Below the pieces are notes generated by a model. The model was not told where the DNA came from. It saw only the letters and a list, made by a program, of their open reading frames with translations, and searched no databases. A DNA stretch of 64,000 bases from Octopus sinensis (Eukaryota). This document shows positions 1 to 64,000 of the stretch, one piece after another. The DNA lies in contig NC_042998.1 of NCBI RefSeq assembly GCF_006345805.1, positions 52,638,001-52,702,000 on the forward strand, read 5' to 3'. A program made the translations under genes and the position numbers. The number at the start of each line of letters is the position of its first letter. Position 1 is the first letter of the stretch.

Positions 1-33
1 CACTCTAATTCTAACATCCTGATGGAACTAACT

Positions 34-63
34 TCAACCTCCCTTCATAAATTCATTCAGTGC
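34..63 (-). CDS. Tentative terminal coding exon of the PTP gene (ALNEFMKGG*)
   Basis: Minus strand reads ctattttgttcttttgaaagtcaacag|GCA CTG AAT GAA TTT ATG AAG GGA GGT TGA. A phase-0 join gives QYALIYK|ALNEF, matching the usual PTP C-terminal helix (QY.F.Y.ALxEY/F). Very short, would need a ~19.8 kb intron, and could be chance. Confidence 0.35.
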   Translation of the reverse strand, partial: ALNEFMKGG

Positions 64-1139
64 CTGTTGACTTTCAAAAGAACAAAATAGTAGCATAAAA
101 AAAATATTAGGAAGTGACATAAAATAAGAGGTGAACAGCCTTGTTCAAGGTGACATGCAGTACAATTAAGCCCAGAACTATGTGTTTGTTAAGTAAACAA
201 CACATTGCCATAGCAACAGTATTTTCTTTGCTTCTTGGAATGACATTTTCTTACCATTTTACTACTGACTAATAACAGTGACCATCATGTGATTAGCTCA
301 AGTCATTTAAAGAATGCATCCATGTTGACTTATTTCTAATCTATAAATTCCCAATTGATTTTGCGGTGAGAAATTTAGGATTAATTATAGAATACTTTTA
401 TATAAATAAACTAAATATAGATGTAAACACAGATATATATTTCCATATTTCTAAAACTAGATCTAGTTTCAAACACATGTACATATTAAAGTGAGGGTTA
501 TAATGACCAAAAAGAGAAACAGATGGTAGAGAAACAGAGTAAAAGTAATCTTCTGAAATGAATTTATTCCTCAGTAGAGTTTACAAGTCATCAGGCTAAA
601 AAGAAATCCTCAAGCTAGGTGTGCATCTGTATGCATGTATGCATGTTTCTCTTGTATGTGTGTATGCAAAAAAGTATTTTATTCCTGACACAGAGAAAAG
701 AAAATGCCACTTCACGAAGAGGACATGAGTAGAGGATAAGTGAGTATATCTCATAGAAAACATGTGTTAATACCATGGCTAAATCTCCTAATATAATAAT
801 GAGCATAGTACTTTTATATATTTGTATATCTATATCTATATATATATATTTGTCCAGAATCATGCCGGACGTGGAGGAGGAGAGAAAATAGTAATTCAGT
901 AAAGGAGAAGTAGTGAGAGTAATAGCCCTGACTAAGAGGGAGTGAGAAAAAGTAATAGCAATGAGAGAAAGGAAAGGGTGATAGAGGCAGGGGTGAAAAA
1001 AATCAATGTTTCAACTCTGTGTGAGTATATGTGTACATGTGTACAAGGAAAGTATGTAAATGTTTGTATGTGTGATTATTGCGTACCTTATTTTGTACCT
1101 TATTTACAAATAAAATACTGCAATTAGCCATCATTATTG

Positions 1140-1490
1140 ATGACACATGGTTACTGAAGCTCCGGCGTCTGGCGACGGACTTGGTAAATGCCCACAAAGT
1201 TGTCAACCACCTCACCAATAACAACACTGAACACCTTTTTGATCTCCATGTGTCTAACACACGTGGACATGCCTACAAAGTCAGAAAACAACACAGCTCC
1301 CATGACTTTCGGAAACATTTCTTCACGCTCAGAGTTGCTGAAGCATGGAATAAACTGCCTGTGTCAGTTGTTGACTGCCATGACACTGCATCCTTTAAGG
1401 CCCTCATGCTTTCCGAAATCCGTCGAAACTACACCTGATTATATATGCACTTTAGATGAGTTGTAGTGCACCTGAGCACTGTACACAATG

Positions 1491-1528
<38 letters not shown>
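1140..1528 (+). mobile_element. CR1/L2-type LINE 3' end (ORF2 C-terminus, 3' UTR, (TTA)n tail)
   Basis: LKLRRLATDL..AHKVV..TRGHAYKV..RKHFFTLRVAEAWNKLP..VV is the characteristic CR1-clade ORF2 end; stop at 1438, then a short UTR and TTA repeats. Confidence 0.85.
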
Positions 1529-1529
<1 letters not shown>

Positions 1530-1995
1530 ATCATAACTGATAGATGCCTACAGAATAAAACACACACATATAAACTCCCATTTTTGTTATAGAGGTTATA
1601 AATAGCTAAATTAAAGCTCCAGAAAACTTTCAAATGTTAGAGCAGATATTAGAAAGAAGCCAAACACATAGAAAGACATGTTTTATTGTTTTGGAATCTG
1701 GTTCTTGCTGCTGCCGCACCTCCACTTTTAACATCCATTTTTCTATGCTTGCATTGGTCGGATTGAATGTGGCTATTTGAAGTAGATTTTCTATGATCAG
1801 ATGCCCTTCCTGTCACCAACCTGCTGCCGTTTCCAAGCAAGGTACTATTTTCTCATAGTTAGACACATTTTCTACGAAAGACTGTAAATGAACAACCTTG
1901 CTTTTATGATGATCATTTACAACCATCATGTGATGTCTAGAGAAGACTACACACAAACACATTCACAAACTCATACACACACACACATACATACC

Positions 1996-2310
1996 TGGCA
2001 CTTCATTGGTTACAAGGACAAGGGTTCTAGTTGATCTGATCAATGGAACAGCCTGCTCATGTAATTAATACACAAGTGGCTGAGCACTCCACAAACACAT
2101 GTACCCTTAACGTAGTTCTTAGAGATTTAGTGTGACACAGAGTGCGACAAGGCTGGCCCTTTGAAATACAGGTACTACTCACTTTGCCAGCTGAGTGGAT
2201 TGGAGCAATGTGAAATAAAGTGTCTTGCTCAAGGACAAAACATGTTGCTGAGAATTGACCTCATGACCATGAGCTGAATACCCTAACCTCTAAGCCATAC
2301 ACCTTCACAT
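1996..2310 (-). mobile_element. tRNA-derived SINE, family C (V-SINE-like centre)
   Basis: Minus strand has a tRNA-like head followed by tgtccttgagcaagacactt. Related copies at 38341-38672, 37871-38250 and 45939-46283. Confidence 0.75.
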
Positions 2311-2333
2311 ATGTATGCATATATACATAATGT

Positions 2334-2700
2334 AGGCACAGAAGTGACTGTGTGGTAAGTAGCTTGTTTACCAACCACATGGTTCCAGGTTCAGTCCCAC
2401 TGCATGGCACCTTGGGCAAGTGTCTTCTACTATAGCCTCGGGCTGACCAAAGCCTTGTGAGTGGATTTGGTAGACGGAAACTGAAAGAAGCCCGTCGTAT
2501 ATATGTATGTGCGTGTATGTTTGTGTGTCTGTGTTTGTCCCCCTAGCATTGCTTGACAACCGATGCTGGTGTGTTTATGTCCCTGTCAATTAGCGGTTCG
2601 GCAAAACAGACCTATAGAATAAGTATTGGGCTTACAAAGAATAAGTCCCAGGGTCGAGTTGCTCGATTAAAGGCGGTGCACCAGCATGGTCACAGTCAAA
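2334..2700 (+). mobile_element. tRNA-derived SINE, family B
   Basis: Head with A-box-like gtgactgtgtggtaag and B-box-like ggttcagtccc, then caccttgggcaagtgtcttctactatagcc and an internal TG tract. Many copies in the window. Confidence 0.85.
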
Positions 2701-3031
2701 ATGAGAGAGAAAAAGAGAATCTATATGCATATTGATATTATTAAGATATAGAAGAGCAAAATGAGATCAAAAGTGTAATGACAGAGAGAGAGAAGAGTCA
2801 CAGTGACAAAAAAGGATGGTCAGGTATAATAGACCAGATCTTACAGCATACAACAGCAACAACAATATATGTGTGTTAATGATTACCTTAGCGTTTTCAC
2901 GGTAGTTTTCATTCAATAACTGCATTGATCACCAAAACAAAACTCATTAGCTAATTGTATTGATGACATTCCCTAGATAACTGTACCAGTTAGTATGACA
3001 ATATTTACTACATACACTCTGAGTGCACGCA

Positions 3032-3070
<39 letters not shown>

Positions 3071-3611
3071 ATGTGCATGTTTGTGTGTGTGTATGTGTGT
3101 CTGTATGTGTGTGTGCGTGTGGTGTTGTAAAATTTATTAGATAATTGTATGTTGCGAAATCAATTACAAGAAAGCTGCAGTAAATGCAATATGACAGTCT
3201 TCAGATGATACCACTACCACCATCACCAACAAGCATCACCACCATCACTGCAATATGCACTGTGGTGATATTCCTAAGAGCCTTTTGATAACTGAGTCTC
3301 CTCCGCACAAGTCATCACCTATCATTCGCCCATAATGACTAGATGGCCCTCATTGTTTCGATAGATGAACACACACACACTATTAAACTACATTCCAAGG
3401 CGGGGAGCTGGCACAATTGTTACTGCACCAAGAAAAATTCTAAGTGGAATTTTATTTGGTTTTACGTTATGAGTTCTAATTCTGCTGAGGTCCACTTTGC
3501 ATTTCATCCTTCTGGGGTTGATGTAATAAGTACTGGTTTTGGCACTGAGGATCGATGTAATTGACAAGCCCCACCCACCAATTTTCAGACCTTTTGCCTT
3601 TAATAGAAAGG

Positions 3612-3671
<60 letters not shown>

Positions 3672-3854
3672 GAGTGAGAGCAGTGCATGCCATCAAATTG
3701 ACACTGGGGTACAAATATATGAAGCAGTCTGGGTTCAAATCCAGCTAAAATCCAGCTAAAAAGCAATCCAGGGAACAGGACTGGCAGAACTCTAAGGACA
3801 TTGAGCAGCTTTGCTGTATTTGTCATGACTCCTTGTCCAGAGGAGGGTGTAAGA

Positions 3855-4470
3855 CGACTACATCAACCCCACCAGTGCTCACTTAGTACTTAACTTATCA
3901 ATTTTGAGACGTTGAAAGGACAAGTCGACCTTGACAGAATTTGAACTCAGAACGTAAAGGACTGGAAGAAATGCCTGTAAGCATTTTGTAAGATGTGCTA
4001 ACAATTCAGCCAGGCAACAGTAATAATAATTTCAAGGTCCTGCACAAGGCCAGCTATTTAGGCGGAGGGATAACTTGATAACATCAACCCCAGTGCTCAA
4101 CTGGTACTTATTTTATTGATGCTGAAAGGATGAAAGGCATAGCTGACCTTAGCGGAATTTGAACTTAAAACAAAGATGGACGAAATTATGTTAAGCATTT
4201 TCCCCAGCTTGTTAACATTTCTGCTAGCTCACCACCTTAAAGAAAACAGCAATAATCCTTTCTACTAAAGGTACAAAGCCTGAAGTTTGTGGGGAGTGGG
4301 ATAGTCAATCATATCTACCACCCATACTTGACTGGTACTTAATTTATCGACCCCAAAAGGTTAAAAGGCAAAGTTGACCTCGGTGGAATTTGAACTCAGA
4401 ATGTAAAGACTGTTGAAATGCCACTAAGCATTTTGCCCAGCGTGCTAACGATTCTACTAGATTACTGCAT
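3855..4470 (-). mobile_element. Three tandem family A SINEs
   Basis: Three head-to-tail reverse copies containing gaatttgaactc/ttag (B-box) and aaaggcaaagtcgacc-like cores. Confidence 0.8.
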
Positions 4471-5149
4471 TAAAGATAATAGTAATAATAATGTAAGTTA
4501 AAACCGCAACAACAACAAAAATTATGAGAGCTTAATCATTGACACAACAACATTCAAGTAATCTCAACTGCAATCACACGAATAGCAGAAAAGATAATAA
4601 CAACAACAAACAGACACTGTGATGAAATCAAGTGAAAACAACAAAATTACCAACAATGAACACAAAACCACCAACAAGAAAAAGAGATGAAGGGAGCAAA
4701 AATAAGACAACAATAACAACAACGACAGCTGAGACAACAAAAATATAAATAACAACAAAAGCTACAACTACACCAAAACAAAAAAAAAACAAAAAAAACT
4801 ATATATTAAATTTCAAAAATCAAATCAGTTTCCTAAATTCTGATGAGTTATCTTCCTTTGTAATCTCCCAAAGCCTAACACCTATCCATACTATGTAGAA
4901 ACCATTCCCCTGATGTTGATGCGGCCAACACCTATGCATACGGTAGACACAGCAGAAACGATGACGTGTCAGTGTCTTGAGGCCATTTATCACTGCTAAG
5001 TGATGCCGTTTGTTCAGTATCTCAGGAGTTTAATGCAAGAAACCATTGCTAGATTTCTGTTTTTTTTTTCTTATTTTTAATGAATAATGGGTGCTGAGAT
5101 GGTGAAGATATCTGACAGCCATTTCTAATAATATATACAGATTATGGGT

Positions 5150-5234
5150 ATATATGTGTCTGTATGTATACGGGTGTGCATGTGTGTGCATGTATACGGG
5201 TGTGCATGTGAGTGTGTATGCACATGTGAGCATA

Positions 5235-5268
<34 letters not shown>

Positions 5269-5325
5269 CATATATATATATACATATATATATATATACA
5301 TATATATATACATATATATATATAC

Positions 5326-5370
<45 letters not shown>

Positions 5371-5388
5371 CATATATATATATCTGTG

Positions 5389-5436
<48 letters not shown>

Positions 5437-5596
5437 TGCATGTGTATTAGTTGCATGTACATTTGTTTTTATGTTTATGTGTATGCATCGCTATATGTAT
5501 TTATGCATGTGTATGTGTGTGTATATATATATATATACATATACACACACACATGATGGTATGTATATATGTGAATGTGCGTATGTACATGTAATT

Positions 5597-5641
<45 letters not shown>

Positions 5642-5670
5642 GTGTATATATAATATATATATTTACATAC
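5150..5670. repeat. Compound (TA)n/(TG)n/(TACA)n microsatellite
   Basis: Direct inspection; source of the YIYI/VCVC ORFs. Confidence 0.95.
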
Positions 5671-6060
5671 ACACAATCACATAAACATTATTAATCTTTT
5701 ATTGATTTAATAATTTTGTTTTGTATTTCATATTCTTGCCTTTTGTTTTTATTTTTTTCTCTTTCTTATATGTTTCTTTTAAATGTCCATCTTCATTTTC
5801 ATCACTATTGCCATCACCCATACCCCCACCACCACCACCACCACCATCAACGTCCTTAAATATTTTCATCATTATCCTCTTACCCTATCACCATTAAAAA
5901 AAAAAAGAAGGAAAAGACATAGGATGATATATACCTTCTCTGGTAAAAAAAAAAATTTTTTTAAATTAGGGGTTGATTATGACGGGTATTTTTTAAAAAA
6001 TTTGCTCAATCAGAAGACCACCTTGGGCTAAATTCCATTTTCATCCCTCATCAAAATCAC

Positions 6061-6130
6061 CATTATCAATGCTACCCTCATTATCAATGCTACCCTCATT
6101 ATCAATGCTACCCTCATTATCAATGCTACC
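6061..6130. repeat. 18-bp minisatellite cattatcaatgctaccct, ~4 copies, in a CAT/CAC-rich low-complexity tract
   Basis: Exact tandem copies visible. Confidence 0.9.
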
Positions 6131-7025
6131 ACCTCCATCACCATCATCACTACCACTGCTACCATGAATATTAGTCACAGCAATCACTACTGCGGCCCAT
6201 CTCTATTATAGTCACCACCACCACCACTACCACCAGCACCAGCATCACCACCACTATTGTTGTTGTTATCGTCATCATTGTCACCGTCCTCATCATCACC
6301 ATCTCTACCACTGCTACTATCAGATAACCAATTCTTTTGCCAAAGCCAGACCACCACAATCACCAGTACCACCATTAACCAGTCATCATCATCACCATCA
6401 TCACCGTCATCATCATCATCATCATAAATATCAATTCTTTTCCTTTGTCTGCTTGGTGGAAATAAAATGTGTTGTCCATATGAGCAATGAATTATATGTC
6501 TATAGAATATGGCTATTTTGATTTTTTTTTTCCTCTCTTATTCTTTTGATGGATGTAATATAGTTATATGGCATGAAGTTCATTAACTTATTGGTGGGGT
6601 TTATATATTTTAACATGGTGTATTTTTTAACATGGTGAACTGTTCTGTGATGACTGTAAAAATAAAGAACAGAAAAACACCATCTTTGTTCTGCAAATCA
6701 TCCACATTATGCTCATGGTGTCCCTCTAGCTCCTTGCTGTCATGATGATGTTGCAGCTGATGATGTCAACAGCAATGATATTCATAATCATCCTCATTGT
6801 CATCACTGTTATGATCATGAAATTCATCATCATGAAAATCATTATCATCATCATCATCATGAAAATTGTCATCATCCTAATGAGCAATGGTATTCATCAC
6901 CATCATAATCATATGTTATCACTATCATCATCACCATTATTATCACCATCTTCACTGTTATATTCAACCTTGTTCACCATTAACATTCTGTGATGCAGCA
7001 GAGCAAGAATCACTGCCATCTAAAC

Positions 7026-8087
7026 TAGGGGCTCTCAACCATTTTTTTTTTTATCTATGGACCCATTTGATTACTGTTTTAATCTGATGGACCCCACTAG
7101 CTCTTTGATGTTTAAAAAAACTTCTTTCAAAATTCCTATTTTGTTTTCTACACATTATGTAAAATGTTACAGAAAGAAACCTCACTATTCCTTGTAATAC
7201 ACTATTCCTTGCAATACATACCAATGCATAATAATACCAAAGCAAAATTTTTCCAGGGGCCCTTAAAATACTATTGTGGTTCTCTGGTTTATTATTTTGT
7301 TGTGTAGGCCCCTAAAAATCTTGTATGAACCCCAGTTGAAGACCGTTGAACCCCCCCCCCCCCCCCCCCCCCAGTTGACAGTTGAAACCCTATTTGAAGA
7401 CAGCTGAGCCCCCGGTTGAAACCCTGGTCGAAGACAGTTACTATCTAGACCAGTGGGTCTGAACCATCTCTTGCCTGTGAACCCTTTTGATTCCTATTTT
7501 ACTCTTGTGGACCCTCATAACCCTTGATGTTTTAAAAAGATCCCATTATATTTTCATAATTAGATATTATTAGCAATTGTATAAAAAAAAAATTGAAATA
7601 TTATGTGTAGTATAGAAGTATAACTGATTTATTCTTTTATTCTTTTACTTGTTTCAGTCAATTGACTGTAGCCATACTGTAGCACCACCTTTTAGTTGAA
7701 GAAATCGATCCTTGGACTTATTCTTTGTATGCCTGGTGCTTATTCTATCTGTCTCTTCTGCCGAACCACTAAGTTATGGGGATGTAAACGCACCAACATT
7801 GGTTGTCAAGTGATGGTGGTGGTGGCACAAACACAAACATAAACACACACATAAATATATACATATATATATATATACACACACATACGACAGGCTTCTT
7901 TCAGTTTCCATCTACCAAATCCACTCACAAGGCTTTGCTCAACTTGAGGCTAGAGTAGAAGACAGTTATCCAAGGTGCTACACAATGGGACTGAACAGCC
8001 ATGCCTGTACCTATGTTACATATAATTTTTAACAACAAAATCTTGTATGGACACCAAGGGTCATATAATCCCTGATTGAGAACCACA
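7026..8087. mobile_element. Cluster of hAT-type MITE remnants with a nested family B SINE
   Basis: Termini resembling cagtggttctcaacc / ggttgagaaccactg at ~7026, ~7451 and ~8072-8087. A related copy lies in the opposite orientation at 61912-62207. Confidence 0.55.
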
Positions 8088-8446
8088 GTCATTTGACTGT
8101 GGCCATGCTGGAGCACTGCCTTTAGTCGAGCAAATCGACCCCAGAACTTATTCTTTGTAAGCATAGTACTTATTCTATCAGACTCTTATGCCGAACCGCT
8201 AAGTTACGGGGATGTAAACACACCAGCATTGGTTGTCAAGTGATGTTGGGGGACAAACACAGACATACAAACACACACACACATATATGACGGGCTTATT
8301 TCAGTTTCCGTCTACCAAATCCACTCACAAGGCTTTGGTCGGCCCAAGGCTATAGTAGAAGACACTTGCCCAAGGTGCCTCGCAGTGGGACTGAACCCGG
8401 AACCATGTGGTTTGTAAGCAAGCTACTTATCACACAGCCACTCCTA
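8087..8446 (-). mobile_element. Family B SINE, near full length
   Basis: Reverse complement of the 2334-2700 and 16449-16855 copies. Confidence 0.85.
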
Positions 8447-8989
8447 TGCTGTACAGGTATTTTAAAAGAAGATGCCAAATTAATAGACATGGTAAGGTAG
8501 TGGTTGTAAACTGCAGTGACTGAGAAGAAATATTTAAAAAGCCATGAGAATCCAATAAAAATGTAGTGTGCATGATGTAAGAGAACCTTGTTTAAGGTGA
8601 TGGCTTCTTTTTCAAAGAAAATAAGATTAAAGACATGAAAAAAAAGAAAGATGAAGGAAACAGTTCATGTAAATGATGACAAGTTGTTTAAGTTGTTCTT
8701 GGAAAGAGAACGAAAGTACGAAAAAAAAAAGAAAAAATGAGAATTAACTGTGGAGTGTACTTTATCTCTTTATCAAATATGTAATGTTGAGTAAACTATA
8801 TCATACACGCATAAGTGTGTGTGTGTGCAAATGTGTGTTTGAGAGTGCATGCATGTAAGGATAGGAGAGTATAGCATATAAGGGAAAATGAGAATGAAAA
8901 TGAGTTATTGCAAGTGCATGTGTTTGTGTGTGTGTTTGTGTGTGTGTTTGTGTGTGTGTGTGTGTCTTTTTATAGTTAGATAACTATAG

Positions 8990-9428
<439 letters not shown>

Positions 9429-9863
9429 TGCTATCAAGTTAAATGGCCATAGTCAGGAAATAAAACACCTTTAAAGAGAAATAGAATAGTATAATTGTAC
9501 ACATGTGCAAATATATAATACACATATATAGACAGGTTTAATACTTAAATGATAGACAAGGGGATTATCTCACATTGATGTCACAAATATGTTGATGTAC
9601 TACTAAAACAGATACAAAAATAAAATGAAATAAAAGCAACAGCTATGCCTGATAGGCAAAGATATTTATTTCAATTGCTATTTTAAGATATTCTTAAAAT
9701 GTAAAACGTGACATAGGAATTGATATATTCTGGTGAGACACAAATTTTTCTGAGATAAATAACATTGATCTCTTACTAGAATAAAGAATGCATTATACAT
9801 CACACCTAATACACTACAACAACCCATCCTACCTATTCACATTTTTACACACATACACACAAA

Positions 9864-9896
<33 letters not shown>

Positions 9897-9902
<6 letters not shown>

Positions 9903-10093
9903 CAGTGGGGGCTGAAAAGTTCTTGTTTTGGGGTAAAAGAAAATACAGAAGAATCAGTCGATTATGATTTTATGCAACATATCACCGCTCACATTCACAC
10001 ACTTACTGAAATGGTCCCCGTGAAAGAACTCAGAAAGTTGGGCCTCTAGCCAGGTCTTTCATGAGACCCTTAAAGCCAGGAATTTTGCAGCAT
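9897..10093. mobile_element. Mariner-derived MITE, degraded
   Basis: gctgaaaagttc start and aaagccaggaattttgcagc end; homologous to 57901-58121. Confidence 0.65.
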
Positions 10094-10954
10094 AACTTGC
10101 TGCCTCATTTCCATCGGCTGCTTGTTCAACTACATGTGTCTCACCACCGAAAAGGTAATTTTTTCCACGCTGTTGATATTGTTTTTGTGTCTCTCTGTTT
10201 GTCTCAAAGCCGTATAAATAATTGCGTCTCAATTATTAATAATTGTGTATTAAATTTGAAGGCACTAGAAGACATCACCTCAACTCATGGTATCAGAGCA
10301 AGTGTAATTCTTGCCAGTACAGCCAAATTCAAAGGGTGAATGGAAGTAAGTCACCTTTCCCCTTCTGCCAGTGTGTTGCCAAAATAAGATGCTACAGTTT
10401 TTTACTGGGAAGAAATACAATTATCAATAATAAAGGGTGAAATCAATTAATTAATTTAGAAATAATCATTAATTTCACCAAGTAGAGTTCGGCATGTAAA
10501 AGACCCATTCAAGGAAGGTTTAAGTAATACTAATTACTAATTATATACTAATTATATAAATTCAGTTTTACAAGAATATAGGGTTATTTTAAAATCGGCC
10601 ATATTTTCTGAACAACATAGTATTTTCCTTTGACTAGACAGGTTTTCTAAAAAGATTGGAGAAGACTTGCATGATGGTGAAATTAGCTTACAACACAATC
10701 ATGTGATGTCAAGGCAAGAGGATACATGTACATGCATATAACAATTCTATTATTTCTTTATATGCTTCAGCCCAAAGGCTGTGGCCAAGGTCGAGCACCA
10801 AAGTTCTTTCAGTTTCCATTTTCCAGATCCACTCACAAGACTTTGGTTGCCTTAGGGCTATAGTAGAAAACATTTGCCCCAGTTTCCATGAAGTGGGATT
10901 GAACTAGAAACCATGTGGTTAGGAGGCAAACTTCATAGCACACAGTCATGCCTG

Positions 10955-11273
10955 TACTCTCTGTGCTGGTGGCACATAAAAAGCACTATTCGAATGTGGC
11001 CGATGCCAGTGCCGCCTTGACTGGCTTCTGTGCTGGTGGAACGTAAAAAGCTCCAACTAATTGTGGCCGTTGCCAGCCCCGCCTGGCACCTGTGCCGGTG
11101 GCAAGTTAAAAGCACCCACTACACTCACAGAGTGGTTGGTGTTAGGAAGGGCATCCAGCTGTAGAAACACTGCCAGATCAGACTGGAGCCTGGTGCAGCC
11201 TCCTGGTCAAACCGTCCAACCCATGCTAGCATGGAAAACGGATGTTAAACGATGACGACAATGATGATGATGA
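10955..11273 (+). mobile_element. RTE-type LINE 3' UTR fragment with (GAT)n tail
   Basis: Same sequence as the reverse of 28797-29050 (ggaagggcatccagctgtagaaac..catgctagcatggaaa), ending in gatgatgat. Confidence 0.75.
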
Positions 11274-11952
11274 TTTATACACGCACACAGTTCCAAATAT
11301 ATATATATGGAAAATGTAAACAAAAAATGCATGCATATACAATGACACACACACACAAGCACACATTAATCAAAATATAGAATGACATATTGAAACAGTA
11401 GAGCCATTGAAAATATTCTGTTACATACCAACTTTATAAATTTTCACAATAAACTAAACGAAATGTAAACAGATGAAAATGGTTTATGTGACAAGAAAAC
11501 GCAACCACCGACCCCCCAAACTCCTATGAGCTTGCTTGTCGTAGAACAAGCTTGACTGTCTCAAAATGAAATTCTGACAAATGTTTCACGTTAGTGGACT
11601 GCTGCATATCAAGACAATGAAAAATAATTTGCTTCATGTCCTTCTCTTCGTGGCAACTATTGATTACATTAGTTCAATTGAGAGATGTATTATCAGAGCC
11701 ATTGATAGAAAGGTGACAGAAGAATAAAAAAAAAATTAAAAAAACTTAAACAAAAAACATACACACGCACACACATATATATACATACACATACATATAT
11801 ACTCATATCTACACACACACACACACATATATATGTACATAAATATACACACACATATATACACATACACATATATACACACACATATACACACGTATAA
11901 ATATACACACACACATATACACACGTACACATATATATGTATATAAATACAC

Positions 11953-11997
<45 letters not shown>

Positions 11998-14900
11998 ATA
12001 TATATATATATATATACATATGAATCTGTAAATAGATTACTAGAGAAAGAAAAATTAAACGCTATCAAAGGAATAGGAAAGAAAAATCTATAAGCAAGAG
12101 AGGACCGATGTTAGAAAGTAAGGAACAGTGATACGATGAAAGAAGAAATCAGAAAGAAGAGTAGGGAGGCTGGAAAATACGATGGTTTGTGTGGAATGGC
12201 GAATTGGGGAGAGACTGAGAAGTGAAAGCTTAAATGATCAGTTAAAGAAATAAAACAAAAATATACTAAAAATAATTTCGAAGAAAACAGCAAATGATAA
12301 GAGAATGTTGGGTGCTTGTGGATGTGTATACGTGTATGTATATATATATATATATGCGTGTGTGTGTGTGGTGTAAATGTGTCTGTTTATGTGTGTGTGA
12401 GCATATGTGCATGACTACATGTATATGTTTACATATTCATGTGCGTGTGTGTTTGTGTGCATTGGTGTGTGTGTGTATATATATGTATATATATATATAT
12501 ATAATATGTGTATCTCTATACAAGTCTGTATGTGCCTGTCTGTCTATGTGTGTAAGCATATGTGCATGGTTGTTTGTGCGTTTATGTTTATTCATGTACA
12601 TGTGTGCATATGAACACATGTGTCTAACTACATATGTATTTGTGCGTTTGTGTATATTTACAAGTGTGTGTCTGCGCTTGTACTGGCTTGTGTATGTATG
12701 TCACTGATGCAAAAGATTCCAATCTCCATTTTTATCTAGCAACAACATACTGTAACCTTATTTTAAACATATTGAAAGATGCTTTTATATTTATGTAAGT
12801 TTGTTTATTCAGTATAAAACTAAGAATGTTATTATATTTATTTACAGCAACAATAGAAGAAAATAACACAAAAGTGAAGACACAGAATTGTTTACTCGAA
12901 ATCTAGTGCTATTTGAAGGTTAACAAACACCGAATTGTATAGAAATCTGTGAAAATATACACTATAGATAAAATTATTATCTCACTTGTCATGTTCATAA
13001 AGTTGGAAGGAAATTGATAAATGAAAATTAGAGACAGAAATATCAAAGTTTCTGTAGGTGTGTGGGAGTCTGTTTACTAATTGTGCCAATGTATATCTTA
13101 GGAAGAAGGTTTTGAAAGTACAGATTGAAGGAAATAGCATGGACTAGAAAGTAAATAATAAGATTAACCCATTAGCAGCTCAAATATTCTACCTGTTTTA
13201 TTCCCGAACTGGCCAGATCTGGCCTCCCACACCTACCCTACAATGTCATTCTAAAAATAAACAAGCATATCAATGAAATCTGAAGGCTAAGACCCATCAA
13301 GCCAAGTGAGATTGTAGTCATGACAGATACCAGTGTTGTGTAACTGGCACATAAAAAGCACCCTTAAATGCAATGAATAAAAGAAGGAAAAACTACATAA
13401 GGATGCATTTTCTGTTGAAGCAGACAATCTTATACCTTACTCCTTTGACTCTTGAACTATATGCAATAAAAAACCTGAAAATTTTCTCTACAAGTACTAG
13501 GTTTCGTAATTTCTGATAGTCTGTCTTGGCATCACAGAACCATGTGGTCTTGGGTTCATCCCTACTGTGAAGCACCTTGGTCAAAGGTCTTCTACTATAG
13601 CTCCAGGCCACCTCAAGTATTGTGAGTGGATTTAGCAGACAGAAACTGAAAGCAACCTGTTGTGTGTGTTTGTGTATATATATATGTTTGTATACACACA
13701 CACATGTATGTATATATCTATGCATGTGTTTGTGTTTGTTTGTCCCCATTACTTAGCAGTTTGGCAAAAGAGACTGATTGAATAAGTACCAGGTGATGAG
13801 GTTGATTCATTCAACCAAACCTTTCAAGGCAGTGCCTTGGTCTGGCTACAATCCAGTGACTAAAACAAAGTCAATGATAAAAGAAAAGTATCTTAGCTAA
13901 AACAGTGTTCTAAAACCTAACCCTTCCCTTTGGAGTTCACTGACTCATTGACTTCTCTCTTTGAACTAGGTTGGGTGTAAATTATGACCCACCCACCTAC
14001 AACTGTCATTACCTCTACTATGTCTCTCCTCTTTCAGGTCTATGTTCATTACTTTGCTCAATCCTTCATCTTCCATAGTCAGAATAATCTTTTCTACTCT
14101 AGGCACAAGGCTTGAAATTTTGGGGGAGGAGGCCAGTCGACTAGATCGACCTCAGTACGCAACTGGTACTTAGTTTATCAACCCTCAAAAGGATGGAAAG
14201 CAAAGTCGACTTTGACAGAATTTGAACTCAGAACATAAAGGTAGATGAAATATAGCTAATTACTCTGTTTCCAGGCTGTGATTATGCTGGGACAGTACCA
14301 CCACACACACATACATACAATGAGAAAAACCCTGTCAGACAAGCAGAGTTTATCTAAGAATTGACAAATTATATATGAAGCTAGTGTATGCACTTCAGAT
14401 CTTGCCAAACTTTTAGCGTTCTTCTGTTGTTAGACTTTTAGAAAGAACTGAATTTCTGCTAAAGTTTGTTTCATTAATTAACAAAAAGTAAATAAATAAA
14501 TAAATAATAATAATAACAACAACAACATTTGTTCATTTAAATCTTTCCATAATGCTTTTAATTTTGCATCTTTTGCAAAAGATTTGCATAACAATATGTA
14601 ACAATAAACATAAATTAAAGTTCTGTAAATTATAAGTTCATCACACACAGACACAAACACATGTAAAGTAGCTCTTACACACACACACATACACACACAC
14701 ACACACTAAGAAAATGATTAGGTAGTCACATTCTGAACATCATTTTCACAGAAACTCCCCGAGGAGACTTCATTATTTCAGTAATTGCAAACATTTGTTT
14801 GTATAAATTGATTTCAAACAAACATAACAATAACTATAACAAATAAAAGCAAGCAGTGTAATTTAATTAAAAAAGAAAAGAAAAGGAAGAACTTACAGAA

Positions 14901-15355
14901 GAGACTATTTGAAAAAACAAAAGCGCAATATATATATATAATATATATATATATATATGTACATGTTAACCATTTGAAACCAAAATAGAAGTAATAGAAA
15001 ACACATGATAATTATATCAATGTCTATAAAACAGACCTAGAGCCAATGAGGAAAACTCTTCATCGTCATGTGACTAGCTAGAAACAATAGCTAAATCTCT
15101 TTTATAAAGCACCCTAAAGAGAAGTTGGACACTGTAGTCCTGGATGTACAAAATAAGATGAGCTAGTCATTATGGAATACATGTCTGCTCCATGATGGCT
15201 GACCTGAGACTGAAGAAGAAGAATAGTAGCAGCATCAATGAAATGGATGTAATCTAAGTTATGTACCAACTTTTTATAAGCATATATTTACAGAATAGAT
15301 TTAAACAAAAACATTTATTCATAATTCTTTCCTGTGTTAATATTTATCTAGTCTA

Positions 15356-16430
15356 GGGCGGTGAGCTGGCAGAAATGTTAGCACACCGAGCGAAATGCTT
15401 AGCAGTATTTCATCTGCCATTACGTTCTGAGTTCAAATTCCACCGAGGTCGACTTTGTCTTTCATCCTTTCGGGGTCGATAAATTAAATGCCAGTTACGC
15501 ACTGGGGTTGATATAATCGGCGTAATCCGTTTGTCTGTCCTTGTTTGTATCCACTGTGTTTAGCCCCTTCTGGGTAGTAAAGAAATAGGTATTTCATCTG
15601 TCGTTACGTTCTGAGTTCAAATTCCACCGAGGTCGACTTTGCCTTTCATCCTTTTGGTACCAGTTACGCACTGGGGTCAATGTAATCGACTTAATCCCTT
15701 TTTCTGTCCTTGTTTGTCTCCTCTATGTTTAGCCCCTTGTGGGCAATAAAGAAATAAGAATCATTAGCACAGGTGAAATGCTTAGCGGTATTTCATCTGC
15801 CATTACATTCTGAGTTCAGATTCTGCTGAGGTTGACTTTGCCTTTCACCCTTTCAGGGTCAATTAAATAGTTTTTAATTAAATAGTTTTACATTGACCCG
15901 TACTGGGGTCGATGTAATCAACTTAATCCCTATGTCTGTCCTTTTTTGTCCCCTCTATGTGTAATAAAGAAATAAATATTTATCTAGTCTAAGGCATTGA
16001 GCTGGCAGAATCATTAGCACACTTGGCAAAATGTTTAGCAGCATTCTGTCTGTCTTTATGTTCTGAGTTCAAATTCCACTGAAATCAGCTTTGCCTTTCA
16101 TTTTTTCGGGGTCGATGAAATAAGTAACAGTTGATCACTAGGGATGATGTAATTGACTTATCCCTTCCTCTGAAATTGCTGGTCTTGTGCCAAAATTTGA
16201 AACTAATATATAAAACTGTTAAGGTGGTAAGCTGGCAGAATCATTAGCATGCTGGATAAATGCTTAGTGGCATTTCGTTTGTCTTTACATTCTGAGTTCA
16301 AATTCTATTGAGGTCGACTTTGTCCATCGTTTCAGGGTTGATAAAATAAGTATGAGATGATCACTAGGGTCAATGTAATAAACTTACCCCATTCCCCTAA
16401 ACTTGCCGGCCTGTGCCAAAATTTGAAACC
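15356..16430 (+). mobile_element. Array of five family A SINE units (Meta/MESC-like core, tentative)
   Basis: Repeated gagttcaaattc (B-box) and gactttgcctttcatcctttcggggtcgataaa core. The first three units are bracketed by a 17-bp direct repeat. Confidence 0.85.
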
Positions 16431-16448
16431 AATATTGTTCCAGTCTAT

Positions 16449-16855
16449 AGGCGTAGGAGTGGCTGTGTGGTAAGTAGTTTGCTAATGAACCACATGGTTC
16501 CGGGTTTAGTCCCACTGCGTGGCACCTTGGGCAAGTGTCTTCTACTATAGCCTCGGGCTGACCAAAGCCTTGTGAGTGGATTTGGTGAATGGAAACTAAA
16601 AGAAGCCCGTCGTAGATATGTATATGTGTGTGTGTGTGTGTGTTTGTGTGTCTATGTTTGTTTGTGCCCCAACATTGCTTGACAACCTATGTTGGTGTGT
16701 TTACGTCCCTGTAACTTAGCGGTTCAGCAAAAAACACTGATAGAATAAGTACTAGGCTTACAAAGAATAAGTCCTGAGGTGGATTTGCTTGACTAAAGGC
16801 GGTGCTCCAGCATGGCCACAATCAAATGACTGAAATAGGTAAAAGAGTAAAAGAG
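16449..16855 (+). mobile_element. Family B SINE, full length
   Basis: Runs from aggcgtaggagtggctgtgtggtaag to an aaaagagtaaaagag tail. Confidence 0.88.
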
Positions 16856-17189
16856 TCTAAAATAAAACTAGTGTAAATATGAAAAATAAAAAAAAAATCT
16901 AAAGTGGACTATATCAAAAGCACAAATGGTGTCAGTGTCACTGTCAAGTGTCATAGCCATGAAGAGCCGTTGGCATGTCACATTTGCAAGAATTTAGACT
17001 AATAGTCTGCGTGCTGCTACTCTGCAGGAGTTGCAGTTCATTTTCATCTAAGCAGATTGGAGCAGTTGTGAACTGAAGTGACTTGTCCAAGGTCACAATA
17101 TTCTACCTGATCTGGATATCGAACTCATGACATCATCCTCATGAGCCAAACAGCCAAATCACTTGAAAATGTCATACCTTCATTAAAAC

Positions 17190-17445
17190 TAGGGTTGTGG
17201 AATCAGAGTCAGAAACAATTAAGAAATAGCTGGAGTTGGAGTCAGTATAGTTTTACCAAATCTGAATCACAATATCTTTATTCTTTAATATAGATTAATT
17301 ATAACATATAGGCCTACTCAAAGTACAAGCATATGCATATGCTTTATGAGATATGTAAACCACAGTCACTTAATTACATAAACAGGAGTCAGGGGTGCCA
17401 GGAGTAAAGGAGTCAGAGTTTTTTTGTTTCAACTCCACAGCCCTG
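17190..17445. mobile_element. hAT-type MITE
   Basis: TIRs tagggttgtgga / tccacagccctg; internal ggagtc repeats; flanking 8-bp near-duplication attaaaac (17182-17189) / aataaaac (17446-17453). Confidence 0.7.
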
Positions 17446-17701
17446 AATAAAACATAATACTAAATAACAAACAATAATTCAGAAGCACGATCTTATTTTT
17501 TTTTTTTTTTTGTTTCATTCACTGGACTGCTTGTGGCCATGCTCTGGCACCACTTTGGAGGACTTAGCTGGACACATTGACCTCAGGACTTACTTTTTAA
17601 AGTCTTTTACTTGTTCTATCAGTCTCTGTAGAACTGCCTGCTAATAGTGATGGGAAACAAACACAAGCACAAAGACACCCCTTTCTCTCGCTCCCCCTCT
17701 G

Positions 17702-18082
<381 letters not shown>

Positions 18083-19427
18083 AGTTACAGGAATGTAAAC
18101 ACACCAACACCAGTTGTCAGGCACTAGACAGGGGACAAACACAGACACACAGATAAAAACAGACACACACAAACACACACACATATACATATACACACAA
18201 TGGGCTTCTTTCAGTTTCTCTCTCTAAATCCAATTACAAGGCTTAAGTCAGCTCATGTCTTGTCTATAGTGGAAGACACTTACCCAAGGTGCCATGCAGT
18301 GGGACTGAACCTGGAAACATGTGGTTGGGAAGCAAGCTTTTTACCACACATCCATGCCTGTGCTTTTGTAAACTTTTCTAAGATATATGACAATGCTAAT
18401 TGCTAAAATTTAGGAGAACTGTGGTGGTTATTCTTATTTTCTTAAATTTTGAGTAAACACACATTTTGAGTATCCCACCCATTTAAACAAGTGTTTTCAA
18501 ATGACATCAGTCTCCGTAGTATGGGTGGGTCTCCTTAGGTGACAGGTAATTAATGCAACTTATCTAACTGATTAACTTATAAAAACAGAACATAGCTGCC
18601 AACATGGGAGCCTCTACATAGTCCCTTAACCTGCAAGAAATAGCAGTCAAATCTTCCTCAGATTACACACTTTATCACCTTAGAAAAGGAAGGTTGCACT
18701 GACTAATGTAGTACCAAATGGAGGTAAAAAATGAAATGGTCATGGTTATTATATATGCTTGACCAATCAGACTTGGTGCTACATAACAACCACAACACAA
18801 AAATAAAATAAAATAAAATGAAATTTCCTATCATTCAGGTTATGAGTAAAAGAATCTTTAACAGTGGACATTTATATATAATTTGCACTAAAACAGGAAT
18901 ACTGTTCTTGTAACACTTTCAGTATAAAAAAAAAAGTGAGGAAGCTGGACAAAAATTCTATTTGTAAGAACAGCTGTATGATGATTATAATAATTACTAG
19001 ATTACCTGAAGGTGGCAAGTGGCAGAATCATTAACATCCCAGGCAGAATGCTTTGAGGTATTTCGCCCATCTTTAAGTTCTGAGTTCAAATATTACCGAG
19101 GTTAATTTTTGCCTTTCATTCTTTCAAAGGTCTATAAAATAAGTTCCAATTGAGTACTGGAGTCGATGTAATCAAATATCCCCTCCCATCGAAATTGCTG
19201 GTCTTGTGTCAAAATGAGAAACCAATAATTTCTAGCTTACTCAGTTCCTTGACACTGAGGAAATGACAAAGGACTGGGAGTTGTGATGATTTACTGTACT
19301 TTGAGAGGATGTGTCAAGCTTAATAAAACCACTGTCATCCATACATACAGGCTTATACTTTATATGTGCTGGTGCCATATAAAATTCACTCACGCCAGTA
19401 GCATATGAAGAGCACCCGGTACCTTCT

Positions 19428-19653
19428 TATTTCTTTATTGCCCACAAGGGGCAAAACATAGAGGGGACAAACAAGGACAGACAAAGGGGTTAAGTCGATT
19501 ACATCGACCCCAGTGCATAACTGGTACTTAATTTATCTACCCCGAGAGGATGAAAGGCAAAGTTGACCTAGGCGGAATTTGAACTCAGAACGTAACTGCA
19601 GACGAAATACCACCAAGCATTTCGCCCTGCGTGCTAACGATTCTGCCAGCTCA
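19428..19653 (-). mobile_element. Family A SINE nested in an RTE 3' UTR remnant
   Basis: Flanked by cacccggtaccttct (19413-19427) and cacccagcaccttct (19654-19668). Confidence 0.85.
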
Positions 19654-19889
19654 CACCCAGCACCTTCTGTAAGGTGGCCGGCATTAGGAAGGGCATCCAG
19701 TTATAGAAATCATGCCACAACAGACAATTGGAAACTAAACAGTTCCCAGCTTCATGTTAAACTGTCCAACCCATGCTAGGATGGAAAATGCATGTTAAAT
19801 GATGATCATGATGGTGATGATGATGACTTACCAAATATCTTAGCAGCAAGTTTTTCCAATCTACAACAGTTAAACTTAATGTGTCTTAC

Positions 19890-20049
19890 CTTATATATCA
19901 ATGCATACTGTTGTTTTGTTTGCACAGCCCTTGGTCTTTCAAGTCTCATGGAGTAGACAAAATTAAGAACATCCACGGTTTGTGTTTTATCAAACATCTT
20001 CATGCCGGCATCAATAGCTATCAAAGTTCCCGTACGTCCAGTACCTGAA
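19890..20049 (-). CDS. PTP catalytic-domain exon (P-loop second half to Q-loop)
   Basis: Acceptor gtgttttccag|, donor |gtaagac; 160 nt, phase 2 to 0. Translates (S)SGTGRTGTLIAIDAGMKMFDKTQTVDVLNFVYSMRLERPRAVQTKQQYALIYK. Confidence 0.95.
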
Positions 20050-20853
20050 CTGGAAAACACAAAGCAAAACTAATATTCTTTTGAGCATTTTTTTTTGTTT
20101 GTTTTATAGATACAAATTTTAATTTTTAATGTTTTCATGCAAATGAGTATGAGATAGAATTGCATTTTTGTTGGAGTCATTATTTAATACTTTACAGGTA
20201 AGGCAAACTAGAGCAAGCAGAATTATGTTCTGTGTTCCCAACACAACAGCAAATAAAATTTGAACTCATAACCACGTAGTCCTTAGTGTAGCACATTAAA
20301 CTCACAGCTACTTTACCTCTTAGACAATATTATATAAGCTTATAAAAAGAAGAAAACTGAGATCATGGGTCCCTCGCAAGAATTGAATTGGCATAGTTTG
20401 ATTCAAATTTTTCCCCAAGCCATAAATATTTTCCACATATATATAACTAATTTTATCTTTTACTTATTTCAGTCATTTGACTATGGGCATGCTGGGGTAC
20501 TGGCTTGAAAGATTTTAGTCAAACTAATCAATCCCAGGATTTATTTTTTAAAGCATAGTACTTATTCTCACGGTCTATTTTGCTGAACCTCTAGGTTATG
20601 GGGACATAAACACACCAAAACTATTTGCCAAGTGGTGGGGGGAGACAAACACAGACATAAAGACATATACACACATAGATATATATATACACACACATAG
20701 ATATACATACGTACATACATATGTATATATATATTATCCGAAGTGTACGGTATTATGTATCTGTCACGGCTGATCTTACCAAGCAGTTTCATGCCATGGG
20801 TATGATGGAGTGTTAGGTAACAATCTGATTATATATCCTATGCTTGTCAGAAG

Positions 20854-21172
20854 GTGGAGGCGCAATGGCCCAGTGGTTAGGGCAGCGGACTTGCGGTTGG
20901 AGGATCGCGGCTTCAATTCCCAGATCAGGCGTTGTGTGTGTTTAATGAGCGAAAACACCTAAAAGCTCCGAGAGGCTCCAGCAGGGGGTGGTGGCGACCC
21001 CTGTTGCACTCTTTCGCCCCAATTTTCTCTCACTCTCTCTTCCTGTTTCTTGAGTAATGCTGCAATGGACTGGCATTCTGTCCAGCTGGAGGGAACACAT
21101 ATGCCACAGAAACCAGGAAACCAGGCCCATGAGCCTGGCTAGGCTTGATAAGGGCAACATTTATCGTTATCG
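20854..21172 (+). mobile_element. tRNA-derived SINE with a perfect 15-bp TSD
   Basis: Head ggaggcgcaatggcccagtggttagggcagcggac..ttcaattcc; TSD tatgcttgtcagaag at 20839-20853 and 21173-21187. Confidence 0.88.
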
Positions 21173-22245
21173 TATGCTTGTCAGAAGTAGCCGATATTGG
21201 CTACTTCTAACAAGTGTAGGTTTATATAACCAGATTGTTCCCTAACATTCTGTTGTACCCCTAGCATGAAACCGGCTGGTAAGGTGAACAAGATAGCCTT
21301 TACTTTGTTGCTCTTCCTGCTAGAAGTGGAAACCAGATATCCCTTAACTTGTATCCTGTTGTTTTAAAATGGGAAGATACACTGGATAATGTCCCAAATA
21401 TACATGAACCAAAAAACAAACACAGGAACGTCATGGCTGGAAGGTCACTGACCACACGTCTGTTGGATCAGGGCTAAGCTAGGGTTAAACTCTAACAAGT
21501 CAAACTACATTTCTTTAATCCTAAACTTGTTTTGTACTGGACTTTGCTATGACATTCTCTACCATGTTCATGACGCCTCATTCTCTAGTGCATATCCATT
21601 ACAGACATAACAATTAAGATAACACTTTCCTGTAAGAAAATTGCTTTCTTATATGTATTGTAATTTGTCACCACGGTGTTTTTATTGAAACTGTCAGTTC
21701 ATCCTTCCATTTCCTTTCTCTGTGACTGACATTCTTATTGATAGTAGTGACACAACTATCTCTCTCTCTCTCTCTTGCTCTCCTTGATAGTTTAGTCTCT
21801 TTCTTTTTTCTTTTAAACATGTATTCATACCTAAGGAGTCATGATTTCTAGTTTATCTAATGCATTATCCTAAGTGGAAACTCTTCATTATCAAGACATG
21901 TTTGATCAACTGAATTCAATTTTATTACACAATACAAAGTACTTTTCACTTTCATTATTTATTTGAATCTTGGCTTACAAGATAATTTCTGTGTAAGCAA
22001 AACCAAGAAAATTCTCTTCACACCATCATCATATTTACCATTTATATTTAAGCAATAAGTTAACAGAATCCTTTCCTATATAACCTGTGATTCAATTCTT
22101 TTGTGTGAGGATGAATCTAACTTTAAACCAAACTTGGCAGAATACCAAACTACTCAAGAATTTCCAAGCATTTTGAAAAAGCAAAATAATGATAGTTTAT
22201 AAGTGTTCTGGCCCCCACCCCATGCTTGTTGAATCTATTTCTGGG

Positions 22246-22663
22246 TTAACCCTTTAGTACATAAATTGGCCATATCCAGCCCAAATATTCTACATGTTTT
22301 ACATTCAAATGGCCTCTCATACCTAACCTATACTAACATTCTAAATACAAACAATCACATCATCAAAACCTCCAAGCTACAAGATAAAGCATGATTAATT
22401 CAAAACAATTTGAATAAAAAAGCATTATATTTAACAGATTAATGTGAGAACTAAAGGGTTAAACTAGCCATATCTTGCTCAAATATTCTACCTGTTCAAA
22501 CTGGCTTGATTTGGCCTCTCACACCTATCCTACAATGTCATTCTAAAAATAGACAATCACATCATTGAAATCCCAAAGCTATGAGATAATGCATGATTAA
22601 TTCAACACAATGTGAATAAATAAATGTTACTTTCGACAATGTAATCTGGATGCTGAAGGGTTA
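22246..22663. mobile_element. Two tandem piggyBac-type MITEs
   Basis: ttaaccctttag..ctaaagggttaa termini with TTAA sites. Further copies at 33876-34103, 56811-57034, ~13164-13290 and ~50820-51005. Confidence 0.7.
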
Positions 22664-22972
22664 AATACAGTCTATTCTATAAATAATAAAACGACTCAAA
22701 ACAACTTTCAACAACTTCTGTGCTAGTTTCGAAAGTGATCTGGGAATCATTAATTTTCTCTAATTGATGAAATTCTCACCTTTCTTTTCTTTTATAATTA
22801 TACATTTATCATTGTGGAAAATACAGGAACTGGCTAGAATTTGAGCTGTTTATTGAAAACCAACATTTCTTTTGAAATTTTTGGCACCCATTCGATTTCT
22901 ACAGAAAACGATTTTTATTTATTTATTTTTTGTTCCTGATTCTGTTATTGAATATGACAAGTTGATGCTCAC

Positions 22973-23118
22973 CTGCAGTGTACAACTAGAGGGGCTAATT
23001 TGTTCTCGTTGTTAAGTCTGACATCAAGGATAAATTTTAAAAATGAGATAGGTTCTGGAAACCCTTGTGCTGGCCATGAGGTATACCAATAGTGTTTCAA
23101 TTTACGGACTAGATTGTT
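22973..23118 (-). CDS. PTP catalytic-domain exon (WPD-loop region to HCS)
   Basis: Acceptor ttttattttacag|, donor |gtgagc; 146 nt, phase 0 to 2. Translates NNLVRKLKHYWYTSWPAQGFPEPISFLKFILDVRLNNENKLAPLVVHC(S) and splices in frame to 20049, giving VHCSSGTGRTG. KHYWYTSWP resembles PTPRR/PTPN5/PTPN7-type PTPs. Confidence 0.95.
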
Positions 23119-24324
23119 CTGTAAAATAAAAAGAAAACAGAAAATATTTACAATGATGTTCCTTTTATGGTTTTACAAAGGTATTTCATGAACGTTAGCA
23201 GAAATAGAGAGTTTTAATACAAACTTGTACATTTGATAATGTCATTGGATATCCAATAATCTCTTACCTCGTAAATTCTATTTAAAATGTTTACATAACA
23301 ATTGTTATTATTGGTATATTTGAACAAGTGTCCTCATTTAGGTTGTTATAGTTACAATGTTTCAGAACTGAATTCTGTATTAAATCCACAGCAGTAGATT
23401 ATTCTTATTTCATTGATCATACCAGGGATTTGTAATACTGATTTCAAATTTTGGTACAAGGCCAGTAGTTTCAAGGGTGGTGGTAAGTCAATTACATTGA
23501 CCCCAGTGCTCAACTGATACTTATTTTATTGACTCTGAAAGGATGAAAGGCAAAGTCGACTTTGGCTGAATTTGAACTCAGAATGTGGAGATGGATGAAA
23601 TGACGCTAAGCAATTTGCCAGCTGCATTAGGAATTTGTAACACTACTTATTCTCCTATTTGCAGTGACATCTTCTTGAACCAGTGAATATATGAACTGAC
23701 TGACACAGGGATCAAATTGACATCCACCAGGTAAACTACAACATTTTATTAAGGCAGTGAGCTGACAATTCTTAACGCATTCGGCAGGATGCTTATCAGC
23801 TTTCAATTCGGCTCTTTGCCATCTGAGAATTTATTCATCACTCATATTCCTCATCCCATTGTCCTCCAGGATAATGAAGTAATGGAAATTGTGATGTTTA
23901 AACCTAACATTTCTATGATCATAGCCCTTAATTCTTTCTTTACCTGAAAATGAACAGAGGACACAACCAGAAAAACCAAAGGTCACAACCAAGATGAGGA
24001 CACTACTCTCAGTACAGCAATGTATAAAAAGGATAATATTCATCTCACAAATTCACACTAAAGCGAAATTGTATCCACTTCCTTGATAATTTCTAGGGAA
24101 AGTTGTCATCGGGAAAGGAAAGTCATCAGCATTGTTTTAACAATCCATGTTTCTTGCTTGCATGGGTCGGACAGAATCTATTGAGACAGTTGGATGCTCT
24201 TCCTGTCCCTAACCCTTACCTTTTTTCAAGAGAGCTAATATGACATTTTTCCATGGAATATTAGAAATAATGAGTCATTTACAACTATCATGCAATGTCA
24301 AGACAAGAAAACACAAAATAAACA

Positions 24325-24406
<82 letters not shown>

Positions 24407-26316
24407 TTTGACAAAATAAATAGGAATGGCTTTTCTTAACATTTTTTTCCATTTCAATAATTGAATGTATATAAATCTTTAAGTGTTTACTATGGGCTTC
24501 TTTTAGTTTCCTTTTACTCATAAGCCTTTGGTTAGTCTGGGACAATTGAAAAAGACACTTGCATAAGGTGCCACACGGTGGGTCTGAACCTGGAACCATG
24601 TGGTTGGGAAGCAAGCTTCTTAATGCACATAGCTGCATTCACACCTCAAAGCCATAGTGTTGTTTTCTTTTTTTTCTGTCATTAGACTGTGGCCATACTG
24701 GGGCACTGCCTTGGAGAATTTTTAGTGGAATGAATTAACCCCAGTGCTTATATTTTTTTAAAACCTGATATTTACTCTATCGGTGTCTTTTGCTGAACTG
24801 CTAAGTTAAAGGGACATAAACATATCAACACCAGTTGCCAAGTGGTGGTGGGCAAACACAAACAAAAATACACACTGGCATATATCTATCTACACACACA
24901 CACCACACACACACACATTACGATGAGCTTCTTTCAGTTTCTGTCTACCAATCCACTCATGAGGCTTTGGTCAGCCTGAAGCTGAGTAGAGGACACCACT
25001 TGCTCAGGGTGCCATGCAGTGAGACTGAACCCAGAACCATGTGGATGGAAAGCAAGCTTTTTACCACACAGTCATGTCTGCACCTGTTAAAAGAAATTCA
25101 GAAGGAACCAGAAATCTGTTTTTGCTTTGCTTAGAACTTAGTTGAACGTGTTCTGATTGTAGCAGGTGGAAACGTTTCCATTGGTTCAAAAAGATAATTT
25201 TGAACATAGCTTCATTTAAACTAATGGAGACTTTTGTTACAGAGGTTTATTGCACACATTCTATTTTGTACACATTGTTTCAATACATGTTCTTTATACA
25301 AACAATGCAATTCAAAGATACCTCAAAGTCACTCGATTCAAACAGACATGCCTCATTGCTACTAAAATTGGAATGATGGCCCTTTTGAACATGTTTAAAG
25401 CTTAATTAAACTGAAGTTTTGCTGTCTTACCAAACAGCAAGTAATTTATGTTGTGTTTGTATTGAATGACAATGCAGTGAATGCACTCTGCTTCAAGTTG
25501 ACTGATTACACATTCATTAGCTGACAGGTGTTAGCTTATCTTAATGCATTGCAAAGGTAGCAAAGAATGCATAGTGAGAGTATTAGCTGATGATATTCTT
25601 CCTTTACTTCTTTTATGTTTCCTTTTATTTGTTAGTCATTGGTTTGTGGCCATGCTGGGGCACCACCTTGATGGCACTTATTCTATCAGTCTCTTTTACC
25701 GAACCAATAAGTTACAGGGATGTAAATAAACCAACACTGGTTGTCAAGCAGTGATGAGGGACAAACAGAAATATCACACACACTAGCTCAACAAGCTAGG
25801 TTCCTGTGACAACCCTATGAAACTTTAAACTAGATGGAGGCAAATCAAACTGTCTTAGATAATACATGTAATTTGTACTACGTGTGTTGAGTAGCCTTCA
25901 TTTGTCCATTCCTCCCTGTGTTTGTGAAATCTTGTATCCCTGCCATAAGGCTTCATTTCCACACATGCCAGCTTAATTTAATTCGTTCTTAGTTGAAAGA
26001 CACCTGCTGTTATGTCCTGTTATTATATTTATTGTATTTGTGTAACATTGTCCATTTTTTTTCCATCCTTGTTTTTGTATACATTCACTGCTTTCTTCCA
26101 AGGAATCTAATGCTCTAAGCTTAGTTTTTTCCTTGGAGCTAGTATAATCAGCCGAGATTGTGATGATAATCTGGTACTTGACTGAGGAAAGAAGACTTCA
26201 AATGACCTGTCCTTGTTTTCTTTGGATCGTCTATCTGGATGTTTTGTTGTCCCATTCTTTTATCACCTAACTGTCCAGATTTTTTGCATTCTTGTCTCAT
26301 TTTATATTTTATATAC

Positions 26317-26348
<32 letters not shown>

Positions 26349-26399
26349 ATGTGTGTGTGTGTACATACTGCCAAGCAAAGTGAAATGTAACTGGCACAT

Positions 26400-27066
26400 A
26401 AAAAGCACCCTTCAAATATTTGGCGATATGCTGTGCTTGAGAAGACCTGCCAAGCCAAGTAAAATCGTAGTTGTGGCTGATACCAGGACCATCAGACTAC
26501 CATGTAAAAAGCACTCACTACACTCTTGGAGTGTTTGGCATTAGGAAGGGCACCTAGCCGTAGAAACCATGCCAAATCAGATTGGAACCTTGTGAAGCTC
26601 TCCAGCTTACCAGTTTTCAGTCAAACCATCCAACCCATGCCAGCATGGAAAACTAAGTATGATGATGATGATGATGGTGTGTGTGTGTGTGTATAACTGT
26701 GGAGGGAACTTGTGGAGAGGCAAACCCAGAAAAACGTAGTATGTGGTGAAATATGATCTTTGGATGTTGATGACAATTGACCAAGACCTTTGGCAGTTTG
26801 CTGTGCTTAAGAAGGCACATCAAGCCCAGTGAAATCGTTGTTGTAACCAGTGCCAGTGGCATGTGAAAGGCGCCCATGCTGGTGATATATAAAAGACACC
26901 CAATACACTCAGTGGAGTGATTAGCATCAGGAAGGGCATCCAGCCATTGAAACCAATCAAAACAGACTGGAGCCTGGTGCAACTCTCTGGCTTATCTGCA
27001 CCAGTCAAACCATTTAACATATATCAACATGGAAGACACACTAACTGATGATGATGATGATGATGA
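26400..27066 (+). mobile_element. Two degraded RTE-type LINE 3' ends
   Basis: actgtggagggaacttgtggagaggcaaacccagaaaaacg reads TVEGTCG..KPRKT with a frameshift; UTR motifs and (GAT)n tails present. Confidence 0.75.
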
Positions 27067-27383
27067 TTATATATATATATATATAAAATTTTTTTCTTTT
27101 TTGTAATGAGATAAAGAAAACCAAGGCTGTGTAGATTTTAGAACATTTATAGATAGGTCTTACAGCTGTTTCCAGGATATTTATTATATCCATTCGTCGG
27201 AGACAGTTTTTAATCTCATTACAAAAAAAAAGATATTTTATATACACATGCTGACATATGACCAACGTTGAACCCCTTATTCACATAATCACTGAATCTG
27301 GAATTTAACTATGGTCTATCTATAGCACTTATTCAGCATTACCTGACATATTTGGGTCTCAATGACACCATTACCTCTCATAA

Positions 27384-27415
<32 letters not shown>

Positions 27416-27735
27416 CACACACACACACATATATATATATATATGAGGGTACATGGTTCAGTGGTTAGGGTGTTGCACTCACAATCTGGTCATCATCATT
27501 TCAATTCCGGGAGCTAAATTTTCTTCTTAAGCAAAACCCTTCATCCCATGTTGCTCTGTAATCACTTCAACACCTGATGCATGGCATTCTGTGCACCTGT
27601 TTTGGCAGCATCAATTTGATGGAGTGAGTGTGATAATGTGCAGCATAAACATTTGATCACTATAAACAAATTATTTGTGCAGGTCGATTGGCAAAAGCTG
27701 AACACTCACACACCGTCTTCAACAGGGGGAGTCTG

Positions 27736-27770
<35 letters not shown>

Positions 27771-28511
27771 AATAACAGGCATCTACACAATTCCCATCTG
27801 CCAAATTTACTCACAAGGCATTGGTTGACCTGGGGCTTTAGCAGAAGACACTTGGTCAAATGGTTGGGGAGCAAATTTTTTAAGACCACACCAATACTTG
27901 TGACCAACGTGAATGTAGAAATTGATTTCAAATTCTAGCACAAGGCCAGCTATTCCAGGGAATGGAATAAGTCAATTACATCGACCTCAGGTGCTCAACT
28001 GGTACTTATTTTATCAACCCGTAAAGATGAAAAGCAAAGTTGACTTCAAATGAATTTGAACTCAGAATGTAAAGACAGACAAAATACCTGTAGGCATTTT
28101 GCCCAGCATGCTAACAATTCTACCAGCAAGCCACCATAGTGCAGATACAGATATTAAAAATATTTTATCTTGGTTAATAGTCAAAATTATAATCTTATTT
28201 CCTACCATACTTTTACAAATCCAAGATTGTTTTTGACGCAAACATGCTCAGAAACATATATTCGTGTAACATAAAACTGCTCCAGATGGCATGTGGCTAA
28301 TGCTTATCTATAATAACATTATTTTAAATTGGTGGAGTTAGAGAAGTTCTGTCTTAATTGAAGATTATTGATTTAAAGATCTGAAAAAAATAGTACATAT
28401 TTCCAACAACAAGTGTTTGAAATATTAGTTACAGCTGAGGAGTACAAGAACATCTGTTTCTGTCACAGTTTACATTACACAAATGGTAAATCCATCAGAT
28501 CTCATACATCC

Positions 28512-28551
<40 letters not shown>

Positions 28552-28662
28552 CATACATATATATGTACATACATACATATATATATTTATATATATATAT
28601 ATTTACACATACACATACGTATATATATATGTACATATATATATATTATATATGTATACATA

Positions 28663-28698
<36 letters not shown>

Positions 28699-28750
28699 CA
28701 TATAAATACATACATATATACATATAAATACATACATATATATACATATA

Positions 28751-28791
<41 letters not shown>

Positions 28792-28796
28792 ACATA

Positions 28797-31225
28797 CATC
28801 ATCATCATCATCATCATCATTTAACGTCCGCTTTCCATGCTAGCATGGGTTGGACGGTTCAACTGGGGTCTGGGGAGCCCGAAAGCTGCACCAGTCCAGT
28901 CAGATCTGGCAGTGTTTCTACAGCTGGATGCCCTTCCTAACGCCAACCACTCCGAGAGTGTAGTGGGTGATTTTATGTGCCACCGACACAGGTGCCAGAC
29001 GAGGCTGACAAACGGCCACGCTCGGATGGTGTTTTTTATGTGCCACCGACACAGGTGCCAGACGAGGCTGGCAGACGGCCACGCTCGGATGGTGTTTTTT
29101 ATGTGCCACCGACACAGGTGCCAGACGAGGCTGGCAGACGGCCACGCTCGGATGGTGTTTTTATGTGCCACCGACACAGGTGCCAGACGAGGCTGGCAGA
29201 CGGCCACGCTCGGATGGTGTTTTTATGTGCCACCGACACAGGTGCCAGATGAGGCTGGCAAACGGCCACGATCGGATGGTGCTTGTTACGTGCCCACAGC
29301 ACGGAGGCCAGTCGATGCGGTACTGGCTACGGCCACGTTCGGATGGTTTTCTTATGTGCCACGTGCCACCGGCACTGGTACCACAAAGATACAATTCCAT
29401 TGATGTTCATCTATTTTGATTTGTTTTGATTTGATTTGATTTTCACTTGCCTCAACAGGTCTTCACAAGTGTCACAAGAAGGAAGGTATGCACAGGTGGA
29501 CTGACTACGTCCCAGGTAGGGGCCATGGGCTATGGCCTGACTAGTCTTGCCGGGTCTTCGGATGGTGTTTTTATGTGCCACCGACACAGGTGCTAGATGA
29601 GGCTGGCGAACGGCCACGATCGGATGGTGTTTGTCATGTGCCCACCGCACTGACTACGGCACTGATGGATTTCTTGTGTGCCACAGGCACTGGTACCACA
29701 AGATACAAATTCCATTGATGTTCATCTATTTTGTCTATTTTGATTTGATTTGATTTGATTTTCACTTGCCTCAACCGGTCTTCACAAGTGTCACAAGAAG
29801 GAAGGAAGGTATGCACAGGTGGACTGACTAGTCTTGCCGGTCTTCGGATGGTGTTTTTATGTGCCACCGACACAGGTGCTAGATGAGGCTGGCGAACGGC
29901 CACGATCGGATGGTGTTTGTCATGTGCCCACCGCACTGACTACGGCACTGATGGATTTCTTGTGTGCCACAGGCACTGGTACCACAAGATACAAATTCCA
30001 TTGATGTTCATCTATTTTGTCTATTTTGATTTGATTTGATTTGATTTTCACTTGCCTCAACCGGTCTTCACAAGTGTCACAAGAAGGAAGGAAGGTATGC
30101 ACAGGTGGACTGACTAGTCTTGCCGGGTCTTCGGAAGGTGTTTTTATGTGCCACCGACACAGGTGCCAGATGAGGCTGGCGAACGGCCATGATCGGATGG
30201 TGTTTGTTACGTGCCCACAGCACGGAAGCCGGTCGATGCGGAACTGGCTACGGCCACGTTCGGATGGTTCTCATGTGTGCCACCGCACTGGTACCACAAA
30301 GTGTGTGCCACCGGCACTGGTACCACAAGCGGTACTGACTACGGCCACGTTCGGATGGATTCTTGTGTGCCACTGGCACTGGTACCACAAGGATACAAAT
30401 TCCATTGATGTTCATCTATTTTGATTTGTTTTGATTTGATTTGATTTGATTTTCACTTGCCTCAGCAGGTCTTCACAAGTCGGAAGGTATGTACAGGTGG
30501 ACTGACTACGTCCCAGGTAGGGCCCACGGGTTATGACCTGACTAGTCTTGCCGGGTCTTCGGATGGTGTTTTTATGTGCCACCATGTTCCCACAGCACGG
30601 AGGCCAGTCGGTGCGGTACTGGCTACGGCCACGTTCGGATGGTTTTCTTGTGTGCCACAGGCACTGGTACCACAAAGATACAAATTCCATTGATGTTCAT
30701 CTATTTTGATTGATTTTCACTTGCCTCAGCAGGTCTTCACAAGTGTCACAAGAAGGAAGGTATGCACAGGTGGATCGACTACGTCCCAGGTAGGGGCCAC
30801 GGGATATGGCCTGACTAGTCCTGCCGGGTCCTCTCATGCACAGCACACTTCCATAGGACTCGGTCTTCAGTCATTTCCTTGGTGAGGCCTAAAGTTCGAA
30901 GGTCGTGCTTCACCACCTCGTCCCAGGTTTTCCTGGGTCTACCTCTTCCACAGGTTCCCTCAACTGCTAGGTTGTAGCACTTTTGCACACAACTATCTTC
31001 AGCCATTCTCGTCACATGACCATACCAGCGCAGCCGTCTCTCTTGCACACCACAACTGACACTTCTTAGGTTCAACTTTTCTCTCAAAGTACTTACACTC
31101 TGACGATTATGAACACTGACATTACACATCCATCGGAGCATACTGGCTTCATTTCTTGCAAGCTTACGCATATCCTCAGCTGTCACGGCCCATGTTTCAC
31201 TACCATGTAGCATGGCTATACGTAC
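28797..31225 (-). mobile_element. 5'-truncated RTE-clade LINE with an internally amplified ~2 kb 3' UTR
   Basis: 30815-31225 encodes [39 protein letters not shown] (RTE ORF2 C-terminus), uninterrupted to the stop. The UTR ends in an (ATG)n tail at 28797-28820. Confidence 0.92.
28975..29287. repeat. 62-63 bp GC-rich tandem repeat, five copies, inside the LINE UTR
   Basis: Unit atgtgccaccgacacaggtgccagacgaggctggcagacggccacgctcggatggtgttt(t)tt starts at 28975, 29038, 29101, 29163 and 29225. Confidence 0.95.
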
Positions 31226-31229
31226 ACAA

Positions 31230-31349
31230 AAATATATACATATATACATATACATATATATACATACATATATATACATATATATACATACATGCATATA
31301 CATATATATACATACATATATATACATATATATACATACATATATATAC

Positions 31350-31386
<37 letters not shown>

Positions 31387-31665
31387 CATATATATATATA
31401 CATACATTATATACATATATATACATACATATATATACATATATATACATACATATATATACATATATATACATACATATATATACATATATATACATAT
31501 ATATACATACATATATATACATATATATATATATACATTTATATACATATATATACATACATATATATACATATATATATACATACATATACATATATAT
31601 ACATACATATATATACATATATACATATATATACATATATACATATACATACATACATACATACA

Positions 31666-31701
<36 letters not shown>

Positions 31702-31725
31702 TATATAAATACACACACACACATA
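31230..31725. repeat. Long (TA)n/(TACA)n microsatellite
   Basis: Direct inspection; it artificially extends the 301-aa ORF. Confidence 0.95.
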
Positions 31726-32615
31726 CAATTTCACTAAAATTTTTCTCCTATCATGCCTATATTAATCTTGTGATTCTTCAGTGGTTTTGAAGTATTTTGA
31801 CTTCTATTTTTAGTGAAGCAGGTGCTTATGTACTACCCTAGTATATATAAATATATTTATTTATATATCTTATACATAAATTATCAATTTGCCTATACGC
31901 CTGTATGCTCGTAGCTACCAACAACATTATTTTTAGAAATAATATTGTTCTTATATTTATTTATAAATAATTTTACGCAATTCATTTGTTTCAATGACGG
32001 TTGACCACTCAAATGAATCTACAGGCATGGTAGTGGTGAATCCTAGTAGCCATCCCTGACAGATTTGACCAGGGAGATTCAGGCACCTTTGATGCTAAAT
32101 TCAAAATCATGATATCAAATTAGCCAGCATTACTTTTGCATCCTTGGCGGAGGTAGGACACTATTCTTGTTCACTAAACATTTTTTCCTATCATACCTGT
32201 CTTAATTTTGTGATTCTTCTGTGGTTTAGAAGTATTTTGGCTTCCATTTTTAGCAAAGTAGTACACTTATACATATGAATATACTTATTTATATATTTTA
32301 TGTATAATTTATTAATTTGCCTACATGGCTGTATGCTTGCTGCCATTAACAATATAATTTTTAGAAATAATATCGTTCTTATATTTATTTATACATACAT
32401 ATATAGATACACAGATGCATACATATATATATATATACCTACAAACACACACACACATGTATATATATATATACAAACAAATGCACACATATACATATAT
32501 ACATATACAAGCAAAAACACATTATATATATATATATATACCCAAACATATGTACATATATATATATACATATATAACCCTCATTCATCGTCTTTGATGA
32601 GAGAATCCACCATAT

Positions 32616-32738
<123 letters not shown>

Positions 32739-32749
32739 CATGTATTTGT

Positions 32750-33515
32750 GTGACACCGGCATCTGCTACAACTGCGATTTTGCTTGGCTTGATGGGTCTT
32801 CTCAAGCACAATGTAATGCCAAAGGTCTCAGTCATTACATTTGTGAAGCCCAAAGCTCGAAAGGAACTCAAACACTTTGCCTCCATGAGACCCAATGCCC
32901 GAAAGAAGCTCGCCTCCGTGAGGTTCAACTCTCAGAAAGATCTCAGCCACTTTGTTTCCACGTGGCCCAAAGTTCAAAAGGGACTCAGCCACTTTGTCTC
33001 TGTGCCCCACACTTGAAAGATGCTCTTTACATGTCACCAGCATTGGTGCTAGTTACGTGAAACCAGCATCAGATGAGACTACAATTTCACTTGGTTTGAC
33101 AGGTCCTCTCAAACACAGCATAATGCCAAAGGTCTCAGTCACTGGTCATTGCCTTTGTGAGGCTGAAAGTTTGAAGATCAGGCTTCATCACCTCATACAT
33201 GTGTTCCTGGGTCTACCTCTACCACAGGTTCCCTCCACAGTTAGAGAGCAACACTTCATTACACAACTATCCTCGTCCATATGCATCACATGACCATACC
33301 AGCACATTCATCCCTCTTGAACACCACATCTGATGCCTCTTATGGCTAATTTTTCTTTCAAGATGCTTACACCCAGTTGATCATGCACTTTACATTCCAC
33401 ATCCAGCAAAGCATACTGGCTTCGTTTCTTTCAAGCCTACACATGTTCTCAGCTGTCACAGCCCATGATTCACTGCCATATAGCATAGCTGTATGCACAC
33501 AGGCATCATACAATC
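32750..33515 (-). mobile_element. Older degraded RTE-clade LINE 3' fragment
   Basis: RLYDACVHTAMLYGSESWAVTAENMCRLERNEASML; downstream [14 protein letters not shown]; frameshifts present. Confidence 0.85.
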
Positions 33516-35781
33516 TAAATAATGCCTTTGTGCACATAGTTATCATGGTTACAGGCATGCAAATGTGTATGTGTGCATGTATATGCAATGTCTCTCTCTC
33601 TCTCTGCACACTTACACACTTACACACATATATACATGTGTGTGTGTTGAATTATTGAAACCTTTAGTATTATATTACAAATAATTGTCTGTAGTGATGT
33701 CAGTAGTAATTACAGCAGTTGTTCCATAAGCGATAGTAGTTGTAGTTAAATATTGTTATTGCTGTATATAGAAATGAGGTTTAATTTTTCTGTCAGAATT
33801 AAGTAAATTGAATCAATATTCTAAGATCGGAATTTCATACTTCTATGAATCATCAGAATTGCAGTAAACAATTAATTAACCCTTTAGCATTTAAATTGGC
33901 CATATTCAGCCAACATTTTCCACCTGTTTTATGTTCAAACTGGCCAGATCCAGCCTCTGACACCCACTCTACAATGTCATTCTAAAAATAAACAGTCACA
34001 TCACTGAAATCTTAAAGCTACAAGACAATGTATAATTAATTTTAAAAAATGTGAATAATTAAGCATTACATTTCACAGAATAATCTGAATGCGAAAGGAT
34101 TAATACATTAGCTCTACACTTGTGCTCAAATTTTCCATGAAGGTTTTGTTCCCAATGGTGAAATGTATAAAATAAAGAAATCTGTAATGTAGAGATAGCT
34201 GATTTAAATTTAGGAGTTACAAATACAGTAAATCTATTTGATGTGAGTTGCTCTTTATTTTGTAATCAGTATTTGAAATGCGGTTGGTTTGTCTTTATAT
34301 GAGGTATTTTGTTTCAAGAATTTAGGATTAGAATCCTAGTTCCATCATTAAAGGAAAGGTTTTGTAGCTATATTAGTAGTTCATGCAGCTAAATAAAATT
34401 TCTAAGTTCAACAGTATCAAGTCATAAAAAAGAAGTGCTACTCACCTGATTTTTATGAAATTGCTTATTAACATACTCTAAACTCTGACTCACAGACGTA
34501 CTCTTTCCTCTCTCTGTGCCTATTATACTGTTTACTAATAAAACAGTGTTCTTTGGTACTCAAGGCTGAACAGTCTCACGCTACCTCCATTCAGGCAGCC
34601 CTATACATTTGTCTTTTATTTTCCACTCATTGCTTATATCATGGGGCCTCTCTTCTCACACTAATTACTATATCCAGTTCCTTCTTCTTGGAACTCGACC
34701 CTATTAAATTCTGTCTCTGCCCATCTGTCTTAGCAACAACTCAGAAGTAATTAACTGCATCGAGATCAAAACTATACAGATTTTTGTCTGGAACTGCCTG
34801 CAAAAGCCATGAGCATAGCCCCACTTCTTCCAGAAAAAATAAAACTATAAAAAAATGTAATAATGAAAAGCATATTCTAAAAGCAACTTAGTTATGTCAT
34901 GCTAGCTAGTTTCTCACTTCTAGTCACTTGTGTTTTAACTCTATAAGCTGATAAAATAAATACTTGGATATTTACTTCGATGGATGGACTACTCCTACTC
35001 ACCCCTACTAAACTATTCCTCTCAGTCAAGATAAATAATTATTATTACTGCTGCATAGAGCTAATTATAGCCTTTCTGCATTCCATCACATTTTGATCTT
35101 ATCTTATCAACCCTGAAAGATGAAAGGCACAGTTGACCTAGCATGCTAACCATTCTGCCAGCTTGCTGCCTTAAGTTATAATAATGAAGTTAAACCAAAT
35201 AGTTATATTTTGACATCATTTGATATGTGTTTCAGGTCCGTATAATATTTAAGAAATGCATCTGAAAGGTCTTACATAATAGATGTATTTTCTGTTGTAT
35301 GTTCCATGTATTAAATGAGTTCAAAATATCACAGTCTGGTTTGAATTCATTGTTACAACTAATATGACTCGATGCCAGTACAAACAAATCAGGCCCGACT
35401 CCACTTATGCAGATACTCTTACAATGATTTAGAGAATTTGGTATATTTAACTTGAGTCGAAAATTCTGGTACCATGCACTGCTTAGTTTGACACAAAACA
35501 TATCTTTTTATCTCTTTTATTCTTTTATTTGTTTCAGCTGGAGCATTGCCTTAAAGGGTTTTAGTTGAAGAAATCAATCCCAGGGCTTATTCTTTGTAAG
35601 CCTAGTACTTATTCTATTGATCTCTTTTGCTGAACTGCTAGGTTATGGGGATGTAAACACACTAATACCAGTTTGTCAAGTGGTAGTGTGGAAGAGACTT
35701 GCCCAAGGTGTTTGCGGTGGGACTGAACCCAGAACCATGTGATTGGGAAGCAAGTGGGAACATGCACACACACACATACAT

Positions 35782-35895
35782 GTAGGCTCGAAACGTAAAA
35801 GACTTTCTCACCTTCTCGAGTGTCAAACTAATACACCTGCTTGTTGTTTATACACCCGTCTTTGTCTTGTTTTTCTGTAAATTTTAACTATATAA
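35782..35895 (+). mobile_element. Possible Penelope-like terminal-repeat fragment
   Basis: gtaggctcgaaacgtaaaagactttc..ctaatacacctgcttgttg; degraded reverse copy at ~42205-42320. The family assignment is inference. Confidence 0.4.
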
Positions 35896-36332
35896 TATAT
35901 ATTTGCACACACACACACGATGGGCTTCTTTTAGTTTCTGTCTACCAAATCCACTCACAAGAAAACACTTGTCCAAGATACCACACAGTCGGACTGAACC
36001 CAGAATCATGTAGTTGGGAAGCAAGCCACTTACCACACAGCCACGCCTGTGCCTATACACACACACACACATATATATATAATAGTATTTTTATATAAGC
36101 TTAAAGCTTATGGCTATCACCATACAATGACTAAGAAAAACAATCTAATAAAGGGGTGTAGAAGCCCTTGACAGGAAAAGAAGGCTTTCCTATCCACATG
36201 GGACATGAACCCACATTTCTTTGTTAACACAACTAAGTGTGTTACCTTTACACCAGCAAATTAGCCTCCCTCTTTCTGTCAAATTTAAGAACTATAATAG
36301 TTCATGTTTGTTCTATGTAAACAAACTTTCTA

Positions 36333-36668
36333 TATGGTTTTGGTGTGAATGGATTTTTTATCTGGTGCTGTATTTTACAATCCTGTAAATAATAATAATG
36401 GTATTTTCATATAAGCTTAAAGCTTATGGTGATCATTATGCAATGATTAAGGAAAATAGTCTAATAAAGGGGTATATAAGCCCTCAACAGAAAAAAGAAG
36501 GCTTTCCTATCCATGGGGGCTTATATGCCCCTTTAATAGACTATTTTCCTTAGTCATTGCATGGTGATTGGCATAAGCTTTAAGCTTGTATAAAAATACC
36601 ATTATAATTATTTACAGGATCGTAAAATACGACACCGTATAGAAAAACCATTTGCACTGAAAGCATAT
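36333..36668. repeat. Imperfect inverted repeat, ~150-bp arms, plus an upstream direct copy at ~36085-36196
   Basis: ..aagcttaaagcttatgg..ggggtatataagccc / gggcttatatgcccc..cataagctttaagctt.. Confidence 0.85.
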
Positions 36669-36687
36669 ATATATATATATGTTTGTA

Positions 36688-36721
<34 letters not shown>

Positions 36722-37563
36722 ATCAATAGATGAGATCTAGAGATGCTCAATAAAGAAAACACTTAGTAACACTCAAATAATTTGAACTTATACTCCAAAA
36801 TCTTTACCGAGGACTAAATCTGTGAGATAAAGAGGAATTCAGGTGAGCAGATAAGGAGATAATGGATGAAAATAAACAAATAAAACCACTTGGATATTAG
36901 ATATACAAAATATATTTACATGTATACACATATGTATATTTTGTATATCTAAGCCAAACAGTTTATTTGCATCATTATTTATCTCTCTCTCTCTCTCTCT
37001 GTTTAGCTAGGAGAAAGATAGTTTCACTCAAGTAGACATTCCCTACTTGCACCATATGGTACTCACTTCATAACAATGGACAGTGAATTGATTTTTTTAA
37101 TTCACCTGAAGAAATATTTTCACTAGCAAAATAATGAGGCAAAGGATTTTGTGATAGAATTTTAGTAGCAGAATCATAAAGAAATATATATGGTAATATA
37201 TGTAAGAAGAATTGACCCAATACTTATTTTCTTTTTAAGCCTGGTATTTATTCAATTAGTCTCTTTTGCTGAACTGCTGATTTCTGGGGATGTAAACACT
37301 CCAACACTGGTTGTCAAGCAGTGGTGAAGGAAAAACAAAGACACAAAGACACACACACACACACGCACATATATGCAAGTCTTCTTTCAGTTTCTGTCTA
37401 TCAAATTCATTCATAAGACTTTGATCAACCTGAGGCTATATAGCAGAAGACACTTGCCCAAGGTGCCACACAGTGGGACTGAACCTGGAACTGAAAGGTT
37501 GGGAAACAAACTTTTTACCACACAGCCACACCTGCACCTATAAGAAAAACGTAACATACTTAC

Positions 37564-37701
37564 TTCCATGTCTTTAAGTTCTAAGTTAGATACAATATAT
37601 TCTGGTTTAAAATCTTTTTTCCTAAGAATGACTTGGTGGTCACCGTACAGTCTAACGCTGGAGACATCTTCTGCATCTGGACAATACGGGGTTCCTTTGG
37701 G
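37564..37701 (-). CDS. PTP catalytic-domain exon (KCxxYWP region and beta strands)
   Basis: Acceptor tataattctag|, donor |gtaagta; 138 nt, phase 0 to 0. Translates PKGTPYCPDAEDVSSVRLYGDHQVILRKKDFKPEYIVSNLELKDME, in frame with the next exon. The YG..V..Y.V..L.L pattern is typical of PTP domains. Confidence 0.88.
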
Positions 37702-38964
37702 CTAGAATTATAAAAAAGTAGAAATAAAGATGTTGATTAAACTCTTGTTTATGAAGTGTTTTTATGAGAGGAAGCTAAAATAAATTCAAATAAAACAGGT
37801 TAAGTTTGTTTTTATGCAACAAAAATCTTTGAAAATAATTAATTAATTAATAATTAATTAAAGTCTCTTAACCCCTTAGGGGTCGTTGGACTGCTACATC
37901 CATGCAGAGTATCTAGGTCAAGGAAGCCTGGTGGAGCCCATCTCTCTCCAGGCTAAACTCATTTCTACAACTGAGTGAGTTGGAGCAACATTAAAATGTT
38001 TTTCTCAAGAACACAACAGATCACCCGGTCTAAGGATTGAAACCACAATCTTACAATCGTGAATCTAACACCCTAACCACTTGGTGATGCACCTCCACTA
38101 ATGGTACTCATTTCTACTGCCAAATGGATTGGAACAGTGTGAAATGAAGAATTTTGTTCAAGAACACTTTGCATTGCCTGGTCCATGAATCAAAACCGCA
38201 ATCTTACGATTGTGAGTTCAACACCCCAACCACTAAACCATGTGCCTCTACTTGAAAATAAAAAGCTCAGTTTAAGTATATATTATTCTGCTCTGTCTGG
38301 TGTCTATGAAATTTGATACTGTACTATAATATATATTCTGGCACTCTGTCGGTTAGGACAATGAAAATTCCAGTTAATCCAGTCAATGGAACAGCCAGCT
38401 CATGAAATTAATGTGCAAGTGGCTGAGCACTCCACTGACATGTGTATCCTTAATGTAGTCCACAGAGAGATTCAGTATGACAGAGAGTGTGACAAAGTTG
38501 GTCCTTTAAAATACAGGTACTACTCACTTTTCCTTTTTGCCAGCTGAGTGGACTGGAGCAATATGAAATGAAGTGCCTTGTTTAAGGACACAATGCATTG
38601 CCAGGAATTGAACTCACAGCCTTAAAATCATGAGCTGAATACCCTAACCACTAAGCAACATGCCTTCACATGAAATGTAATACTCTTCTTCTAAACTGTG
38701 CAGTGTCATAAGGTGGTTGCTGTCACAGAGTATGCTACTGTCTCGAGTCTACTACTCTGTGGATACTATTTAAGTTATGTCTATTCATAATATAATTTCA
38801 ACCTTAATTAGTCTGGTTTTGAGTGTGTATTGCTAAATTAGAAAACATGATCAGATTATATTAGGATATAGCAAGAACTGAATTATTACAATGAAAATTT
38901 ACCAACTTTATTGGTAGGTGTGTAGTGCATACCTAAAACACTCAGAATATATGCTCTTCAGTGT

Positions 38965-39508
38965 TACCTTACTGGCACATGAAAATACATTCGAGCGACT
39001 GGCTCCTGTGCAGGTGGCACGTAAAAAACACCACTTGAGTCTGGCCATCGCCAGTACCTATTTCTTTACTACCCATAAGGGGCTAAACACAGAGAGAACA
39101 AACAAGGACAGACAAATGGATTAAGTCGATTATATCGACCCCAGTGCATAACTGGTACTTATTTAATCAACCCCGAAAGGATGAAAGGTAAAGTGGACCT
39201 CAGCGGAATTTGAACTCAGAACGTAACGGCAGACGAAATATGGCTACGCATTTCGCCCGGCGTGCTAACGTTTCTGCCAGCTCGCCACCATTGCCAGTAC
39301 CGCCTGACTGGCCCTCATGCTGGTGGCACGTAAAAGCACCCACTACACTCTTGGAGTGGTTGGCGTTAGGAAGGGCATCCAGCTGTAGAAACCCTGCCAG
39401 ATCAAGATTGGAGTCTGGTGCAGCCATCTGGTTCGCCAGTCCTCAGTCAAATCGTCCAACACATGCTAGCATGGAAAGCGAACATTAAATGATGATGATG
39501 ATGATGAT
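38965..39508 (+). mobile_element. RTE 3' UTR fragment with an antisense family A SINE inserted at ~39059-39287
   Basis: TSD ccatcgccagtacc (39045-39058) / ccattgccagtacc (39288-39301); (GAT)n tail. Confidence 0.85.
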
Positions 39509-39786
39509 TTCTAACCTAAATCTCAAGGCCAAACAGTTTGAGTGAGGTTATAGTTGATTATATCAAACCTATCCTATCAAGTACTGAACCAATCCTATTG
39601 ATCCTGAAAAGACGACTAGTGTCCTCATTTAGGTTGTTATAGTTACATTGTTTCAAAACTGAACACTTTATTAAATCCAACAGAAAAAGATTTTCTTATT
39701 TTTATTGTCCATCCAAGGGATTTGTTTTATTACTTATTCTCCTGTTTGTGATGCCATCCTCATGCTCCCAGCTGAGAACATAAATG

Positions 39787-39940
39787 TACGCAAAAAAGTG
39801 CCAAAAAGTTCCTGGCTTTAAGGATATTGTGAAAAGCCTGGTTGGAGGCCCAATCTTCTGAGTTCTTTTACAGGGCTTAGAAAAACTGAAGGACTGTCGC
39901 AATAAGTGTGTGAATCTGAAAGGGGAATATGGTAAATAAA
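39787..39940 (+). mobile_element. Mariner-derived MITE retaining the transposase C-terminus
   Basis: aaaagttcctggcttt TIR; gggcttagaaaaactgaaggactgtcgcaataagtgtgtgaatctgaaaggggaatat reads GLEKLKDCRNKCVNLKGEY, like the mariner end GI.KL..RW.KC...G.Y. Confidence 0.7.
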
Positions 39941-42900
39941 ATTTGTCCTCATCTTGTTTGTTGGTTAACAACAAACAAGATGAGGACAGATATCCGTCGA
40001 ATGTAAATAATGTAAATAATGTACAAATGATAGTATTTGAATTGTATCAATAGTGCTTTAAGTATTCATTAGCTTAAACAATTACTGGTAGTTTACTCAA
40101 AAATATTTATCAAAAACAACATACAAGTATACATAACTATATAGTGATGTACTTTTCTCATTTATCAAGCTATTCTTTTTATCTTTTACTTGTTTCAGTC
40201 ATTAGACTGCAGCCATGCTAGGGTACTTCCTTGAAGGATCTTTAGTCGAATGAATCAACCCAGTATTTAATTTTTTCTGCTAAGCCTGGTATTTTTCTAT
40301 CATTCTCTTTTGCTGAACTTCTAAGTTATAGGGACATATTCAAACCAACACTGGTTGTCAAGCAGTAGTGGGGGATGAACACAAATATTAAGACACACAC
40401 ACACATGCACACACAAATATATACAAGGGGTTTCTTTCAGTTTCCATCTATCAGATCCACTTACAAGGCTTTGGTTGGCCCAAGGCTACAGTAGAAAACA
40501 CTTGCCCAAGGTCTCATGCAGTGGGACTGAACTCCAAAATTATCTGGGTTATGCCACATTCAAATTAAAATTAATTTCTTGGTTTTATAGTATTTATCTA
40601 GCAATGAAATATTGTTAAAATGAACTAATGTGGGACCATATTACAGGTTTGTAAAAATCAGCCTGCTGATGAAGCAGCTTTGCACTGACTAAGGTCTTAT
40701 AAGGTTGAAATATGTCCATTGCTGCCATTATCTCCATTAACAAAGAGTAGATTTTGTCTAGATAAAGATTTAGTTTTTCAAAATTAATTCTCAAATTCTT
40801 GAAATTATTTCCATTTTTTTCTTTGTAACATGAATGATTGCTACTAGGTTTTTGGTTTCTTTCCTAATCAAAAACTAAATCCTTATTAATTAAAAAAATT
40901 TTGTATACCTCATTCATTACACCAACATCCATTTGATTTATCCATGCCAATGTCTTATTTGAGTTACTTTTCTTAAGTCAATTTTGTTTAATACTTTGCT
41001 AATTACTGAATTACTTAGTAATTCTTCCTCTATGTATAAAAACTCCTGTCAACTGATCAAGAAGTTCGTGCTATGCTGTACTACAAGGCCTAATAAGACA
41101 ATATATATTTGTTTCTATTCAATCAGAGCTGACTAAGGGTTAAATGATAGCAACAATATTGCCCAAAACATTCATTATATAAATCTGAGGGAAAAAATAT
41201 AAAGAAAAACACCCAACAAAAGATCATAGTAAACAAATAATTAAAAAATAATCTGAGATTATTTGTTTTGAAACTGTAGGCATACTAATTGTTATTTTAC
41301 CATATAGTTTGAATGAGAAAATAAATTTCTCAACTAGGTCTTAAAACATTGTTTTAGATATTGGTTTCAACAAAAGAGTGAAGAATATGTGATAGAATTG
41401 TGTGGCATGTATTACAAGATTTTTGCATGTAAAGAACAAAGGTGTGAAGCTATTTATGCTTATTTGTTCATGGTTTAATGTTTGGTTTTCCATGTAAATA
41501 AAGGATGGGTGGAGACTTATTTGAAACAGGATTTTGCTTTCCCCGTCACCAACCTTTACCTATTTTTTTAAGTAGGAGATCAAAAGTGCCAAGTGATCAA
41601 ATAAACATAATGTCAAGAAGGTATGTGAATATTACATCACTATTTTACTCAAGCAGCGACAAGTAAAGCCGTGAGATATCAACATTCATACATATTCTCT
41701 TGCACAGCCACACAGAAACACATGCACACAGACACACACAATAGGTTTCTTAGATAAGTATATCCATAAGGCATTGTTGAGCCTAGGGCTATAATAGAAG
41801 ATATTTGACAAAGGTATTGCAGAGTAGGACAGAAACCAAAGCCACATATATACATATGTTTAGGTGTGACTGCATGTCTGTATATTATTGGATTACATGA
41901 TAATAGTTTCAATATTTGGCACAAGGCTAGCAAATTTGGGGAGAAGCTAAGTCAGTTAAATCAACCCCAGTGCTCAACTGGTACTTGATTTATCGACCTC
42001 TGAAAGAATGAAAGGCAAAGTCAACCACAACAGAATTTGAACTCAGAAGATATAGACAGGAAATGCTACTAAGCATTTTGTCCAGCGTGCTAATGATTCC
42101 ACCAGCTCGCCACCTTCGGATTATCTTATGATATAGGCATGTTATACAAGCTTGTCTGACTACTATCTTATCAGAGGCATGATGATGATGATGATATAAT
42201 TCACATTTACAGAAAACAAAAGATGAAGACAGATGAGGGAACAACAAGCAGATGTATTAGTTTGATGCTGGAGAAGAATGAATGAGTCTTTGGCATTTTG
42301 AGCCTACACTTTTCAACAGATAGGGTTGAGAGGGAAAAAATGGAGAGAGAAAAAATGCATAGGGATTAATGGTTCAACAGGATGAAATGACCAGAAGAAA
42401 GAAGCTGAGTGAAAGGGAAATAATTAACAGTGACCAAGCTGAACTAGCATGATATATTTTAAATATATATATATAATCTATTCCTCTTAATTACATAACC
42501 TTGATGAGTAAAATTGCTATGCAATTAGCCAAATTCAAATAGTAGGCGATAAATTACAAGTTTCAATATATTGTTGGGAGTAACATATTATGGCTATGTT
42601 ACATACGCATGAATTATGATAGAAGAATTTTTTTTACTGATAGGACATTTTAGCTATGTAATTTGCTTATACTTCATTTAGTTAAGATTTTTTCTTCCTT
42701 TTTATTTTGTTTTTCCTTGATATCTATCAGCATGATAACCATTTGAATGATCCCCTATAATGTTTTCCAGTTCTCTTTGATATTCTTTAATTATTCAAAC
42801 TTATCCAGATTCATACAACTCTGCAATAACAACATTTATGCATTCTGACATAATCGGTGATAACAATTAGGGTTATACAGGTTAAGAAAAAATTTAATCG

Positions 42901-43222
42901 GGTTAATCATAGGCTAATGTATTTGATAATGGAAACAACAAAATGATGTCCATTCATTGCTTGATTCAAAACTAACTTTTAATACCTTCTATACAAAATG
43001 AAGGAAGATTTATTTCACAATTTTATTGCACAATAAAATATAAGCAATACATATACTACAATATTCAGTATGGTAAATGGATGGTAATGCTATATTAAAT
43101 ATATTTAACTCATTTGATATTTTAGCGCATCATGAAAGTGGAAGTTAGTAGTTTTTCATTATGTATCAAATAACTGGAATCAGCCATGTATGTGTGTATA
43201 TATGTATATATATAAAAATATT

Positions 43223-43271
<49 letters not shown>

Positions 43272-43542
43272 TGAGTTGTCAAACATTCAAACCAAATTTT
43301 CTCAAAGCAACTTGTCCAACCGTCCCATAAGCCTCCCCTTTGAGAAACACTGATTTAACCTAAATTTGAGACACCAGCAAAAGAAGAAATAAAGATAGAC
43401 TTTTTTTCTATTCCAAAGAAAAACGATTTTATTCACACAAAATATGCAACCAAAGAGTTTAAAGTACCAGTAATGGTAAGGCTGTTGACTGGGAGAACAC
43501 AAACATGGTTTAAACAGTAAGCTTGGCAGGAAAGATACATGG

Positions 43543-43606
<64 letters not shown>

Positions 43607-44392
43607 TGTGAGAGAGAGAGAGTGGTGGTGGTGGGTAGAGAAAGAAAATGAGCCAACAAGCCTCAGCAGAGGCAACTCACCGTCAGGGAGAATAGTGACT
43701 GAATAAAAATGCTGGCACATGATATCAAATGCTTATGGCATGATGAAATACACCCAGTCAATGGTGGAAAGTGGTTGGTCAAAGGAAGGGCATCCAGTCA
43801 TGATTAAAGCATGATTAAATAATACATAACAACAAAGCTGGTTTTCTCTTAATGTGAATATCAGGCAACGAAAGACCACATGATAGAATAAAAGTGTAAC
43901 CTGTCCAACCTACATCAGTATAGTAAAATGAAATGACGATGATGATGATGATGATGATGATATGTTTTATATGTGGCAAACTTAATGGCTGCAGAGTGGT
44001 TACGTTCAAATTTTACTTCTGTCATAGCAGTATGCTTCATTGAACTATTCATTCCAGTTTACTTAACTGTATGAATATTATGCACTGCATCAAATACATA
44101 GATGAGTAGTTAACAATAGCTAGCACAGTCAAATTTAAAAGCAGAGGTTTTGATAAACAAGATAACCCACCCTTATAAATAGTGAAAAAAGAGAAATATA
44201 TGCAATGATATATTATACGCATGAATATATAGTTAGGCACTGAATAGAAATAATTATAATTGCATGCCTATGCTTAGATGTGCATGCATGTGAGTGCTAT
44301 TGTGTCTGTTTAAATATATATATCTTTATATATACGAGTGTGTAGACAAACAGAAGAAGGCATTCAACCAATTTATTGTGAATTACATATAC

Positions 44393-44490
44393 GGATCAAA
44401 GCAGTTTGATTCAAATTCATTGGTACCCTTGAATTTCAAGTGTTTGAAATTCAAGAGTACCAATGAATTTGAATCAAAATGCTTTGATCC
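44393..44490. repeat. Near-perfect hairpin, 47-bp arms, 4-nt loop
   Basis: ggatcaaagcagtttgattcaaattcattggtacccttgaatttcaa-gtgt-ttgaaattcaagagtaccaatgaatttgaatcaaaatgctttgatcc; 2 mismatches. Confidence 0.95.
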
Positions 44491-44522
<32 letters not shown>

Positions 44523-44654
44523 ACATATATATATATATATATATACATACCGGAGTCATTCTTGTTGCTTATTTTGATTATAATCAACACTATACAGAAT
44601 TCTGGTGCATCTAAATTAAGTATCATATTCATTTGAATCTAAATTTTTGCTGAA

Positions 44655-44717
<63 letters not shown>

Positions 44718-44951
44718 ATATATATATGCATAAGTTTATATGTAGAGTAACATGTGATTGAGAAGTTTGTTGCACAATTAGGTGGTTTTAGATTTCATCC
44801 CACCAGGCTAGAATGGAGCTACTCAGAGGTTTTGCAAGCTCTCCTAAAAAAAAGACCATTGCAATGCTGGAAACCCTTCTGTATTGTCAGAAGGTATCTC
44901 AAAGCTGCAAGTGTTTCACCCCTTTGCCTGAGTGAGACAGCTAGGATTGAA

Positions 44952-45177
44952 CTAGTCTTCATCTACAGAAGGGTTCCACTTGTGGTCTCTTATCAACCAT
45001 AATCACTTCGAGCTAGTTTGAGCTGCCATGCCTACATTCTTGATGGCTTTCTTCAGTCGCCTGAGTTCCAGACCTATCATCTGTAGGACCTAGATGCACT
45101 GACCTAGATGGAAAGCTTTAGCAGCCACCTGCAGTGAGGGAATGAGCCTGCATGCCAGCTCTTGGCAAGGGCCTCAT
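44952..45177 (-). mobile_element. Hero/NeSL-like (RLE-type) non-LTR retrotransposon C-terminal fragment
   Basis: Minus frame VLQMIGLELRRLKKAIKNVGMAAQTSSK*LWLIRDHKWNPSVDED* resembles the Hero end AAE.SS.WLWLKR...W. The upstream gaggtggctgc-like stretch may be a decayed EVGC. Confidence 0.6.
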
Positions 45178-45252
45178 TAATTAAATCCTAATATTTTGTT
45201 AACTCATTTTGACATTGGTTGTTTGTAAACATGCATACATACATATACATAT

Positions 45253-45536
45253 AAGTAATGTCTGTCACCACTTCAACGTGGCTCTTCCATACGAACTGAC
45301 GTTATTACCATTTTTAACCTCAAGAGGAGGCTTCCTCTAGTTGGTTAATGATGCAATCTGCACCTGACATATATTGCAAGCAGGGGAGTGAACCCCTACC
45401 ATTTTCTAGTGACTTGACAGGATCAGCTAGAGGAGGTTTCCTCTTGGAGTTATTTCCCGTTGGGGTTATTTCCTCTTGGGGTTATTTTGACTAACTCTTG
45501 GGGTTAGTCATGTTGAAGTGGCATCAAACATAACTT
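45253..45536. mobile_element. Fold-back MITE with ~30-bp TIRs and an internal inverted segment
   Basis: aagtaatgtctgtcaccacttcaacgtgg / tcatgttgaagtggcatcaaacataactt; inner taacctcaagaggaggcttcctctagttg / cagctagaggaggtttcctcttggagtta. Confidence 0.65.
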
Positions 45537-46303
45537 CTCTGTATAATTACTACTTTCATTTCTTATGGAGATTTTCTAACTAGCTACTTTGCTTGATATA
45601 GATATATGTTTGGGTGTGTATACATACACACCTGAACAATAAGATATATTGGCAAGAAACTATTGATAAATTAGTGCATACAACAAAAATATCTTATATT
45701 TCACCGAGTCACGTAGACACTTCCTTTTCACACACCCCACTGGAAATACAGAGAAGCAGTGAGTGTTTGGCCAATTGCAAACATAAATATATTTATAGAT
45801 GTATAATGTGAAAATGAAATATGCACTGTGTAACACTTTGTCCTCTACAATATAACACCAGGCTGACCAATGCCTTATGAATGAATTTCATAAACAGAAA
45901 TTGTGTGAAAGCCTGTCATATATATATATATATATAAGGTGAAGACCCCCCACCTCCCACTTTGGTCATGAATGACCATGGGATTGCACCTAGAAAGTTC
46001 CCCACTAAGGCATAAGTCTGGCCAAGGTTGTTTATGGGAGACGTGCAGTCACCCATGCATACCAGCCTCCTCTCCACACCACTGATGTTATCCAAGGGAA
46101 AGGCAAAGGCCGATACAGTTTGGCACCAATGACGTTGCAGCTAATTTCCACAGCTGAGTGAACTGGAGCAATGTGAAATAAAGTGTCTTGCTCAAGAACA
46201 CAACACAGCTTGGTCCAGGAACCAAACTCACTACCTCATGATTGTGAGCCCGACACTCTAACTACTGAGCCATGCAGCTTCATATATATATATATATATA
46301 TAT

Positions 46304-46548
46304 TATTATAACTTAGGGTATCTATGAGATACTGCCATGCTGAAAATAGCAGCCATGATCTCACTCTAAAACCACCCTAAGTGTTCATATAGCAACATGG
46401 AGAGAAGACAAAATTTTTTTTACTAGTTTTATCTTGCCTTTTTGTCTTCTCTCCGTGTTGCTATATGAACACTTAAGGTGGTTTTAGAATCAGATCATGG
46501 CTGCTATTTTCAGCATGGTGATATCTCATAGATACCCTAGTTATAATA
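46304..46548. repeat. Inverted repeat, ~110-bp arms, ~26-nt loop
   Basis: Arms 46304-46413 and 46440-46548 are reverse complements with few mismatches. Confidence 0.93.
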
Positions 46549-46636
46549 TTAATAATTATTACCTTTGAAGGTTATTTTTTCCATGCTGGCCACTTGATAA
46601 GATCATTATTATATTTTAAATTAATGATCTTATCCT

Positions 46637-46677
<41 letters not shown>

Positions 46678-47610
46678 ATGTGTGTATATTTATTTCTATG
46701 TAATTAAGATGATGATGATGATGATGATGATGATATCTAATCATTATTTCTGCTTAAAACAGAATATGAAACATCATGAACATATATTCCATCTGTCAAT
46801 CCTTTCTCATTGTCATTACATTGAATTTTGCCTATGATTGGCAATGAGGCCGTTTTGCTGTTGCCATTGCTGCTGCTGCATCTCCAGACCATTTAAGAAT
46901 CTGGTTTCTCCATCTCTTGTTGGGATGCTCTTAGTTTCTCCTTCCAAGAAACATATCATCCATACAGATCTTTGGATTGTAGAGAGAAGGAAGTTGAATG
47001 TACATTTGATGTGGCCAAATAATTTTACGGAGTTGCTTTTGACTTTATTAAAAAACCAAATATTGCTGTTGCTGACGCCTAGAATGATGATGGTGAAAAT
47101 GATGACAATGATACTAGCAAAGACTGGAGAAATGATGCCAGTAACAATTGACAAAGAAGATAATGGTCATTAAGATGACAATAACATCCATAACGATGGG
47201 GATGATAATGGTAATTGAAAGAGACAATATTGATGTTGGATAGGATCGGGGGAGGTGATGGGGGGGGGGGTGAAAGGTGCCAACTGCAGTACTGAAGATG
47301 GCAATATTTTGGTTTTGATTTCTAATTAGAGCAAAGCTGTAATTCTTTTCTTTGTTTCCGCAATGCTCCTTTATAATTAAACGCGCATAACATTCATTCT
47401 GCCTATTTTGCTTCAGTATCAATACTACAAATGGTTTATTGATCACTGAGAAGTGATGTAATTAATTTTGAAGCCAAGGAATTAATTACAACTTAGAAAA
47501 CAAAAAACAAAAAAAAATCTCATAACAAATCACTAAACTATCGACTTATTTTCAGGAAGGTTAGTAAGAAAGATTAATATGGTTTGTAAAAATGAGATGG
47601 AAAACACGGA

Positions 47611-47641
<31 letters not shown>

Positions 47642-48409
47642 GATCAACAACATCAACTTCAGCAGTCTAGGAAGGGCTGAATCGGTTATGCCCATTACTC
47701 CACTTCCTTGGAGTAAATAACAAAAACTAAACACGAAGAAAACTTTGGGAAACAGCCAAGGGGAGGTTAAAGAAAAGTCCATGTGCATATATATATATAT
47801 ACACACACATACATACATACATATTATGTAATGAGGATTACAATATGTATTGGACCTTTATGTGTTCTACTTTCAGTTTCATTCATTCATCTTATAAGTT
47901 TAAAAAAAATGTTTTTAATCATTAATATCACCAAATGGCTTGTTCAGTTCACACTTTTTGAGACACTCTATGTAGCATTAAAAATTTTATTTCATCATAT
48001 GAAAATGCTGAGTGTAGATTGCATACACAAATGGTTAAATATCATCATTATTGTTATCATCATCTTTATCTTTATCTTTGTTTTAGTGTCCACTTTTTCA
48101 TGTCAGCAGGAGTCAGACAGAATTCATTGAGGTAGGTTTTCTAAAGCACTCACAAAGTTTTGGTCAGCTCAAGGATAAAGTAGAAGATGCTTGCCCAAGG
48201 TGCCATGCAATGGGACTGAACCTAGAACCTCGTGGTTGGAATCAAGCTTCTTAAGCACTCAGCTAAACCTAAAATTTTAAATTAATGGTTTGAAAATATG
48301 TATCAATTCAATATAAACTTTTACAGTAGTTTTAGTTTTAATTTATTGGGTAAAACTGAAAAAAAAAAAGCAACAACTAAAAACTACAGAAGCCAACTGG
48401 GTTTCTAGT

Positions 48410-48638
48410 TTAACCCTTTCGTTATCGTATTTATTTTGAGATGCTCTGTGTTTCTTTCAATTAATTTTGAATGTAACAAAGAATTTAGTAAAATAACTTA
48501 GCTATCATTAAGCTGGTGTTAGGAACATAAATTGTGACTAATGTTTGGTGGGCGATTTTAATTCAAAACTTATGAAAACAAGACATTTGTACTACAGAGC
48601 CAGAGCCGGTTTCAGCTGGGTTGGTATCAAAAAGTTAA
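48410..48638. mobile_element. Second piggyBac-type MITE family
   Basis: ttaaccctttcgttatc..ggtatcaaaaagttaa termini. Confidence 0.55.
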
Positions 48639-49006
48639 GTTCTAATTGTCATTTAACAATTGTAGATTTTATGTTGTGTCTTAAGTACTGCTATTGGGAA
48701 CTACTTTACATACGGCCATAACCAAGTGGTTAAATCACAAAATGAAAGAGTATCAGACAATAGAACAGTAAATGATGGAAAAAAATAAATATATAACAAA
48801 CAATAATAAGATGAACTGAATGTATATTCACAGCATAAAAATTGCAGTTTTATCACCACCCAAAATATTGTTTTGTATATTACATAATGATATTTTAATT
48901 TAATGTATTTGAAGTCTATTTATACTGACTAATAAAAAACATATACATAGACATATATATTACCCTCGTCCATACACAATTAACAGTGCACCTGTATAGT
49001 CTAAAA

Positions 49007-49436
49007 TATAGGGTGGACCAAAAGTCATATACAAAATAAGTTCAATACACCTCAGAATTATCAAAGGCATGCTTCACTTTTTCTAAAATTGAATGAAATA
49101 AATGAAATAATGATGAATACACATGTACTGGGGCAAGATAAATAATCCTTTCCACTAAAGACACAAGGCCTGAAACTTAGTGGGAGGGGGCTAGTTGATT
49201 ACATTGACCCCAGTGTTTCGCTGGTACTTAATTTAACCCTGGAAAGATGAAAGGTAAAGTCAACCTTGGCATAATTTGAACTCAGAATGTAAAGATGGAT
49301 GAAATACCACTAAGCATTTCATGCGGTCTGCTAACAATTCTGCTGGCTCACCACCTTACCAAAATGAATAATAGTAACAACGTAATGTAAATAGAATGTC
49401 AAATATTTTGGTGCATTTTGTTTGGTCCACCCTGTA
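49007..49436. mobile_element. Tc1/mariner-type MITE interrupted by a family A SINE (~49143-49358, minus)
   Basis: TIRs tatagggtggaccaaa / tttggtccaccctgta with TA ends. Confidence 0.7.
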
Positions 49437-49985
49437 CATCTGAAAATATTTAAACTTATAACATATTTATTCGTTCATTTGTTTAACACTTATTTTTCCA
49501 TGCTTGTATGGTCTGGACAAGGATTCTAGACAAGATTGGCCAGCTGTTCTTCCTGTTAACAACCCTCAGCTGATTTTCAAGTAATGCATTATCTGGCATA
49601 CGAGTTGATGTAGTGTACAGTGTAAACTTGAAGTAATAATCTCTCCCATATTTTTTAATATAGACTACAGCGTTGATGGAGACTACCATATTTCCCACCA
49701 TAAAAGTCAAAGTTTCTGACACCAAAATTTACAGCCAAGTAAGATAGGTTGACTTATGCACTATAAACAATTCTGGAAAACCTAAAATTCCATGTGAATA
49801 GGTACAAAACCTGAAGTTTGGATGGGGATCATAGTTGATTGCATCAGCTCCCATGATCAACTGGTACTCATTTAATTGACCCCGAAAGGATGAAAGGCAA
49901 AGCTGATCTTGGTGGAATTTGAACTCAGAACATAAGAACATTTTGCCCGACATGCTAACGATTCTGCCAACTCACCACCTTAATG

Positions 49986-50025
<40 letters not shown>

Positions 50026-50254
50026 TAGTAATATATTTTTTTCATCTAGTTTCAGCTCACGAGCTGTGGCCATGCTGGGGCAATAATAATAATAATAATT
50101 GTTGTTGTTTATCTCTATGTGAGTTCTGCTTAAGCAAATCTATCATCAAAGACTCTCCAGTCATGACCATTTTATCTGTTTAGAGTAATCTGGGATTACA
50201 TTACATAATGTTTGCATCCATTTCTTTAGGTGGTTAAATGTGAACATGAGGGAG

Positions 50255-50470
50255 TATGGAATGTATGGAATGTGAGAGGGTAATGTAAAAATAATACCAG
50301 TGGTGATTGAAACTTTGGGCTCAGTCCCATTGAAACTTCGAAACTTCTTGAGGCAACTGGATATCCCATGCAAGATTGATGTCTTGCAAAAAGCAGCTGT
50401 GTTAGGCACTGCGTACATCTTAAGGAAAGTATTATCTGTCTGAGGTCCTTGTTGTGACTTGACAGATGAC
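50255..50470 (+). mobile_element. R4/Dong-clade non-LTR retrotransposon C-terminal fragment
   Basis: 50282-50443 reads NVKIIPVVIETLGSVPLKLRNFLRQLDIPCKIDVLQKAAVLGTAYILRKVLSV*, matching the R4/Dong PVVIGALG...LQK...LGT..ILRKVL end. Confidence 0.8.
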
Positions 50471-51435
50471 TAAAGACTCTGGTGCATTTTTACCTACTCT
50501 CCATTATGAAAGTATATCTCTCTCTCTCTCTTTTACTTGTTTCAGTCATTTGACTGCAGCCATGCTGGAGCACCGCCTTTAGTCGAGCAAATCGACCCCA
50601 GGACTTATTCTTTGTAAGCCCAATACTTATCCTATCAGAAAATCAGGGGATCAATGATTGATCAATTTGAAACCTACAAGTAATAAGTTGTTCACTTATT
50701 CTCTGTGAGTGGTGTGTGTATGTGAGTGTGCGTGTGTGGTAAGGTTGCTTCCAAACCATATGGTCACAAGTTCAGTCTCACTATGTGAAAACCGTGGGCA
50801 AATGTTTTTTACTATAATCTTCTTTAGCGTTCAAATTACTTTGTCATATGTAATGCTTATTTATTGACATGGTTTGAATTAATCATGCATTAACCTGTAG
50901 CTTCAAGATTTTGATGATGTGAATAAGTGCATTGTGGGATCTGGACAGTTTGAACATAAAACATAAATATTTGGGCCCCATTTGGCTGTTTTAAGTGCTA
51001 AAGGGATAGGAAGTTGCGACTGAAGCTGCAAAGACAGCAAGTATTGGACTTAGGAGTATGACACAATGTTTCAGTAGAAAAACTTAAACTCCTGATGTTG
51101 TGATCTGCAGTCAATCAACAAATACATAAAGCTATTGTTGAGGCACAATAAGTTTCAAGAATTCTGGGAATGCAAGTGCAACAATAAATGAATATATATT
51201 AAGTTTGTTTAAATGTTTAGACTAAAATAAATCAACAGCCAAGTACTCTTATAATCATGCGAGAAAGGTAAAAAAAATATTTGAGAAACAAGTTGATAAA
51301 ATATTATGTCACTATGTTATATTTTATTAGATTCTTGTCAGACATGGTAAATCTAGAATAAAATATTGTAGCTGTCAGCTTATCACCACCTGCCATGACA
51401 TCTAGACAGAAAACAATATAAATTAAAGAGACTAC

Positions 51436-51476
<41 letters not shown>

Positions 51477-51685
51477 CTTCTCTACTAAAGGCACAAGGCT
51501 AGAAATTTTGGGGGAGGAACTAGTCAATTACATCAACCCCAGTGTTTCACTGGTACTTAATTTATTGACCCCGAAAGCATGAATGGCAAAGTCAACCTCA
51601 GCAGCATTTGAACTCAGAATATAATGACACAAAATGCTGCTAAGCAATTTGCCTGATTTGTTAATGATTCTGCCAGCTTACCACC

Positions 51686-51718
<33 letters not shown>

Positions 51719-52441
51719 TAATAATAATAATAATAATCCTTTCAATTATAGGCACAAGGCCTGAAATTTTGGGGTAGGGAGTAAGTTGATTACATTGACC
51801 CTAGTGCTCAACTAGTACTTACTTTACTGACCCAAAAGAACAAAAGGCAAAGTTGACCCCTGCGGCATTTGAACTCAGAATGTGAAGATAGACAAAATGC
51901 CACTAAGCATTTCGTCTGGCATGCTAAATAAGTGCCCTGATGCAGTACCAGGCAGTGGCTCCCATGGCTTCTGATCTTAAGTGATTGGAAGTGTTGTCAT
52001 GTACATGTTTTGTCTTGGTGTAAAAGATGGGGGGAAACAGCAAATATTCTGCTCAGTATTGCAGATTTGCTTGTCAGTTGCTTGACCTTAACCAGCTGAA
52101 CATGTCCCTTAGTGACTGACAATATGGGCATCTCTGATCACGAGCAGGAGTAGTGGGGGAGCATCATAGCCATATGTTGAAAGGTATTCTTTGGGGTTTG
52201 AATGATTCACCTTAGGAAATATGTGTTTTCCATTCTTCATCCACAAACAAGCCTTAATCAGGGACATTTTTGAGCAGGATGGGCTACTCAACATGAAGAA
52301 AATTCTAACTGGTCATGCATTGTTTAGCTCGATATGAGATTATCCTATCCTGTTATGTACATATGGTTGTGATGTATATGCCTGGTGTACTTTTATGAGA
52401 TGGGTAGTCATGATAGGTATATTGGGCTTCATATATTTATA

Positions 52442-52595
52442 TCTGCAGCTCTTGGTGGTCCAAATTGGATATGCAATTTATGTGGGTGTCTTTTGAAGAC
52501 ATTGTCTGGTTTAAAAAGCCACATCAGATGCCATGAGAGATCTAAGGTGTAAGTACAAGAGGTCGTCAGACTCTGCATAAGGAGTAGACAACAAA
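52442..52595 (+). mobile_element. LINE (probably RTE/BovB-like) 3' tip with a single C2H2 zinc finger
   Basis: 52442-52552 reads SAALGGPNWICNLCGCLLKTLSGLKSHIRCHERSKV* (C-x2-C-x12-H-x3-H), followed by a short UTR. No ATG or acceptor seen. Confidence 0.55.
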
Positions 52596-54192
52596 ATATA
52601 TGATATTATAGATCCATTTCAACTGATCTTAACAATAGGTTTCACAATGGGTATTATATAACAGTTCAGTCAAGTAATACCATATTTGCTGTTCTATTTA
52701 TCTGCACTGTTATTTAATGCATAGAGCAAAACTGATTGGTAAGATCAGCTGAAATGGATCTAGAATACTGCATACTTTGTTTAAAATGTGTGTTTGTGTG
52801 CACGCATGCATGCATGCACATTCCTGCAGACTTAAACAAACCATGGTTGCCTTAGCAGTCAGCATAATATTCAGTCTTATGTAATTATTTCATACATTAT
52901 CTCCAACAATAATTAATTATGTAAAAGTAAAATCATTTTTTCCGAAATTCTCAAGCTATGAATAACTTTAAAATTTATAATGAAGCAAAATTTGTTAAAA
53001 CTTTTAAAGAATATTGTCTCTTTAAAAACATCGTTATTTGTGCTGTGTATGCAACTCATCGTCTCTTTAAAATTAATTGATTAGAAAATGAAAGTAACTG
53101 AATAAAGTTATGGTTAAAAGGTTTCAGTCTGTTTCACCCACAAAAAATTACTATTACCACAGTATAGAGGAAGAGTTACCAGCTTAATATAAGGCATTAT
53201 ATGAGAACCAAATATGCAATCTGAAACTATATGCGATAGGCTTTCTCCAAAGACGAAAGCATCTGTGGAATACCAAATGTTCAACACTGAGAGATAAGCT
53301 TAATCCCAAAAGGCTTTAACAAACAGATTAAATGGATTATCAGATGTTTTTATAGTAGTCTCCTGAGTTTGAGAAAGATAGTTTGGAAATTTCTTGCTTA
53401 TTAACTTGTACAGATAATTTTTCTTTTTATAATGATTAAAGGTTTGAGCTGCATATAAGTTCATAAGCTCACTCCTTCCATCAAATCAACATTGCTTGTA
53501 CAAGTGCATGGTATGCAATACATCAGCTATTGAAGCTATTATAGAGCAATGTGAGATGAAGTGTTCTGCTGAAGAACACAATGCAAAACCCAGTCTGGGA
53601 ATTCAACTCATTGTCTTGTCATTGCGAGAGTAACACCTCAACCACTGGACTACATGTACACTGATTCATATAATGAAATCTCACAGTAAACAAATCACCA
53701 AATACCAAGTTATATTACAATAGTCCTTTCTAATTATATTGGAAAGACCTGAAATTTTGGAGTGGGTGTAGTCACCTGGTACTTATACTATCAACCCTGA
53801 AAGGATGAAAGGTAATGTTGACCTCAGTGGGATTTGAACTTAGAACATAAAAAGACAGAAGAAAAGCTGCTAAGCATCTTGTCCAACATGCTAACAGTTC
53901 TGCCACCTTGCCAAAAGCAGTAACTCTAGCTGGGCCTTTGTGACTGAAATATATAAAGGTTACTTAACTTTCCCTGTTTGCATTGCTAGAAGCTCTTTGT
54001 CTTCATTATTTGTTATCTTATTTCTGTATTACAATGCTTCAAGCTAACTACAATGTTCCAACAAGCACACACACACACACACTTGCATATGCATACAGAT
54101 AATATACACATATATATGCAGTGAAAAGTACATAGAGTGAATGGATGAACGAATGGATACACATCTGCATACATATGTGTGTATATATATAT

Positions 54193-54420
54193 ATTTCTTT
54201 ACTACCCACAAGGGGCTAAACACAGAGGAGACAAACAAGGACAGACAAATGGATTAAGTCGATTACATCGACCCCAGTGCGTAACTGGTACTTAATTTAT
54301 CGACCCCGGAAGGATGAAAGGCAAAGTCGACCTTGGCGGAATTTGAACTCGGAACGTAACAGCAGACGAAATACGGCAACGCATTTCGCCCGGCGTGCTA
54401 ACGTTTCTGCCATCTCGCCG
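54193..54420 (-). mobile_element. Young, CpG-rich family A SINE
   Basis: Nearly the same as 39059-39287; inserted in a TA tract. Confidence 0.88.
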
Positions 54421-54625
54421 CATATATATACACACACACACACAAATATATATACATATAAATAGGATGGGCTTCTTTCAGTCTCTATCTGCTAAGTCCA
54501 CTTACAAAACTTTGGTCCACCTGAGGTTATTGTAGAAGATGTTTGCCCAAAGTGCCACACAGTGGGACTGAACCTGAACCCATGTAGTTGGGAAGCAAAC
54601 TTCTTACCACACACCCATGTGTGTA

Positions 54626-54682
<57 letters not shown>

Positions 54683-55554
54683 ATGTATGTATGCATGTAT
54701 GTATGTGTGTGTGTGGTGTCTGTGAGTGTACATAAATATATATACACATGTACACATATATGCATACACAAACACGTAATATTACAGAAATATGTCCCTG
54801 TATTCATGTATGTGTGTTTGAGGAAGAGAGAGAGAGAGAGAGAGAAAGAAAGAAAGAAAAACAGAGAGACAAAAACAAAGAGTGAGAAAGCTTATCTATT
54901 CATCTGTCTGCAGGGTTTATTTATTTATTAATTTTTTTGTGTGTGATATAAAAGGAAATAATTAATATATTACAAATAGATGAACAAAAACCAGTATTTT
55001 TGTTTGTTTTCTTGCTTGTTTGAACTTTTACTTTATCTTTAAGAACACTTTCGGCAATTTTCAAAAATCTCAATTGCTTTCCTTCCATGCATAAAGTGAG
55101 ATAACAAATTTATATGATATACAGGAAAGGCAATGCGAAGAATCAAAGATGATATCCTGTTCAGAATAAATACTAACTTTCGTGAGGACTTTGGCATTTA
55201 GCTTTCAAAGTAAAATAAAAAAAATAAGCTCTGCGTGAATCTTTCAAGACATTTCTCTTAATTTTTCCTGAGCTATTTTTACCTGCCATATTTAATCAAA
55301 ATCATTACTTAAAACAAAATAAATTATGAACAAAAATCCAACCACTTGCAAACATACACACATTCAGTGACAAACAAGCATTTTAAATAGCACATATTGA
55401 GCACAAATTTAATTTTCATTGCCTTCATTATTAAAATTGCTGGCCAATTGCTCAGATCATCATCATCATCATCATTATCATCCTTTTTTTTTTTTTTTTT
55501 ACCATTATCAAACTGGTGTAATTTTTTATCATTATCAAACTGGTGTAATTGTAA

Positions 55555-56704
<1,150 letters not shown>

Positions 56705-57900
56705 TTCCCATTTGGTTATGTCTATTTTCATTCTGATTTCAAAATCTTTTGAAGCTTGACTTTGCATTTTATCTTTCTTGCACTTCATAGAATAAGTACC
56801 ATTTATATTTTAACCCTTTAGCATTCAGATTATTCTATCAAATGTAATGCTTTTTCATTCACATCGTTTTAAATTAATCATACATTATCTCAATACTTTG
56901 AAATTTTGATGTGATTGTATATTTTTAAGATGGCATTGAAAGGTAGGTGTGACAGGCTAGATCTGGCTGATAAGAATATAAAACTGGTGGCATATTTGGG
57001 ATGGATATAACCACTTTAAATACTAAAGAATTAAGCTTCTATTACCTACGATAAGACAAGGAATGTCTTATAAATTTCAGTATTCACCTAAATTATTATA
57101 TCATCTCACTATGTTTTGTTTTGTGTTTTTTTAAATTTTTTTTTTCAAGCTGGGATAAATTTTTAACATTAAGCATTTGACCATAAACTTTTCTTTCTAG
57201 CACATAATTTCCAACTAAATTTGTTGCAGGAAGCAATGTTGTCATATGATAGCCAATATATCATCCAAGATGACATCTTTATTATGCTGTAAGACAGTCA
57301 ACTGTTTTTACTATCTCTTATTTCAGTGCATTCAAGTTCATTTTATTTGGCTGACGGACAAAACAAGTGCAGATCTTGAGCAAATATGATCTGTCAGATT
57401 CTATTTATCTGAACTCAAACGAGGATAATAATAACTGGAAGTGGTGGATTAATAGTGTTAATGATTAGCTTTAAATTCAATGATAGACTATGTATGTGAA
57501 AAAAATCTCACTACAAAATAGGATGCTATTGTTTTAAAGATAATCCACTCAAAATATCTGTAATCTGTTCTTAACTTTTAACACAGAACAGTGTGGTAAG
57601 AAGCTTGCTTCTCAACCACGTAGTTCTGGGTTCAGTCTCACTGTCCTTTTGCTGCCTTCATAAATATTAATTATTACATACAAAATTTAAAGAATTAATC
57701 ATTTTTTCTTTTTTGGTTTCTTGGAGAAAATGGAAGTGAATAGGCCTTTGCTATTATAAATTTATAGAACAAACTCATCATTGACCGCAAAGTAGTTGAG
57801 GGGCTGATTTATTGATGTTCAACTGGTAAATGATAATGAAATATCATTTACAAAGTTTCAGCAAAGACCTTTTTAGTAAACGGTACCATATTTTTCGACA

Positions 57901-58121
57901 TATGAGGAGGTGCTGAAAAGTTCCTGGCTTTGAGTAAAAGAAAATACAAGAAGATCAGTTAATTATGACTTTATTCAACATATTCCTCTCTTAGATTAAC
58001 TCACTTATTGCAGTGGTCCTTCAGTTGTTCTAAGCCCTATAAAAGAACTTGGAAGGTTGGGCCTCCAACCGGGCCTTTCATTATAGCCTTAAAGGCAGGG
58101 ACTTTTCAGCACCTTTTCATA
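57901..58121. mobile_element. Complete mariner-derived MITE
   Basis: TIRs tatgaggaggtgctgaaaagttcctggcttt / aaaggcagggacttttcagcaccttttcata with TA ends. Confidence 0.8.
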
Positions 58122-59083
58122 CAAGTCAACATAGTATACTGGGTAAACATGTAGTGTAAACATCCACGCATTATCACTATTTTTCCAAATCCTGCTGCAT
58201 TTCACAAGGAATTATTGGTCCTACAAAGCTGTCTTCATGTATAAGCCAACCTACCTTTTTCTGGCTGCAAATTTTGGTTTCAATAATATGATTTGTATGC
58301 CAGAAAATACAGAACTCATTTTGTTTTGAGTTATCTTTTATCTTTTTCTTTTATGTATTTCAGCCATTAGATTGTGGCCATGCTGGGGCACTGCTTTGAA
58401 GAACCTTTTAGTCAAATGAATTGATCCTAGTACTTCTTATTTTTTAAGCCTGGTACTGATTCTGTTGTCTTTTTGCTGAACCATTAAGTTACAGGGAAGT
58501 AAACAAACCAACACCAGTTGTCAAGCAAATGCACTCACAAGGACAGAATCATTTGCATGCTGTCCAAAATGGTTCGCAGCATTTTTTACATTCTGAGTTA
58601 AAATTTCTGCCAAGGTTGTCTTTGCCTTCCATCCTTTCAAGAATGATAAAATAAATACCAGTTGAATGCTGGGGTCAATGTAATCAAAACAGCTGGCTTT
58701 GTGTCAAAATTTTAAACCAATAATTAATATTTATGGAAACTTTCTGGGTAGGAACTGCCAACTTTGTCTACATAGAGAGCAAGCCAGCAGGTTCTTTTTT
58801 TTGTGTGTTTAATTTATTAGTGTAATTATGTAGTTGACTAAGATGTATGCAAACCAGTAAGATTGTAAACATGATATTGTGATATGATACTGCAACAGAT
58901 ATATGTGTGTGCAGCGTGTGTGTGTGTGTGTAGCAATCTAAATTATTAGTTCTGTATGTTGGTAAAGAAGACCTAAAACATATCAGTGAGAGGAATCCCA
59001 ATTATTTTTGGATTTATCAGTTTACTTTGAACAATGGGATGTTTTCACATTGTGCATTAATGTGTATATGTGTATATATATGC

Positions 59084-59155
<72 letters not shown>

Positions 59156-59158
59156 TTA

Positions 59159-59205
<47 letters not shown>

Positions 59206-59457
59206 TTTCAGATAGGTCTAGGATATATTTGACTTGTAAAAAAGCCATTTTCAGTTTACAGGCCAAATATATCTCAAGTATATTTGAACTGATCTAAATG
59301 TTTGCTTGATTCATAACACTGCTTTTACAGGCTTCCTACTTGTATATACACAAATATACACACGCACATACAAACACATACATACCAGCATACATACAAA
59401 CTTATACATAAGCATACTAGCATTGGCTGTCAACTGATGGCGGTGCAGACAAACGGT

Positions 59458-59500
<43 letters not shown>

Positions 59501-59681
59501 GGCAGGATTCTTTCAGTTTCCATCTACCAAATCTACTCACAAGACTTTGGTTGGCCTGAGACTATAATAGAAGACACTTTTCCAAGTGGGACTGAACCTG
59601 GAACAATGTGGTTGGGAAGCAAGCCTCTTACTACTCAGCCTATACATACATACATACATACATACATACATACATACATAC

Positions 59682-59739
<58 letters not shown>

Positions 59740-60645
59740 TGCTTTTTGTCTTCTATTTTTACCTTTAACTTGTTTCAGTCATTAAACTGCAGCCATGCTG
59801 GGACCCCACCTTGAAGAATTTTGGTTGAAGAAATCGACCCCAGTACTTATATACAATATACATAAATTGTAAACGCACTCACACACAAATGCACACATGC
59901 ACACACACACACACACACACACATATATAAATATGATGATGATGATGATATATATATTTATCGAAAGAGAGAGGGAGGGGTGCAGAGAGGAGGATTTACA
60001 TACACAAACATGTATATATGAATGAAAATTGTTGATGAGATACAAAAAAACTAAACAGGAAGAATCCTACTGCTTTTGATAATCTATTGTATTGTCTACC
60101 TCATCACCATCTACACCATCATCCCCCACCACTACACCAACTACAGCTTATCACTAACTATTACAAGTCACTATCACAATACACCTGACAATGTGGCTGC
60201 AATAAGAAGTAGTGTTTTTTAACTAAAACCTCTTCTATAAAACATTTTACTCAATTAGACAACTTTCCTTGGGGAGAACAAGTTTGCAAACAGGCTTTGT
60301 TTTCTCTCTTCGGGAACACTTATTTATAAGTGAAAAGAAACACTGCACTTGAAATACTTGTACTGGAATACCTGCATGTGAATGAAGCTCACACATTAGG
60401 AGAATTCTATGTGTCTAGTTTGTAGTTAGACAACATAGTTATATATGTTTTGTATGTATGTCACATATATGTGTATGTTGATCTCTCTCCCTCTGTTTCT
60501 AGATATATATATATGTATGTGGATACATATACACTCACACATATCCTTGAAATTTGTTTCCCACAAATGTCTTCAAGTGCTCTCATATATATGTGTGTGT
60601 GTATATATATACTGTTGTGTCTGGGGAGAGTCATTTTCTTTTTGT

Positions 60646-60865
60646 GCCTTATAATGTAACACACTCACCGGTAAAATTTCCACTCATTTCTTATTTTTAT
60701 TTTCCTAAAATTTTCGTTGCATCTTGCAACCTTTTCAATAGTCTTGATTCTCTTGACTAAGAGTCAAGACTGTTGAAAAGGTTGCAAGACGCAACGAAAA
60801 TTTTAGGAAAATTAAAATAAGAAATAAGTGGAAATTTTACTAGTGAGTGTGTTAAATTATAAGGC
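60646..60865. repeat. Inverted repeat, ~105-bp arms, ~10-nt loop
   Basis: gccttataat..gtcttgattc / gagtcaagac..attataaggc. Confidence 0.93.
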
Positions 60866-61222
60866 TTCCAAACCACGTGGACCAGGGTTCAGTTCCACTG
60901 CATGGTACTTTGGGCAAGTATCTTCTATTATAAACTCTGTCTAACCAAATTTCTATGAGTGGATTTCCTAGATGAAATCTGAAAGAAGCCTGTCATATAT
61001 ACATACATATGTTCTTTTACTCTTTTACCTGTTTCAGTCATTTGACTGTGGCTACGTTGGATCACCACCTTTAGTCGAAGAAATTGACACCAGGACTTAT
61101 TCTTTGTAAGCCTAGTACTTATTTTACCAGTCCCTTTTGCTGAACTGCTAAATTACAGGGACATAAACACACCAACATCAGTTGTCAAGGGATGGTGTGT
61201 GTGGGACAAGCTCAAACACACA

Positions 61223-61499
61223 ATTAACTTCCTTGGTTATTATGTGTGGGGCACATTTGAGCTAGAGACCAACAAAACTCCTTGTAACGCTAAAGATGAA
61301 CTGAAGGCACGGATTATGGCATTGTTTACCAGCTTAAAGAAGGAGACCATCTAGATGAGTTGCAGAACATTCTGAAGTTGTCTTTAGTATTTCAAGATAT
61401 TTTTATATAATTTTGGTAAATACATCTGTTAAAATGGGAAGTCAGTGTTATTTTCATTCTGGTGTAATTTAGGTAACAATTTATTCACCGCACCCTGTA
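61223..61499 (+). mobile_element. Tc1/mariner-superfamily transposon 3' end
   Basis: INFLGYYVWGTFELETNKTPCNAKDELKARIM (decayed LNPLDYYVW motif) with stops downstream; terminus caccctgta. Confidence 0.75.
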
Positions 61500-62207
61500 C
61501 ATACATATATATACACATACTCATGTAAATATACATAAAATTTTAATTCTGCCTCAAGCCTATTATCCCTTTAGAGCAGAGCTTACCTTAGATCTTAGTT
61601 TCTAAGATATTTAAACAACAAGGGTACAAAACACCCTGGAACATGGAAATGTGAGCTTATCACATAGTCAACCACAGCCACAGCTGCTGCTCATTTTGAG
61701 GTGAGTTGGTCTTTTGCTTGGAAATTGGTGAGGGTTGGTGATAAGAGGAGCCTCAATGAATTCCATCTGAGCCATACAAACAAGGAAAAGTGAACATCCA
61801 TCTATCCATCCATCCACCAACCTACCTTTCTATCTATCAATCTATCTATCTATCTATCTACCAACCTACCTTTCTATGTATGTATGTATGTATGTATGTA
61901 TGTATGTATGTCAGTGATTCTCAACCAGGGTTCATATGACCACTGGGGTCTATATAAGATTTTTGAGATCCACAGCAGTATATTAAGATATTAAGGGTTC
62001 ATAAAAAAAAATTGCTTTAGATGTATTTATTGCAAGAAACAACCAGGTTTCTTTCTTTAATGCTTAACATAGTTCAACCTACACAAATGAAAGAGTGAAT
62101 AACGAAAGAGGAATTTTGAAAGAAATATCTATAAAATTCATTTTAAACATCAAATGGCTATGATGGTAATCAAAAGGATCCATAAGTAGAAAATGGTTGA
62201 GAGCCAT

Positions 62208-62616
62208 AGGTGTAGGAGTGGCTGTGTGGTAAGTAACTTGCTTACCAACCATATGGTTGCGGGTTCAGTCCCACTGCATGGCACCTTGGGCAAGTGTCTT
62301 CTACTATAGCCTCAGGCCAACCAAAGCCTTGTGAGGGGATTTCGTAAACGGAAACTGAAAGAAGCCCATCGTATATATGTATATATCTATATATGTATGT
62401 GTGTGTATATGCTTGGGTGTCTGTGTTTGTCCCACCCAACATCGCTTGACAACAGATGCTGGTGTGTTTACATTCCTGAAACTTAGTGGTTGGCAAAAGA
62501 AACCGATAGAATAAGTACTAGGCTTACAAAGAATAAGTCCTGGGGTTGATTTTCTCAACTAAAGGTGGTGCTCCAGCATGGCCACAGTCACATGACTGAA
62601 AATAAGTAAAAAGAGT
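62208..62616 (+). mobile_element. Family B SINE, full length, at the end of a hAT-type MITE (61912-62207)
   Basis: Same structure as 16449-16855. Confidence 0.85.
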
Positions 62617-63247
62617 AACCCCTGATCTATATCATATATAGATGCACACTCACACACACACACAAATATCATATATGTATACATACACACTCATACATAT
62701 ATATGCATTTATACATAAATACATACACAATCATGAATATATTATGTGTGTGCATGTGTACTTTATGTAAGTGTGAGTGTGTGAATGTGTCAGTGAGTGT
62801 ATGTGGAGTGTGTTTGATTAGGTTCACGAGACTAAATGTCCCGTGAACCTTCTTGACGTCTGGGGTGTCCCCCACCCCATGATGTCACAGGGAAAAAAAA
62901 GCTTTCTATAGATAAGTAAACAAAGACTCATAGAGAAAAAACAAGAACAACCAGTTGTATTTCACAATCAATAGGTAATTTACACACACCTGCCCTACAA
63001 AGACTGATTAACAAACCACACCAACCCACAAGCAAACAAAATAAAAAAAAAATCTTGTACAACAGCCTTAAAGAATATAAAAATAATATTGTCACTTTGC
63101 CCATACCAAAGACTTATAAAAATACTTGTATATAGCTAGATTGAATAAAATAACTAAATGCCACCCAAAAGGTTTGTAGCCTGGTGTCTATGTTAGAAAC
63201 CAATATCATAATTATTATCATCATCACCATTATTATTACTATTATAG

Positions 63248-63685
63248 TGTTGAGCTGGCAGAATCATTAGCACACCGAGAAAAAATGCTTATCGGCATTT
63301 TTGTCCGTCTTTACATTCTGAGTTCAAATTCCGTCATGGTCAACTTTGCCTTTCATCTTTTCAGGGTTGATAAACCAGTTTAGTACTAGGCTCACTGTAA
63401 TTAACTTACAACCCCACCCACACCCACAATTGCGGACCTTGTGTGAAAATCTGAAACCAATGTTATTACTATAATTATTATTATTATTATTTATATTATT
63501 ATTATTATTATTATTATTATCATTATCTAGGCGGAGAGCTGGCAGAGTTGTTAGTATGCTGGGTAAAATGCTTAGCAGCATTTTCATTTATCTTCACATT
63601 CTGAGTTCAAATTCTGCTGAGGTTGACTTTACTGTTCATCTTTTTGGGGTTGATAAAACAAGTATTAGTTGACCATGGGATCCAT
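63248..63685 (+). mobile_element. Two family A SINEs separated by (TTA)n
   Basis: gagctggcaga..gagttcaaattc..gggttgataaa occurs twice. Confidence 0.8.
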
Positions 63686-64000
63686 GCACTGACCACAAAT
63701 ATGATTTCACACATACATATATGTGTGTGTGTAAGTGTAGTGGCTCACTCTATATCTGACTTTGAGTAAAGCATTTAATGTATAAAAGGTACAGTGGTTG
63801 AGTATAAGGGCTGATAATCCAAAATTGGAGGATGCTGTTTGTATTGAGTACACTGAGTACATCAGAGGGAAGGTGTAAAGAGAATTAATGATGTGTTAAG
63901 TTAAGCATGGTACCAGATAATTGCAGACATATGAGGACCCATAATGGTTGGGCTCGGTATCAGAGAACTTATGAAGAGGTTCTGAAATATCTGAAGGGCT

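What the first reader, a model, noticed from the sequence alone, without database searches (positions are those of the whole stretch)
22973..23118. PTP with a natural WPD-to-WPA substitution but intact catalytic Cys/Arg/Gln: candidate substrate-trap or pseudophosphatase
Seen: the exon encodes KHYWYTSWPAQGFP (TGG CCA GCA), while the spliced P-loop VHCSSGTGRTG and Q-loop VQTKQQY are intact with clean splice sites and no stops. Known: the WPD Asp is the general acid, Asp-to-Ala is the engineered substrate-trapping change (PTP1B D181A), and IA-2/PTPRN has WPA naturally but with HCSDG. Here the flanking sequence is PTPRR/PTPN5/PTPN7-like with HCSSG. A-to-I editing cannot convert GCA to an Asp codon. 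Inference: a maintained, catalytically impaired pTyr-binding or scaffold PTP, or one with altered (e.g. lipid) specificity.
Basis: partly seen in the sequence, partly recalled or inferred. Interest (0 to 1): 0.75.

Follow-up and report, generated by a model that had tools for sequence, protein, structure and literature searches.

The report
Ancient receptor pseudophosphatase lacking general acid
This octopus exon belongs to an intact, spliced cell-surface receptor gene whose tyrosine-phosphatase domain lacks its catalytic acid, as do most of its relatives from flies to amphioxus, so the family is likely a little-studied non-catalytic signalling receptor rather than a one-off natural substrate trap.

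Summary
The minus-strand exon 23118-22973 encodes WPA and is spliced in RNA contigs. It is exon 10 of an intact 12-exon, 1142-aa gene: signal peptide, mucin stalk, SEA-like domain, one TM helix, one PTP domain. The interpretation needs correcting. Ala is not a special trap change: in 128 family members (molluscs, annelids, arthropods including Drosophila, hemichordates, amphioxus) the Asp position drifts (A35, E25, V19, S14, D12). The P-loop is not canonical either: C+2 is Pro in 114/128 (Ser here, the change that inactivates HD-PTP) and C+4 is Thr in 128/128 (as in PTPRU). Cys and Arg are invariant. No member has both Asp and Ala. The family is a clade sister to PTPRR/KIM-PTPs (99/92) without a KIM; this genome has separate canonical PTPRR-type and IA-2 genes. 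Best reading: an ancient bilaterian receptor pseudophosphatase, IA-2-like in design but apparently separate in origin, acting as a scaffold or binding module (0.62). Rivals: enzyme for another substrate (0.17), pTyr trap (0.13). No activity data. It is probably the Drosophila CG42327 group (recalled, not verified). New variant of a known kind; interest 0.45.

The parts
22973..23118 (-). Exon 10 of 12 (aa 1012-1060): WPD-loop exon, ends in VVHC
23068..23076 (-). W1026-P1027-A1028 (TGG CCA GCA); Ala at the general-acid position (PTP1B D181)
22975..22980 (-). H1058-C1059, catalytic Cys retained
19890..20049 (-). Exon 11 (aa 1060-1113): rest of P-loop and Q-loop
20034..20048 (-). S1061-G-T1063-G-R1065: C+2 Ser (canonical Ala; family mostly Pro), C+4 Thr (canonical Val/Ile), Arg retained
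19920..19922 (-). Q1103, Q-loop Gln (PTP1B Q262), retained here; 107 of 128 in family
37564..37701 (-). Exon 9 (aa 966-1011), PTP domain beta strands
1..64000 (-). The whole window lies inside the gene (about 303 kb). Exons outside the window, in extended window numbering: exon 1 278243-278177 (start); exon 2 202373-200203 (mucin stalk, most of the SEA-like domain); exon 3 172402-172280 (TM); exons 4-8 170303-170148, 163730-163650, 150552-150471, 130593-130517, 108884-108747 (juxtamembrane motifs, KNRY loop, DFWRMVW); exon 12 about 25.1 kb before window base 1 (last helix, tail, stop)
   Evidence: folds

Best explanation
The exon is part of an intact single-domain receptor PTP gene (signal peptide, mucin stalk, predicted SEA-like domain, TM helix, one PTP domain) from a family spanning bilaterians and sister to PTPRR, and its PTP domain is likely a pseudophosphatase that serves as a scaffold or binding module rather than turning over phosphotyrosine. 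Shown: gene structure, splicing, family membership, residue states. Inferred from known PTP chemistry: without the WPD Asp there is no general acid/base; Ser or Pro at C+2 would further impair phosphate/pTyr positioning (Pro also removes a P-loop backbone NH); Thr at C+4 may remodel the loop as in PTPRU. Inferred and untested: the ectodomain senses something extracellular or luminal, conserved juxtamembrane motifs route the protein, and the retained Cys/Arg/KNRY pocket keeps the fold and binds a partner or senses redox.
For: Asp position in 128 members: A35, E25, V19, S14, D12, others; control set of 61 D1 and KIM domains: D59. Its entropy is 3.06 bits, 92nd percentile of the domain's columns in 103 rows. 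The 11 Asp rows need 7 changes on a 102-row tree, so Asp is scattered. C+2: P114, S9, T3, A2 vs A59/61; C+4: T128/128 vs V44, I14 of 61; Q262 kept in 107/128 vs 58/61. 0 of 127 scored members have both Asp and C+2 Ala. PTP1B D181A lowers kcat about 1e5-fold (PMC10148153, passage). HD-PTP is inactive through C+2 Ser and S1394A restores activity; IA-2/IA-2beta have Asp there (PMC2661844, passages). PTPRNs lack pTyr activity through two catalytic-domain changes (PMC11802530, passages). PTPRU's C+4 Thr sits by the Cys in an occluded site, and PTPRU acts as a scaffold (PMC7320164, passages). The gene is intact: 12 exons, all GT-AG, 3 differences from O. bimaculoides in aa 761-1142 vs 32 in aa 1-760.
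Against: No activity or binding data exist for any member. Cys, Arg, Trp and C+4 Thr are 128/128, and KNRY/F, E115 (117/128) and Q266 (123/128) are largely kept. That is tighter than D2 domains at C+2/C+4 and fits a pocket with real chemistry. Thr at C+4 alone did not inactivate PTPRK (PMC7320164). Phogrin carries similar lesions yet is reported to act on phosphoinositides (PMC11802530). Twelve members do have Asp. The effect of Pro at C+2 is my inference, not from a paper. Counts include isoforms and close relatives (94 scored 50%-cluster representatives give the same picture: E24, A23, V13, D10).
Confidence: 0.62

Rival explanations
1. An active enzyme with changed specificity: the rebuilt C-x-P/S-G-T-G-R loop dephosphorylates a non-pTyr substrate (for example phosphoinositides) without needing the WPD acid.
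For: Cys, Arg and Thr are invariant in 128/128 from insects to amphioxus while Asp drifts. Phogrin and PTPRQ are precedents for lipid activity with changed loops (PMC11802530; PMC5336234). The domain is membrane-tethered.
Against: No replacement acid: W+3 is Asp in only 15/127, and the only acidic family-specific conserved positions found were E883 (before KNRY) and residue 1080, neither in the WPD loop. The KNRY pTyr loop is kept; Q262 is lost in 21/128. HD-PTP (also Ser at C+2) and PTPRU were inactive on the phosphoinositides tested.
Confidence: 0.17
2. A natural substrate trap or pTyr reader, like PTP1B D181A: it binds phosphotyrosine proteins tightly through the kept KNRY/Cys/Arg pocket and shields them.
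For: Y46, D48-equivalent (Asp here), Cys, Arg and Gln are kept in this protein. Ala is the commonest state (35/128). D181A keeps substrate affinity (PMC10148153).
Against: The position is free rather than fixed as Ala: 24 Ala rows need 16 changes on the tree. A homology model in PMC2661844 has C+2 Ser making no favourable contact with pTyr, and PTPRU's Thr loop blocks pTyr binding. WPA conservation in coleoids says little, as their domains are 86% identical.
Confidence: 0.13
3. An ordinary, if slow, tyrosine phosphatase using another residue or water as acid.
For: Nucleophile, Arg and most scaffold motifs are kept; Pfam PTP E=1.8e-70 over 3-234/234; the model superposes on PTPRR/HePTP/STEP at 2.4-2.6 A.
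Against: 59/61 control domains have Asp and 59/61 have C+2 Ala; this protein has neither.
Confidence: 0.05
4. Artefact, pseudogene, private allele, D2 domain or plain IA-2 orthologue.
For: An AU test does not reject a family + IA-2 clade (p=0.124; one 148-aa IA-2 row). The SEA-like + TM + single impaired PTP layout matches IA-2.
Against: Intact ORF and spliced contigs; same residue in other coleoids. One PTP domain only (0 of 131 members have a second, though single-domain was part of my definition); family + D2 clade rejected, p=0.002. The genome has a separate IA-2 gene (best PDB hits PTPRN2 7e-27 and IA-2 5e-23).
Confidence: 0.03

Closest known systems
R7 / KIM-PTPs (PTPRR, PTPN5/STEP, PTPN7/HePTP)
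   Same: Sister clade in PTP-domain trees (99/92; 97/92). Gly four residues before KNRY in 125/126 family and 13/13 KIM rows vs 1/43 other. Signal peptide-ectodomain-TM-single PTP layout. Top Atlas feature hit is a PTPRR_N cluster (0.97); top Foldseek hits are PTPRR/HePTP/STEP by a narrow margin.
   Different: No KIM; WPD Asp lost; P-loop CSP/SGTGR rather than CSAGIGR; long mucin stalk. A canonical PTPRR-type gene exists separately in this genome, and Saccoglossus has both types.
R8 IA-2/PTPRN and phogrin/PTPRN2
   Same: SEA-like membrane-proximal domain (Z 6.8, rmsd 3.7, 86 aligned to 2qt7), TM, one PTP domain; IA-2 also has WPA (2i1y) and a changed C+2 (PMC2661844).
   Different: C+2 is Pro/Ser rather than Asp; C+4 Thr; KNRY kept; a separate IA-2 gene is in the genome; the best tree puts the family with R7.
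HD-PTP (PTPN23)
   Same: C+2 Ser as in this octopus protein; WPD Asp lost.
   Different: Cytosolic protein (recalled: Bro1-domain); WPE; divergent pTyr loop; not grouped with the family (long branch, place unsure).
PTPRU D1 pseudophosphatase
   Same: Thr at C+4; WPD Asp changed; Cys kept; scaffold role.
   Different: Tandem-domain R2B receptor with a degraded pTyr loop; here KNRY is intact and there is one domain.
Drosophila CG42327 (identity recalled, not verified)
   Same: Drosophila-species members exist (D. elegans, D. obscura, D. sulfurigaster, Scaptodrosophila) with mucin-TM-PTP layout, WPE and CSPGTGR. From memory CG42327 is the melanogaster gene of this build.
   Different: No D. melanogaster record came up among the named hits. 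The 7 papers naming CG42327 (4 read by passage) gave no description of the protein in what I read.

Membership tests
Classical PTP fold (PF00102) | Full PTP domain with HCX5R | tested here: met
   E=1.8e-70, 3-234/234; fold match
Active classical PTP | WPD general-acid Asp | tested here: not met
   Ala1028; Asp in 12/128 family members
Active classical PTP | Ala at C+2 (VHCSAGxGR) | tested here: not met
   Ser1061; Ala in 2/128; importance shown for HD-PTP (PMC2661844)
Active classical PTP | Cys, Arg, Q-loop Gln, KNRY Tyr | tested here: met
   C1059, R1065, Q1103, Y888
Pseudophosphatase (biochemical sense) | No measurable turnover | not testable with these tools
   needs an assay; the sequence-based definition quoted in PMC11802530 is met
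R7 / KIM-PTP | KIM motif before the PTP domain | tested here: not met
   KIM pattern in 0 of 26 family rows and 3 of 3 KIM controls
R7 / KIM-PTP | Nested within the KIM-PTP clade | tested here: not met
   sister clade, each 100% supported; no vertebrate R7 row was in the tree
R7 / KIM-PTP | PTPRR_N-type ectodomain | tested here: inconclusive
   PF26155 not in library; hhalign vs invertebrate PTPRR ectodomains prob 1.3%; Atlas 0.82, lead only
R8 / IA-2 | Orthology with IA-2 | tested here: not met
   separate IA-2 gene in the genome; best tree groups the family with R7, though a family + IA-2 clade is not rejected, p=0.124
R8 / IA-2 | Receptor_IA-2 (PF11548) / RESP18 ectodomain | tested here: inconclusive
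   no such Pfam hit in 4 proteins or 15 SEA-like stretches, but the predicted fold is SEA-like
R8 / IA-2 | Asp at C+2 | tested here: not met
   0/128
D2 of tandem receptor PTP | Second of two PTP domains; in the D2 clade | tested here: not met
   one domain directly after the TM; AU p=0.002
Substrate-trap type (D181A-like) | Asp lost with an otherwise canonical pocket and kept pTyr affinity | tested here: inconclusive
   pocket is not canonical (C+2, C+4); affinity not testable here
Drosophila CG42327 group | Orthology with the D. melanogaster gene | not tested
   no named melanogaster sequence was returned; recalled only

The most novel reading that the evidence does not exclude
A receptor family as old as bilaterians and apparently lost in vertebrates rebuilt its PTP pocket to C-x-P-G-T-G-R and has held Cys, Thr and Arg invariant ever since while discarding the general acid, because the pocket does a specific new job: acid-independent chemistry on a non-pTyr substrate, or reading of a phospho-ligand, coupled to a mucin-SEA sensor outside the cell.
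Probability: 0.27. Interest if true: 0.75.

Novelty: new variant of a known kind. Interest (0 to 1): 0.45.

Why it matters
Receptor pseudophosphatases are known from a few cases (IA-2, phogrin, PTPRU, D2 domains). This appears to be a further lineage, sister to PTPRR, present in the molluscs, annelids, arthropods, hemichordates and amphioxus sampled here and mislabelled in databases as mucin, adhesin or PTPN7. It pairs a free general-acid position with an invariant, derived P-loop, so it is a natural test of what a Cys/Arg pocket is kept for once catalysis on pTyr is gone. Drosophila-species members make it genetically tractable. The octopus Asp-to-Ala change itself is not special.

Tried and rejected
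Editing rescue: GCA to GCG stays Ala, and no RNA contig lists a change there. Second copy in the genome: 1 match at 100%, the other 9 matches at 32-47% among 22 candidates. Profile-profile comparison with PTPRR-type ectodomain and juxtamembrane regions: not significant (1.3% and 0.9%), which does not exclude remote homology. Foldseek of the SEA-like model: no hit at E<=0.001; Pfam on 15 SEA-like stretches: nothing significant. PF11548 search of the genome found nothing over cut-off; IA-2 was found through its PTP exons instead. PF26155 is not in the library. Run X10 gave no cover of the exon (76% read); that is no evidence. Range is a lower bound: the representative search lists only 150 hits with tandem PTPs interleaved, so echinoderms, nematodes, flatworms and cnidarians were neither found nor excluded, and only 30 representatives were looked up by name. 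Absence in vertebrates rests on recalled knowledge of the human PTP set and on no close PDB hit. Rows dropped from tallies: P0250 and P0258 (fragments) and P0259 (garbled C-terminus); P0220 was unscored only. The HD-PTP row was dropped, and other rows thinned to 44, for the AU tests. Paper searches: CSPGTGR 0; SEA domain + PTPRR 0; one search gave 0; one search gave 3, none on this family by title or abstract start; one search gave 1 screen; CG14714 gave 4 irrelevant. Five papers were not held, including two phosphatome surveys that may already catalogue this family. Earlier findings: none in 3 look-ups. dN/dS was not computed, as I had no orthologous coding DNA. No complex prediction was run, as no binding partner is claimed.

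Full report
Observation. The finding lies on the minus strand. Exon 23118-22973 has an AG acceptor and GT donor and reads through WPAQGFP to VVHC, with TGG CCA GCA at 23076-23068. It joins exon 20049-19890 to give VHCSSGTGRTG and VQTKQQY. The joint appears in contigs from 4 of 4 runs (kinds guessed: three RNA, one unknown); three long contigs cover the whole exon with no other letters. In one search, of 4 runs, one RNA run spans the exon with 3 other letters (the 2 listed are synonymous by my reading), one spans it unspliced and unchanged, one covers part and one none. Editing cannot supply Asp.

The gene. The exon is 100% identical to an Octopus bimaculoides protein annotated mucin-5AC. Mapping that protein onto 384 kb of the own genome gives 12 exons over about 303 kb, all GT-AG, and an open 1142-aa frame with 1107 of 1142 identities: 32 differences in aa 1-760 and 3 in aa 761-1142. 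Three exons lie in the window. The layout is signal peptide, mucin stalk (35% S+T), a folded domain at about 636-756, one TM helix, about 50 juxtamembrane residues, one PTP domain and a short tail. The folded ectodomain models well (pLDDT 87.6). It matches membrane-adjacent SEA/ferredoxin-like domains: PCDH15 Z 9.2 (rmsd 3.6, 106 aligned), CELSR1 6.9, IA-2 6.8, CDH23 6.7. Foldseek and Pfam gave nothing significant, so SEA-like is a predicted fold, not a family assignment.

The family. From 259 proteins I took 131 as family by single-domain status and profile scores; isoforms and close relatives are included. Named members come from cephalopods, gastropods, bivalves, a chiton, Lingula, Owenia, Ridgeia, a nemertean, decapods, barnacles, spiders, sea spiders, horseshoe crab, a millipede, insects including several Drosophila species, two hemichordates and Branchiostoma. 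A SEA-like region scores in 91 of 131; many insect members lack a score. The range is a lower bound.

Placement. In an 82-row tree the 30 family rows form a clade (100/99) that broadly follows animal phylogeny and is sister to 9 KIM-PTP rows (99/92); a 44-row tree repeats this (97/92). A family + D2 clade is rejected (p=0.002); family + IA-2 is not (p=0.124, one partial IA-2 row). A Gly four residues before KNRY is shared by 125 of 126 family and 13 of 13 KIM rows against 1 of 43 others. The own genome has a separate gene with WPDH and HCSAGIGR exons. Another exon of that gene retrieves PTPRR/PTPN5-like proteins that carry a KIM, and a representative's best single-domain PDB hit is PTPRR. The genome also has a separate IA-2 gene. 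Saccoglossus has both the KIM type and this family, so the duplication predates the protostome-deuterostome split. A KIM pattern was found in 0 of 26 family rows and 3 of 3 controls. No vertebrate R7 sequence was in the trees.

Catalytic residues (128 family rows against 61 D1 and KIM domains that I assume active). General acid: A35, E25, V19, S14, D12 and others, against D59. C+2: P114, S9, T3, A2, against A59. C+4: T128, against V44 and I14. Cys, Arg and Trp: 128 of 128. Q262: 107 against 58. Y46: Y108, F19. No scored member (0 of 127) has both Asp and C+2 Ala. The acid position is in the 92nd percentile of column entropy; Asp (11 rows) needs 7 changes and Ala (24 rows) 16 on a 102-row FastTree with those columns masked. 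The octopus Ala is therefore one state of a free site, and its sharing among coleoids means little at 86% domain identity.

Mechanism. From passages read: D181A cuts PTP1B kcat about 1e5-fold and keeps affinity (PMC10148153). HD-PTP is inactive because of Ser at C+2, is reactivated by Ser-to-Ala and showed no lipid activity, and IA-2 proteins have Asp there (PMC2661844). PTPRNs lack pTyr activity through two changes, while phogrin is reported to act on phosphoinositides (PMC11802530). PTPRU has Thr at C+4 next to an occluded Cys and works as a scaffold, though that Thr alone did not inactivate PTPRK (10.1101/805119 and PMC7320164). This protein combines all three kinds of departure. I infer negligible pTyr turnover and a scaffold or binding role (0.62). 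That Pro at C+2 removes a phosphate-binding amide is my inference from known P-loop geometry. Against this, Cys, Thr and Arg are invariant and KNRY is kept, tighter than D2 domains at C+2/C+4, so a changed-substrate enzyme (0.17) or a pTyr trap (0.13) remain live. There are no activity data.

What is known. It works like IA-2, HD-PTP or PTPRU, but fails membership of R7 (no KIM, not nested), R8 (separate orthologue, no C+2 Asp) and D2. No held paper contains the P-loop string, and searches found no description. Seven papers name CG42327; the four I read by passage only list it in screens, a homology table or as a BLAST match. That CG42327 is the fly member is recalled, not shown, and two phosphatome surveys that may catalogue it were not held. 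PMC5336234 and PMC10815196 were read by passage. No supplements were read.

Verdict. A real and conserved feature. The single Asp-to-Ala story does not hold, but behind it is an ancient, little-studied receptor pseudophosphatase family with a derived, invariant P-loop. New variant of a known kind; interest 0.45; bold reading probability 0.27, interest 0.75 if true.

Noticed in passing
P0001 aa 830-835 (exon 4, outside window) and family: A juxtamembrane motif of the form aromatic/hydrophobic-x-N-x-small-F/L/M-D/E is in 110 of 123 members vs 0.7% of shuffles (pattern derived from the same sequences). It resembles NxxF/NPxY-type sorting signals (recalled). A second S-L-D-S-I/V-type motif at aa 811-817 is in 82 of 123.
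   Followed up: partly
SEA-like domain, P0001 aa ~650 and ~687: Two Cys are invariant in 15 of 15 aligned SEA-like domains from molluscs to a hemichordate; likely a disulfide. No Pfam family covers the domain.
   Followed up: partly
P0163, P0171, P0255 (spiders where named): These members have WPD together with C+2 Thr (CSTGTGR): the nearest the family comes to a canonical site and a good test of whether Asp alone gives activity.
   Followed up: no
P0229 and other dipteran members: Fly members carry an insertion of roughly 25-50 aa between the WPD loop and the P-loop and have no scoring SEA-like domain.
   Followed up: no
L078:3686-3853 (G000 C8787): The genome's IA-2 gene has WLD at the WPD loop, closer to phogrin's WYD than to IA-2's WPA; its P-loop exon was not found on this 42-kb contig.
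   Followed up: partly
G000 C14 64.4-65.4 Mb, C8698, C9321; L001 (C10), L074, L075: Clustered PTP-domain matches, and other PTP genes with altered sites (WSG loop and C+2 Asp in L001; WPE in L074 and L075), suggest further expanded or impaired PTP domains in this genome.
   Followed up: no
window 1076-1438 (+): A 120-aa frame resembling the C-terminal end of a LINE ORF2 (recalled resemblance), in intron 11.
   Followed up: no
window 28971-30223: Tandem arrays in intron 9 (63-bp unit x6.2; 286-bp unit x2.4) with similar units.
   Followed up: no
P0018, P0022 (Saccostrea), P0021 (Sinanodonta): Database models carry long C-terminal extensions with unrelated Pfam domains (PF02146; PF10390/PF07303), probably fused gene models.
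   Followed up: no
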